Source: Blasia pusilla (lineage: Eukaryota). From it: 64,000 bases of DNA. The DNA is taken from positions 32,178,001 through 32,242,000 of the forward strand of contig CM114271.1 of NCBI GenBank assembly GCA_050084515.1. The letters run 5' to 3'. The notes beneath the pieces were generated by a model. That model was not told the DNA's origin, ran no database searches, and worked only from the letters and a program-made list of their open reading frames with translations. This document shows positions 1-64,000 of the stretch, one piece after another; positions within the stretch are counted from its first letter, which is position 1; each line of letters begins with the position of its first letter. The translations under genes and the position numbers were made by a program.

Positions 1-674
1 CCTTGTTCTTCTCGCAGAGTTGCCTGTTCAGTCCCGTGGGTTTAAAAATAACTATCGAAAACCGAAGCTTTCCGTTCTACTTGCATGTACTCCGTCGTGT
101 TCACGTTGTCAGAGCTGCTCGAAATAAATATCAGCGCAGTTGGACGCATCATGTCATCGAAAACGGTGCAGTTGTCGAGGAAGAAGTATCGGGATCGGGA
201 CATTTGAGGACTGAGTGGAGAAGCCGGGAAGAACATGTGCAGGTTGAGGTGCTGTTCTGAGCATACGAGGAAACATGGTAGAGAGAGGAAATTATGTACT
301 CGTCAGTTGCTTTGAGATGGAGATGAATGCTTGAGGGAAGAGGAAAGCTGGAGGAAGACTAGGTAGGAAGGGAAGAAAGCCAATCAACGGATGTGGACTG
401 AGGTAACTGAGAAAGTGCGCGCTGTTCGTGGTGGATCGACCACGAACTCTATGGAGGTAATGCTGGGAGGGGTTTGGGACAGTCAGTCATTGAGAGGCTG
501 GCTTTTAGACGTAACTGACTGAAACTGCCAATGTACCGTGATCCCTTCTGATTTGATTTGTCTTACAAAACAATCAGGAAGGAAATGATAGTGCAAAGAC
601 GTGACAAACCAGAACAAGGGTGATCTAACAGGAGAAAACACGCCTTGGGAGATTTTAGAGAGAGCGAGGGTAAT

Positions 675-1100
675 TCCGGTTGTAGTTCCGGTTGTAGTCT
701 TGTGCGATAGATCTCGCGCTCTGATTGGACGGTGCTAAAGACTGGGATGGATGCAGAGGCAGGAAGAAGTGAAGAAAGTAACACGTGACATGAGGAAGAC
801 TGTCATAAAGTGCAAGTGTTGAACATCCAGAGTGTTGATGCGGAGCTTCCAGGTACCAGCCAAGGAATTCTTTAGGACAAGATAAAGCTAGCGTGGTTGA
901 TTCGAATCCTCTAAAGACGATGCTTCCCAGTGCAACAGCTTTGGGCGGTTAATCTAGGCTATGGAATCTGAGATACAGCTTGTTGATGCCAGCTTATCAA
1001 TTTCGGCGATGTTTGTTTATCTTCGTGTTGTTAATTTCGTACAAATTAACATAGAATGACCAAAGGTGTCAACCCACTGTCACGTAAGGTGCAGAATTCT
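675..1100 (-). mobile_element. Decayed 3' end of LINE family A (same family as 3495-8552)
   Basis: Reverse complement aligns by eye to ~8060-8470 (TGGAAGCTCCGCA, TTGGACGGTGCT...GACTGGGATGG; zinc-finger/TWKLR region). Boundaries approximate. Confidence 0.7.
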
Positions 1101-1149
1101 TTCATTGCGTTATCTTCCTGCTATTCTGGAATCTGATAGGAGAGATCAC

Positions 1150-3490
1150 TCAGGCGATTAGGGTCATGATTACTGATAAACTGTAAATGTGGGAGGAATG
1201 TGATCAGATTTTTGATAGAATGAATCTCCATTGGTACTTCTCCAAATTCAGCCAGTAGCATGTTCAGGGGTTATTATCTTGAATCCCAAGCATTGCTCAT
1301 GAACAGTTTTTGTGGGATATCCAGTCCCTTAGGCCCCACAGACTTCAAAAGCATAGAGCGTGGATGGGATGAGTGGATTTGAAGAGTTGGAATTTTTGTG
1401 GTGTACGCCACATTTCCATTCTTCTGCAATTCAATTGCAGCAGATGAAGTCATCTCAACCCTGCATTAGCTTGGCGGCAACTGTGGTCGTCCACCTTTGG
1501 TTTTTGGATTTGAGCCTTGAACCCAAGACCCCAGGTAGATGTATTGATCCACGATCTGTGTAGTTTCCCTGCTCAATCCTTGTTCATACATCGTAACTGC
1601 TGAGCTGCTAGGAGTCGAGCCAAAGATGACTTTTCTAGTTTTTTGCAACTTTATTTCCATTCCTGGTTTATTCCAGAATTCCCATAGTGCCATCCGATTT
1701 AAGCTCTCACTCTCATAGCCATTCACCCACTCTTACAGGACAGCCCAATGCCTCCAACACATATTGCATATAAGACCATTGGGTTTCCAGTCTATAAGAG
1801 TGGGTGAATGACATTCATCTGCCACTCAGGTGGGAATCCTTGTCGAATGGCAGTATAGAACATGTTGGTGAGTGTCAGAACAATAACATCATTTGCTATT
1901 TTGAACATCTGAGCTTGACAACGAAGGTCATCCTCAGGCATATTGTGTAACCTTCAGATACCTGATTTGATTTCTGAAGGTTGAAGAAGTCTGGCGGATC
2001 CCTGTCCCCATCTAGCTACGGATTGATGAGCAAGGCCATGTTAGAATGTTTCAGCTGGCAACCATATGTGGTCCATACCTGAAGATCCTGCAGAGGGATG
2101 TTGCCCTTCCTATTTCTTAATGTTCTCAAGAGCGGGGTCAGTTGTATTTGAATTGCTCTGCAAGTTCAAAGATCTCGTTAGCAATGTACTTGCATTTCCT
2201 CCAAGGGAGCAAATGTCTGTATGTGCTCCGCACCTGTTGAGTGTGTATAGAATGTGGTTCTGCCGTCATGGAGTGGTGGAGTTCCCTGTGCACTACCTCA
2301 CTCCTTGTCAAATCGTGGCTTTGAGAAGAATGTGCAGGTGGGAGTAGTCTACTTACCTCCACATAACTGGAATGGGAAGACTTTTCTGCAACAATAATGT
2401 AGAATGCTACTCATCTGGGTGGTTCTCATGCTTTATGATCAGTTTCTGAGTGGATCAGTGAGCAGTACATCAATCTCGTCTGCCTTCTCTCGCAGGAAGT
2501 GTAATGGCATTTCACCAGTGATTTTCACCATTGTTCTTCTTTAGAGACGCATATGCCGAAGTAGATCAGTTCACGATCAGATTCAAAACACTGGTGTTAC
2601 TTTGTGATGATTGAAACCAGGTGAGTGGATGTACTTCACCAATGAGGTAATCCACCACTCAGGTTGAGGTTTCTCTGCCGGACTGAGTGTCCACTGGATG
2701 TTCATCTACCTGAACTTGGTTGGTCAAAGAGGAATGCTTCTTCCAATTTCCGAACAATGGGTTGAGCACAAGTCCAAGGATCTTTCTCTGTTTTCAGTTT
2801 TCTTTGTGTCCTCTGATGTGTGCTGAAGGTGTGGTTAAAATTCCCCTACGAAGCCCATTCGAAGGATAATATCTGTGTCATGTGCCTCCTCCACATCACT
2901 GGTTGGCAGATAAATCGGAGCTTGGTTCCTAGCTGTTCTCCCATTGAAGTCTCAAACTAGCAGAATGTCCCTCTTGTTGGTAGTTTCTTCAACAGAGATT
3001 GAGAGGGCCTTAAAGTGGAACTGTACCTTGTTGGATTGAAGTGGGGCTGAATTCACATTCTGCTATGAAGAGATAATGCTGAAGTCCTGCCTCTTTTGCC
3101 TTTGTCCTTTCTCTTTGTCAATCTCTCTGATGACAACCTGGTTGGGTTTAAACCCCAAAACTACAAGTCCCGACAGGCCTGGTATGTTGGGACGACATGT
3201 TCTAAAGCACTGCTCCTGGGTAGCTTATAATGAGTGAACCGAGTGCAAGCAATATAGCAATACTCTCTGTCGAGTTGCCAATTGCTGTAGTTGGAACCTG
3301 TAGTGAGCTTGCGATGTCGTTCCCCTGGTTGGTAGGTGTGGATTAGTGTGTCCTGTAATCCATGTGACTTGTGGCAGTTGTGCCACAAGTAAGGTGTCCA
3401 GTGGACTTAGTTGGAGAAATGGAGACTCCTTCTTTTGAAGCTGGATTCACGGGCCCTCCTCTGCAGCTTAATGCCAGGGCTGTTCACCTT
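1150..3490 (-). mobile_element. Heavily decayed, internally deleted LINE of family B (related to 9886-14874)
   Basis: Peptide remnants such as FWNKPGMEIKLQKTRKVIFGS...VDQYIYLG (1466-1726) match FCNKSGMEVNLLKTKIIIFGS...VGEYIYLG of the 13514-14107 ORF. APE remnants at ~2560-3000. The ORF1 part above 3060 is weak. Confidence 0.7.
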
Positions 3491-4055
3491 GGCAGGTAGT
3501 GATGATCTCTGGGGGTAACAAGCGGGCCCTCTTTGGGCACCCTGCCGCTTGGAGGCAGCCTCTCCGCACAAATAGGACAGCGAGTCCCTGTCTGGACTCT
3601 CGGGCTGGGAGCTTAAACATTCTCCCCAGATCCTAAATCAGTTGTTTGCCAAACCTCTACATAGAATCAGCGGGCTTGAGCCCAATATATCTCCATCCTC
3701 CCAAGCTTGTGAGGAGTATCAGTTCACCTATCAAAGGCGCATACCAAAGCCCAGCATCCCCAAGCTGGGTGGGGAACACCGGCATGTTTATGTGAGACGA
3801 TCAAAGGCCCCCCGGAGTTCGGAGGTGGGCAGAGAGTTCAATCTGGTCTATAGGAGGAGAGCACAGTTCCACATGATCATTTTTGGTGTACGTCCCACAA
3901 TAGACTTCGTCTCATTTAAGATCATGTGCGCAGCTTTGGGCTTTGAATTCCTGGCTACTGCTGGGGTTACTCGGATGATGAATGGCCATTAATGTATCTT
4001 CAAGGCGTCTATCAAGGGCAGAGGAGGCCAATACTTGGCTTGCCACAAAAACTAG

Positions 4056-7000
4056 GTGTCTCAAGATCTGAGACGTGCCTACAACTGGAGGGCTATGGTA
4101 GTCGAGGGTGGTTCCAGCTTGAAGGAAAGGCCCATCTCCACAAAACCGCTGGTGATCTACACACCTAATATCTTTAGTGCTCTCCAAGGGACCAGCGATG
4201 AAGAGCCTGCACATGAAGAGGTTCCATGTCGCAAACAGCCACACCTATGCCAAAAGCGTGCCCGCCGACCCCCAACCCACTTAGTGACAGGTCTCCGTTT
4301 GGGTACCTGGAACTTCTGTGGACTGACCCATGCAATGAAGCAGCTGGAGGTTGCTGAAGTTTTGCTGAAAAATCAAATACATATATGCGGGGGTCAGGAA
4401 ACTTGGGAAACCAAGTTAATGGAGATACCCCATGTACCACACTATGCATGGTTTGGAAAGATGTGCAGCACCCAGGCGGACAACAACAGAGGTATGAAGG
4501 GTGTTGGGTTCTTCATCAGAGACTTCATGGTGGACAGGTGTGAGATCATCAGCACAGGGCTCGAGTATGAACACAGCATATGGGTCAAAGTCCGAGCTGA
4601 GTGCAACTCGCGGGACATGTATTTCGGGTGTATTTACATGCCTACAAACAGTGAATCTGCTGCTGTAACAGAGGCAGCGTTTGATAGTGTGAAAACTGAT
4701 TGCCTTGGGTTCCAGACAAAGGGAAACATAGTCTTGCTGGGAGACTTCAACAGCTGGGTAGGGCAAGGCACTGATCCCCAAGCGGAGATTGGGATGTTTG
4801 GAGATGTGAGAGTGAATGGCAATGGCACACGGCTGATCACGATGTTGAGGGAACTTCAACTGATGGCACTGAATGATAGGCATAAGGTGGGATCCCCGGC
4901 TTGGACTAGGGTCAACTTCAAGGAGAATGAGAGCTCCATTGTGGACTACATAGCTGTGGATGAGGAACTCTATGTTGAAATTTGTTAATATCTAGTTTAG
5001 TCATGCTCTAAAAATAGTTAGTCAGATACTAACTTAGTTGGATACTAATTTAGTTAGCTAGAGATAACTTAGTGTTCCTATATCTTTTAGGGTAACCTTG
5101 AATTAGGGCAATTCTCGAGTTAGGGTTAGCCACCATCTGTTATTTAGGGTATGGATCTGTTCAAGAAGATCTAAGGGCCAGAAGTGCTCACCCTGATGTA
5201 TATAATGTCTCTGTTTAGAGAGCAGAAGCCAATTCTACAGCATGCACAGTTTTGGTGAGGACTCCTGAGGCTCTTGGTCCTGCTGCAGAGTGATCAGAGA
5301 GTAGGAAGAGGAGATTGAGACTAATTGCTGTGCTTGCTAGAGCCTCACTGGAAGGCAGGTTGTTTTGTCTAGTATGCTGATGGAGATTGTTTGTGCTCAA
5401 TGGTGAGCCATGTCTGATCTCTGAGCTGGTGACATGTGAGGACCTGTAGTGTGAGTGCAAGGTGTGGCTGAGTAGAATCCTTCTTAGTATCTCTTAGATA
5501 GTAAGAAGAGTCACATCATGGTAGGGCTCTGATTTGGCAATAGAGATAGGAACTGATTTGCTGATTGTGTACAAGCTGAAATCATGGATGGTCTAGCTGA
5601 TGCTAGCTCTGACTTTGTACAAGGAGATACTTCTGCTGGTCAATCATATTCTCACTCTACACACGCAGTGGGAAGATCACAGTGGATGCGACAGACATTG
5701 GAAGATCAGATCATTCATTGGTCTGGACAGAGTTGCAGCAAAGGCTAAAATGCTCGACCAAACCAGTGAAGAGAGTGATCAAGAAATGGAGGATAGAGAA
5801 CTTCCAAGATGAGGGCAACAAGAAGGTGTACATTGGCAAGCTGGAAGAAAATCTCTTGGCATTTGACACTGTCATTGAATCTACCGTCAAGACCTTTGGG
5901 TTCACAAGAACAACTGTGGACATGGTGCTGGCATGGTGGGAGCGTGGAGTGACAGATGCCGCTGAGATTGCTGTCGGCAGGAAATTGATAATATGCGGCA
6001 GAGCCGTCAAATGGTGGTCCTTGGAACTCAAGGCAGCCATTGCCAAACGAAGGGAAGCATATGTAACAAGTGCCAAAGCCAGGGACGATGCATCCTTGTG
6101 GGCAGAGTATGTGGCCCTACGCAAGGAAACCCGTCTTCTTGTGCGCATGCACAAGAAGAAAATGAACCAAGCCACATACTCATCCATCGATGAGAATTTC
6201 ACTGAGAATCAGAAAAAGTTCTGGATGGAAGTGCAGAAATTGAGCAAGGCCAGGGACAAAAACGACGTAAAGGCCTTGAAGAGAAAAGACGGTGGAATGG
6301 TGACCACGGCTTAACAGATCCGACATGTGTCGGAAGACCATTACAAGGAGTTAGGCAGGAAGCCCGCTCGGACATCTCTTGAAGAGCAGAACTTCGAGAG
6401 GGTGGTGGAGGATTTTGTTAAGATACAACGGGAGAAGGCAGATGATGAGGTTGAGTTGGGCAACCCATATAATGATTGGTTCTCCCTGGCTGAGGTGGGA
6501 GCAGCGATCAAAGACTTGTGAACCACAAAGCAGGCGGTGGTGATGGGCTTGTGAATGAGCTGTTGAAGTATGGCGATGCTGCTATGGCTCGTTCTCTAGT
6601 GAGTCTCTTCAACCTGGTCTGGCGGGCAGAAGTCATCCCACAAAGATGGCGGATGGGAGTCATCGTGAACCTCTTCAAGAAGGGTGAGCGAGAAGACCCT
6701 GGAAACTACAGGGGTATTACATTGCTGAGTGTAGTCAGGAAACTCCTCTGCGGTATACTCAACAATAGGATCTCTGGGTACCTGGAGGAGAATTCTGACA
6801 TCAAGGAAGGCCAGGCTGGCTTCCGGCAAGCCCGAGGATGCGTGGACCACATCTTCACCTTCAGTCAGATCATCCAGGGTAGGAAAAAAGAGGGGAAACC
6901 CACCTATTGCTTCTTCTTGGACCTCAAAAAGGCATACGACACTGTATGGGGTGACAGGCTTTCTTACAGCTTATGGAAGGCGGGGCTGAGAGGGAAAATG

Positions 7001-8482
7001 TGGAGGGTGGTGGAGAAGATGTACCAGAATACAAGGAGTAGAGTTCTGGTGAATGGCCAAAAGAGTGGGACATTCGACATCAAGCAAGGAGTGGCTCAAG
7101 GATGCCCGCTCTCCCCCACCCTCTTCAACATTTTCGTGAATTCCTTATTGGAAGAAATGGAGGATAGTGGACTAGGCATACGGGTGGGCAACAGCTCTAT
7201 TGTTGCCCTCATGTTTGCTGATGACTTTGGTGGCCTCGAGGAAACAGGAGAGAAACTCCAAGAGATGATCTCCCTGACCAAAATCTGGTGTGACATGTGG
7301 GGCATGGACGTATCTGGGCATAGAATTCTTGGAAGATTGCATGTGGGATGCACAGATTAAGAAGACTACTGAGAAAGGCCACAAGAAGGTGAACGGTCTG
7401 TCCAGATTCCTACACTGCCGGGATATCACATCAGAAGTAAAGTGCTGTGTCATTCTGCATACCATTCGTCCCTCGCTGGAATACGGGGCAGCAGTGTGGG
7501 ATGCCAACACCAAACAAAGGGATAGGCCTGAAGCTGTGCAGCTGAAGGCGTTTGGGGGTATGATGTCAACTTCATCACGAATAGCCCGAGTTGGTGTGAG
7601 ATCAGAACTAGGTGTGGAACCCTTGGAGGATAGATGTGACATTGCCAAGTTGAAATGGCGGAGGCAGCTGGAGACAATGGACTCCCATCGCTATCCTAAA
7701 GAGGTGATGGGAAAAACCTGGACCCAAAGAAGACCCGTAAAGCAGGGCAAATCTTGGACGAAAAAGGTTCAAGAGATTGTGCAAGCATCCAAGCTCCCAG
7801 CAGGGCCTGAACTGTGGGAGCAAGATGAGAAAGCATTCGTGGATACTATAACCAAAGCAGTGGGCAAACGCTCACAGCAGAACAGCATGGAGGAAGCCAT
7901 GAAAATGTCTGACCTCTCTTTTGACGGTATATCCCGAGAAGGCAGAACTGAAGAACTATTTGCGGGGAACCCCTTGCTTGGGAACCCGGCTCAAGTTCAA
8001 GTTCAGGACGGGGGGCAATCCCCTTGAACCATAAGAAAAGCAGGATGGGAACACAACTAAACTCTTGCGCCTTGTGTGACGATGGGGACGAAACCTCTAG
8101 TCATTACTTGGTCTCCTGCGCAAAATTCACAACACACAGAGCAAGAGCATATGCTGATATTGCTAAGCTGGTAGCACCAGAATTGTTCAACACATTCAGT
8201 AGCCTTGATTCATTGCCCAAAGCTGCTGCACTGGTAAGTAATGTCTATTGGGGATCCCAATCAGGTAAAGTAGATGGTGTGGTGAAGAGTTTCTTGGTTG
8301 ACACTTGGAAGCTCCGCACAAACACGTTGTTTGGTCAGCACTCACACTATATGAGAGTGTCTCCCTCCTCTCATATGGTACCTTCTTCACTTGCTTCTCT
8401 CTCTACACCCATCCCAGTCTCAAGCACCGTCCAACCAGGGCGCGGGGTCTATGGTCGCAAATCTACGACAGGCACTACTTAA
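4056..8482 (+). pseudogene. APE-RT polyprotein of LINE family A, disrupted
   Basis: ORF pieces 4056-4972, 5660-6521 (in-frame TAA at 6312), 6518-7310, 7290-7920 and 8024-8482. Removing the solo LTR plus one TSD copy restores the frame: VDEELYTRSGKITVDATDIGRSDH. Confidence 0.88.
4973..5654 (+). mobile_element. Solo LTR, 682 bp, copy 1
   Basis: TG...CA termini; perfect 5-bp TSD CTCTA (4968-4972 / 5655-5659); near-identical inverted copy at 24614-25295. Strand inferred from a TATATAA box near 5199. Confidence 0.93.
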
Positions 8483-8555
8483 TGAGCACAGTCTCGGATG
8501 ACAAGGATTGGGTCTATGGTTGCAAGGCTATGACAGGTACTACCTAATGATTATA
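8445..8555 (+). repeat. Duplicated 3'-terminal motif of LINE family A (period 65 bp)
   Basis: GGTCTATGGTCGCAAATCTACGACAGGCACTACTTAATGA versus GGTCTATGGTTGCAAGGCTATGACAGGTACTACCTAATGA. Confidence 0.8.
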
Positions 8556-8699
8556 GTCTTCCATGTAAAGAAAGGGCTGTAGCCTTGGTGCCACCAAGCA
8601 CGCCAGCCCTAGCCCTCCATTTCCTTTGTTGATGATGCTTGTGAGCTTGTGGTTGAATAGCTAAGGTTTAGAACTATTCAGTATTGGGGATGCTGTTGG

Positions 8700-9356
8700 A
8701 ATCAAAGTCGCGTGTTTCAGTGCGAAAGATCAGGTCTAGACTTTTACCAGTTTCAAGTTGGCAATGAAGGCTCCATGCCAAGTTCTGATCTTAGAACAGC
8801 CTTGGCAGTTTGTGAAGATGCCAGTATCATACGCAATGGTTGGTTTCAACTGCAAAACTTCAAGCTTGTCCCTTTTTCGGTGTTGGCAGGCATCCCACAT
8901 AGCAGCACCATATTCCTTTTAGCTCGAACTGTTTGTAGAATGGCACAGCGCTCTCCTTCTGATGTGATCTCCTAGCAATGTAGGAACCTCATCATACCAT
9001 TCAGCTTCATGTGATCTTTCTCAGTCAGCATCCCACATGCGGTCTTCTGAGAGTTCAATACCCGTGTAAGTGTATGAAGGCTTTCAGGGCTCTCCTGTTC
9101 TTCCCCTACCGGTGCTGGTCTTGGTCCTCCTTGCCATTGAATATTGTAACACTAGGCTTCGACAGATTTGCCTCCATGTCACAGCAGAGTTTGGTCAGGG
9201 ATATCATCTTCGGGTGCTTCACCCTTTCCTCCACGCCACCAAAATCATCAGCAAATATCAGGGCAACAACAGAGCTGTTACCCACCCAGATGCCGAGTCC
9301 ACTATCCTCCATTTCTCCCAATACACAGTTGACAGAAATATTGAAGAGGATGGGAG
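8700..9356 (-). mobile_element. Decayed RT fragment of LINE family A
   Basis: EMEDSGLGIWVGNSSVVALIFADDFGG matches EMEDSGLGIRVGNSSIVALMFADDFGG at ~7150-7240. Confidence 0.88.
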
Positions 9357-10340
9357 AATGAAAGAATGAATGAATGAATTGATTTATTGTCCACAGGTGT
9401 TGAAAGAAGGATCATGGGACTTTGATTTACAGAATGTGCAAGAATTGAGCAGGGAGAGCCCATACAAAAAGGTCCTAAGAACTCCTCTGGCCCAGGTGGT
9501 GTTCCCTGGCCTTCACACACTTGTGTAGAATTTAGCAGTCTGAATGTAGTTTTCGCAAGTCATGAAGTCAGGAGCCGTGAGGGTAGGACCTCTAAAGAGA
9601 TTTGGTAACTCAAGTCTGATGTACTTGTGGACAATGCCTGAGTAGAGAAAATGTCCGTCATCATCTAAGATTCCTGACCTACACTGCGTACATATTCTGT
9701 CCTCTCTTTTGGTTTGTGAGAACTTTCCTTTCTCTAACTCCAAGGCTGTAGAGCCACATCTGAATCGAGCAAGTGCTTGATGGAGTTTAGTGGACACTTT
9801 GGCAGATATGTGAGAAATCCGTTCAGTATATCTCTGGGTATTCTTGAAGGTGCAGTAGTGTTGCATCCTTCCAACATTTTTCCCAGACTGATTGCACCTC
9901 CTCTCCCAGCAAAATCGGGCTGGGAGAGGGACTCAGGGACCAGGAACTCCCAGCAAAATCGGGCTGCACCTCCCTGGACGGTCCTGCCTAACCATGGAAT
10001 GGGCAAAAGCCATGGATGTTGAGACGATTCTCAAGCTCTGACCTCCCTCTGACTCCATAGACGGGACTATGGTTTCTCTGGAGTAAAGCACACCCTATCT
10101 AATTGTTTTCCCCATTCCCACTGCCTGAGCACATAGACCAGTACATCGAGTGAACATTGCACCCATGACTACCACAGAACAACCAGCGTTAGAAACCTCA
10201 CCGGAGGAGGTCCAAGACACGACCAGTGTTAAGGATCTTTCCCACAAGCAAACGAAGAGCAGGGACAGTGGACGATCCGTGAGATCAAATGGCTCACGGA
10301 GATTGATCGCACCAAACTCACGCCACTATGTCAGGAAAAA

Positions 10341-11288
10341 ATGAGGCAGTGTGACAAGGAACGACTCCATGCAGCTGTCACACATTCAACAGAGGTTATA
10401 CCATATCTGGAAATGGCATCCATCACCAGACGGTTCTCTGAACTAGAAGGAAAATGGGAAAGCTTTCAGGCCAACCAGATGTTGGCATGGAATACAATGA
10501 TGCAGGCAGCAAAAGAAGAGCAGGGCAGATGGATGTCCAGCAAGGAATCGAACCTCCTCGAATGGACGGCTCAGAAGACAACTCTGGAATTAGAGCTGGT
10601 CGCTTTGAGGGCTGAAAACATGCAATTGAAGAAGGACTTAGCTGCCTGCTTCAAAGAGGATAACACTCAGCTTGGGAAAGCAATGCAAGAGTACCGTGTA
10701 ACTGGGAACAGCCCTGCAAATCCTGTTAGAACCTGGACTGAAGTAGTGGGCAAGCACACAACCACAACACAAATCACGGAGGTTGCAACACAGGTAGCCA
10801 AAGAGGTAGCAAAAGAGGAAGCAGATAGGGTCCTAGAAATCCAGGATAGGAAAACCAGAGAACTCAATTTAGTTATCATGGGACTGCACTTTTCCAAGGA
10901 AGAAGACTGTAATTCAGTTTTGCAAGAGAAGGTCTTCACAACTCTTGGGGTCACACCAATAGTCACCTTCACAGGGATCAGACTTGGGAAAGGAACAGGG
11001 GACCGACCAGCACCAATGTTGGTACAATTTGATCCCTCACAACGGGGACCAGCGATGGAAACGAGGTTGGCCATCCTCCGCAGTAAAGCACTCCTGAAAG
11101 GATCTGCTATCCGTATCTTCCCAGATCTGACCACCAAGCAAAGAGCAGCACTCCCTATTGAAAGGGAGAAGGTTCTGGCTGCCCGCAACAACGGTCTTTG
11201 GAGTGAACTCAGGGAAGGAAAGGCCACGACACCAGTACCTAGGAGAAACAAAATGCCGCACCAACACGACAAACAGGAGGGGCAATGA
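10341..11288 (+). CDS. LINE ORF1 protein (coiled coil plus RRM-like C-terminal domain)
   Basis: 315 aa; heptad-rich N-half; RELNLVIMGL...IRLGK...PAPMLVQF...IRIFPDLT is typical of LINE ORF1. May start at 10167 if the A-run at ~10336 is an indel. Confidence 0.82.
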   Translation: MRQCDKERLHAAVTHSTEVIPYLEMASITRRFSELEGKWESFQANQMLAWNTMMQAAKEEQGRWMSSKESNLLEWTAQKTTLELELVALRAENMQLKKDLAACFKEDNTQLGKAMQEYRVTGNSPANPVRTWTEVVGKHTTTTQITEVATQVAKEVAKEEADRVLEIQDRKTRELNLVIMGLHFSKEEDCNSVLQEKVFTTLGVTPIVTFTGIRLGKGTGDRPAPMLVQFDPSQRGPAMETRLAILRSKALLKGSAIRIFPDLTTKQRAALPIEREKVLAARNNGLWSELREGKATTPVPRRNKMPHQHDKQEGQ

Positions 11289-11387
11289 GCTTAAAACTTC
11301 AGTTCCAACCAGGGAATTAGCAATTCTACAACTTGGAACAAGGACTTGGAGGTGACAAACCTACATGACAAGACCTCCCTATAGGGA

Positions 11388-14300
11388 ATGGAGGATGGGA
11401 AGGATATTACCAACCCATCCACTCAGGCAGTTTTTCACAATTGTGGAGGACCATTCTGGTCCAGAGGCAATGGCATTACATATCTGGGCACAAAACTGGA
11501 CCTTATCTTTTTTGCTGAAACACATGAACATGATTCCAACCGCATTCCCAACACAGAGGACTTCCAGGTTTTTGCTACCCACAACCCACTCACCAACAGC
11601 AAAAGCAAAGGACACGGTGGCCTGGCATGCTTGGTAGCACCATGGTTACAACCTTTTGTCTCCATAGCCAACATTGATGAGGAGAAACACTTCCTCTGGA
11701 TCAAGGTCAACAAAGAAGTGGGGTTACCGAGAGATCTCCTCATTGCTGTTTGCTACTTCAGTCCCACTGTGCTCAAAAGAGAATTCCCGTATGAGGCTCT
11801 CTCTACATCTATTGAGCACCACATGCACAGGGGAAATATCCTCCTAGTAGGAGATTTCAACGGGAGAACGGCCAACACTCAAGCTCCAATCTACATGGCA
11901 AACAACACCAACGTGGAAGGGATTGATACTCAGTCGGCTGATGGGTCTCTCAGAGAAGTATTCTTCCCACACATGCAGCGCAACTCAGTGGACAAGGAAA
12001 AAACAGCCAATGGAGAGAAACTTCTCCAACTTTGCTCAACACATTGTTTGGTACTCGCCAATGGCATGGCTATGTGGCCACAGTCAGGAGGTGGCACTTC
12101 CATTGGACACTCTGACTCCAACAGAGAAACCTCGACATCAGTGGGTGACTACCTGATTGGGGAAGTACATCAACTACCACATCTGGTTGCCAATGTGCAG
12201 GTCACACCCGTTCTAGAATCTGATCATGAACCACTCTACTTTGACATCTTGGTCTCCAAAACCATCCCAGAGGCTGCAGAAAAATTAACCCTGCCGACCA
12301 AATGTCGATACACTTTCCTTCAGGAAAAGAAAGATGAACTCATCACACTCGTCAACAAGGCTCTTACAGAGTGCTCACCCACAGTGAACACGACTGAGTT
12401 CAGCGACATCCTACATCAATGTTGCAGAAAAGTCCTACCTTTCCAACTGTCTGGAGGCAAACACATTAGATCCACTTCTACGTTCTTCTCCCAACCCTGG
12501 TTTGACAAGGACTGCAAAGAGGCCCGCAGGGAGCTGAATCACCGGCTGAGGGAGGATCCACACTCTCCACACACTCGATTATTGCAGAAAACTTACAAAC
12601 GATTGGTACGTAGGAAGAAACACAAATACATTGCCATCAAGGTCACAGAGTTCACAGAACAGATGAAATACCAATCGGCCAAATTCTGGAGAATACTCAG
12701 GAATAGACAGAACATCATTCCACTCCAGGATCTACAGATCTGGACCACATATGGTACCCAACTTTACCACTCCAACACTGCCGCTCCCACCGACCCCTGG
12801 CCGAATGGGCTTCAGGATCTACCGGACCTCTTCACCATTGACGATGTCACATCAGGAATCAAAAGGCTACATAACAAACCAGAGGATGGCCTGGGGTGCC
12901 AGGCTCAAATGTTCAAATTCGCAAGTGAGGCAATTGGCCCAACCCTCACCAGAATGTTCAATACTGCAGTTCAACAGGGCTTCCCACCAGAATGGCAAAT
13001 GAATACGATCTACCCACTCTTCAAGGCTGGAGACCCAATGATACCATCCAACTACAAAACGATCATGGTGAGCTCCCTCATGGCCAAGTTGTATGGGCTA
13101 CTGCTGGAAAGGAAAATCAGCGACTGGGCTGAAGAAAAGAAGGTGCGAGCCAGAGGACAAGCAGGTTTCCGACACTCACATAGCACCCTGGATCACCTTC
13201 TCACACTCCGGGTACTGATTGAAGAAACTTCCAAGTCGAGAATTGGTCACAAGCCCGGTAAATTGTTCTGCTGTTTTGTAGACTTCAAGAAGGCCTTTGA
13301 CACAGTCCCAAGGGCGCTCCTTTGGAAACGACTTGAAGAGTTGGGTGTCCCACCACAACAACTTACAGCGATCAAGGTCTTATATGCTCAGGTGTTTGCA
13401 CAGATTGCCACTAAGAGGGGCAGATCTGAAACTTTATCTTCCAACACCGGAGTCAAACAAGGATGCCCCCTCTCACCTACATTGTTTGGGCTCTACATTG
13501 ACGAACTTGAAGAGTGCTTTCTGGAGTGAATGGAGATCCACCAGAGCTAGCACACTGCCTCATCCCCCTGCTCCTGTATGCAGATGATATAGTTCTGATG
13601 TCTAGAACAGCACATGGGCTCCAACTTTACCTGAATGCACTTTCAAGCTTCTGCAACAAATCGGGCATGGAAGTCAACTTGCTGAAAACGAAGATAATCA
13701 TCTTTGGATCACAGCTCCCTACGGCGCAGCGGTCACACACTTTCACCTTCAGCCAGGGAATGAGAAAGGAGATCATTGAGATTGTGGGTGAGTACATATA
13801 CCTGGGGGTGCAACTCAAACCCAACAACCAATGGAGAGCCAATGGGAGTCGTAACAAGATCAATGCAGGCTTGAGGGGTCTACACCTGCTACAATCCAAT
13901 TGCAGAAGAATGGAACTGTGGGATATTCCACAGAAACTCCATCTCTTCAAAGCTCTGGTGATCCCAGCCACACTCTATGGATCTGCAGTTGTTCATGAGG
14001 GTGTGGTAGCGCCTCATTCTTTCACCATTTTTGTGAGAGGAATTCCCCCTGCTTTCCCAGAGGCGCTGGTGTCGGCCCCAGTTGATGGCAATGTAATTGT
14101 TGTGTAATTGTTCAGCAAGGTCCTGGTGGGTGGCCGTAGGCAGGTCACCGATGGATATTCCCCATTTCATGAGCCACTCCGTGCAGTCATAGTACCAATT
14201 TTTAGCCCCAAGGGTGGCACTACTTTTTGAAACCACGTAGGCCCTGGCGGATAGACGATTGGGATCGTCCTCGTAGATATCCTCAAGGTATTGGAGAAAT

Positions 14301-14768
14301 GTGATCAGATTCTTAACAGCATGGATCTCCATTGGTACCTCCCCAAACTCAGTCAATAGAATGTCGTGGGGAGTGGTTTTCCTAATGCCCAGACTCTGAC
14401 GCATGAAGAGTTTCTGGGGGGCCTCAAGGCCCTGGGGCCAAGCCTTGGAGCTGGGGCCCCACACTACATTAGCGAGATTCAGATGTGGCTCTACTGACCT
14501 GGAGATTGAGAAAGGAAAATTCTCACAGAAGAAAAGAGAGGACAGATTATGTAGATTTTGCAACTCGGGGCTTGTTGATGATGAACATCACTACCTCTTC
14601 GACTGCACCTTTCACGATCACATTAGGCTTGACTTCCCGGATCTCTTTGTTCACCGAGCTCCCAGGGTCCTCCCGTTCATGACTAGGCAGAATCAGACTC
14701 AGATTGCTAAATTCTTGCATAGTTGTGTGAAGACCAGGGACACTCACCTGGCTCTGAGGACCCCTTAG
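11388..14768 (+). pseudogene. LINE ORF2 (APE-RT-Zn finger), frameshifted at ~13525 and inverted at ~13990-14465
   Basis: ETH, GDFN, SDH (APE); QAGFR, FVDFKKAFD, GVKQGCPLSP, LLYADD (RT); RFRCGS...CRFC...DEHH...C. Confidence 0.9.
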
Positions 14769-14996
14769 GCCCTCGCTGGTGCTTGCTCTCTCTCCAAATT
14801 TGTTTTTAAGTGTCAAAACTAAGTCCCATGGCCCTGTGGGGTCCCCGTGGACAATAAATCTATTCATTCATTCATTCCCATAGCATTTGGTGCTTATCAC
14901 AGGTTACAGAGATATACTTGTTGAGCAGAATCTCTGGAAGGTCCTTGTTAGCACTTGTTGGCAAGTCATATACTGTATCCTGGTCCTGGATCTTTT

Positions 14997-15621
14997 TAAA
15001 GAAAAACAGGAGTAAACAAATACTGACTTTGATTACAGAGCTGATTTGTTTCTCCAAGCTCCAAGAAGTTACAGCAGATTATAGATACATGGAATAGCTT
15101 CACAGACGTCAAATAGGAAAGGAAACTCTGTACTTACAAAAACATGAGAGAGATCTGATTGATCTACTACTCACAAACTTCCTCCCTATAGGAAGAAGAG
15201 ACTCTCTACACTATTGATGCCTTTTCAAGCAGCACACTATCTCCTCCAGCAGCAGGTCCTCCAAAACATCAACTCCTTCTATCACAATAGGTCAGCCACC
15301 CAAGCTGAGGGGCAGCAATACTGAAGTTCGCAGGTCCAGGAGCTGGGAATAGTAGAGAAGAGAATGAGAGTGCTCTGGTAAGCCTCTTGCTCTTATAGGA
15401 TAGCCCCTGGCTATCTTAAACCCTAAAAGTCCTTAACTAAGGCTAAAAGAGGCTATTATGAAACCTAAAGGTTTTTAACTAAGACTAAAAAAGCTATTGC
15501 GAAAACCTAAAGGTCTAGTTAATAAACCTAAAAATAGAATTTTACCTATAGATAGAAAAAGTTAACTTTTCATAGTAAAAACAGATTTTTCGCTCCTGAT
15601 CTTACAGTTGCAATTTCAACA
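14997..15621 (-). repeat. 3' LTR of the Copia element (625 bp)
   Basis: Matches 19678-20306 except for four homopolymer indels and one substitution that I could see. Confidence 0.95.
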
Positions 15622-15628
15622 CTCCCAC

Positions 15629-18600
15629 TCAACGTGAGTTCAGGTGTATTCCAATTAACTCCATGCACCTTAGGTGTTTAACCTTGGTGAGAGATTTTGT
15701 GAACACGTCAGCTGCCATGTCCTCTGTTGCACAGTGTTCTAATTCAATTTCCACTCCAACCTTTTCCCGTATAAAGTGATGTTGTATATCAATGTGCTTT
15801 GTCCTCGCATGGTGTATCGGATTCTTGGTTAGATCAATACTGCCCCGATTATCAGCATACACTTTTGTAGGTCTTGCTTGATGGCATCCAAAACCATCAA
15901 GGAGGCGTCTAAGCCATATTGCCTCCTTGGCAGCATGTGTTAGGGCCATGTATTCTGCTTCACATGTGGAAAGTGCTACGGTGGATTGTCTCTTGCTGCT
16001 CCAACTAATAGCTCCTCCACACAGCAAGTAGCAATATGCAGAAGTAGATTGTCTATTGTCTAGATCTCCTGCCCAATCAGCGTCACTGTAACCAATTAGA
16101 TCTACTTCTGCCTCTTTGATATATGTGAGGCAAAAGTCGTGAGTGCCTTTCAGGTATCTCATCACACGCTTGACAGCTTGCCAATGTTGCAAGCCAGGGT
16201 TGTGCATGAACCTGCTCAAAACTCCCTGTGTATGCAAGGTCTGGCCTTGTGGCAACCATTGCATACATAATGCAGCCCACTGCATTCTGATATGGTATGT
16301 TAGCCATATCATTCATCTCCAATTCAGTTTGAGGACACATTTCCTTGGTAAGCTTGATTCCTACCTCCATGGGTGTCCCTACTGGATTACAATCACCCAT
16401 AGAAAAACGATTGATGACATTCTTCACATATTTGGTTTGGCTCATCTTGATCCAACCAACATCTCTATTTCTAGTGATTTGTTTTCCGAGTAAATAATTT
16501 ACTTCTCCTAGATCAACCATTTCAAAAGCTTCACTCAGTCCACGCTTCAGCCTGTGCATAGTTTTCAGGTCTTCACAGAGGAGTAACAAATCATCTACAT
16601 ACAGTGCTATGTGAACCACAATATTCAACATGTGATAAACACTAGGATCTGCCCTATTCTTGTGAAAACCCAACTTCTGAAAATAACCGTCAATTTTCTC
16701 ATACCAGAGTCTTGACGCTTGCTTGAGTCCATATAAGGCTTTCTTCAGCAACCATACCTTGTCTCCATCCTTGAAACCTTCTGGTTGTTGCATGTAAATC
16801 TCCTCATGCAATTCTCCATGGAGGAAGGCGGTTTTACATCCATTTGATGTATCTCCCAATTATGCTTTGCCGCTAATGCTAGCAAGCTTCTTATGGAAGT
16901 AAATTTTGCTACAGGAGCAAAAGTTTCTGCATAGTCAAGTCCTTCAATCTGACTGTAGCCTTTAGCAACTAGTCGAGCTTTATACTTGACCACCTCATTC
17001 TTAGGTCCTCTTTTCACTTTGAAGACCCACTTGCAACCGATTGCCTTCCTCATGGGGGCAAATTCACCAACTCAAAAGTCTGATTGCTTTGGAGAGATCC
17101 CATCTCTTCATGTACCGCTTGCTCCCACTGGATGGCATCATCTCTAGTGAGAGCTTCTTCAAGACTTAGCGGTTCATCAGCCTCCAACATTCCTGATGTA
17201 CAACCTGCATTATCAAGGGCTTGGTAACACACTTCAGCCAGATGCGATTCCTCTGTGAATCTTTCTTCTTGCTGGTCAGTCTCACCTTTTCCAAGACTTA
17301 TCCCAAGTCGAATTGGAATTTTGGATGTCCTTGTTGATTTTCGAACTGGAGGTTGTTGCTCTGTGCCTGTAAGATAACTATCGGTACTCTCTAATGGTAC
17401 TTCTGATATTTCTACATCAGGCTTTCTCCTTACGTAAAATCTGGTTGGAGATAATCTCCTTGGAGATTTATCAACCTCATCATCATTTTCTTCAACCTTG
17501 ATATCTTTAAAGAATGTCAACTCCTTTTCAAAACTGACTTCTGCAGTGCTAGTAATGCTGCTACCAAGATCTTTCTCATTGAAATAGACATCTCTACTTC
17601 TGATTGCTTTCTTAGTGCTTGGATTGAAGAGTCTGTACCCTTTACATCCAGGTTCATACCCTAAGAATATGCATTTCTCCGATTTGGAGTCTAGCTTTGT
17701 TCTTTTCTCCTTTGGAATCAAAGCATAAGCACAACACCGAAAACTTTCAGGTGAGAGAGATCTGGTTTCTTACCACTCCATGCTTCCTCTGGTGTCAAGT
17801 TGTCCAATGCTGTTGAAGGACTCAAATTCTTCAAGTAGTTGGCAGTAGTTAGGGCTTCTCCCAAAATTCTCGACCAAGGTTTGCTGTGGAGAGCATGGAC
17901 CTGGTTCTTTCAACCAATGTCCTATTCAATCTTTCAGCTGCTCCATTCTGCTCTGGACTGCTCCTTGCAGTAACTTGACTCTTGATTCCCTTTTGAGATA
18001 AGAAATCTTTGAACTGTTTGTTGATGTATTCTCCACCTCCATCAGTTCTAAGCACTTTCACTTTCAGGCCAAGCTCATTCTCAACCTCATTGACAAAGTG
18101 CTGAAATCTGTCCAAGACTTCATCCTTTGTCTTCATCAAGTAGACAAACGTCCTTCTTGACTTGTCATCAGTGAAAGAAACAAAGTATTTTGCACCTCCG
18201 TGAGATGCTACTTTCATCGGTCCACACACATCAGAGTGGATGAGCTCAAGCTTTTCTCCTACTCTAGTTTTGGACTTCTTAGGTGTAGAAGTTCTACTCT
18301 GTTTCCCTTCTATACAACCTTCACAAAAGAATTCTGAACTATCAGGTTGTAAATGGAATCCAACAACCATCTTCTGGAGTTTCCTCATATTCTGAATTCC
18401 CAGATGTGCTAGTCGCCTATGCCAAATGTATAAAGAATTTTCTTCAGATCCAATGTTGGCCGATTCTTCATCAACATGTGTTGTATGAAGTTTATAAAGC
18501 TGATTGTTCACAATCGAAGCTTTCCCGATTTCAGTTGTATCATGATCAAAAATAATGCAATGATCATCTGTAAACAACACTTTGAAACCCTCACTTGCTA

Positions 18601-19673
18601 AGACTTTCACAGAGATCAGATTTTTCCTATCTCAGGAATATAAAGGACATTTTTGAGAAGTAATTCTCTACAACCTTTCAGATTTAGATGAACTTCACCT
18701 TTGGAAGAAGTTTCCAGCTTGTGATTGCTTGCCACTGTTACATTGCGTGTAGAGATTTTCTGAATGTTGCTAAAACAACTTCTCTTACACATGTGAGATG
18801 TTGCTCCACTATCAATGTACCAAGCATCCCCAGAACTTCATTCGAATGGTACATCACCTTCCAAAGTCATGAATAGTTGATCATCATCGCTATCTTCAAC
18901 CACATGAGCTTTCTCGGAAGTGTTGAACTTTCCCAAGCTTTTCTTCTTGCCTTTCAGGTCTCTCACCTTTTTCCAACAGACCTCTTCTGTATGGTTCAGC
19001 ATGTTGCAATATTTGCACTTGAGCTTCTTCATGCCCTTTTCATTGTACCCTCTCTTACCAACCTTGGCAGCAAGAGCGATCTCATCAGATACATTGTTCC
19101 TACCAGCATGCTTGATTCTTCATTGATGAGTTGTCCGTTGACATACTCCCAGGTAAGTTTCTTTTTCTCTTGAGCTTCCAGCACAGTACTCACAGTCTCA
19201 AAACTCTTAGAGAGAGTGCTGAGAAGTAGACCTACTTGGAAAAAATCGTCTACTTTGAGACCTCCTTCGATGAGAGTAGAAATCATCCCTTTCACCCTCG
19301 CCACATGAGTAGCAACAGGCTCAGATTCGTCCTGGCGCAAGTTCACAAGGTTCCGAAGGACACTAAAGTTGTGTCCTACAGATTCAGTTTGTAAGCCTTC
19401 TTTCACAGTCTCCCACATGGCATGAGCATTTGGTTTGTCACGGGCCATCTCTATAGCAGAGTCTCCCATGTTCATAACCAATGCAGCCATTGCCCTATTG
19501 TTGGATTTGATCCATTCTGCATCCAACAGTTGCATTGCTGTTGGTGCACATTGGACGACTTCCCAACAATCCTTATGACAACAGAGGATCTTCATTTCAA
19601 AAGACCACTTTCTCCAATTAGTTGCGTCTAATTTCTTGCTAACCCAGTGATCCATATCACTTCGTGGGCCCAT
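15629..19673 (-). pseudogene. Copia gag-pol polyprotein with several 1-bp frameshifts
   Basis: Gag knuckle CKYCNMLNHTEEVC; WHRRLAH, IHSDVCGP, RTDGGGEY, QNGAAERLNRT (integrase); [21 protein letters not shown] (RT); [15 protein letters not shown] (RNase H). Confidence 0.93.
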
Positions 19674-19677
19674 AACC
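19666..19677 (-). promoter_or_regulatory. Primer binding site of the internal (half-molecule) initiator tRNA-Met type
   Basis: GGTTATGGGCCC immediately follows the 5' LTR; the same PBS sequence as Drosophila copia-type elements. Confidence 0.85.
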
Positions 19678-20306
19678 TAAAAGAAAAACAGGAGTAAACA
19701 AATACTGACTTTGATTACAGAGCTAATTTGTTTCTCCAAGCTCCAAGAAGTTACAGCAGATTATAGATACATGGAATAGCTTCACAGACGTCAAATAGGA
19801 AAGGAAACTCTGTACTTACAAAAACATGAGAGAGATCTGATTGATCTACTACTCACAAACTTCCTCCCTATAGGAAGAAGAGACTCTCTACACTATTGAT
19901 GCCTTTTCAAGCAGCACACTATCTCCTCCAGCAGCAGGTCCTCCAAAACATCAACTCCTTCTATCACAATAGGTCAGCCACCCAAGCTGAGGGGCAGCAA
20001 TACTGAAGTTCGCAGGTCCAGGAGCTGGGAATAGTAGAGAAGAGAATGAGAGTGCTCTGGTAAGCCTCTTGCTCTTATAGGATAGCCCCTGGCTATCTTA
20101 AACCCTAAAAGTCCTTAACTAAGGCTAAAAGAGGCTATTATGAAACCCTAAAGGTTTTTAACTAAGACTAAAAAAGCTATTGCGAAAACCTAAAGGTCTA
20201 GTTAATAAACCTAAAAATAGAATTTTACCTATAGATAGAAAAAGTTAACTTTTCATAGTAAAAAACAGATTTTTTCGCTCCTGATCTTACAGTTGCAATT
20301 TCAACA
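19678..20306 (-). repeat. 5' LTR of the Copia element (629 bp)
   Basis: Begins TGTTGAAATTGC and ends ...TTTCTTTTA on the minus strand, followed by the PBS. Confidence 0.95.
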
Positions 20307-23224
20307 CTTTTGCCCTGGTAGCAGCACTATCCTTGGACGCTTGGAAGGGTCTTGCTGAGAGGTGATTAGAACCATTCTCCATGATAGCCTTGAGGTGCTG
20401 AAGGAATTTGATCAGGCTTTTGATTGCATGAATCTCTATGAGGACATTTCCAAATTCAGCAAGTAGCAGGTCATGTGGGGTTGTCATCCTAACACCCGGG
20501 TGTTGATGCATAAAGAGTTTTTGTGGGATATTTAGTCCCTTGGGCCATTTGTTGGCATGTGGACCCCCAACTTCAGACGCATGTAGAGTGGCTGGAATGA
20601 CCATGGCTTTGAAGAGTTGGATTTTTTGTGGTGTGTTCCTCATTTCCATTCTCTTGCAATTGGATTCCAGCAAGTGAAGACATCTAATACCTGCATTAGT
20701 TCTACTGGGGCTGCCATTGGTTCTCCAATTGTTGTTGCCTTTGAGCCCAACCCCCTGATAGATGTACTCATTCACGATCTCAATAGCTTCTCTGCGTATT
20801 TTGTCCATTGGTGAATGTGTGCAACTTTTGGGCTGTTGGTAGTGGGATCTCCCAACTACCAGCAGATTTTACTTTGGTCTTGTGCAGATTGACCTCCATC
20901 CCTGATCTTCTGCAGAATCCCCCTAGTGCATGTATGGTGTCAAATGCCTTCTTGAAATAACCAAACAACAGAATAGTTTGTCAGGTTTTGAGGCAGTTTT
21001 GGTCTTGGCGGTCTCTTCAATGAGTGCCCTCCGTATGAGCAGATGATCAAGAGTGCTATATACTTGTTGGAAGCGAGCATGTCCTTTAACCCGAGCATTC
21101 ATCTTGTCCACCCAGTCACTCAACTTCCTCTCCAACTTTGTCCCATACAATTTGAGCATTAGTGAACTCACCATAATAGTTCTATAGTTGGAGGCCACCA
21201 GTAGGTCCGGGGCCTGAAGAGTGGGTGTATAATATTAATCTGCCATTCAGGTAGGAATCCTTGCTGAATGGCATTATTGAACATGGTTGTGAGTGTTGGA
21301 GCAATAGTATCATTTACCATTCTGAATATCTCAGCTTGACAATGTTGGTCATCTTCAAGTTTAATATGTAGCTTGCAGATGTTGGATTTGATTTCTTCAA
21401 GGGTGGACAAGTCTGGTAGTTCCCTATACCCATCCAGCCATGGATTGGTGGGCATGGCCGAGTTAAAATTGTACCGCTGGCAGCTGTATGTGGTCCATAC
21501 CTCATCTTGGAGAGGGTGGAGGGTTTCTTATTTCTGAATGTTCCAGAAGCGGGCTGGGTTGTATTTCAGCTGCTCTGCAAATTGTGAGTTATGTACCTTC
21601 GTTTCCTCCCACTCAACAGCTGTTTGCATGTGTCCTGTACGTGTTGAGTGTGACTAGGTTGTGGTTCTCCTCTCTTAGAATGGGGGTGTTCCATGCGCAC
21701 CAACTTACATTCCTGGTCAGACCATGGCTTTGTGGAGAATGTGTATGTTGGAATGATCTTCTTGCCTCAATACAACTGGAATAGGAGAATTTTCTTACAA
21801 GATCCATGAAGAATACTACTCAGTTGTGTAGTGCCCAAAGTTGATGACGAGTACCTAAGTGTGTTTATGACTCCTATATTGAATTCATCTGCTTCCGCCT
21901 GTATGAAAGTGTAAAGGCGTTTCACCGCTGGAATTCCCAACTCTTCCATCAGGGCATAGCTTTGGAGATGGGCATGTTGAAGTAGATTGGTTCATGATCA
22001 GATTCAAGCACAGGTCTAACCATGATGTAGGAAAGTGGTGTGGTGAGTTGATGTACCTCACCGATCAGGTAATTTACCATTGACTTTGAGGTTTCTCTTT
22101 TGGATTCTGATTGTTCTGTAGATGTTCTTCCTCTTGAGCCTGGCCAGAGAGGAATACCTTGCCCATGCCTTAACAATGGGTTGAGCGCAATTCCAAATGC
22201 CTGCGTCCATTTCCTGTTTTGTGTGTGGCCTCTGATGTGCGTTGGAGGTGTTGGTGAAATCCTTCCATGAGAGATCTGTTAGGAGGGTAGTCTTCTTCTT
22301 CATGTGCTTCGTCCCTGGTATTGGACCTTGTTGTTACATTTTCTCCCGTTGAAGTCTCCAACCAGCAGGATGTTCCCTTTGTCAGCTGTTTCTGCTACAG
22401 AGATTGAGAGAGTTTCATAGGGGAAGTCTTTTCTGAGTGTAGCAGGACTGAAGTAGCAAACTGCTATGAAGACATCATTTTGAATTCCCACTTCCTTCGC
22501 TACCTTGATCCAGAGGAAGTGCTTCTCTTCATCAATCTCCTCCATGGAGGCAAAGGGCTGCAACCTTGGTGCTACCAGGCAGGCAAGCCCTCAATTTCCC
22601 TTGTTGTGGCTGTTCATGAGTCGGTTGTGGATAGCCAAAGTTTGGAACTATTCAGTATTGGGGATCTTGTTGGAGTCATGTTCGTGTATTTTAGTCACCC
22701 AGGTATGTGATTCCATTGCCTCGGGTCCAGAACAGACCTCCAAAGTTATGAAACTGGATTAATGGATGGGTAGGTACCTTGGTCCTTCCCATCCACAATG
22801 TCCTATGAGGCCCCTATAGGAAAGTCGCAAGGCACGACAGGCACTACTTAATCGCTTCAGTTTCTCTCTCTGGAAGCTCTGTCAGAGTGTCTGGTTGGGG
22901 AATTTTCTGGATGATTCTTTCAAAGCAGCGTTGGTTAGGAAGATTTCCATCCTTGCTGTCATCACTTGCCCTATGTTAGATGGTTCAAATTGTAGCAGTA
23001 TTGCTGCTCGTCACTCATCTGTTCCTTTCCCTAGTTGAGCCCCTTCTGTTTTAAGACCTGATTGCAGTCTTCCTCTCAGGAGAAACTCAGTCCTGTAACG
23101 ATGATTCTGTCCTGGATTTTGAGCATTTTGTCTGCTTCTTCCTTTGCTACCTCCATCACCACCTGTGTGGCCACTTTCTTGATCCTGGTCATGGTGTGTC
23201 CAAGCCCTACTTGGCTATGGTGAG

Positions 23225-26200
23225 TGTTAGATAAATACATTTTAGATAAAGGTATCAGGCTTAAACTAAATGTCTGTTAAAGGAACTATCTAATGCTGCT
23301 ACTCTCAGTGGTCCTTCATCTAACTAGCCACTTCGCCACTTGGTTAAAGTAGTGCTGTATCTTTTAGATGAGGTTTCGGGCTTAAATATCTGGAAACATC
23401 TCGCACTCTACTTTTAGTGGTTCCCCATCTAGCCACTTGGCCACTTGGCTAAAAGAGGTGCTGTAAAACTAGTAGGCTGTCCACCATCCAGTCTAGTATA
23501 TAGTCTGGGGCTTGGATGAGTACAGTCTACGAAGTTCTCGGTAAAGTTCATACACAGATCTGCTATCGTATCATTGCCATGGTGTTGAACATTTCTCATA
23601 TATTTACAACAGGTTATGGGCCTGAATGGGAATCAGGATGGTTTCCACGTTGGAATCTTTGATGGTTCTGACTGGAAAGAGTAGAACAGTTGTGTTCGTA
23701 GTCTTCTTGTTTACGGGGATTTATGGGACGCAGTTGCTATAACTGCAAGTAATACATCTGCGCCAGCTACGTCACCTACCTCTCTTTCTGAAAGTGCTGA
23801 TGAAGCGCCTGCACCTCAAGTATACTTCCGTCAACGTATACTTCAACACTAGACTATTCAGCAGAAGGAAAAATTAGACAATCAGGCTTGTTCTCTGATT
23901 CGTTTACATCTGACAGGAGAACCTCTGGCTTTAACAGAATATCTTGATACATCTCAAGTAGTGCGGGCCTGTCTATGTTGTAACTATGATACTACAGGTT
24001 CCTTTTCTATGCTACACTTACAGGCATCCATGTACAAACTCACTGTTGAATCTTGCAGATCACCTCGAGATTTTTCTTTCACAACTCAAGATTATTGCAA
24101 ATAATCTGGCATCCGCAGGTTGTCATGTTTCAAATACACATCTATTCACTTTTGCTATTCACAAACTTCCTGCTTAGTACAAGTCTCTTATTCACGTATT
24201 GATGCAGAAAGATAAACCTTCTTTTGACGATTTTCAAACTGGAGTAGTACATGATTCTGAACTAGACAAGCCTTCAAAATATGAAAGTATGCTGGTTTCC
24301 AATTCTCCTCACAAGTCTACCAGGAAATGTCCATTTCCTTCTACATCTACTCAGCATCAAAGAAACACTCCTCAGAGGCATACCAAAGAGCCTTACTGTT
24401 ACATTTGTAAGGAAAAAGATCATATCTGATGCAAAGGTCCTAGCAGAAAATTCCTCAAGAAATTTCGTGAGTCTTGCAAAACTCAATCAGAAGATAGTTC
24501 ATCTTTATTAATCAATACTTCACCTATCACTCAAGCATTAACATGCTCCACATCTGAGGAACTAACCAGATGAACCACTCTATATGTTCATGATGCAAAG
24601 ATCTTCTACACCTTGAGAATATGATTGACCAGCAGAAGTATCTCCTTGTACAAAGTCAGAGCTAGCATCAGCTAGACCATCCATGATTTCAGCTTGTACA
24701 CAATCAGCAAATCAGTTCCTATCTCTATTGCCAAATCAGAGCCCTACCATGATGTGACTCTTCTTACTATCTAAGAGATACTAAGAAGGATTCTACTCAG
24801 CCACACCTTGCACTCACACTACAGGTCCTCACATGTCACCAGCTCAGAGATCAGACATGGCTCACCATTGAGGACAAACAATCTCCATCAGCATACTAGA
24901 CAAAACAACCTGCCTTCCAGTGAGGCTCTAGCAAGCACAGCAATTAGTCTCAATCTCCTCTTCCTACTCTCTGATCACTCTGCAGCAGGACCAAGAGCCT
25001 CAGGAGTCCTCACCAAAACTGTGCATGCTGTAGAATTGGCTTCTGCTCTCTAAACAGAGACATTATATACATCAGGGTGAGCACTTCTGGCCCTTAGATC
25101 TTCTTGAACAGATCCATACCCTAAATAACAGATGGTGGCTAACCCTAACTCGAGAATTGCCCTAATTCAAGGTTACCCTAAAAGATATAGGAACACTAAG
25201 TTATCTCTAGCTAACTAAATTAGTATCCAACTAAGTTAGTATCTGACTAACTATTTTTAGAGCATGACTAAACTAGATATTAACAAATTTCAACACACCT
25301 ACTCCCAAGATCTTTCCAAACTTTGGATCCTTGATCCTTGTTCAAATTCTCATGTTTGTTGTCAAAGAGAATTGGTCTCTAATTTCCTTTCTATTTCTCC
25401 AATTCTCATTTCTGATATAGGCAATGTAAAAATATATGCTACAGCTATTGGGAATGTTCAACTAAAGCTTTTTGTCAAAGGCTTTTTTGTATCACATACT
25501 CTTTCCAATGTCCTGTTTATCCCTACAGTACAGCACAATATTGTTTCTGCGAAGAAACTTGCTGAAAATTCTACAGATACCCTTTTCTATTCTCACAATG
25601 TCTTTCGAACTCATCAAACAAGGTCATTGTCTAGGTACAGGTTTTGCCAGGCATGGCCTGTATCTAATTGAATGTCAATCTTGTATCCGACAAAATGTGG
25701 TCTTCGCAGCAAAGATGTTGTCTTCAGTGAAGATACTCCTCTCTCTTTTTCTCCTGGTTTTCATTCTTCATATTTTCCATGCTTTGATTCTTTTCCAATA
25801 GAAAACTCTGAACCAATAACTGTTCCTAAAGCAGTAGGAAAAACTACACTTCAGGCAGATATTGAAATAGTGGGAGGCCCCCAATCAGACACTGCATCAC
25901 AGACAAATCTTGAAATAGTGGGAGATCGTTCAGTAAAAACAGGTGCTATTGCGTTAGCAAAACCCAGGGGAAATCTGCCCACTTCTTTTCATCCTAGGCG
26001 ATCATCACGAACATCTATACCAGTACACATTTATGATGCTGCTCGCCCAAACATTCTTATCTCTTCTTGTGTCCAATCTGATCCAATCACTCGAACAGAA
26101 GCCCTCTCTAGACCAGATGCTCATGAATGGCAAACTGCTATGAAAGCTGAAATTACCTCTCTTCATGAAAAGAAAACTTGAATTCTTATACCAAATCCTA

Positions 26201-27994
26201 AAAAGCGCAAGTCATCCACAGATACTGCCAACATACTCTCTTGTAAATGGGTTTTCAAGATCAAACGGTCTTCTTCAGGACGTATGCTCAAGTACAAGCC
26301 CAGGCTGGTAGCTAAAGGCTATTCGCAGAAAGAAGGAATTGATTACAAAGAAACATTCTCTCCTGTCATAAATATCACTTCTCTTCAGATGCTTCGCTCC
26401 ATTGGTGCTGTTCGCAACGCTGAACTACATCAAATGGACGTCAAAACTGTTTCTCTTCATGGTGACCTACAAGAAATTATCTACAAGCATCAACCTCTAG
26501 GTTTTGAGGTAACTGATCAAGGTCCCAAGGTGTGTCTTCTGAAGAAAGCTCTTTATGGCTTAAAGCAATCCTCCCGAGCTTGGTATCAAAAGATGGATGG
26601 ATTCTTAACATCTGCAGGTTTTCTCAGAAGTACTTATGATCCTTGTTTGTTTCAGAAACGGTCTTCTACAGATCAATTACCCATAGTTGCTGTATATCTA
26701 GATGATCTTGCTATTCTAGCAGATAATCTCATTCAGCTACAACAATTCAAAACTCATGTTCAAACCATTTTTAAAATCGTTGACATGGGAGAGCTTCATC
26801 ACTTGTTAGGACTTCAGGTGGTGAGAGACAGAGCACGTCACAAGATTTCTTTGCATCAACAAAGGTGCATACATATGCCATGATAGTTGGAAGTCTTAGG
26901 TATGCTTCAACCATGACTCGCCCTGATATCTCTTTCAGTGTGGGCTAGTTATGTGAATGCATGTTCAACTATTTCATTGAGCATTGGCAAGCTGCTATGC
27001 ATGTGCTTAGGTATTTGAAGGGAACGTCCCATACGGGTATCATCTTTGATGGTTCCACCCATGATTTTACTCTTCAGGCCTATGCAGATGCCAGTTTCGC
27101 TTCTTCTAAAGATGATAGAAAATCTATTTCAGGATTCGCTCTTATCATGGCAGGAGGTGCAGTACATTGGGCCTCAAGGAAGCAGACAGTTACTGCACAG
27201 TCTACTATAGAAGCTGAATATATAGCCCTAAATGAGGCTACCAAAGAAATACTCTGGATTCGACATTTACTTGCTGAGAGTGGTTTTCCACAGCAAACTC
27301 CAACAATTCTTTATGAAGACAATCAAGCTGCAATTCAACCATTGAATAGTTTTTGCTCCAATTCCAAAATCCGACATTTGGAACAAAAATTCTTCTTCAT
27401 ATTAGAACACATCCAGCAACAAAATATTCGTCTACAAGAAATGTAGATCCTCAGTTAAGGCAGCTGATGTTTTAACTAAAAGTCTATCTAAAGACCAACA
27501 TTTTTCTTTACTCCAAATATTAGGAGGTAGGAAATGCAACTGAGTGGGAGATACAACACTTTTTGAGTAGACAGCTGCGTGTTTTTCCAGCTAGATCATT
27601 CTAGCTCAGTGGGAGTGTTAGATAAATACATTTTAGACAAAGGTATCAGGCTTAAACTAAATGTCTGTTAAAGGAACTATCTAATGCTGCTACTCTTAGT
27701 GGTCCTTCATCTAACTAGCCACTTGGTCACTTAGCTAAAGTAGCGCTGTATCTTTTAGATGAGGTTTCAGGCTTAAATATCTGGAACCATCTCACGCTCC
27801 ACTTTTAGTGGTTCCCCATCCAGCCATTTGGCTAAAAGAGGCGCTGTAAAACTAGTAGGCTATCCACCATCCAGACTAGTATATAGTCTGGGGCTTGGAT
27901 GAGTATAGTCTATGAAGTTCTCTGTAAAGTTCATACGCAGCTCTGCTATCATATCATTGCCATGGTGTCGTACATTTCTCATATATTTACAACA
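23225..27994 (+). mobile_element. Older, internally deleted Ty1/Copia element carrying a solo-LTR insertion
   Basis: LTRs 23225-23611 and 27616-27994 (TG...CA, visibly diverged); PBS GGTTATGGGCC at 23612; PPT AGTGGGAG at 27608; TSD GTGAG/TTGAG (4/5 match); CYICKEKDH, WILD, YKPRLVAKG, LYGLKQS, YLDD, YADASFA. Integrase core absent. Confidence 0.92.
24614..25295 (-). mobile_element. Solo LTR, 682 bp, copy 2
   Basis: Reverse complement of 4973-5654; perfect TSD CACCT (24609-24613 / 25296-25300). Confidence 0.93.
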
Positions 27995-28019
27995 TTGAGG
28001 TGGTGATATCACCTATGTT

Positions 28020-28890
28020 ATGAATGAATGAAGCATTTTACTGTCCACAGGGACCCCAAAAGGGCCATGATACTTTGATTTGCACATTGGAGAACAAGGT
28101 GGAGCACAACATCATAGGGTCTATGAGATCCTCTGTTCCAGGTGTTGCTCTATAGATTGCAGGCACCAATGAAAGAATCTAGCAATTTGGATCTGATTCT
28201 TGCTAGCCATGAAATGAGGGACCATGAGAGCAGGGCCTTGGAAGATATCAGAAAACTCTAGTCTAATGTTGTCATGGTAATAGCAATTGAAAAGATAGTG
28301 CATCAAGAATCCCTAAGCTGCAATGTTACATATTCTGTCTTCGCTTTTTGTTTGGGAGAAACTCTCGTTATCCAATTCAAGGTCAGTTGAGCCAAATCTG
28401 AATCTAATTATTGCATGACGAAGTTTGGTGGGCATGGGGGCAGAGATGCAATATGGCTGCTTTGCGGATCTCCCGGGATTCATGAAGTTGTGATAGTGTC
28501 GCATCCTTTCACCATTGTTCTTGCACTTCTTATTGCTCTTCTTCCAGATCTTCTGGTGCCTATTCCAGCTGACAGAGACATATATTCTACAATTCCTCTA
28601 AATGGTCTTTGTTGTTGCTTGTTGGGGAAAGTCATGGATTGAAATGGTCTATTTGTTAAAACCTTTCTCTGCAATCGTAGTACCAGTTCTTTGCCCAGCA
28701 GCAGTGCTGTTGTTAGAAGCTCGGAAAGGGCGGTTGGGATCTGTTCACATTTGCTAGCATCAGGTTACTTCCGGAAAGTGATCAGTTTCTTGATAGCATG
28801 AATTTCAATTGGTGCTTCATGGAATTCGGTTAGTATCAGGTCATGGGAAGTTGTTCTCGTAGTGCCCAGGCACTCTCGCATGAAGAGGTT
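28020..28890 (-). mobile_element. 5'-truncated, decayed LINE family B 3' fragment
   Basis: (TGAA)n tail at ~28020-28032; 3' UTR like 14826-14860; MRHYHNFMN...IIRFRFGSTDLEL. Confidence 0.85.
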
Positions 28891-28899
28891 TTGAGAGAA

Positions 28900-29190
28900 A
28901 CACCTTACTGTTCCCTTCATGTTGGAAGTTCTCAATCCTCCTTGCCTTTCTCACTCTCTTTGCCAGTTGGGTAAGCAGCTTTTGGCATAATTCTGTCTAG
29001 ACCAGTGGATGATCAGATATCAAGAATGACCTTCCCTCCATGTTGAGAGGATTTGTTATCCGCCACCTTCAGTCCACAATTGAGTTCTCCTCTTGGAAGT
29101 TGACCCTGATCCAGGCAGGTGCCCCCCTTGTGCTTAGAGGTCACTGCCATTAGTTGAAGTTATCTCAGTATTTTGGTCAAACTCTGAGAG
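28900..29190 (-). mobile_element. Decayed APE-region fragment of LINE family A
   Basis: Reverse complement resembles 4850-4945 and 5690-5830 (CTTCAACT.ATGGCA, GGGTCAACTTC). Confidence 0.6.
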
Positions 29191-29603
29191 ACGCTAGGTG
29201 GATTTTTTTACACTTTGGAAGATAGTTAGTTTCACAGCCTTGAGTTAATCAAAGGTCTCTGCATGCCCCGAAGAGCCGGTGCAATGGGTTGGGAAATTAA
29301 TTAAACAATGATTTGGTGCTTAGATGTATCTGGAAGGATATAGAGGACAGGTGAATTCTCTGCCAAGAAACTTCCATGTTGTATACGGTAGCAATTTTAT
29401 TCCTTGCCATTTGGATTGGAGAGAGCTTCCATCACCTATTTTAGCATTTGCTTGTTGATGGAGATTTAAGTGTATGGATGGTGTTTTTCCAACGCATTTG
29501 CTTTGCTCATCTGCTGCAGGCATTTGCATCACTAATTTGGTTTCAAGCCATGGATATCGATTTGAGGTTGTCTATTTGAGTTACACCTGTCATTTTTTAA
29601 GAG

Positions 29604-31753
29604 ATGAAGCCAATCACCTTTGGCTTCATTGGAGCTGCCTCAGTCATCATGATGGCAGGCCTTGTCTTGATTCTCTTCAGGGCTTTCCTCTTCTTTCAAC
29701 GGAAGAAGAAGGAGCCTGTTCTCCCGCTATCCCATCCCAAAGGGAAGGAGTCATCATCATCATCATCATTCAGATTGAAGGCTCAAGGTAAGGAAGCTGC
29801 CTTGAACTGAATATTTATTTCAAGTCTTTACGGGAGTGGTTGAATGAGCTCACATATTGAACAGTCACAAAATTGAAAAGAGAGGATAGTGAATTGAGGA
29901 ATTCTTCTGCTCTACATTTGAAGGTTTTAGATCTTGCTTTTGACTTGAGGATTCAATGAACTGGAATTCAGACCGAGGACGATTATTCACATTTAGGGAG
30001 GCTGAAGATGTTAGTGAAGGCTTTAGTAATCACATCGGTGATGGGACTACCTACCTCGTATTCAAAGGAATACTTTCTGATGGGACTGAGGTGGCTATCA
30101 AACGCATGAGGGAAAACTTGGTCAATGTCGACAGTGAAGAAATGAAATTTCAGTTGCAGGTCAGTTTACTTTCGCTGCAACCTTTAATCTCCAAAAGCTC
30201 AGAAGGTTGTGGACCAGGAATTGCCACATCCTGTATACGAGTGAGTTCTCATGGGGGTTTGCACAGCAGAAGTATCTTCTGTGCTCATCTTCAACATCTC
30301 AGTGAAAAATAAAGCTTATTCATCACTTCTACTACTGCTAGCTGCTTCCACTTATCTGTGGATTTGTGCAATTAATTTTTCCTGTCAGCTGATTCCCTGT
30401 CATGTGGTTGCAGGTTGACTTACTTTACCGTGTCCATCATCAGCACATTGTCAACCTTATTGGATACTGTGATGAGAAACCCCATCGGTCAGTGTGTTAT
30501 TACACTCTGCATTGAACCCTCAGTCATTTAGATAGCACCATAGGTCGTAGCTAGGTTTCCTGATGGGGCTTATTGAAGTCTTACTACTTTACTTTCGGGT
30601 GTACGGATGCAGCAGGATGCTACTTTGCCAGTACGCTCCCAATGGTTCCCTTTTCGAAACACTTCACGGTGCGTGCCCATAAAGTAATGGTAGCGTTGGA
30701 AGGAGGGAGTGAGATGAATTGCCTTTCCTTCATCTATTGAGGGTGCTTATTGTGTCTGACCGTCTCCTAGGATCTTTCTCTTTTGAACAAACACCCCGTG
30801 CTGAATGATCCTCGCAGGTGAGATCCAAGATGAACTACTTACTTGGAAACAAAGACTGAGAATAGCAATGGGAATAGCATATGGGCTTTCCTATTTACAT
30901 CACTCTTGCAACCCTCCAATTATCCATGGAGAGCTGACATCTGTCAATGTAATGCTAACAGAAGACTACGCAGCTAAGGTGAATAATTTTCTGTTCAGGA
31001 ACCCTCTGCAATGTTGGGTGGTATCACACTTTAGGTTCTTTGCACGCAAAAAGAATGGCTGGTAACTTTACACCAGAACTATCATTTTGAGTGCTCTGCC
31101 AATTTAATGAGTCCTTCAAATTTCTTCAAGGTGGGAAAGTTAGTTTGTTGCTCATTTCAGATTGATGAAGTAATATGGTTTGTTGCAGATTAACGGGTTG
31201 GGCAAGGTTCCTCTACTACGATCTAACTCCGAGTTTCAAGTTGGAAGATTATCCAATGAGGATGCACAAAAGCAATCCAAATCTGGAAGGAAGTTTCTGT
31301 ACAGTCGCGCAGGCGACGTATATTCTTTTGGAGTTCTGTTGCTAGAACTTCTGTCTGGAAAGGAAGCTTACAGTGATGAGTACGGCATGCTTGCAGAATG
31401 GGTAATGAGCTCTTTCCTGTGTGTTTTACGAAAGGAAGTCGTAATATTTGGTCTTTCACCTCAGCTCATATGATGAAGTTGGGTTCTTCTGGGTAATGCA
31501 GGCGATGCCGTTTCTGGTGGACAAAGAACGTATAGTGTGCCTCATGGATTCCAGTCTGAAAAATGTAAATACCTTGGAGTACTGTGCCGTATGTGAAATT
31601 GCACGTATGTGTATACAAAACGAAAGCAGCTCAAGACCCCGAATGAGTGAGGTGTTGAGTATGCTACACCAAATTGTGAACATATCTGTAGAAGTAGCGG
31701 CCCCAATCAGCAGTCCAGTCACTTTGAGAGGACTGATGGCAGCTTTTAGCTGA
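29604..31753 (+). CDS. Spliced receptor-like pseudokinase (TM plus kinase; resembles the LRR-VI/MDIS-MRH1 type). Exons: 29604-29787, 29972-30159, 30414-30487, 30613 or 30616-30668, 30818-30978, 31189-31401, 31502-31753
   Basis: GT-AG introns join into one open frame: TM helix plus RKKK, FTFREAEDVSEGFSNHIG, VAIK, HHQHIVNLIGYC, YAPNGSLFETLH, WKQRLRIAMGIAYGLSYLH, LTEDYAAK, DVYSFGVLLLELLSGK, RPRMSEV. The 5' end is uncertain. Confidence 0.88.
29750..29769 (+). repeat. (TCA)n microsatellite encoding poly-Ser in the juxtamembrane region
   Basis: TCATCATCATCATCATCA, read as ESSSSSSF. Confidence 0.85.
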
Positions 31754-32832
31754 AGTTCACTTTTCATTTGATGCTGGGCAGCCTTTCTATTGTCTCATTT
31801 AACATTCGAAGCTCTCATGAAAACGAATCACTGGAGTCGTTATCTCCAATATCCCATCCAAGTTAGCATTCTTTCTCGATGGAGACTGAACAGATTAGGA
31901 CTATTCTATGGGTCAAGTACTCACATTTACACCTGTCAGGCAGATGTTTGGGTGAAATGTTTCCTTCTGTCACATATGAGTGCGGGGTGTCATGTCAAAG
32001 TGGGAATTTCCCGTAGTTTTATCTCTCGTTGTCAATTGGTTCCCTTGAGGGAACCAATTGATAATATGACACCTAGGATCATCATGCGAAGGATCCTAGG
32101 TGGGGCTGCAATTGTCTGTCACTGTCAGTGAAATTGGTGATGTATAGGTTTATTCCCTCGTGTGATGTGCTATGTCTACAACTCCGTGGGAGCTAGGCTC
32201 AGCCCGAAGCCTACCTGCCATTGTCAGCCTCAACAAAAGGGCTTACCAGAATCACACAGAGCGACCAGGCCGAGGTGTTAACAAGGAGTGGAATTTGACG
32301 AGAAAAATACCAATGCAGGTAAGATAAGAGAGATGGGATGAAATAGTGAGAACTTAAATACACACCTGGATGAGAAGCCCACCTTCACGAGCACACTACG
32401 GAGGATTGAATTTACTTCAACCAATTCATGATGGTGATGCGAGGGAAGCAGCAGCTGTGCACACTCATGCAGCATACAGACGTAGGTCTAACTAGGGTTC
32501 CTCAACCCTAGTGAGGCCTACGTCTGTTAGTACTTGTATCCAAGCCTGGAGAAGCCCATGTAGAGAAGCCCATGTGAGTACTTAGTGGTAGTAGTCATTC
32601 TTCACAATAGCACGTTGCCACGAGAGATAATCAAGTTCCTACACATGTGAGTACTAGATGTAAGATTACACATTATTGCAATAATAATTGGAATCCATTT
32701 CACAGAGACAAGCAGCTTTAGTGAAGCCCATAGTTGCGTGTGGCCTTGCATTAAGGGCTGGCTAGGCTAGCTTCTATCCTTGGCCGCTTTGGGTGGGGGG
32801 CATAGGGAAGGCGGTTCCTAAAAAATTGGAAG

Positions 32833-33150
32833 CAGGCCAGGTTGAAACTGGATGGTTGGTGAGATATCCCGGAAGCCTCCATTGATAGATTATAGACTTG
32901 GTCGAATTGAAGAAAGATGAATCTCAATCAATATGCATGATGGAAAACCCATCCGAAAAACAAAAGAGCGGGACTCGAATAGTCAAGTATCCAGCTAGGT
33001 TGAGACTGGATGGTTGGTGGGATATCTCGAAAGCCTCAATTGATAGATTATGGACTTGGACGAATTGAAGAAAGATGAATCTCAATAAATATGCATGATG
33101 GAAGACCCATTTGAAAAACAAAAGAGGGGGACTCAAAGAATCACGTACCT
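32833..33150. repeat. Tandem direct duplication, period 158 bp
   Basis: AGGTTGA.ACTGGATGGTTGGTG at 32839 and 32997; the two units are colinear throughout. Confidence 0.9.
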
Positions 33151-34109
33151 AATAGGCCACAACCGGCTCTGAAAAGGAAGAAGGGGACATTCCCCCTACT
33201 GGAGAAAGGAGAATGGATTGAACTTTAGATTGTTTGTATGTTGGTGGATTACAAAAACTAACACATGAGGGGATTAAGTAGGGGTTAGTAGAAAGATTCA
33301 ACATACAGCTGTCCATATGTTGAATCTTTGCTGTCGGGCGGATGTTAGTTTGTGGGTTTGGGGTTTGTACTCCATTATCAACTTGTTTGGCCCTAATCTT
33401 CCTTAATCTTTTAAGTAATTGAATAGGATTACGCAAAGATGTGAAATTGTGGGCCTAGGAATAGTGCTTTGAAAAGTGAGAAACTTTACGTTCACATGAG
33501 GATTACATTTTGGATTACCCTGGATTTGTCTTGGTAATCAGCGTTTACAAGAGCTCGTACTCCATCAAACACTGAGCGGATAGAGTTTGAATGCGTACAT
33601 TGTGCTCCGAGAGTGTTTTTGGATTTTTCCTTTAAGAAGTTACATTTTGCAACCTGAAATGTATTGTGTTTGCAAGTACGTTCACAAGGAAGCATGTAGT
33701 GGGCTCCGGACGAGTAAATGTATAATGTGTGCATCATTTTTCATATGGATTGGCATGGGTGAATGGTTTAGGACCAGGTTTCCGTTTGAATGTGTTGGAT
33801 TTAGTAGAGTTGAAATCTATTATGTTCAATGCTACACATTTGCTAGTAAGTGGTCAAGCAAGTATCTTCATTAGTGTATACGACAGTTTTTTCACGTTTT
33901 TGTTATTGTATTTGTTCATTATTCATTATTGTATTCTGGTTAGGTGGAATTTATTCACTATCACACTCACTTTCCCCATGTTCTTCACATGGAATTGATC
34001 CATCATAAAACTATCATCCCCCACACGATCGAACAGACATGATCAACATTTAGTAATGGTGAAAAACACCAAATATTATGGTGCATTTGCTTGGACCTTT
34101 CTTAAGTGA

Positions 34110-34680
34110 CACTTGGTTTAGTATGGTCATAGAAAAGAGGTATGGATTCCCTTAGATAGGTTTGAAGACTTTATTCACGGTGAAGAATGTAAAGCGCACT
34201 ATGAAACCACATTTTGCAAAAGTGAGACTCGCAAATCTAGACACATGAATGTCATTTTATGGTATTGGTTTGCATGTGGGCCGTAGGATTTAAGGCCTGC
34301 TACCCTTGCCTTCCTAATGGAGGCAAGGGTAGAAGGCTAGAAAGCTAACGCAAACATCATCGCTTTCTAAAGGGCATAGATGCCAATTCCCATTCGCTAT
34401 TATAACCTCAAAAGACCATCATGGTTGTTGCAAGTTGATGCATATGATTTTGAAGCATGTGACAAGGAGGGGGTGGGGTTTCTCCCGAATTTGAGTTCGG
34501 ATTGTAGGGACTCTGTTGAGTGCTTGTTGAAGTGAATGTGAGCCCCTTAAATATCATGGAGGAGCATAAGAGGTGGATTTGCAAATATATTTGTGAAAAT
34601 TCTAGTGAGGAACAAGCGTGGGGCAAGGATGCCATACTAAACCTGTAAGATATCATGAATGCTAAGCATTCAATGTGAAG
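34110..34680 (+). pseudogene. Decayed Mutator/SWIM-type transposase-like N-terminal fragment
   Basis: Own translation gives WIPLDRFEDFIHGEE...TTF, YWFACGP*D, KGHRCQF and IMEEHKRWI...KDAILNL*DIMN, resembling plant MULE-like proteins as I recall them. No DDE core seen. Confidence 0.5.
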
Positions 34681-34682
34681 AA

Positions 34683-36138
34683 GGAGACAATCTCTAGCTT
34701 ATGGAAAACCTTGGATCCTTGGAGGATGTATCACTACACAATATACATCATTGTTAATTCCTACAAGCACATAAACACAAGAAACAACATTGTTAATTCC
34801 TAAGAAACTCCACTCACTCATAACATTGGTTTTGAGTAGTTGAGCTAGTTGGAAGCTTGCTTTTTGTGGATCATCACTCCATATACTATAAGTCAAGAGT
34901 TCTTGTAAATCTACTATGTAAAGGTCTTTTTTGAGATGGATATGAGCTCATCTCGAGAATTTCATATGCTAGAGGGAGACTATCTCTAGCTTGCGGCAAT
35001 CTTTCACCTTGGTTATTTTACACCTTGGATCCTTGTTGTGCGCGTATGTATCACTACACAATATACCCTCGTTGTTAATGCCTACAAACAGGAGGGAAGT
35101 GCGGTAGATGGATGCTGATGGTGCTACTACAATCCAATATTGGGTATGAGCTCATCTCGATAATTTCATATACAGGGAGACAATCTCTAGCTTGCGGAAA
35201 TCTTTCACCTTGGATCCTTGTTGTGCGCGTATGTATCACTACACAATATACATCATTGTTAATTCCTACAAGCACATAAACACAAGAAACTCCACTCACT
35301 CATAACATTGGTTTTGAGTAGTTGAGCTAGTTGGAAGCTTGCTTTTTGTGGATCATCACTCCATATACTATAAGTCAAGAGTTCTTGTAAATCTACTATG
35401 TAAAGGTCTTTTTTTGCGAGATGGAAGCGATGGTGCTACTGCAATCCAATATTGGGTATGAGCTCATCTCGAGAATTTCATATGCTAGAGGGAGACTATC
35501 TCTAGCTTGCGGCAATCTTTCACCTTGGTTATTTTACACCTTGGATCCTTGTTGCAAAGTAGATGGATCTTTGATGGTGCTACTACAATCCAATATTGGG
35601 TATGAGCTCATCTGCTTTGCGGAAATCTTTCACCTTATCCAAAGCGTATGTATCACTACACAATATACATCATTGTTATGTATCACTACACAATATACCC
35701 TCGTTGTTAATGCCTACAAACACATAAACACAAGAAACTCTACTCACTTACAACAATGGTTTTGAGTAGTTAAGCTAGTTGGAAGCTTGCTTTTTGTGGA
35801 TCATCACTCCATATACTATAAGTCAAGAGTTCTTGTAAATCTACCATGTAAAGGTCTTTTTTGCAAGATGGAAGCGATGGTGCTACTGCAATCCAATATT
35901 GGGTATGAGCTCATCTCGAGAATTTCATATGCTAGAGAGAGACTATCTCTAGCTTGCGGCAATCTTTCACCTGGTTATTTTACACCTTGGATCCTTGTTG
36001 TGCGCGTATGTATCACTACACAATATACATCGTTGTTAATGCCTACAATCACATAAAAACAAGAAACTCTACTCACTTACAATAGTGGTTTTGAGTAGTT
36101 GAGCTAGTTGGAAGCTTGCTTTTTATGGATTATCACTC
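34683..36138. repeat. Irregular tandem repeat array, 3-4 units of ~330-480 bp
   Basis: Anchor CCATATACTATAAGTCAAGAG at 34879, 35361 and 35809; sub-blocks are shuffled. Confidence 0.9.
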
Positions 36139-36991
36139 GGGGGTTGGTATTATGGCAGGAGAGAGTGTAAGAGAGGAGAGGAAGAGAGGAGAGTCTCTCT
36201 TCTAAAAGAAAGGTAGAATCAGCCTCCTCTCTTCAAAATTTTTTTGCTTTCAAATTCAAAAAATCTTCAGAAGGGAGTAGCAAGTGGACCACATTCGGGC
36301 AAAGCTAACCTTCTTTTTCCAGGCTTGGAAAAACAAGTAGACATCAGAAGACCACTGCAAACATCCTACCATCACTCTCCATGTGAGCCCAATTTTCTTT
36401 ACATTGCTAGTCTAAGCCAACTCTACAGTAAGCCGCATTGAGGCATATTATTGTTGGAGGACCATCGGCAGATAATTTGACCAGTATAAACAATTTCATC
36501 TCAATTAAAGGTTCTAATAGAGACTCCGACTATGGTGTCAATAGACTAATGTGCCCTTCAGGGTTTAACTTATCAAAAGATCTGGTTGAAATTATGGATT
36601 GTTGATGTAGGACTCCCACCCTCACCATATTGGGTAGGAGGGCTCTTCATGCAACAAGGCATGAAATATCCCATCTGATCAATACTATTCTATCAGATGG
36701 GATTTTCCAAAAAAAAATGAACACTGACCATTGTGCATAGTTGAAGACTTTCATGACAGTCTTGGATCTTTAGAAAGTGTAGGGTTCTTGAAAAATCGGG
36801 TGCATGGAGTCTACCATGGATTGCTGTACGTTTGACAACTTGGTTTCACCATTCTATCTGCCACTAGGAAATGTATGCATCAAGAAGAAAATTTGCAAGG
36901 AAGGACTAAGAAGACAATGGAAGCAACAAGTTGGTAGCCGTCATGAGTGAAGAGGGAGATTGATAAGTAACCAGGTCCATTCATTCAGACA

Positions 36992-37411
36992 TGCAACCCG
37001 TCGGAAATCGATATGTTGCACCCCTTGCAACCTATCACAAGTCGACAGGTTGCACCTCTTGCAACCCGTCGGAATCCGACGGGTTGTAAGACTGTACCGT
37101 CTCTGGTTTAGGTTATCTTGCAACCTGTGGGACTCCGACGGGTTGCAAGACTAGACTATCTGCAAAAACCGATTCTACTCTTCAGTTGGAGTGATTCTCA
37201 ACCTTTCGGAATCAAACGAGTTATCAACCTCTCGAACCAAAGATTAGAGTCCAAGAAAGCACGCACACCACATCAAAAGAATCGAAGGGAACAAATTGGT
37301 CTTGGTACAGTGAAAGGTTATCAAGCAAAATATAAATGTGAAAAGATATTTTCAGGTAAAATGTAAATGTGAAAAGATATCATGCAACCCGTCGCTTTTC
37401 GAAAGATTGCA
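36992..37411. repeat. Cluster 1 of 29-bp palindromes
   Basis: Copies start at 36992, 37026, 37060, 37119 and 37383; best copy TGCAACCCGTCGGAATCCGACGGGTTGTA (37060-37088). Confidence 0.9.
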
Positions 37412-38438
37412 AAAGCAAAAAATCCTCACCCCAATTTCGGAATGTGATCAAAAACAACATCAGACAATAAGCGTGAAGAGAATTGGATGCGTTAAAAAAA
37501 TCCACTTTATTTAAAACTGCTTGAAAAACGGTTATTTACGTTTGATTTCATGAAAATTTAGTGTATGATCTCTTCAACCTCGTCATCTACAAAAATGTTC
37601 CTAACTCTTGCCGGTTCCTCTAGAAGAGACTTCTCAGGGCTAGTCAGAGGCTCCTCTATACGATTGTAGATTGGAATTCAGAAGGAAGGAGGATCCGAGA
37701 GCCTTGTCTCCCTAGGAGCCCCATATCGGTCCCATGTGTCCCCAGAAATGACCCAACGCATGCCCCGACAGCTGATTTTGAAGCTTCTGCAAACGGAAAC
37801 CCATCCATATCAATATTTGCTCCTTCCCCGGGTCACACATGTCAACTCCAAAATGCTTAAAATCCAAGGCACCTACACTCACTCGTCATCATCCGACAGC
37901 TCCTCTAGAATCACCGGTGGCCTTGCCCTTCCAATTTTTGGGATCATTGGTAGTGAGGATGGCGTCACAACGAGTGGCTCCAATGCAGATTTATTGATCT
38001 ATGCACGCGACTTGTAAACGCCCATCACCCTCTGGTAGTCAAATTTTGCCTCCCGGAAAAGTGCAAACAAGGTGTTCCGAGACTCAAGGCAAAGAATGTT
38101 TTGACTACTCTGCCAAGCAAATCTAACACTTGCCCCAGAAAGACCCACCAAATCACATGGCGTCGAACACAACTCCATCAAGATTTGCATGAGTGCGGGT
38201 GATTTTTCCCTCCCTCCAAGCATTGGCACTCCTTCCTCGACGAAAATACCCGGGGGTGAATTGGACATGCTATTAAGAGTGAATCCATCTACATCTCGAT
38301 CAATAGGATGCTGTACCTCAAAACCCTCAAACCTTTGCTCTGGTCTGACAAAAAAATGAACGTAGGAATATTCCATTTGCAAAGAATAGAACTCTAAAAA
38401 TCACCTAAGAATCGATGGGAGGAAGAGGTCTTCAAGGA

Positions 38439-38692
38439 GCAACCGACAGAATCCGACGGGTTGCAAATGTGAGATGTCATCGAGGTAATTTGCGTTTAGG
38501 GGAGGGGGATGCAACACGTCAAATTCAGACAGATTGCTCACTAACCATGGATGTGCAACCCGTCTGGTTCCAACGGATTTCATAGGCCATGGCAGGGTCC
38601 ATCTGCAACCCATCAAAATCCGACGAGTTGCCCAACACACCCCAAAACCCGACGAGTGGGTGATGCATCCCGTCCGACTCTGACGGGTTGCA
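38439..38692. repeat. Cluster 2a of 29-bp palindromes
   Basis: Copies at 38439, 38510, 38554, 38604 and 38664. Confidence 0.85.
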
Positions 38693-38709
38693 CAAGGCCT
38701 GTTAGGATC

Positions 38710-40310
38710 AAATGGTAAAATGGTAAATAGATCAAGCCCGTGGGATCCAAAGGGTTAAAAGGCTAAAAAACACGTTACAAGTCAGTCAATCACTGACTCG
38801 GAAAAAGATCCTAAAGACCTTCTCTTGGATATTGCCAAGAGCACTTGAGCGATGAATAATGACATCCCTAATATAACAATCTAAATCATAAGGTACCAGA
38901 TATAGTAAGGAATAGATATTCTCCACATCTATTTTATGAGCTAGTCTAATCTCTTCATACCTTGGACATGTAATAAACACATGATCTTCATCCTCAATAT
39001 TTTCTCTGTCACATAAACTACAAATTTGTTCACTTCTATCAATATTAAGCCATCGTCCTTCTTCATTTCCTAGAGATCAAGAGATCTCACCCTTGCAATA
39101 TAAGAGAAGGTCAAGTAAAGAGCTTCAGCCTCTAGAGGAAGACAACCTGTTTCCGCAAGAAGAATAGCATACGGAGTTTGGTTTCTTATACCCAATTCTT
39201 CTTATAGAGAGATCTTTTGCACCCTGTCCATGCGCTCCCAACCTGTCTTCTTACAACTAGGGCCCCAAAATTGGGTCCCACATAAGATCACTGGCAACAC
39301 TAAGCTCCTAAAGAAGAAATTCATAAGATCCCAAGACACAAGATGAGCTCTTCTACACCAATTTAAAAATGAATATAGAGCTTTATAACCAGCTTCTACT
39401 CTCTTTTGCATGCAGAGTGCCCAACTATAGTCATGAGAGAAATCAATGTCTAGATATTTGCAACTCTTCACTTGTTCTAATTGAAGACCTTTGTAAAAGA
39501 ACGAGAACTTGGATCTAGTACCCACTATAATAACTTTAGACTTCTCCATATTAACCTCCATCTGATTCTGCGTACAAAAACTTGCCAAAGTGTTGAGGCA
39601 TTTTTGTAAACCAATGCCATCACATGCTAGTTACATGATATCATTTGCATACAATAGAGCTTTGATGACAAAGTTCTCCAAGCTTGACACTTTCACTATC
39701 ACATTCCTCCAACCATTTTTTGATATCATCTATGAAAAGATTCACAAACTCAAGAGATCTTGAGCACTATCGCAGTCATTCAAGGTTGTCCTCTCTCCCC
39801 TACTCTATTTGGAGTTTTGGTAAATGGTAAATTTGATCTTGGCCCGAACAGAATGGTACTACGCGGCCACGGTTGCTAGGAGATTTGGTGGTACTCCAAT
39901 GGCTTGTAGCCTATCTCATAAGAGCTTACGAGGTAAGATATCAAAATGTTTCTTGAAATCGATGAAACCACAAAACAAAGCTTTTCCATTGCCCTTAGAT
40001 TTCTCCTATAAAACACGTAAGACCAAGATATGGTCGATGGTGTTGTATAGTGGGCGAAAACCAGCTTGGACTTGTGCTCTCTTTTGGAAAGACTATGTCC
40101 ATGCGATCAACTTTGACTCCACCAATTTCCCAAACAGCTTGGCAAAAACACTACCCACCATGATAGTGCGATAGTTTGTCACCAAGTCCTTCCTTCCTGG
40201 TTTTTGAAGAGAAAAAATCTCCCATAACGACAAGGTAGAAGGACAATATCACCCAATACTTTGGTGAGGATCGGTCCGACAGAATCTCCTCCCCACTTGA
40301 GAAGTTCAAT
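38710..40310 (-). mobile_element. Internally deleted 3' part of LINE family C
   Basis: (ATGGTA)n-like tail at 38710-38727; FCTQNQMEVNMEKSKV; RT remnants; paralogous to 40812-42370. Confidence 0.88.
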
Positions 40311-40811
40311 ATGGTAAATGGTAAATAGATCAAGCCCGTGGGACCCAAAGGGTCAAAAGGCTGAAAAACATATTACAAGTCATTCATTCACTGACCCTGA
40401 AAAAGATCCTTAAGACCTTCTCCTAGCTACAGCCTAGAGCAGTTGAGCGATGAATGATGACGTCCCTAAGATAACAACATAAATCATAAGGCACTAGCTG
40501 TAGTAAAGAATAGAAATTCTCCACATCTATTTTATGAGCTAGTCTAATCTCCACATCTATTTTATGACCTCAATCGTTGTTATCTCTGAAAAGAATTGAT
40601 TCAATTCAAAATGTCCCCACCAACTGTTGTAGCCCACAAATTATGGTAAATGGTAAATGGTAAATAGATCAAGCCCGTGGGACCCAAAGGGTCAAAAGGT
40701 TGAAAAACACATTACAAGTCATTCATTCGCTCACCCTGAAAAAGATCCTTAAGACCTTCTCCTAGCTACACCCTAGAGCAGTTGAGCGATCAATAATGAC
40801 GTCCCTAATAT
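40311..40811 (-). mobile_element. Two short 5'-truncated LINE family C 3' ends (40311-~40565 and 40643-40811)
   Basis: Each begins on + with ATGGTAAATGGTAAATAGATCAAGCCCGTGGGACCCAAAGGGTC. Confidence 0.88.
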
Positions 40812-43800
40812 AATGGTAATGGTAATGGTAAATAGATCAAGCCCGTGGGACCCAAAGGGTCAAAAGGCTGAAAAACACATTACAAGTCATTCATTCACTG
40901 ACCTTGAAAAAGATCCTTAAGACCTTCTCCTAACTACAGCCTAGAGCAGTTGAGCGATGAATGATGACGTCCCTAAGATAACAACCTAAATCATAAGGCA
41001 CTAGCTGTAGTAAGGAATAGAAATTCTCCACATCTATTTTATGAGCTAGTCTAATCTCTTCATACCTTGGACATGTAACAAACAGATGCTCTTCATCCTC
41101 AATATTTTCTCCATCACATAACCTACAAATTCGTTCACTTCTATCAATTTTAAACCATCGTCCTTCCTCAATTCCTAGCCTATGAGACCCAGTTCTATGA
41201 CGTGCGATAATATGTCGTAAGAACGTGGAGATCCCTGTAAGTAGATATCCTTGTTCACAATATACAAGCATAGGATTAACATGAAGTTGATAAAACTCCG
41301 TTTTGGTGCCTGGACTGCTCCAAATGATGTTGAGAGATTGCTTCTGTAGATCCTCACGGAGGGCCATCGGTTTCAAGTCCCAATCGCGTTCTGCCACATT
41401 CCACTTTGAAGACCAAGTCACCACATCCGCTATCCACCCTATGGAACGTGTGGCTCGCAAAGCTTGATGAGGGAGGCGAGAAACATCAAGAGATCTCACC
41501 CTTGCGATGTAAGTGATGGTCAAGTAAAGAGCTTCAACTTCTAGAGGAAGAAAACCTGTTTCCGCAAGAAGAATAGCATACGGAGTTGGTTTCTTACACC
41601 AAATTCTTCTTGTAGAAAGATCTTTTGCACTCTTTCCACGCGCTCCCAACCTGTCTTCTTACAACAAGGGCCCCAAACTTGGGTCCCATATAAGATCACC
41701 GGCAACACTAAGCTCTTAAATAAGAATTTCCTAAGACTCCAAGACACAAGATGAGATCTTCTACACCGGTTTTAAAATGAATATAGAGCTTTGTAACCAG
41801 CTTCTCTCTTTTTGCATAAAGTGCCCAACTATAGTCATGAGAGAAATCGATGCCTAGATATTTGTAACTCTTCACTTGTTCTAATTGTAAACCTTTGTAA
41901 AAGAACGAGAGCTTGGATCTAGTACCCACTATAATGACTTTAGACTTCTCCATATTAACCTCCATCTGATTCTGGGTACAAAACCTTGCCAAAGTGTCGA
42001 GGTGCTTTTGTAAACTAATGCCATCACGTGCTAGTAATATGATATCATCTGCATACAATAGAGCTTTGATGACAAAGTCCCCAAGCTTGACACCTTCACT
42101 ATCATATTCCTCCAACCACATTTCGATATCATCTATGAAAACTCCAAAAAGTGTAGGGGAGAGAGGGCAACCTTGAATGACTCCAATGGTACTCAAGATC
42201 TCTTGAGTTTGTGAACCTTTGATCTTGGCCCGAACGGAATGGTATAACGTGGCCACGGCTGCTAGGAGATTTGGTGATACTCCAATGGCTTGCAGCCTTT
42301 TCCATAAGAGCATGCGAGGTATTGTATCAAAAACTTTCTTGAAATCGATGAAGCCGCAAAAAAAAGCTTAGGGTCAAGAGAAAGACCATCCTAATCCTCA
42401 CATTTTCCATTTGCTAATCTTCTTAGTTGAGTCATACAGTCTGGTATGCCTTCACAATGCGCCATAGATGTAGCATGGGGAAAGAAGTAGAGCTTTTCAA
42501 CAAAAGATATCAAAGACTTGGAATCAAGAGTAGGTTTTGAATACCGTACTAGTTACCATCTCCAAAATGTTTTGGGATCATCATACAACTCCCTTGTTAA
42601 GGACTCTTGCTTCCGCCGTAAGAAAGCTCGTTTCTTAGATGTCACCAAGTGTTTGTAAAGATCCCTCATAATTAGCCGACTTTGGATATCCAAAGATTTG
42701 TCCATTGATCTTATCCTTGCTTGCTTTCATTCACAGTCAAACCACCCATTACAAGGCAACCTCCTAACACTTCTATCCCTGTGTCACGAAAAGAACTTGG
42801 ATGGAGTATTTTTTAGCAATTCGGTTAGTTGCAAACTTGCCGTGTGTGGATTAGGGCTCTATACAAGTGGCTCCGAAAGTTTAAAAATGCTCTGTCAAAG
42901 GATTTATAGAAATATTTGAAGAGATTCTAGACAACAAACCATCCTTTGGTTCTTTGAGAAGAGGAGCAATCAAGGAATCACTAAATTCGATAAATTGAGC
43001 AAAACGTGTGTGAGCATTGAAATCCCCGACTAGAAAGACTTTACCTTTGCTTTGGTATTTGAGAACATCCCCAACAAGTCGATAAAACGTTTGACTTCGA
43101 TTGCAAGTGTGCGTTGAGTAGATAAGCATGGACAGTGGTGCAAAGTAACAAACTGCCAAATAACAATAAGATCCCCCAACTAAACCAAGACGTAGCCAAT
43201 GATATTGGCCCCCGATATCTTGATCTTCTACATGTATCAAAGGTAGAAATTGTGACCTGATGAAAGTAGCAATACCTCCATAACCCCTTCTTGCCGTTTG
43301 CCTTCTTTGGTTCCATCTCGATCCCACCAAAGTAAACCCTTGCATCTCTGCAATAGTATTGCTCTCATATTCCCAAGTCTCCACAATATTGATGATGTTT
43401 GCCATATCCCAAACTGGTAGAGCAATCACATACTTTATTGTTGAAAGACCGCTTCTATTCCACATCAACACTCTAAACTTCTTGGATTGCTAGGTTGATA
43501 ACTCTGTTTTTCTTTGGGTAACAATTCCTCGACCATCGCATAGATAAGCAATAAAACCTGCTTCTTAATCCTCTTTAACCTTTGCAAGCTCCTTTCTCTT
43601 AGCTTCAACTTGTTGAGGTGTAAGATCAAGATCCTACCATATCCTCCCTCCTTTGAGAATGGCCTTGTTAGCCATGGCAGCATCATGTTGAGTTTGATCA
43701 ACAAACTTAAGTAGAATAGCACGAGGTTGTGTTCCCGTTTTCCCAATGCGGAAAGCTTGAGCCAAGTCCGGGTTGTGAACATGAAGTGTATCAACCAAGA

Positions 43801-45277
43801 ACTTGGTAAGAACACTCTTCACCTCTTCATTCTCTATTTTCAGCAATCTTGAGATTCTCACATTCTTTCCTACTTGAAAATCGGTTTTCTTTTTCTATCT
43901 TTTGCTCTTGACAAAAAGAGATATGAGCAACCTTTGTAGCTTCAGCATAAGATTTCATTTTCACTTCTAAAGTTTCAACAACCTCATGCAATCTTGAATT
44001 ATAGGGAGTAGTCGCAAATGATGATGCCTTCTCTTGAACATCCACAACAGATTTGGAAAGATCCAATATCACACTAGAGCTATCTTTTAACAGCTTCTTC
44101 AAAACCTCTTGCGTTGCCTTCAACTCTTGGATTTGAATATGTGCAAGGTTCAATTTAGAAGTTTGTACCTTGAATTCTTGTCAAATCTCTTTCAATTCAT
44201 GTAAGACCACTTGCACTAGATTCAAGATTTCGTCTTGAGTAGTCATAATGTAGTTGATTTCACAACATCCTAGATATTGCACGACCTTCAATCAAGTAGA
44301 GCAGAATCTCCAACACCACACAACTTGTGCTCTAGGAGTTGATTGTACTTAAAATTTTCAAGCCTAGGGCGCCTCTTTACACTCCACATTTTCTTAAGAT
44401 CTCAGCTTCATATAAGACTCCACTTGAAAGATATGGCCTCCACAAGATTCACATGTGAAATCTTCAAATGTGGAAGAGTAGAAACTCAAATCTCTTACAA
44501 CTTCGTCTCTCTAAAGTGGTTAGCCTTGAAATTTCTAAGGCTTGGGTGTCTCTTCATACGTCACGTTTTTTCAAGATCTTAGCTTCAAATGGCACTCCAC
44601 CTAAGAGATATGGCCTTTGCAAGGCCTTCCTCAAATGTGGAAGAGTAGAAACATAAATCTCTCACAACTTTGTCTTCGTAACTTATATGGCCTTGAAATT
44701 TTTGAGGCTTTGGAACCTCTTAACATTCCACATTTTGGAAAAATATCAGCTTCATTTAACACTCCACCTAAAAGATATTGATACCGCAAGATTCAGATCT
44801 GAAATCCTCAAATGTGGAAGAGCAAAAACTAAAATCTCTTACAACTTTTCTATGTAAGTTAGTTAGCCTTTAAATTCTTAAAGCTAAAGCGTATCTTTAC
44901 ATTTAACGTTTTCTCAAAATTTAATTCATGTAATACTCTACTTGGAAGATATGGCCTCCATAAGATTCAAATCTGAAATCCTCAAATGTGGAAGAGCAAA
45001 AACTCAAATCTCTCTCAATTTCGTCTTTGGAAGTTTTTTGGCCTTGAAATTTTCAGGACTAGGGCGCCTCTTTACATTCCACGTTTCCTAGAAATATGAG
45101 CTTCATGTGATACTCCACTTGAAAGATATGGCTTCCGTAAGATTTAGATCTAAAATCCTCAAATGTGGAAGAGCAGAAACTCAAATCTCTCACAACTTCG
45201 TCTCTATAAGTCGGTTGGCCTTGAAATTCTTAGGGCTTGGGCGCCTCCTCACACTCCATGTTTCCTCAAAATCTCAA
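40812..45277 (-). mobile_element. LINE family C (RTEX-like, inferred), near full length with internal deletions
   Basis: Tail at 40812-40833; RT GVIQGCPLSP and LLYADD; RHRTGSH...CRLC...EDEEH...C; APE ETW and GDFN; ORF1 at 43490-44246, disrupted. Confidence 0.9.
44345..45277 (-). repeat. Tandem array of ~170-178-bp monomers (~5 units) 5' of LINE ORF1
   Basis: Anchor AAATGTGGAAGAG recurs at about 44466, 44634, 44810, 44983 and 45161. Confidence 0.88.
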
Positions 45278-45279
45278 TG

Positions 45280-45365
45280 TGCAACCTATTAGAGTCTGAT
45301 GGGTTGCAAGACCCACTCCCTTTCTGGGGTGTGTCAAGCAACTCGTCGGAGTCCGACGGGTTGTA
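45280..45365. repeat. Cluster 2b of 29-bp palindromes
   Basis: Copies at 45280 and 45337. Confidence 0.85.
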
Positions 45366-47122
45366 GGAAAAAATGAAACCAGAATGCAGGAAAAAAAGAA
45401 AAAATTTGCAAAAGTTTTTCAAACTTACCAAGACTTGGTTTGTACCCAACCTTAGCAGGTAGTTGTTCTTCACTACCCAAGGCAATCCTGTTTGCCACTT
45501 CAACGATCGCTTCACGCACTGCAAGTTGGAGAGCTCATCCTCGCTACCTCTGGAAGAACAAGGAAACATCTCGTGTCACTCAGATACGCGTTGGCAAAGG
45601 AGAACATCAACGCGATCTAGTCATATTTGAAGGGAATGTTCCAATCCAAGACTGTGTCGCGTGGGTTCTCTGCCCACAATCTAAACCCCGACGGTAGATG
45701 TGCAATGAGGAGGTCAACTGCAACCTCCTCAGGTACCCCATTGACGGTCCATGGGGCATGGCCGTTCCGCAGAAGCTTTCATCCCAAGAGTGTCAGCTTC
45801 TCCAAGGCAAGCGTGGACTCTTGTGTGGAGAACTTCTCCAGTTCTTCAAGCAGCAATGTCTGATGTAGCAAGATGGTGATTTTTGATGCTCCATCCCTGT
45901 GCTTCCCCAACGATGAGGGAGTATAGACTATATTCTTGTCCCCCCTTTCAAAGGAACCCGATGTCTCCCTCTTTCGCTTCTCGCGAGAGGGGTGCCTGCT
46001 TGTTGGGGTCTCCGTGACCTCAGAATCCACACGATTAATTTTTGAGGCCTCCTATTGCCACCCTTCTTGCCTCGATGATCCTGCCTCGAATGGTTTGGGG
46101 GCCTTCACCTTGAATTTCAACCCTGTAGTGGACTTGTCTTTTGACAAAATCTCCGCCGCCTCAATCGCTTGTGCCTTGGCATCCCTTTTGAAGTTCTCCT
46201 CTGTCTTGAAAATGTTTGGGATGTCCTCATCGCCAGCAACTAGCGCATTATACAAGTCTCGCATTATTGGATCAGTCATCTTATTGGGATCATTGAAGTC
46301 CAACCAGATTGGACAGTTTAGCACTTCCCAAGGGCTCATGTCGAGTGCCATGTCCATGTTGTATATGGAGAATCCTTCGCCATACGGAGTATCTGTCCAT
46401 ACCTTAAGCGCCACCGGGAATTTTTGACCTCATGTGTCAAAAATTTGAACACCATCCTCTGCGCAGCTCGATGGTGGCTGAATCGACAGCTTGATCTTGA
46501 AGCTCCTTCTTCTTTTCTGCGAAGTCCCATTTCTTCGGGTCGCCAATCTCCTCGTCGACATCCAAGGTTGCATATGGACAAAGTTTGTGTCTGTGGATAT
46601 GTCCATGTGCGTCCTATGGAAGGACTTTTCCGTATGGGCCCCACCTTTCCCTTCTTTCTCATTCACCTTACTTGCATTCGCATTCCATACTCCCCCATTT
46701 CTTCCTCCCTCCTCCCTCATTGCTCTTCTCATACTTGCCTTGCCTTCTATCATGGACTAAAAGTGTGGGTCCCACCTCTTGGAATCCATGTCCGTCCTAA
46801 GGAAGGACTTGTCTGTTTTTGTGCAACCATGTCGGCATCCCCCTGCAGAAGAATCTGGCTCTTGAACATCATCTTGAACCCGGGGTTCTTCGCCGACTTA
46901 TCTCGGATGTTATTCAACCACAATTCGTACTCCTCCTCCGAAACCGGTTGGAATTCTCTGCAGGTCGCCTTGAAGGCATTCAATCTTTGACTTTCCCAAT
47001 AAGCGCAAGGCATCCCAGAAGGACCATTCTCATAGCCAATGGGAAATGATTGGGTCCGACACCCCTCGGGGATAGTGTGTCGATTTTTCTCAGCCTCCGT
47101 TCCCTCTAGCCTGATCTCCTCT

Positions 47123-47278
47123 TTCGAACCGTTGGAGTATGATGGGTTGCACAAACTGCAATTTCGACCGGTGAGTTTGACTGGCCCTGCAACCTGTCAG
47201 AGTTCGACGGGTTGCATATGCGGTAGGAAAGGCCCTAGTTTAAGTCGTTTGCAACCCGTTGGAGTGTGACGGGTGACA
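47123..47278. repeat. Cluster 3 of 29-bp palindromes
   Basis: Copies at ~47123, 47188 and 47250. Confidence 0.85.
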
Positions 47279-47602
47279 AGCACAACCGAGTTATACACAC
47301 GAAGTTGTGAGAGATTTGAGTTTATGCTCTTGTAGATTTGAGGATTTCAGATCTGAATCTTGCTGAGGCTATAACTTTGAGGTGGAGTGTCATATGAAGC
47401 TGATATTTGGAGGCAACGTGGAGTATAAGGCGGCGCCTTAGCCCCCAGAATTGCAAGCACAACCGAGTTATACACACGAAGTTATGAGAGATTTGAGTTT
47501 CTGCTCTTGTAGATTTGAGGATTTCAGATCTGAATCTTGCCGAGGTCATAACTTTGAGGTGGAGTGTCATATGAAGCTGAGATTTGGAGGCAACGTGGAG
47601 TT
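47279..47602 (+). repeat. 1.8 units of the 177-bp monomer 5' of LINE ORF1
   Basis: CACAACCGAGTTATACACACGAAG at 47281 and 47458; homologous to the reverse complement of 45100-45277. Confidence 0.9.
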
Positions 47603-47646
47603 TAGCGAGATTATACTTTCTAGGATGTAGTGAAGTCAAGTATAGG

Positions 47647-48402
47647 ATGACTACTCAAGACGAAATCTTGAATCTAGTGCAAGTCGTCTTGCACGAATTG
47701 AAAGAGCTTCGACAAGAATTCAAGGTGCAAACTTCTCAATTAAACCATGCACATATTCAAATCCGAGAGTTGAAGGCAACGCAAGAGGTTTTGAAGAAAG
47801 TGTTGAAAGATAGTTCTAGTGTGATGCTCGATCTTTCCAAATCCGTTGCGGATGTTCAAGAGAAGGCATCATCCTTGGTGACTACTCCCAATAGTTCAGG
47901 ATTGCATGAGGTTGTTGAAACTTTAGAAGTGAAAATGAAATCTTATGCTGAAGCTACAAAGGTTGCTCATATCTCTTTCTGTCAAGAGCAAGAGATAGAA
48001 AAAGAAAACCAATTTGCGCGTAGAAAGAATGTGAGAATCTCAGGTTTGCCGGAAACAGAGAGCAAAGAGGTGAAGAGTGTTGTCACCAAGTTCTTGGTTG
48101 ATACACTTCATGTTCATAACCCGGACTTGGCTCAAGCTTTTCGCATTGGGAAAACGGGCACACAACCTCGTGCCATTCTAGTCAAGTTTGTTGATCAAAC
48201 TCAACGTGATACTGCCATGGCTAACAAGGCCATTCTCAAAGGACGGAGGATATGGTTGGATCCTGATCTCACACCTCTACAAGTCGAAGCTAGGAGAAAA
48301 GAGCTTGCAAAGGTCAAAGAGGCTCAAGAAGCAGGTTTTATTGCTTATCTACGCGATGGGCGAGCAATTGTTACCCGGAGAAAAAGAGAGTTATCAACCT
48401 AG
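47647..48402 (+). CDS. LINE ORF1 protein (coiled coil plus RRM-like domain)
   Basis: ATG at 47647 conserved with the minus copy (44246); RRKNVRISGLPE...AFRIGK...PRAILVKF...IWLDPDLT. Confidence 0.88.
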   Translation: MTTQDEILNLVQVVLHELKELRQEFKVQTSQLNHAHIQIRELKATQEVLKKVLKDSSSVMLDLSKSVADVQEKASSLVTTPNSSGLHEVVETLEVKMKSYAEATKVAHISFCQEQEIEKENQFARRKNVRISGLPETESKEVKSVVTKFLVDTLHVHNPDLAQAFRIGKTGTQPRAILVKFVDQTQRDTAMANKAILKGRRIWLDPDLTPLQVEARRKELAKVKEAQEAGFIAYLRDGRAIVTRRKRELST

Positions 48403-51400
48403 CAATCCAAGAAGCTGAGAGTGTTGATGTGGAATATATGAGGCCTTTCAACAACAAAGTATGTGAGTGCTCTACCAATTTGGGAGATGGCGGATATTAT
48501 CAATATTGTGGAGACTTGGGAACATGAGAGCAATACTATTGCAGAGATGCAAGGGTTTACTTTGGTGGGATCGACATGGAATCAAAGAAGGCAACGGGCA
48601 GGAAGGGGTTATGGCGGTATTGCTACATTCATCAGGTCTCAATTTCTACCTCTCATTCATCTAGAAGATCAAGATATCGGGGGCCAATATCATTGGCTAC
48701 GTCTTGGTTTGGCTGGGGGATCTTATTATTATTTGGCAGTTTGTTATTTTGCACCACTCTCCATGCCTATCTACTCAACACGCACTCACAATCGAAGTCA
48801 ACCGTTCCATCGACTTATTGGGGATGTTCTCAAATATCAAAGCAAAGGTGAAGTCTTTCTAGTTGGAGATTTCAATGCTCGCACACGTACTGCCCAATTT
48901 ACCCAATTCGGTGATTCCTTGATTTCTCCTCTTCTCAAAGAATATGAGGATGGTTTGTGGTCTAGAATCTCTTGGATCTTTCTACAAATCCTTTTGACAG
49001 CATTTTTAACCTTTGGAGCCACTTGTAATTTGAAAGTTCTTAATGGAACCTCTCATTTTCCCAACTCTCACTCCAATACGTGTTTCTCCTCTACCGGCGC
49101 TAGCACCATCGATTATCTTCTGTCCTCGCCCGCTGATAGCTCTCTTATCTCTAAATTTGATATTCTAGAACCTCAGCCTGAATCAGATCATGCACCTCTT
49201 TTGTTTACTCTCTCACTATCAAAGGCCATTCCTCTCTCGACATGTCAATCTATTTTAGCTTCTCCCAAGTTTTGCTTAGATCCTGGTAAAAAAGATCTTT
49301 ATATGCTACATTTACAAGAACTCTTGACTCGCATTGTATGGAGCCTGGATCCAAACACGGCAAGTATGCAACTAATTGAATTGCTCAAAAATAGTGCATC
49401 TAAGTTCTTTTCACGCCACAGGGATAGAAGTGCTAGGAGGGTGCCTTGTAATGGGTGGTTTGACTCTGAATGCAAGCAAGCAAGGGCACGATCAGTTGAT
49501 AAATCTTTGGATATCCCAAGTCGGCTTATTATGACGAGCCTTTACAAATACTTGGTGAAATCTAAGAAACGAGCTTTCTTGCGGCGGAAATAAGAGTCCT
49601 TGACAAGGGAGCTACATGAGGACCCCAAATCATTTTGGAGACGGTTAGTAGTACGGTCTTCAAAACCTATTCTTGATCCCAAGTCTTTGATATCTTTTGC
49701 CGAAAAGCTCTATTTCTTCCCCGATGCTACATCTATGCCACGTTGTGAAGGAATACATGGCTTATTCTCTGAAGGAGAGGTGATGACTCAACTTAGAAGA
49801 TTGGCGAATGGTAAATGTGAGGATTTGGATGGTCTTTCTATCATCTGTGAAAACTCCAAGTGGAGTAGGGGAGAGAGAGGGCAACCTTGAATGACTCCGA
49901 TGGTACTCAAGATCTCATGAGTTTGTGAAACCTTTGATCTTGGCCCGAACGGAATGGTATAATGTGGCCACTGTTGCTAGGAGATTTGGTGGTACTCCAA
50001 TGGCTTGCAGCCTATCCCACGAGAGCTTACGAGGTATAGTATCAAAAGCTTTCTTGAAATCGACGAAACCGCAGAACAAAGCTTTCCAATCCCATTGCCC
50101 TTAGATTTCTCCCGTAAAACACGCGAGGCCAAGCTTGATATGGTCGATGGTGTTGTATGTTGGGCGAAAAACCAGCTTGGACCCGTGCTCTCTTTTGGAA
50201 AGACTCTGTCCATACGCTCAACTTTGACTCCACCATTTTCCCAAACAGCTTGGCAAAAACACTACCCACCATGATAGCGCGATAGTTTGTCACCAAGTCC
50301 TTCTTTCCCGATTTGTGAATAGGAACAATCTCCCGTAGCGACCAAGTTGAAGGAAAACCATAGATAGCGGCATCACCCAATACTTCGGTGAGGATCGGTC
50401 GAATAGAATCTCCTCCCCACTTGAAAAGTTCACTAGAAGGACCATCCAAATCCGCACATTTACCATCTGCTAATCTTTTTAGTTGAGTTGTCACCTCTGC
50501 TTCAGAGAATAAGCCCCGGCCGGTATTCACGGACAGTGGTGCAGAATAATAAACTGCTAGATAGATAAACAACAAGATCCCCCGACCAAACCAAGACGTA
50601 GCCAATGATATTGGCCCCCCGATATCTTGATCTTCTAGATGTATCAAAGGTAGAAATTGACACCTGATGAAAGCAGCGATACCGCCGTAACCCCTTCCAA
50701 CCCGTTGCCTTCTTTGGTTCCATGTTGATCCCACCAAAGTGAACCCTTGCATCTCTGTAATAGTATTGCTCTCATGTTCCCAAGTCTCCACAATGTTGAT
50801 GATGTCCGCCATCTCCCAAACCGGTAGAAACCTATTTTTCTTTCCTTTCTATCTCTTTGCTCTTGACAGAAAGAGAGATATGAGCGGCCTCTGTAGCTTC
50901 AGCACAAGATTTCATTTTCACTTCTAAAGTTTTAACAACCTCGTGCAATCCTGAACTATTGGGAGTAGTCGCCAATGATGATGCCTTCTCTTGAACATCC
51001 GCGACACACTTGGAAAGGATCCAACATCACACTAGAGCTATCTTTCAACACCTCAGAGCTTCGAAGGTAACCAACTTCCACTCTCTCTTGCACGCAAAGT
51101 GCCCAACTATAATAATCACGAGGGAAATCAATGCCTAGATGGCTTGTACAAATTGAAAGCATCGATACGGCCGTAACCCTTTCCAACCCGTTGCCTTCTT
51201 TGGTTCCATGTCGATCCCACCAAAGTGAACCCTTGCATCTCTGCAATAGTATTGCTCTCATGTTCCCTAGTCTCTCATGTTCCCAAGTCTCGTGCAATCT
51301 TGAACTATTGGGAGTAGTCGCCAATGATGATGCCGTCTCTTGAACATCCGCGACACACTTGGAAAGCATCTAGCATCACACTAGAGCTATCTTTCAACAC

Positions 51401-53085
51401 TTTCTTCAACACCTCAGAGCTTCGAAGATAACCAACTTCCACTCTCTTTTGCACGCATAGTGCCCAACTATAATAATCACGAGGGAAATCAATGCCTAGA
51501 TATTTGTAACTCTTCGCTTGTTCTTATTACTAGCACGTGATGACATTAGTTTAGAAAAATACCTCGACACTTTGGCAAGGTTTTGTACCTAAAAAAAGAT
51601 GGAGGTTAATATAAAGAAGTATAAAGTTTTTTTAGTGGATACTAGATCGAAGTTCTCATTCTTTTACAAAGGTCTACAATCAGAACAAGTGAAGAGTTAC
51701 AAATATCTAGGCATCGATTTCTCTAATGACTATAGTTTGGCACTTTGCATGCAAAAGAGAGTAGAAGTTGGTTACAAAACTCTATATTCATTTTTAAATC
51801 GGTGTAGAAGAGCTCATCTTGTGTCTTGGGGTGTTAGGAAGTTCTTATTTAGGAGCTTAGTGTTGCATGTGGTCTTATACGGGATCCAAGTTTGAGGCCC
51901 TAATTGTAAGAAGACAGGTTAGGAGTGCGTGGAGAGGTTGCAAAAGAGATTTCTACAAGAAGAATTGGGTGTAAGAAACCAAACTCCGTACGATATTATC
52001 CATGTGGAAAGAGGTTGTCTTCCTCTAGAGGCTGAAGCTCTTTACTTGACCATCACTTACATCGCAAGGGTGAGATCTCTTGATGTTTCTTGCCTTCCTC
52101 ATCAAGCTTAGCGAGCCACACGTTCCATAGGTTGGATGGCGGATGTGGTGACTTGGTCTTCCAAGTGGAATGTGGCGGAACGCGATTAGGACTTGAAACC
52201 GATGGCACTCCGCGAGCATCTACAAAAGCAATTTCTCAACATTATTTGGAGCAGCCCGGGCACCAAAATGGAGTTTTATCAACTTCATGTTAATCCTATG
52301 CTTGTATATTGTGAACAAGGATACCTACTTGCAGGGATCTCCACGTTCTTATGTCATATTATCGCACGACATAGAACTGGGTCTTATAGGCTAGGAATTG
52401 AGGAAGGATAATGGTTTAATATTGATAAAAGTGAACGAATTTGTAGGTTATGTGAGGGAGAAAATATTGAGGATGAAGAGCATGTGTTTGTTAGATGTCC
52501 AAGGTATGAAGAGATTAGACTAGCTCATAAAATAGATATGAAGAATTTCTATTCTTTATTACAGCTAGTGCCTTATGATTTAGGTTGTTATATTAGGGAC
52601 GTCATTATTCAACTCAAGTGCTCTACGCAGTAGTTAGGAGAAGGTCTTTAGGATCTTTTTTTGGGTCAGTGAATGAATGACTTGTAATGTGTTTTTCAGC
52701 CTTTTGACCCTTTGGGTCCCACGGGCGTGATCTATTTACCATTTATCTTTCCAAGATATTTAAGATGTCTTGATTGACTTACAATTGTTAATATCATGGT
52801 GTGAACATCAATTTCTTACTTCTTCTAAATTAGAGTTTGCAGGCTTATTATGTCAGCTTGAGCGTAAGCCATGGCAAAATATATAGGGAGAAGGAATAAG
52901 TTTCACCTTGGATAATAAATGGTGTCTTCCATTGTAACTCTACCTTTGCAAGCTCTCTCAAAATCAGTTCCTGAACTAGTGAAACAACATTTTGTGTCAT
53001 GATTTGCTAGCATACTACCTTCGCATTTGGTGAACAATAAGGTAGTTCAAGAGTGTGCAGAAGAAGCTCTCAAAGAGTCTCAGAT

Positions 53086-54087
53086 TGTCGCGCCCCTACT
53101 CTCCTTGAACGTCAATCTTTAGTGTTGCGGAAGCGTGCGTTCAGTAGGTCACGAACTCATCGCCGATCTGCACCCAAACACGCACTCTCGTTAGTCGGGT
53201 TTGGCCAACCGGCGTTCCAACCCACCGAGTCCTCAACTCGGCGTCTCATCAAGCTCAACCTTCCCTAGTTCCTAGCTTCCAACACATGGCAAGTCCTTCA
53301 AGACTTGGAACAGACTTCCTGGTTAGTCCAAGGATTTGAAACGGCACTTGCGCGCCTAGCGATCCCAACTGTTCAACGGTCCTCGGGTGAGTTCCGAACC
53401 GAGACCCAAGTAATTGAGTCGCGGGGTGGAATCCAAGAGGGATGTCTAAAATCGCCTCCCTAGACTTGGTGCAGGTTTTCCAACCCAACCCCCAAACTCG
53501 CGTTCCGTTCCATGCCCTTGAGCCGCCCCGCGGCGCCCAAAGTGGGGTTTGGGTTCCAAGCACTCTCGGAGACCTTCCTCCTTACGAGTACTTCTGGGGT
53601 TCTCCAATAACCCCTCCCCTTTGGGAAAAGAGGTTCGGGCCCTTCATTGTGGCCCTCAACCCGACTCCACTTACAGTTGTTTTCGGGTTGTATCTCTGCC
53701 GCTGCTTATGCGTTTGCAGCAATCTTTGGTGCGTTTGGACCGGTTCTCCATAAGCTTTCCAACGCACCCTTATTTTCTCCAAACGCATCTTGGCGCTAAA
53801 AGTTATGGCCATAAATACAGTCGGAAACTCTCAAACGCTAGTGGCGTTCCAAATCCGGATCTTCCTTTTGGCAACCCACTTCCTAGACTCGACTTCTTTC
53901 AAGTCTCATTCCGCGTTTGGTCCAGGTTTCTGAGTCGCGACCATCACATCTGAAACGCGACTTCTCACTCGCGTCTCGTCTCTTGTCTCCTCTTTGAGAC
54001 AACTCCAACGCGCAAACCATCTTAGCGTGAGCCCGCTAATGTTCCGATGTTCCGCTTGGCACTTGTTTGGTCATGAGGGTCGCGACA
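53086..54087 (-). repeat. 3' LTR of the chromovirus (1002 bp)
   Basis: Terminal inverted repeat TGTCGCG...CGCGACA; adjacent PPT AAAAGAGGGGTGAG on the minus strand. The partner LTR is not in the window. Confidence 0.8.
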
Positions 54088-54824
54088 CTCACCCCTCTTT
54101 TAGAGGTTGATGCCCTCATCAACGCAAACTTTTATTATGTCAAGTCTCCTGGGCAGCCTATCCCTTGACATTGAATTGCGTTCTGGTGGCTAACCCGCAA
54201 TTCCTCTTAGTCTCTAGTTGTCGCTTTGCCCCACTTAGAATTATTAGCCTCTCCTCTTCGATAAGCCTGGACTAGTTCCAAGGAACTAACCTATCAAATA
54301 AGCTAACTAAGTGTGCAACCTTAGACTCTTTTCGACTCATTACTGTAAACATCACACCTGTTTACCTGGTCCACAAATCGTACTACTATTGGGTCGCTCT
54401 CGTATTCGACTTAGGCGCATCACTAAGTTTACTTATGTGGCCACAAGTAAGATCACCCCAAGCCCCAAGATAGACGTCATATGCCCCGCCGACGCTAGGG
54501 CGAGCCCGAGTGTAATCCAACACAAGGTCCTGTTCTAGGTGCTTATCCACATACAAGCTCTCACCTCAAATACTCCTTGTCTGTCCTCTTGTCGTACATT
54601 CTAAGCCTATGATGAACGACTCATAGCCATGCACTACCACATACAAATTGCAATCAACATTGGTATCGAATCTCCAAATCCATACACTCCTTTATTGCAA
54701 CACTAGCATATTCTAGTTACAACGGCCTTCGGCCCAAGATTCCACTGGTTACAAGTCATGTCTCTAGCTTCTCCTCGTACTAACGTTTGTGCTTCGCTTG
54801 TGTTCGCTTGAAGTCACGCAGCAA

Positions 54825-57800
54825 CTATTGCACGTGTTCCAAATCCGCCTCCGCAATCCAAGTCGCCTCCTTCACATGGTAGCCCTTCCATTTGACCAAG
54901 TATTCATACTTGTTGGCCCGACGTCTCGAACGTAAGATGGTCTCCACCTCGAACTCCGGCTCCTCATTTACGATGACAGGGTGCGGTCTCACCACCTGTC
55001 TCCGCTCGAAACGTCCATTATCTTGAAGGTATTTCTTCAACAATGACACAGGAAAGGTCGGGTGAATCTTGAACTCGTCCGGCAACCTCAACGTATACAC
55101 ATCCTCAAACGGGTTTGCCACAATCACATACGGTCCAAAGATACTTGGCGGATGACCCGCAGACAACTCTTTCGGAAGAGTGAGATTCTTGAGACTCAAC
55201 CACACTTGTTCTCCAACTTGGAATCGTACTTGGCGCCGACTCTTGTTAGCATGCTTAACGTACCTCATTTGAGCCTTTGCAAGACTTCGCCTCGCGCTCT
55301 CTTCTTGTTCTCGCATCTCTACCAACAAACTTTTTCGTGCCGCTTGTCGTGTTCGTGCCAATGTAGTACCCTTCGAAGGGGTAGATCAAGAGGCCCTTCG
55401 GCTCGTCCATTTGCCAGGAGAAACAGAGATTCTCTTGTTGCAGAATGCTTGGTCGAGTTTAGCAAAGTATTCCGCCATGCTTTGCCACCTAACCTAATCG
55501 CGTTGATCAAGACGACATAATTCCTCAATCTTCGATTCACGATAGAGTTAACCTTTTCATCTGTCCATCCGCTACGTGGGTGGAAAGCCGATGAAACTCA
55601 GCTTGGTCTTAAACCTTCGAACAAGTGCTTCGAAAGCATCTGGTAAACTTTGATCCCGATCTGAAACAATGCTCCTCGGCAAACCATGAGCACGCCACCA
55701 GCTATCGAGGAATAGTTCTTTGTCAGATATCGCCGTTCAGAATCCACCGTCGCACGAATCTCGCCAACTTGCTAAACCGATCAACAATCACAAGTATAGC
55801 GTTGTATCCCCCACATTCCGGAAGACTCATGATGAAATCCATACTCACACTTTGCAAGGGTCCTTCGGGGATCGGCAAGGGATGCAGCAAGCCCTGTTTC
55901 TTATCATAAGAGACTCTATTCGTTTGGCAGGTCACACAGGTCTTCACATATTGAGCAACATCCTCCTTCATGTTGGGCCAAAAAGAACCGCCGAGAGCGG
56001 CTAGCGTAGATTTCTCTCCTTTATGTCCTGCCAAGGGCCCGTCGTGACATTCCGCTAACACCTTGGTTCGCATCCTGCCTTGCCCTACATAGATCCTACT
56101 CTGTTTGAACCTTAATAAACCGTGCCTCAAACTTATGTTGGCCATCTTCTCCCCCTGCTTCAACTTCCTCAAGTATTCCCCTACTTGAGCATCCTTCATA
56201 TATCCCTCATGAATCCTTCTCTCCAGATCTGTTTCCTTAGGGAACATTGCTCTCAAGGCCTGTGTCGTCGATGGCATGTGTTCCTCCTTGCGACTTAACG
56301 CATCTGGAATCACATTATCTTTACCTCGCTTGTGGATCAACTCTACATCCATCAGCACCAAAGTATCATACCACCGCAGTTGTTTCGGCGTCACTCGATC
56401 CTGGGTCTCAAAATACTTGAGTGATATATTATCGGTGAATACTCGAGTCCTGTGGAGCCCTAGATAATGCCGCCACTTCCTCAAGCAACGTACCACCGCG
56501 AACAACTCTTTTTAGTGAGTAGGCCATCTCCTTTCAGTGTTGCTAAGCTTCTTGCTCTCATATGCCACCGGTCTCCCTTCTTGCACCAACATTCCTGCAA
56601 CCGCAAAATCACTAGCATGGGTATGCACTTCGAACGGTTTGTCAAACTCCGGCAGCTTTAACACTGGTTCCTGCGATAGAATCTGCTTCACTCGGTTGAA
56701 TGCCTCATTAACTTCCTGGGTCCAAGTCGTGTTGGCAAACTTTGTTGTCCAATCCGTGAGAGGTCTCACAATTCCCGAAAAAGTTTTTCACATAAGTACG
56801 ATAAAATTGCACCGCACCTATGAACCTCCTCATCCCCTTTACAGTGGATGGGGGTTCCCACTCGGAAATCGCCTTTACCTTTTCCATGTCCGGATCGACG
56901 CCATCTCACGACCGACCACGTGACCCAAGAATTTGATCTTACTCAAACCAAATTCGCTCTTCTCTCGTTCGATCTGGTTGATTTGCCCTTAGCTTAGACA
57001 AGACCGCTCTCACATGTCGAACGTGCTCCTCTAGTGACTTCGAATAGATAAGTATGTCATTGATATAGATGATAACATACTCATCCATTTCCTTGTGAAA
57101 AATGGAGTTCATCAATGTGGTGAACGTCGGAGGCGCGTTACATAAACCGAAAGGCATCACTACAAACTCAAAGGAACGTATCTCGTCCGCACGATCTTCT
57201 CCACATCGCCTCGGCAATCCAAATCTGGTAATATCGACTTCAAGTCAATCCTACTGAAATATCTCGCTTTGCCACCCGACCTATCAAAGAGATCATCTAT
57301 CCTCGGAAGAGGATAATTGTTCGAACCGTCACTTTGTTCGGTGCACGGTAATCAACACACTGACCTCATCTTTCCATCCTTCTTCTTTACAAAGAGAACA
57401 GGTGCTCCATAAGGTGACTTGCTAGTCCTAATGTAACCCTTTTCCAAGAGCTCACTTAACTGCTTTTTCAACTCAAGAAGTTCCTCCTGATTCAACCTAT
57501 ATGGTGCTTTTGAAGGCGGTTGGGAACCGGGTATGATCTCTATCTTATGATCTACGGCTCTATGCGGCGGTAATTCAGTTGGAAGCTCATTTGTCAAGAC
57601 ATCCTCAAACTCCTTGACCACTTCCTGGAGTGGTTCTGGGATTCCCCTTGAAGCAGTGTCCTGATCTCTGCGTATACTACTTGTAGCCTCCTCCACTTGT
57701 CTCATCAAGCAGAGAAATCCATCCTCCAACTCAGTCATGCTCCTCCTTGTGATCGAGTTCACCAACTCCATCTTCGCTGGAACCTCACGGACCAACCGCA

Positions 57801-59050
57801 CCTGTAACCGTTTGCCTTTTAACAAGACGCTCAACCTCAATGGTCAGCGTCTTAACTCCACCTCATACGCATCTAGAAATGTATTTCCCAAAACTCCGTC
57901 AATGCCGTCCATTTCGCATACAGTGAAATTCTCCTTCAACTCGAATACCCCGCATCCTACTGTCAAACCCAAGACCAAATCAGAAGTCCGATGAGACTTG
58001 CCTCCTACAAATCCCACTCGAATGGGCTCGTCCGCCTTAGAGGTAGACAGCCCCAGTTCCTTCACGATTTCGGGCTTAGGAAGGAGTGCAAGCACACTGT
58101 ATCCACGAGCAACAACACATCGCGATCAGCAATCTTGGATCTTAGGTACACCAAATTGTGCGTCCTCTTGGTGACTTGAAGGGCGTCTCGAGATCGCCCA
58201 CAACGGATGCTTAGCGAAAAACGCAATCATACTCCCATTACTAACCTTCGGTTTGAACACCCTTCGACAGTGCCCGGTTCGCCATAGTTGTAGCATACGA
58301 CCTTGCCGTTTCCTGTCTTTGAGTGTTGTCCTCCTTTCCGCTTCGCATGAAGTTCCACTCGTTTTGCTGCCGGGACAGACGAATCTCCTGGTTCGTGTTG
58401 GCCCCCACTCCAGCCTCTTTTGAACACCTCCTTATTTTTTGACTTCTTCGAAAAAAAAATTTGACTCGAAGGGTTTCTGGGTTTGGACCTCATCGTCCCC
58501 AATCCGCTCCGCTAGCTTCAGAAGGTCCGCGCAGGTCTCTGGCAACGTCGGCATTCGGTATAGGGCCTTTTCAGCACTCGGCTTGAGTCCACTAATGAAG
58601 ATAGCCTTCTTTGCGTGCTCATCCATCTTTGGACTAGAAGTCAGTTTTGCACTAAACTCCCTCACATACGCGCTTAAGGAACCACTCTGCCGCATCCACA
58701 CGCATTCCACCGTGTCACGCAACCCTTGATACTCCGGAGTGAACCGATCCCCAATCAACTCCTTGAACTCCTCCCAACTCAGAGGTGACTCGCCGCCCAG
58801 ATATTCCTCTCGTTGAGTTGTCCACCATTGTAGAGCATGATCCTTCAGGAAAGTAACGGCTACCGTCACCTTGTCTCGCTCAGTGACCCTCTACGCCTCG
58901 AAATCTGATTCGATTCGTAAGGAAATCCTTCACTTTCCGCGAGCGCCCCACTCCCGTGAATCGCGTGGGCAGGTTTGTCTTGCAGAGCTTTTTGCCCGCA
59001 CCCGGGTTTCGAGTGGCCTCTAACTCTGCAATCCAATTGCTTTGTTGGGA
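54825..59050 (-). pseudogene. Gypsy gag-pol with a C-terminal chromodomain, frameshifted
   Basis: Chromodomain FEVETILRSRRRANKYEYLVKWKGYHVKEATWIAEADL (~54835-54955) follows the GPY/F module. Confidence 0.9.
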
Positions 59051-59905
59051 CATCTGCTCCACCAACACTGTCGTGCGCATACATATCGCTACACAACATA
59101 CATCGCTGGTCACATCTACACCACACAACACCGATCTTCCCCACATACGGGTCGATCCACACATGTACAAAAATAAACTCATACATATACATGGAGATCA
59201 CTCAACAAAATATAAAGAGTAGTAAAAACGGCACACCCGGCCTAAAACTCCACTCCTCAATCTACATCGGCATATCGAGCCTCGTCCACCTTGTGCTATC
59301 AAGGAATCCGGACGCTAGCACCCTAGTCCTAGCTCACACACATACAAGGGAGGTGCTCCAACGGCCCAACATGAGAAAGATGGCTTAAGAAAGCCATCTT
59401 CCTCTCTTATATAGGTTGGGAAGAGCCAAGAGGCTCTTCTCCTAAAAATAGCCCTTCCTTGGTAACTTTTGTGTGCCGCAGGTTACTGAAGGGGCAGGTG
59501 ACACAGTCAACAAGTCACCCGGTGTAAAAGACCTCAACATGAAAGTCGTCAGAAACGACGTTCCTGACACAATGGACCTATCCTCAACCTCATCCGACAC
59601 TGTGGGACAAAGTTACACTGAAGATAGTCCGTTGGCTCCTATGCCCTATCCACGATAGATCTCGGCCTATCGGCTACTCAGATGTGACAGCTGTCGTGCG
59701 CATACATATCGCTACACAACATACATCGCTGGTCACATCTACACCACACAACACCGATCTTCCCCACACACGGGTCGATCCACACATGTACAAAAATATA
59801 CTCATACATATACATGGAGATCACTCAACCGCCCCCCTAGCTGGCACTTGGATCCCTCCAACTCCAGATAGAAAATATCACATCTCTCTGACATGACCTA
59901 CTACC

Positions 59906-60050
59906 TTATATACATCTCGGACACATCCATCGTCCCGTGGGAACCACATCAAGAGGGGGGGTCAGACATGACATATGCCACCCTCGAGAATAACCATCAC
60001 ATACCAACATGGTGGCTGCACCCCTCGCAGATCCGCACAACATACACCTC
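59906..60050 (-). other. PHD finger at the Gypsy Pol C-terminus
   Basis: CMLC...MLVCDGYSRGWHMSCLTPPLDVVPTGRWMCPRC fits the C4HC3 pattern with the fourth Cys read as Tyr. Confidence 0.88.
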
Positions 60051-63000
60051 AAGCCTGCGGTACCACGCGCCAAGCTTGGATCCACGAAATCCCATCTCGT
60101 TCGGAAGATGACATGGCGCACAATTGCGCACATGATCCTTCCAAACCATACCATCTCGTCCCTCCAACATGAGGACTCGGTCGGTAATACCTCGCGCACA
60201 CGTAGGATCGTGGCCTGCGATGACATCTAGCGTCGTGGGTGCCGCTGCTTTGTAAATACACGTAATCTCCGAGGATGAAACCTCCTAATCCCTGGGCGAT
60301 AACCTCCTCCACGAATGGTCGCGTACCTCAATGTATCTCTATCTTTGGGCAATAGCTAAGTTCTCAAAGGCCATAGGCATAACTCTACGAAAAACTTCTG
60401 CCCTTTGAGAACATGCTTGCACCCACACATCTGGATCATCAAGATCTAACACCTCCGCCATGTCACGTCAAATCGCTGCAGGTAAATCGGCTCTCTCCCA
60501 AAGAGCAAAAGTACGGTGAAAATGACGCCAAGGATGCTGCCGACTAAAGGGATAACCCATAGCCAACCATGGCAAGCTGTGGAGGTCCCACTCCCTCAAT
60601 TGTCCTCGCCGCAAGCCATACTTGCGCAATCCTCTCTTCACCGTCTGTACCACTCTCTCCGCCAATCCATACGCCTCGGGATGATCCTAGGCGTGGTGCG
60701 GTGATCTATCGGCCTTTGATCACACAAGGCACTGAAACTCTCCCCTGAACTCGGTACCTGGTCGGTCAACACCTCCGGTGCACCAAAGTGACTAAGCACC
60801 ACGATCTAGAAACGCATAAAATTTGTTCCTCGCTCGCCTTGTCGGTAGTGCCACCAACTCTATCCACTTGGAGAAATGCTCCACCATGACCAACACGTAC
60901 CTATGATGACGCCCTGTCAATGGCAAAGGTCCCAAAGTCTAAACTCCACCGATAACCTAAACCCATAATCGGCAAAGGATGTAACTGCGGAGTGGGAGCA
61001 TTGAAGGATGCTCGCACTCTATCACATACCATACATCCGGCCCTGGCTGCTGTACCCGGTATGCATGCGCGCCACCAATCTTGAACACAGAGTAAGTTGT
61101 AAAGGTACGCTTTACTCGAAATGTCCCAACTCCTCATGGGCATGTCGCACTACACGTGCTCGCTGGGAAGGATGAGGTACCACTCGTATCCTACCATCTC
61201 CCCATATCCGCAAAATGTGAGTCCCCTCCCACCTGAACCTCTTGGCTCTCTATAGGATCCGATCCCGCTCCCTACCACTCACTGTACTCGCAATGACGCC
61301 AGTGCGCAAGAAGTCCACAACCTCCACGTCGTCATGGATATCACGACCACCTGTCGCCTCCTCACTGACCTCTGGATCCAAAGACTCATCATCCAACCCC
61401 ACCTGTGGAGTCATCACATGTGGCTGACCTGCCATAGTCAACCAACAAACATAGGCAGATGCATGCCAACCGGGCACCATCTCCTCATCACTCTCTGCGT
61501 GCCATCGAGCTCCCGTGACGTCTCTCTGACTCGGACATGGGTTACGACTCAACCCATCCGCATCCTGGTTCAGCCGACCTAGCCTATGAACCACCTCAAA
61601 CTCATACTCCTGTAGTAATAGAGCCCATCTGGCAAGCTTTCCAGTAAGCTTGTCGGACTCCATCAACCACCTCAACGGCTGATGATCAATGATAAGTGTG
61701 AAAGGGTTGCCAAATAAATAGCACCTAAAATGTGCCACGGCCCACACTGCAGCCAAGCACTCTCCCTCATAGGAGTTGTACTTCGCCTCTGCAATGTTGT
61801 TCGATCGACTCGCATAAGCCACAACGAACTCCCTCTCCTCGTCATCCCTCTGGGTAAGCACTGCTCCTAGACCCAACATGCTCCAATCCGTATGTAATCG
61901 AATGGGCGACCCCTAACCGATCTCTGTAAAATGGGTGAGGGCGTCAACTGTCCTTGAGCTCTGAAATGCTCGCTCCCGATCATCTCCCCACAACCACACG
62001 ATCAAGTCTCGTCAACAAGGTCAAAGACTTTGCGATCGCACTAAAACCCTTGACATACCTGTCGATAGAAGTTCGCCACCCAAGAAATGCTCGGACTCGA
62101 CTCTCATCATCGTAGGGCGTGGAATCTGCGCAATAGCCTCTACCTTCGTCTGCCTGAACGCCTAACCCACTCGGGTATATGGTGTGTCCCAAGTACTCAA
62201 TCTGCTCTGGAAGAATCTGACTTGCCTGGATGTAACTTCAGTCCATGTAAGCTGCAATCGCGAAACACCTCCTCCAAGTGTCGCTCATGCTCCTCAACCG
62301 TGGGAATCAAGATAAGAATATCATCTATGTAACATCGTACAAAATCCAAGCCCGTAATCCTATCCATCACTCTCTGAAACTCCGCAGGAGCGTTCTTCAA
62401 CCCAAATGGTAAGAACCGCCACTGATACAAGCAATCTCTCCCGAACCGATCTATCCCCCAGAATGTTGTCTTCTCCCTGTCCTCCAACCTGATAGGAAGC
62501 TTATGATAGCCAGCACGGAGATCTAAAGTACTGAAGATCTTTGCATGCCCTACCGCATCAAAGATCTCCTCAGGAGTAGGCATGGCATACCGATCTGACC
62601 TCGTTTGTCGGTTGATATGACGGTAATCTCCACACATCCGCCTATCCGTCCAATTGCCATACATATCCTTCTTTTGGGCATGACTGTGGCAGATGCATAC
62701 TCCCCATGTGACAACTCCACAAGTCCTGCCTCCAACAAGTCCTGACTCCTGCTCTGAATCAAGGCTCGCTCCATATCAGAATATCTATAGGGTCGATGAA
62801 AGATTGGCGTATCACTAGCCAACTCAATCCGTATCTCGGGACCCTTCAGCGTACCCAAGTCTCTCATACTGAAGGCAAAACAACTGACATGCCCTCTCAG
62901 AAACCTATGAACTTGCCGTCGCTCTCCTCCTATCAACTTGAGACCTATCACAGGCTCCCAAGTCTCCATCGTAACCTCACTCGGAGAGGACGCAACCTCC

Positions 63001-63269
63001 GGCTTTGGTTGCTATGTAGCAACCCTAGCCACCTCCGCAACAACCACTCCACTCTGACCTCCTACACCATGGTCCACATCCGAAAAATGAACATGTGCTA
63101 CTCTAGCCGCCTTCGCACTCTCTCGAACGGCGCCCCGGGAAGTCCATGGGTGCCTATCTCTCCTCGTCTCGCCCTTGACCAATGCCTCAGAGACTTCAGA
63201 GGCGGTGGTCCAACTAAATGGGCGTGGCGGCATGGATGACACTCGCATCCGTCTCGCTCCACCCCATAC

Positions 63270-64000
63270 CTAGGTGACTATCCATGTGAGACAGTTGAGG
63301 TCCATCGCTTTGCCCCAACACTGTCTCCATGATGCCTCGGTCATCCTCGGCACCGCCGTGGTACCGTAGTGAACCCCATGGCGCTCGCGCTCATCTTGTA
63401 GGCTCCTCCAATACTCCGGTCACCTCATCCCAAATCATGGCTGGTCCTCCCGGACGAAAGGCATGGGATCTTTGGGAAGCTCACCAACGAGGTAAGGCTG
63501 CCCTCAACTCCCCACCCTATTGGCCGTGGCCAACAGTGGTCTATCATCGCGTGTCACCACCTGAGATCGACGCCCTGAGTCCAAAATAGCATCCACCGTG
63601 AGATGTGATGCTCTTTGGACTCCACTGTAGGCTCGACTCAGTACCTCTAATGGTATCAAGTTCGTCCACCACAGTCGTGGACGATGGGCACGTGACCCAA
63701 CTCTCGCTGTATCTAACAACACAGCCGGTCCCAACCAGGACCTCACCTGATGTACACTCGTCATCACACGTGCACGAGTATCTCCCAACAACGGTACGTT
63801 CTCCAAAATGTACGTTGGAGAACATATCTGACTCTGCTGCAAGTGTCGTACTACTCGCAGCATCTCCCAAAACATTCCTGACCTCGGATCCTGCAATCCA
63901 AATCCTCGGCCAGATGATGAATGACCCTGACATGGCCATCCAGCAATCACCAAATGAATGGTGCCAACTCTATCCAGATCCTGCGCCCCCACCAAAGATA
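63270..64000 (-). pseudogene. C5-cytosine DNA methyltransferase domain within Gypsy pol; N-terminal part outside the window
   Basis: Motif IV LVIAGWPCQGHS, DPRSGMF, motif VI YILENV, motif VIII AHRPRLWWTN; after frameshifts, motif IX ERER.MGF (~63372-63395) and motif X GKAMDLNCL (~63290-63316). Confidence 0.9.

Follow-up and report, generated by a model that had tools for sequence, protein, structure and literature searches.

Does the minus strand of this 64-kb window (the whole stretch of DNA analysed) hide a spliced methyltransferase gene, or do the peptides legible there have another origin? An earlier note had proposed the former, namely a repeat-borne amino-methyltransferase of the beta class with a long N-terminal region, split by a LINE-filled intron. 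We favour a different answer, with a probability of roughly 0.7: the segment 47077-45423 (minus strand) is the dead relic of a gene, broken by decay and by transposons, and the family it came from is uncharacterised, with the Riccia sorocarpa hypothetical protein R1sor_013312 as its sole detectable member.

An exhaustive phmmer search with the read-through translation against 1.84 billion representatives (E<=0.001) returned R1sor_013312 (P0004; KAL3687003.1, 488 aa) as the single relative of the relic, at E=9.6e-13. With this protein as query, tblastn recovered five collinear pieces on the minus strand, in frames 1, 0, 1, 1 and 2 and spanning 47077-45423, which together cover residues 106-486 and place the relic in an R1sor_013312-like family by similarity. 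The conserved blocks are 30-36% identical, a measure of conservation that consists of one pairwise comparison, R1sor_013312 being the single homologue. Both sequences carry a PWE..NCPIW.DF block, a basic linker and the series IDLLL.DLP / LVSDSGC..I / W..H.., and the long N-terminal region proposed earlier on this strand is borne out by the collinear homology. They differ in that the Riccia model is an open frame, whereas the window copy contains stops, frameshifts and insertions; R1sor_013312 also lacks a counterpart of the ORF at 37999-38400. The 90%-identity cluster of R1sor_013312 has one member, a search with the protein recovers itself alone, and hmmscan (E<=10) found no Pfam family in it. 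Taken together, the alignments indicate that the homology exceeds chance and that 47077-45423 is the relic of a real, unannotated protein gene. The R1sor_013312 family is conserved, and it is not confined to one species.

The homology opens with its weakest and most N-terminal piece, at 47015-47077 (minus strand; residues 106-126 of R1sor_013312; tblastn E=0.022), which is collinear with the others, is interrupted by a stop and does not share the frame of the long ORF at 46750-47196. A high-copy repeat interrupts the relic at 46507-46831, its left edge being approximate and placed where homology to R1sor_013312 resumes. It is marked by the divergence of 27 contigs of X1 at 46831, by about 320 nt that the window has in excess of the Riccia protein from the piece that ends at 47015 to the one that starts at 46506, and by summed contig depths of 460-1500 in the two bins covering 46437-47098, compared with 4-15 in the adjacent unique bins. 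The conserved N-terminal domain with PWE..NCPIW.DF follows at 46139-46506 (minus strand; residues 188-321; tblastn E=6.5e-11; BLASTP 36% identity over 77 aa) and changes frame between 46423 and 46420. The weakly conserved basic linker at 45770-46138 (minus strand), with REKRKRE where Riccia has PPPKRRK, was delimited by read-through translation, stop positions and alignment; its in-frame stops are TAG at 46054-46052 and TGA at 45781-45779. The C-terminal alpha/beta region at 45423-45766 (minus strand; residues 371-486) is matched by tblastn in two pieces in different frames (E=4.5e-9) and by BLASTP (E=4e-10 and 0.002), and holds VDLLIAHLPS; its reading is disrupted by the stop TAG (45619-45617) and, near 45570, by a frameshift. 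This is the segment that had been read as methyltransferase motifs IV-VIII.

The relic thus counts three in-frame stops (46054, 45781 and 45619), at least three frame changes and one repeat insertion, a load that in the upstream part alone argues against a hidden spliced gene and bears out the suspicion that the copy is inactive. The peptides from which that gene had been assembled are all found on the minus strand, but a single reading must bridge those stops and frame changes. VDLLIAHLPSG...VLDWN lies in the stop-to-stop frame 45617-45778 (minus strand), FSFANAYLSDTRCFLVL continues that frame but past the TAG at 45619-45617, and WVVKNNYLL is in another frame, within the ORF 45249-45575, and can be joined to them only by assuming a frameshift. 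Some of the breaks might in principle be introns instead of decay. A protein product from the locus is unlikely.

Most of the sequence between the relic and the next ORF is transposon. The segment 38718-45276 (minus strand) is non-LTR retrotransposon (LINE) sequence, with matches to PF03372 (Exo_endo_phos, E=1.5e-5) and PF00078 (RVT_1, E=1.5e-24) and 73-92% identity to LINE B, an element at 47277-52777 on the plus strand, head to head with it; the LINE-filled gap described earlier is therefore real. It comprises two elements. LINE A1 (40315-45276, minus strand) consists of a 5' array of 167-177-bp monomers in tandem (44464-45276), ORF1, endonuclease, reverse transcriptase and, at the 3' end, a duplicated unit of 168 bp. 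LINE A2 (38718-40311, minus strand), of the same family, is 5'-truncated and has a ATGGTAAA-type tail, as judged from the junction sequences; in blastn it is 85-88% identical to LINE B and matches it up to the LINE B 3' end. Without the LINEs, about 0.4-0.5 kb of palindrome repeats is left in the gap. Copies of this palindrome of about 29 nt (TGCAACCCGTCGGA..TCCGACGGGTTGCA) occupy 45277-45400, between the putative donor described below and the LINE 5' end, and 38401-38717, which separates the LINE 3' end from the downstream ORF; three more lie at 47120-47276, directly upstream of LINE B. The damage probably has three sources: point decay for the three stops and the frame changes, insertion of the roughly 325-bp high-copy repeat at about 46507-46831, and the arrival of about 6.6 kb of LINE sequence (38718-45276) in palindrome-rich DNA just past the apparent donor (45428-45423). 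We regard the locus as an ordinary pseudogene, a remnant from an uncharacterised family that retrotransposons have torn apart in a plant-like genome rich in repeats.

A candidate splice donor, GTAAGT, stands at 45423-45428 (minus strand), in phase 0 after TTG and at the end of the alignment. R1sor_013312 ends two residues past the aligned donor position (KVTKT*, with V aligned to GTA). The earlier placement of the exon end holds on both counts, since the hexamer is canonical and the only homologue ends there too. The coincidence suggests a possible truncation of the Riccia gene model at a splice donor. The best-looking acceptor, a polypyrimidine-AG (TTTTTTTGTCAG/A) at 38345-38346 (minus strand), lies inside the stop-to-stop frame of the ORF 37999-38400, upstream of the peptide quoted from it; by hand calculation from the sequences, it is out of phase with the donor at 45428 in the frame of that ORF.

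Membership of the beta-class amino-methyltransferases (PF01555) did not survive the profile tests, each of which was negative or at background. hmmscan (E<=10) found neither PF01555 nor any other Pfam family in seven pieces of the region, NCBIfam and PHROGs gave nothing relevant, and no PDB sequence matched the family profile. Against a PF01555-like HMM that we built from 23 bacterial PF01555 domains and ran with --max, R1sor_013312 scored -0.5 bits, and the downstream ORF was not listed at E<=1000. With hhalign, part of R1sor_013312 aligned to columns 1-94 of the PF01555-like template (P=0.075) and the downstream ORF to columns 93-222 (P=0.022); these scores were equalled by 10 of 150 and 8 of 150 shuffles, respectively, and the reversed Riccia part outscored the real one. 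Motif IV, (D/S)PP(Y/F), is absent: the window reads VDLLIAHLPSG and Riccia IDLLLMDLPTH, where the consensus of the 23 templates is VDLIFADPPYN. At the level of sequence, the motif chain of the methyltransferase reading appears to be no more than chance would yield. The order of hydrophobic, motif-like blocks is the same as in beta-class N4C/N6A enzymes; PF01555 proteins have (D/S)PPY, whereas here HLPS or DLPT stands in its place, the putative motif I of the downstream ORF is truncated and no profile match is significant, so the sequences cannot be counted in that family. MT-A70 (PF05063) was likewise unmatched in Pfam scans of the seven window pieces and R1sor_013312 at E<=10, and a DPPW-type motif is absent.

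How the ORF at 37999-38400 (P0002; minus strand, 133 aa), which had supplied the C-terminal half of the proposed enzyme (HFFVR; EKSPALMQILMELCSTPCDLVGLSGAS...CLE), belongs to this picture is a separate matter. It has no detectable relative (none was found in the protein collection among sequences of 73-233 aa), and its tie to the relic is for that reason unproven. hmmscan (E<=10) assigned it no Pfam family. With odds a little short of even, it is unrelated to the relic, either a chance open frame or another relic, and the motif chain is a coincidence selected by the reader across three frames and 7 kb. Since 52 ORFs in the window reach 130 aa or more, an open frame of 133 aa is not rare here, and among the window's 83 ORFs of 100-180 aa the downstream ORF ranks sixth in hhalign to the PF01555-like template, five unrelated ORFs of similar length scoring as high or higher; the frequency with which shuffles reach its score and the lack of families and relatives fit the same account. 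Against it, the downstream ORF is the first sizeable same-strand ORF past the donor once transposons are discounted, and its ESM Atlas "recognition" value of 2403 exceeds 2300, a level reached by nine of 100 shuffled proteins. Moreover, the only named families listed for it in the Atlas are two PF01555 clusters, precisely the family already expected on the basis of the upstream half; they score 0.84, and all its Atlas scores are below 0.9, which the tool grades as "lead only".

We consider it rather unlikely that the relic and the downstream ORF are two exons of one gene, with a circularly permuted, beta-class PF01555-like fold in a catalytically dead copy, motifs IV-VIII lying upstream, motifs X and I-III downstream, and the intron filled later by LINEs; that the ORF is the next exon and supplies the SAM-binding half is, taken by itself, a tentative proposal towards which we do not lean. 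Strand and order do agree, a GTAAGT and a polypyrimidine-AG are at hand, and the gap shrinks to palindrome sequence of about 0.4-0.5 kb when the LINEs are removed. The Riccia protein, ending at the donor position, has an alpha/beta domain without a SAM-binding half, the hhalign matches tile the template end to end, the Atlas points to PF01555 in the case of the downstream ORF, and in that of the Riccia C-terminal part to methyltransferases with PF01555 among them, and the two unique parts are alike in contig depth (10-15). Set against these points, no profile method gave a significant match and hhalign stayed at background, HLPS or DLPT occupies the place of motif IV, and of a putative motif I only GLSGAS is left (the ORF has CDLVGLSGAS where the template has GDVVLDPFAGSGTT, with four positions missing). 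In addition, the phase-0 donor does not match the phase of the best acceptor, the downstream ORF shows no similarity to R1sor_013312 and has no detectable relative, and the two AlphaFold2 models, with mean pLDDT of 33 and 34, were unusable.

The Riccia protein gives the relic family a lead of its own. In the ESM Atlas, residues 350-488 resembled PF05175 and PF01170 clusters by features (0.90-0.91) and PF01555 less closely (0.86), and nine of the ten matches listed by structure were methyltransferase families at TM 0.50-0.54, a comparison based on a low-confidence Atlas model of residues 355-480. It is the Atlas look-alikes alone, for both halves, that point to methyltransferases, and such a fold is a candidate for the family. 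At about even odds, the parent family would have been a nuclear protein in which a basic linker joins a helical N-terminal domain (PWE..NCPIW.DF) to a C-terminal domain of alpha/beta type. This last domain would resemble the half of a class I methyltransferase from motif IV onward, without the catalytic (D/S/N)PP(Y/F/W) loop, and the parent protein would then have been a binder or scaffold, not an enzyme. More doubtful is a fuller version, in which a liverwort family of nuclear proteins has an extremely diverged, circularly permuted and catalytically degenerate amino-methyltransferase fold at the C-terminus (DLPT for DPPY), the exon for its SAM-binding half lies further downstream and was missed by the Riccia annotation, and both halves of a dead copy survive in the window, separated by LINEs that inserted into the intron.

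METTL14 is a catalytically dead partner with a methyltransferase fold; if the fold guess holds, the likeness to it would lie in a degenerate motif IV and in a fold retained as a scaffold. The nearest precedents named earlier are two eukaryotic systems, DN4MT1 of Marchantia, itself a liverwort, and the bdelloid N4CMT. Marchantia DN4MT1a/b group with the N4 methyltransferases of prokaryotes and have the motif TSPPY (bioRxiv 10.1101/2021.02.12.428880), and bdelloid N4CMT is a eukaryotic 4mC methyltransferase (PMC8885841, PMC10406627). Compared with these proteins, the present family has no recognisable methyltransferase domain (no PF01555 match) and no SPPY motif. Should the methyltransferase fold prove true, a degenerate and probably non-catalytic amino-methyltransferase relative would be added to the liverworts, where the 4mC biology of Marchantia is already known. 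Nothing in the data hints at DNA-modifying activity, and looking for 4mC or 6mA would therefore not be justified on present evidence.

Finally, we considered copy number and the possibility of a mobile carrier. Contig depth is 4-15 over the unique parts, compared with about 2.8 for exact single-copy contigs, which suggests about 1-5 copies in the genome; over LINE sequence it reaches hundreds. blastn and tblastx found no second copy in the 64-kb window, and with so low a copy number the description "repeat-borne" is not supported. Palindromes in the window are restricted to 36990-37150, 38400-38700, 45277-45400 and 47120-47276, the edges of the two unique segments, and a 34-nt inverted pair flanks 45278-47153. 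A mobile element as carrier of the family, for instance one bounded by these palindrome arrays, is nonetheless improbable: the arrays, the inverted pair and the few paralogous copies hinted at by depth would fit it, but the copies are few, the Riccia protein stands alone in its cluster and in its own search, Pfam scans of the window pieces and R1sor_013312 revealed no transposase, integrase or similar domain, and the palindromes may equally belong to the LINEs or attract them.

The upstream part of the locus has a single detectable relative. Window positions 45500-46429 were translated across stops, each written as X, and the resulting peptide (P0003) served as a phmmer query against 1.84 billion representative proteins, of which exactly one scored E≤0.001: P0004 (488 aa, E 9.6e-13), named at source hypothetical protein R1sor_013312, from the liverwort Riccia sorocarpa and the sole member of its 90%-identity cluster. 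Aligned to the window by tblastn, P0004 gave five collinear pieces, all on the minus strand: residues 106-126 at 47077-47015 (E 0.022), residues 188-215 at 46506-46423 and 222-321 at 46420-46139 (jointly E 6.5e-11), and residues 371-440 at 45766-45554 and 439-486 at 45569-45423 (jointly E 4.5e-9). This homology marks the upstream part as a genuine relic of a gene. The pieces start in frames 1, 0, 1, 1 and 2, so that the relic contains at least three frame changes, and in-frame stops stand at 46054-46052, 45781-45779 and 45619-45617. The interval separating the first piece from the second is ~320 nt longer than the Riccia protein requires. Public DNA contigs from the same organism pile up to a summed depth of 460-1500 in bins 46437-47098, against 4-15 in the adjoining unique bins and ~2.8 for exact single-copy contigs, and 27 contigs of sequencing run X1 diverge at a sharp boundary at 46831. 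From the extra length, the pile-up and the divergence we read the insertion of a short repeat of high copy number, placed at about 46507-46831. Inside it a 32-nt stretch occurs twice in direct orientation (46602-46633 and 46785-46816), and the inserted repeat matches nothing in Rfam.

Given the stops, the frame changes and the repeat insertion, the locus is a decayed pseudogene and not a hidden working gene; the earlier note's expectation that this copy is inactive was borne out. We could not uphold its use of the ORF at 46750-47196 as N-terminal coding sequence: P0004 matches there were insignificant (best E 0.06), and a weak collinear P0004 piece within that stretch uses another frame than the ORF. 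The peptides that the note had quoted were all found on the minus strand, spread over different frames. The frame of 45617-45778 contains VDLLIAHLPSG...VLDWN; FSFANAYLSDTRCFLVL continues that frame and is reached only past the TAG at 45619-45617; WVVKNNYLL belongs to a different frame, in the ORF 45249-45575; and HFFVR...CLE comes from the clean 133-aa ORF at 37999-38400 (P0002), the proposed C-terminal half. Two long plus-strand ORFs run antisense to the relic, at 45927-46427 (166 aa) and 46322-46990 (222 aa). We take them for chance open frames, since the Riccia homology sits on the minus strand.

Word-index protein searches near query length gave no match for query P0001 and only P0004 itself for P0004, and when contigs were scanned with an alignment of the two family sequences, no relative turned up in 143 pattern matches from metagenome contigs or in 38 from viral contigs. 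The window holds no second copy of the relic or of P0002 in its 64 kb, contig depth suggests ~1-5 genome copies, and no Riccia paralogue of R1sor_013312 was detected, it being a lone cluster member that retrieved only itself; a repeat-borne family, as had been proposed, is not supported by these counts. The locus is an ordinary pseudogene, shattered by transposons, whose uncharacterised family is common to the window and a liverwort.

Membership of this family in the beta-class amino-methyltransferases (PF01555) was not demonstrated, profile and structure tests having given negative or uninformative results. No family was returned by Pfam at E≤10 for seven window pieces or for P0004, NCBIfam and PHROGs gave nothing relevant, and among PDB sequences P0002 met only fibronectin and an uncharacterised protein (E 1.5-1.9) and the family profile met none. 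We aligned 23 full-length domain matches from five bacterial genomes as a PF01555-like template, derived an HMM from it and ran the HMM with all HMMER filters off on 1642 six-frame window pieces and P0004. The score of P0004 was -0.5 bits, and P0002 was absent at E≤1000. By hhalign, the two halves do tile the template as the note's model requires, P0004 residues 387-485 on columns 1-94 (P 0.075) and P0002 residues 8-117 on columns 93-222 (P 0.022), but the scores were equalled by 10/150 shuffles for the P0004 part and 8/150 for P0002, the reversed P0004 part outscored the real one, and P0002 ranked 6th of 83 window ORFs of 100-180 aa. With controls at this level the tiling is background and carries no weight. 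Where the template consensus has DPPY as motif IV, the window has HLPS and Riccia DLPT. AlphaFold2 models were meaningless (mean pLDDT 33 for the P0004 and P0003 alignment, 34 for P0002 alone), and a complex prediction of P0004 residues 355-488 with P0002 residues 8-133 scored 0.01, giving no verdict.

Evidence for methyltransferase likeness is of one kind, ESM Atlas look-alikes, and these are leads, as the tool rates scores of this size. The feature hits of P0004 residues 350-488 included clusters of PF05175 and PF01170 (0.90-0.91) and one of PF01555 (0.86); for P0002, two PF01555 clusters at 0.84 were the only named families listed; and the Atlas's own low-confidence model of P0004 retrieved methyltransferase models in 9/10 rows (TM 0.50-0.54). 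We put a methyltransferase-like alpha/beta fold in the family's C-terminal domain at about even odds. Marchantia DN4MT1 proteins are reported to group with prokaryotic N4 methyltransferases and to carry TSPPY (bioRxiv 10.1101/2021.02.12.428880); the window and Riccia family shows neither of these traits. Among the papers listed by a full-text search on eukaryotic members of the Pfam family, no title or opening part of an abstract speaks of such a plant family.

The earlier note's anatomy is largely right in the exon end, the LINE filling and the inactive copy; its family assignment is not demonstrated, and "repeat-borne" is unsupported. The last homology piece ends CAA GTC TTG/GTAAGT, where the note had put the exon end. 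The GTAAGT, at 45428-45423, is, we infer, a conserved candidate splice donor, after which the intron phase would be 0. The Riccia model stops two residues past this site (…KVTKT, stop), its V aligning to the GTA of GTAAGT; since its end coincides with the window's GTAAGT, the gene model of R1sor_013312 may have been truncated by reading into an intron. Downstream, at 45277-45400, lie two copies of a ~29-nt palindrome, followed on the minus strand by LINE A1 (45276-40315), which has an array of 167-177-bp monomers at its 5' end, and LINE A2 (40311-38718), a copy of that LINE truncated at the 5' end; further palindromes at 38717-38401 separate LINE A2 from P0002. With the LINEs discounted, the distance from donor to P0002 is ~0.4-0.5 kb.

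The full permuted two-exon model, a degenerate methyltransferase-like fold that P0002 would complete as downstream exon, is a lead that we regard as doubtful, and P0002 as part of the relic's gene is unproven. P0002 has the right strand, order and, once the transposons are discounted, proximity, its read depth is similar to that of the relic's last part, and it has its own ESM Atlas lead; against this, it shows no similarity to P0004, and a word-index search of the protein collection, covering lengths of 73-233 aa, gave 0 matches. In the P0002 frame the phase of the best acceptor, TTTTTTTGTCAG/A with its AG at 38346-38345, does not agree with that of the donor, a mismatch of little weight in a frameshifted copy. 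Among the joints listed for four sequencing runs on the region, no contig linked 45.4 kb with 38.4 kb; the presumed-RNA run X4 matched repeat parts only and run X5 matched nothing, results uninformative on expression. A tblastn search of P0002 against phages gave 12 Gordonia-phage records (E 2-8), judged chance because the gene of phage Yeezy that underlies the match contains no methyltransferase domain.

The pseudogene sits in a eukaryotic, transposon-dense window, most of which is transposon sequence; Rfam at gathering thresholds gave no matches over 36500-47700. The large ORFs are fragments of LINE endonuclease/reverse transcriptase and of gypsy-type RNase H/integrase, the latter including RNase H and integrase zinc-binding fragments on the minus strand at 55723-56511 and 61250-61912; a further reverse-transcriptase ORF (714 aa) occupies 11385-13529 on the plus strand. 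The palindrome (TGCAACCCGTCGGA..TCCGACGGGTTGCA, perfect-type) forms short arrays at only four places in the 64 kb, 36990-37150, 38401-38717, 45277-45400 and 47120-47276, with 11 strand-matches where 0 were expected, up to 3 mismatches being allowed. Of these arrays the inner two adjoin the ends of LINE A and the fourth directly precedes the 5' end of LINE B. The palindromes may belong to the LINE 5' end, be a target that LINEs prefer or form the borders of another element. LINE B (47277-52777), of the same family, stands head to head with LINE A ~2 kb away, the relic lying in between. Both start with tandem 167-177-bp monomers (44464-45276 and 47277-47601; 3.7 and 1.8 units in 177-bp rows), arrays that resemble the 5' UTR promoters of mouse L1, which are likewise monomeric. 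At their 3' ends the LINEs have a ATGGTAAA-type short-repeat tail, and in LINE A1 a 168-bp 3' unit is duplicated in tandem; these features occupy 40643-40981, 38711-38797, 40306-40395 and 52665-52744. Within 49800-51600, inner segments of LINE B match LINE A inverted (for example 49839-50084 and 50528-51415), and one of the two copies therefore contains internal inversions or nested fragments.

Follow-up and report, generated by a model that had tools for sequence, protein, structure and literature searches.

A degenerate Gypsy-type retroelement copy with a Dnmt3-type methyltransferase in Blasia pusilla and its bryophyte relatives

The locus analysed here lies at the end of a window of 64,000 nucleotides from Blasia pusilla (the window being the whole stretch of DNA that was analysed), and it raises the question of whether a cytosine-5 DNA methyltransferase (DNMT) found beside a Gypsy-type reverse transcriptase (RT) is a part of the retroelement or only its neighbour, and whether elements of this kind occur in land plants. 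Retrotransposons with a de novo DNA methyltransferase reverse the usual picture in which the host silences the transposon, and the cases so far come from a charophyte alga and from dinoflagellates, which are hard to manipulate. Our reading is that positions 59069-64000 on the minus strand are very probably (a probability of about 0.85) the 3′ part, approximately 5 kb in length, of a Gypsy-DNMT3 element copy that has degenerated, and that the methyltransferase is an integral module of this family.

Methyltransferase and pol domains of the window copy

The C-terminal two thirds of a Dnmt3-type C5 DNA methyltransferase are encoded by positions 63998-63012 on the minus strand. The undisrupted part of the domain (63507..63998, minus) is a frame of 164 amino acids that is open at the end of the window, and the Pfam profile search matched PF00145 (DNA_methylase) to it with an E value of 2.2e-9 and a score of 37.6 bits in comparison to the curated cut-off of 22 bits, so that the profile check suggested in an earlier note on this DNA gave a match; profile positions 61-120 correspond to residues 13-77 of the frame. 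In the translation of the minus strand, motif IV (GWPCQ, with its cysteine present) is followed by ENV (motif VI) and RAHRPR (motif VIII), and past a disrupted stretch by DERER..G..GTT (motif IX) and GKAMDLN (motif X). This order, IV-VI-VIII-IX-X, is the canonical one, as the earlier note had read it, and the positions of the motifs coincide with the conserved sites of the family in the alignments with 21 relatives and with one intact relative. W21, C23 and Q24 are invariant in 22 out of 22 aligned sequences, and the alignments of relatives showed that the DNMT motifs are conserved across 22 to 30 sequences. Sequence differences among dead copies mostly reflect decay after insertion.

The catalytic cysteine, which the same note had called intact, is present, and the domain as a whole is not intact. 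The disrupted part, which contains the target-recognition stretch and motifs IX-X (63270..63513, minus), was recognized by a change of frame in tblastn, by the stops in the translation and by the alignment. Approximately 39 codons (63513-63397) are in frame -2, where residues 1114-1152 of the relative P0013 align in tblastn, and the DNMT frame is further broken by three TGA codons (63506-04, 63437-35 and 63422-20) and by a premature TAG at 63272-70. This last codon is where the DNMT had been thought to be bounded, at 63270, and that boundary has to be moved, as the reading frame really ends at 63014-63012, which is the conserved stop of the family. The type of the methyltransferase was judged on an intact relative, the metagenome locus L001: among proteins of solved structure, the best sequence match of its DNMT ORF is DNMT3A (E 4.8e-11), and its predicted fold (pLDDT 83.7) has DNMT3A, DNMT3B and DNMT3C as the best matches, with a TM-score to target of 0.80 to 0.84. 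By sequence match and predicted fold, the element methyltransferase is thus of the Dnmt3 type.

Directly past the stop at 63014-63012 and on the same strand begins the N-terminal region of the RT, which together with the RVT_1 core extends over 62197..63011 (minus; RVT_1 E 1.7e-22) with a frameshift near 62670; in tblastn, the RT of L001 matches the window with 68% identity, in frame -3 and then in frame -2. Further along the minus strand are RNase H (61250..61912; RT_RNaseH E 1.9e-33, RT_RNaseH_2 E 5.9e-21), an integrase with an H2C2 zinc finger and a DDE core (60102..61170) and a C-terminal PHD finger ORF (59906..60226; PF00628 E 1.1e-9), and a C-terminal PHD finger is also present in L026 ORF2, L035 and P0063. 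The integrase was detected by tblastn only, with frameshifts near 61110 and 60932, and the matches were to residues 1086-1421 of P0057 and residues 637-972 of L026 ORF2, at 39 to 57% identity; no Pfam match to an integrase was obtained on the separate ORF pieces of the window, and rve and Integrase_H2C2 matches were found in the relatives. The order RT, RNase H and H2C2/DDE integrase, with the integrase placed by tblastn, is that of Ty3/Gypsy elements. With PF00145 above its cut-off and RT, RNase H, integrase and PHD finger all on the same strand, the claim that this Ty3/Gypsy-type element encodes a C5 methyltransferase of its own is supported.

At least seven frameshifts and a premature stop interrupt the window copy, whose 5′ half is cut off by the window edge; gag, protease, motifs I-III, the 5′ repeat and the partner of the target duplication are beyond 64000. 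The SAM-binding motif I reads LDLFGGI in the alignment of the relatives. The window copy is dead and without function, and it therefore methylates nothing.

Relatives of the element and known methyltransferase-bearing retrotransposons

A total of 63 proteins matched at E<=0.001, and 22 of these are named as Marchantia (16), Calypogeia (3) or Sphagnum (3). The named bryophyte matches have 59 to 75% identity, except for two Marchantia records at 51 to 53%, and all named relatives above 59% identity among the 63 matches are bryophytes, in comparison to 39 to 44% identity for the named algal relatives, Closterium and Scenedesmus. The sequence records from Marchantia, Calypogeia and Sphagnum, and not the window itself, thus support the presence of the lineage in land plants, as had been supposed. 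Judged by sequence alone, a kinase exon of the window (gene at 29944-31750) places the host in Streptophyta, most likely among non-seed land plants. A streptophyte alga as the source is unlikely in view of these identities and of the clade that the window forms with the liverwort copies, and the named bryophyte records would place the lineage in land plants in either case.

Proteins of Marchantia, Calypogeia and Sphagnum, as well as dozens of metagenome loci, repeat the domain order gag-protease-DNMT-RT-RNaseH-integrase-PHD, and because of this recurrence the methyltransferase is, as judged by sequence comparison, a part of the element and not a chance neighbour. When eight long relatives were scanned, PF00145 was found in all eight, RVT_1 with RNase H in three, rve in two, and a PHD finger and a CCHC with protease in one each. 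The earlier question of whether other copies of the RT also have the DNMT was answered by two Marchantia proteins, P0008 and P0017, which have PF00145, RVT_1 and RNase H within a single protein, and by two metagenome loci, L001 with gag-CCHC, DNMT and RT-RNase H-integrase (RT-RH-IN) in one frame, and L026 with protease (PR) and DNMT in ORF1 and RT-RH-IN-PHD in ORF2, likewise in one frame. In addition, P0057 is a single ORF from DNMT to integrase with no stop between, and L035 has the order RT-RH-DNMT-IN-PHD as one ORF of 3329 amino acids.

The DNMT-bearing Gypsy kind was first described in a freshwater alga, Klebsormidium (PMC5890265), where KnitGypsy-Dnmt3 of Klebsormidium nitens has a Dnmt3 within the Gypsy Pol and DIRS-type A-coding-B-A-B repeats (de Mendoza et al. 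2018, PMC5890265). According to the published description, the likeness consists of a Dnmt3-type, non-rearranged methyltransferase in a Gypsy polyprotein, the A-coding-B-A-B layout and a streptophyte host; in our material, the DNMT is in frame within the polyprotein, and A-coding-B-A-B repeats occur together with Gypsy-type domains, the full layout being seen in the relative L007. The difference is that the paper describes the DNMT as 'in the Pol ORF', whereas here the DNMT ends ORF1 before a conserved stop, and the available text of that paper (PMC5890265) mentions no PHD finger, 4-bp duplications or bryophyte hosts.

Recurrent independent captures have been documented (de Mendoza et al. 2018, PMC5890265), and the bryophyte-type lineage might likewise have obtained its DNMT, or moved it to another place, in an event unconnected with KnitGypsy-Dnmt3, which would be convergence and not persistence from charophyte algae. 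We consider this fairly unlikely, although it is a serious contender, since the position of the DNMT varies, being PR-DNMT-RT in the window, L001 and L026 and RT-RH-DNMT-IN in L035 and, from the listed domain sets, probably in many algal and metagenome proteins, and since no Klebsormidium-named protein was found among the 63 matches, the 120 rows listed and the 20 clusters checked. Against it stand the rare A-coding-B-A-B layout shared with the published description of KnitGypsy-Dnmt3, the shared Dnmt3 type, the PHD finger on the integrase, which is common to both domain orders, and the DNMT tree, constructed without a host DNMT3 outgroup, in which all element DNMTs are placed together and the clade of the window is nested among metagenome and algal sequences. 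In the same tree, the window and the liverwort copies form a clade with a support of 97/93, and the window DNMT branches outside the subclade of Marchantia and Calypogeia.

SymbioDIRS-Dnmt3 of Symbiodinium, as described in the same source (PMC5890265), is similar in that it has a Dnmt3-type DNMT in a retroelement polyprotein and the A-coding-B-A-B layout, but it has a tyrosine recombinase and a DIRS-type RT in comparison to the H2C2/DDE integrase, TG...CA ends and target duplications of Gypsy-DNMT3. Membership in the DIRS/Ngaro tyrosine-recombinase elements was ruled out by the DDE integrase in the relatives and the 4-bp duplications. Chromoviruses share the pol order and likewise have a chromatin reader fused to the C-terminus of the integrase, but this is a chromodomain, with ordinary LTRs and no DNMT, in contrast to the PHD finger (PF00628) in the window element, and membership in this group was ruled out by the PHD finger at the place where the chromodomain would stand. 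EpiLTRs and DAM-LTRs are LTR retrotransposons with captured DNA methyltransferase and chromatin-reader domains, which, as the preprint describes them, differ in having a DNMT4-related cytosine methyltransferase at the pol 3′ end, an adenine methylase and a chromodomain, and were reported from Cymbomonas and Euglena (bioRxiv 10.64898/2026.05.21.726589).

The novelty in land plants that had been claimed for this lineage stood in part. No paper on DNMT-bearing Gypsy elements in bryophytes was found in a literature search that covered papers without their supplements, which may list copies, and the bryophyte lineage is undescribed in the literature found. However, 'streptophytes (Gypsy-DNMT3)' is already named in the available text of recent papers, and bryophyte proteins of this kind are already in public databases, which makes the novelty smaller than first thought. 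The bryophyte copies carry the labels 'DNA (cytosine-5)-methyltransferase' or 'hypothetical protein', and they can thus contaminate plant DNMT3 gene counts and phylogenies. Functional tests in a land plant would become possible through the close relatives in Sphagnum, in Calypogeia and in Marchantia polymorpha, a model species that is accessible to genetics. Concrete mechanistic hypotheses follow from the conserved stop before the RT, from the PHD finger of the integrase and from the combination of A-coding-B-A-B ends with duplications of the integrase type.

The stop between ORF1 and RT and the copies in the host

ORF1 (gag-PR-DNMT) ends in the window at TAG CAA CCA (63006..63014, minus), a candidate leaky stop, and 20 related loci have a stop at the corresponding position; the RT of the window continues across the stop in the same frame as ORF1. 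The context in the 20 loci is TAG/TAA CAA CCC in 16, TAG CAA CCA in L001, TAG CAG TTA in L026 and L027, and TAG TAG in L028. The called ORF1 proteins end at the conserved stop, with 20 of the 22 that have a recognisable motif X ending 92 to 161 amino acids past it, and the stop is absent in some relatives (P0057 and L035).

Leaky UAG-CAR-YYA stops are known from tobamoviruses, and gag-pol read-through from gammaretroviruses. The likeness to these stops is the in-frame UAG, with CAA CCA or CAG UUA after it, between structural and polymerase ORFs, and the difference from the tobamovirus UAG-CAR-YYA is that 16 loci have CCC as the third codon, which is off YYA, that read-through in Gypsy-DNMT3 is only proposed, and that some relatives have no such stop. 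In intact relatives, ORF1 (Gag-PR-DNMT) would be the main product, and occasional read-through of the conserved UAG (UAG CAA CCA in the window) would produce a fusion with RT-RH-IN-PHD. If so, the DNMT would ride with Gag into the particle. The particle DNMT could then methylate either the cDNA of the element itself or the DNA that surrounds a new insertion, as has been proposed for retrotransposon-borne Dnmt3 (de Mendoza et al. 2018, PMC5890265). By analogy with the chromodomains of chromoviruses, the PHD finger of the integrase probably guides where the element inserts through recognition of a histone tail.

The RNA reads of the host are mostly sense, with a depth of 5-40x over RT-PHD, and most of them are without the window's 2-nt frameshift at 60932; relatives of the window copy are expressed in the host. 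Over 63175-63842, which is a part of the DNMT, the depth was 3 to 10 times below that of RT-IN in the host DNA contigs and the RNA depth was 0-2x, and the highest DNA depth was found over the repeat A region. Many host copies may lack the DNMT part 63175-63842, or may have diverged beyond 90% there, and the window copy belongs to a very abundant subfamily in the host. Although this lower depth over part of the DNMT in comparison to the RT and the single copy visible in the window would agree with a chance juxtaposition, that is, a piece of a DNMT3 gene or pseudogene of the host that came to lie next to an ordinary Gypsy element, such a coincidence is so improbable that we set it aside, as the DNMT tail, the conserved stop and the in-frame RT N-terminus are repeated in the window and 20 loci, the DNMT-RT linkage is also found in Marchantia proteins, and a frame with no intron runs from the DNMT into the RT.

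Terminal repeats and the form of the inserted copies

The 3′ end of the Gypsy-DNMT3 copy consists of repeats in the order B-A-B. A polypurine-tract-like motif read from the sequence, AGCTAGGGGGGCG (59830..59842, minus), abuts repeat B1 upstream, and the 13-mer AGCTAGGGGGGCG also precedes B1 in L007. Repeat B1 (59692..59829, minus) ends in ...CGACA, and repeat B2 (59069..59206, minus) ends with the CA at 59070-59069, which was identified as the 3′ terminus of the element by the direct repeat and the junctions of the relatives. B1 and B2 form a 139-nt direct repeat with 99% identity, and the last ~45 nt of B1 are conserved in metagenome relatives. Repeat A (59207..59689, minus), recognized by comparison with the relatives, starts with TGTCAC and has a TATATAAG box at 59413-59406; it is also the 5′ end of the element in the relatives. 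The B/A junction, GACAG/CTGTC (59686..59695, minus), is palindromic and corresponds to the 3′ end of the element, GC and the 5′ end of the element joined together, and in L007 the junction is a 16-nt perfect palindrome built of the same termini that flank the integrated copies.

The full A-coding-B-A-B layout is shown by L007, and L006 and L013/L018, which are partly visible, fit it. In the relatives, A forms the 5′ end and the 3′ end consists of B-A-B or of a single B, both end forms, A-coding-B-A-B and A-coding-B, being present; two identical LTRs flanking the coding region were not found in the relatives, and the 5′ end of the window copy is out of view. Self-BLAST of 20 distant loci (L026 to L061) showed that most contigs end in repeats or collapse them. 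The termini of the relatives are TGTCATG...CACGACA, and all ten 5′ junctions listed for the relatives, which have eight different flanks, start with TGTCATG. In both of the relatives with both ends visible, 4-bp duplications were found (AAGG in L007 and CACA in L013), and the 5-bp duplication (AACAC) proposed earlier gives way to the flank GTGT (59065..59068, minus; ACAC on the plus strand), a candidate 4-bp target-site duplication by comparison with L007 and L013. Based on the TG...CA ends and the 4-bp target duplications, the insertion is one made by a DDE integrase despite the unusual A-coding-B-A-B repeats.

The polypurine tract just before B and a 16-nt self-complementary primer site, which is found just after A in the relatives, predict B-A long terminal repeats; inserted copies nonetheless begin with A and finish with B, their ends falling precisely at the perfect palindrome within the B-A unit. 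If the integrase made a single cut at the palindrome, a two-LTR circle would give A-coding-B-A-B and a one-LTR circle would give A-coding-B. That a still-active land-plant lineage departs from textbook LTR elements in all of this, with Gag-PR-DNMT as the main product, RT-RH-IN-PHD made only by read-through of the conserved UAG, so that particles would contain a de novo methyltransferase at Gag-like abundance, and integration from circular instead of linear cDNA, is a speculative proposal which we consider distinctly unlikely.

The B-A-B end was also considered as the 5′ LTR of a neighbouring chromovirus, with a PBS-like TGGTGGAGCAG following it, and this was rejected, as both the layout and the conserved B terminus are found again in relatives of the DNMT element. 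Two further observations concern other elements. For a LINE ORF of 714 amino acids, no relative exceeded 29% identity (27% for near-full-length matches). For the neighbouring chromovirus (54825-59053), no LTR pair was found within the window, and the identity of its RT to that of the DNMT element is approximately 23-31%.

Domains and decay of the window copy

The methyltransferase frame of the element, which is open at the window end (63998-63507, minus strand, 164 aa), scored 37.6 bits (E 2.2e-9) with the Pfam family DNA_methylase (PF00145), whose curated cut-off is 22, and was followed on the same strand by Pfam matches to RVT_1 (62775-62197, E 1.7e-22), RT_RNaseH (61912-61250, E 1.9e-33) and a PHD finger (60226-59906, E 1.1e-9). 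Of eight ORF pieces scanned in the element, four were without a Pfam match. The integrase was not found by Pfam on the window ORF fragments; tblastn alone recognized it, with identities of 39-70% to the database protein P0057 and the metagenome contig loci L001 and L026, which gives the family order DNMT, RT, RH, IN, PHD. Straight translation in frame -3 contained GWPCQ, ENV and RAHRPR and, beyond a garbled stretch, DERER..G..GTT and GKAMDLN, a linker and a TAG at 63014-63012, after which comes the N-terminal region typical of Gypsy RT. Aligned with 21 relatives, these peptides corresponded to the family's motifs IV, VI, VIII, IX and X, and motif I of the relatives reads LDLFGGI; as the window stops at base 64000, motifs I-III, protease and gag fall outside it. 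The Pfam matches, the translation and the motif alignment on the minus strand thus bear out the earlier note, which had placed C5 methyltransferase motifs IV-X upstream of a Gypsy RT and proposed PF00145 as the check.

The window copy is a dead, truncated Gypsy-DNMT3 element. Between 63513 and 63397 homologous proteins aligned by tblastn in frame -2 and not in frame -3, where three TGA codons are found (63506-63504, 63437-63435 and 63422-63420); a premature TAG at 63272-63270 follows them in the DNMT, and further frame changes are found near 62670, 62222, 61110, 60932 and about 60150.

The methyltransferase as a module of the element

When the 164-aa fragment was used in a word-indexed search for longer proteins (E<=0.001), 63 matches were obtained, including 16 from Marchantia polymorpha and three each from Calypogeia fissa and Sphagnum, with the named bryophyte matches mostly at 59-75% identity and two Marchantia records at 51-53%. 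Exhaustive HMMER searching (E<=0.001) gave 1941 representatives. Lengths of 1000-3200 aa were frequent, and the representatives included Closterium sp. NIES-54 and a 'pol' of Scenedesmus sp. PABB004. All eight long relatives scanned with Pfam carried PF00145, accompanied by RVT_1 and RNase H in P0008, P0017 (both Marchantia) and P0057, by rve in P0057 and P0063, by PHD in P0063, and by a CCHC knuckle and a protease match slightly below the cut-off in P0044. The scan of metagenome contigs gave 63 loci, and in 29 the identity was 60-74%. Locus L001 encodes gag-CCHC (957 aa), DNMT (438 aa) and RT-RH-IN (766 aa, reaching the contig end), all in one frame with two stops only, and L026 has an ORF1 of 1369 aa with protease and DNMT and an ORF2 of 1047 aa with RT, RNase H, integrase and PHD. 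Among 120 of 201 long proteins listed from a profile search, PF00628 was counted in 79, most of them also with the integrase families. The earlier note had named chance nesting of a host DNMT fragment beside a Gypsy element as the alternative; because the linkage of DNMT and RT recurs in the Marchantia proteins and in L001 and L026, chance nesting is excluded on this sequence evidence.

A related and seemingly much larger group, found in metagenomes and in the Scenedesmus and Closterium records, has the different order RT-RH-DNMT-IN-PHD in a single ORF, as in the 3329-aa ORF of L035 (1865-11851). Either the DNMT module shifted position within one element lineage, or it was exchanged.

Compared by sequence search with solved structures, the intact DNMT ORF of L001 matched DNMT3A first (E 4.8e-11), followed by DNMT3B, DNMT3C, plant DRM and the bacterial M.HaeIII/M.HhaI. 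The AlphaFold model of this ORF, with a mean pLDDT of 83.7 and residues 358-438 disordered, gave target-normalised TM-scores of 0.80-0.84 on the DNMT3A/3B/3C catalytic domains, and these sequence and fold matches agree with the Dnmt3 label of the Klebsormidium nitens element KnitGypsy-Dnmt3. In a DNMT tree of 61 rows, from which seven short-coverage rows including all three of Sphagnum had been dropped, the window DNMT fell in a clade (support 97/93) with L001, two other sequences and every Calypogeia and Marchantia copy, branching outside the liverwort subclade (support 96/89).

De Mendoza et al. (2018; PMC5890265), whose text makes no mention of Marchantia, report Dnmt3 both from a Klebsormidium nitens Gypsy element and from Symbiodinium DIRS and LINE elements, and a 2026 preprint (10.64898/2026.05.21.726589) already writes 'streptophytes (Gypsy-DNMT3)'. 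Full-text literature searches turned up no account of DNMT-bearing Gypsy elements in bryophytes, though supplements may contain some. According to public protein records, the Gypsy-DNMT3 lineage exists in liverworts and mosses; its presence on land, suggested in the earlier note, is thus supported by relatives and not by the window copy itself. The window element adds some new anatomical detail to an already known element kind.

The stop before RT and the terminal repeats

An in-frame stop about 100 codons past motif X, right before the RT N-terminus, was found at the same place in the window and 20 loci, which include insertions seen twice (L003/L007, L013/L018 and L024/L025). Its context was TAG CAA CCA in the window (63014-63006, minus strand) and L001, TAG CAA CCC in nine loci, TAA CAA CCC in seven, TAG CAG TTA in L026 and L027, and TAG TAG CCA in L028; a 21st match to the regular expression, in L014, lay at an unrelated position and was set aside. 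Consistent with a conserved stop before RT, 20 of the 22 database proteins with motif X located, including P0013 and P0021 of Marchantia, end 92-161 residues after it, and the other two (P0026 and P0048) continue into RT; the motif X pattern was not found in five further database proteins. The stop before RT is absent from P0057 and L035. UAG followed by CAR-YYA is a classical leaky-stop context in the tobamovirus literature, and this rule holds in the window, L001, L026 and L027, with the CCC variants deviating at the last base. We infer from these contexts a programmed read-through of the stop, by which Gag-PR-DNMT would be the abundant product.

Downstream of the PHD stop, the minus strand of the window carries a polypurine-like AGCTAGGGGGGCG (59842-59830), repeat B1 (59829-59692), a GC dinucleotide, repeat A (59689-59207, containing TATATAAG at 59413-59406) and repeat B2 (59206-59069), a direct repeat 99% identical to B1. 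Locus L007 shows A (1679-2017), leader, coding region, the identical polypurine motif, B, GC, A and B, and de Mendoza et al. 2018 (PMC5890265, Fig. 4c legend) give KnitGypsy-Dnmt3 the same A-coding-B-A-B layout, with DIRS-like repeats and Gypsy domains. Similarity at the 5' side began at one shared base, always with TGTCATG, in all ten printed loci (eight different flanks), the 3' ends of the metagenome family read ...CACGACA, and both insertions with two visible ends have 4-bp duplications (AAGG in L007, CACA in L013). Such TG...CA ends and target duplications show insertion by the DDE integrase and not by a recombinase. By analogy, the window element would end with CA at 59070-59069 and be flanked by GTGT; the AACAC flank of the earlier note is one base too long.

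The last 45 nt or so of B are 85-90% conserved between the window and the metagenome loci and are the sole conserved non-coding part. At 59684-59728, 40-68 RNA reads per run match this 45-nt end of B alone and continue into dissimilar sequence on both sides; the stretch may be a cis-acting terminal signal common to several families. The B/A junction, composed of the element 3' end, GC and the 5' end, is a perfect palindrome of 10 nt in the window (59695-59686) and 16 nt in L007.

The 5' A of L007 and of L023 is directly followed by 16 nt that are exactly reverse-complementary to a site within A, which in L023 lies 26 nt past the TATA box; L007 has no intact TATA in its 5' A, and the same site lies 28 nt past the TATA of its 3' A. 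Complementarity of 9-11 nt was kept in four other loci, in three of them starting directly after A, and was absent in two of the eight. The arrangement resembles the self-priming of the retrotransposon Tf1. From the polypurine tract right before B one would predict B-A terminal repeats as the product of reverse transcription; inserted copies, which instead start at A and finish at B, look like a circle opened at the palindrome: one cut in a two-LTR circle would give A-coding-B-A-B, and a cut one-LTR circle would give A-coding-B. The single-B ending was seen in L011 (6945-7057) and L017 (11507-11620), both at exactly the same base, and recombination between B1 and B2 would account for this short form equally well. 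We regard replication by self-priming and a circular intermediate as speculative and rather improbable.

Abundance, expression and neighbours

The element is present in public runs of one organism. Their DNA contigs gave 104,690 pieces on 59000-64000 at a likeness of at least 90%, with summed depth highest over A (144,000-170,000), 20,000 to 110,000 over most of RT-IN, and 4,000 to 10,000 over 63175-63842, the DNMT C-terminal half and linker. RNA-seq gave 879-998 reads in each of three runs, most of them 90-95% alike and in sense-transcript orientation, with a depth of 5-40x over RT-PHD and the repeats and 0-2x over 63175-63842. This drop of 3-10 fold in DNA and RNA depth relative to RT-IN reflects either divergence beyond 90% likeness or loss from many copies. 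At 60932, the site of a frame change in the window copy, most RNA reads had an insertion of 2 nt, with indels also at 60506, 60799 and 62060; relatives lacking at least the 60932 frameshift are therefore transcribed. B1 and B2 mismatch at only 2 of 139 positions, despite seven or more frameshifts in the copy, and the window's indel state was the majority among DNA contigs at the sites checked (60932 and 63509); a defective subfamily, already broken, seems to have been amplified.

The CpG observed/expected ratio was 0.78 for the DNMT element and 0.94 for a chromovirus, in comparison to 0.31-0.35 for LINE and Copia elements and 0.49 for a kinase gene; the higher ratios of the two Gypsy elements reflect either young age or sparse methylation. 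The chromovirus, an unrelated second Gypsy element (54825-59053, minus strand; Retrotrans_gag, RVT_1, RNase H, Integrase_H2C2, SH3_Tf2-1 and chromodomain), begins 15 nt past the 3' end of the DNMT element, and a PBS-like TGGTGGAGCAG lies at 59063-59053. An LTR pair for the chromovirus was not found within the window; possibly the DNMT element inserted into the stretch that separates the chromovirus 5' LTR from its gag.

The sole host gene seen in the window is a multi-exon receptor-kinase-like gene (29944-31750, plus strand), with a PK_Tyr_Ser-Thr match in one exon and streptophyte receptor kinases as its atlas look-alikes; its catalytic-loop position reads by eye HGE where HRD is expected, so that its product may be a pseudokinase. 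Taken with the DNMT tree, this gene places the host among the streptophytes, where it is probably a non-seed land plant. An open LINE ORF of 714 aa with endonuclease and RT (11385-13529, plus strand) had its best relatives among 5.8 billion proteins at 22-30% identity, near-full-length ones at 27% at best, and by this sequence comparison belongs to a family without close public relatives. More LINE pieces were seen by eye at about 4056-8482, 20287-22590, 38789-43489 and 47581-50848.
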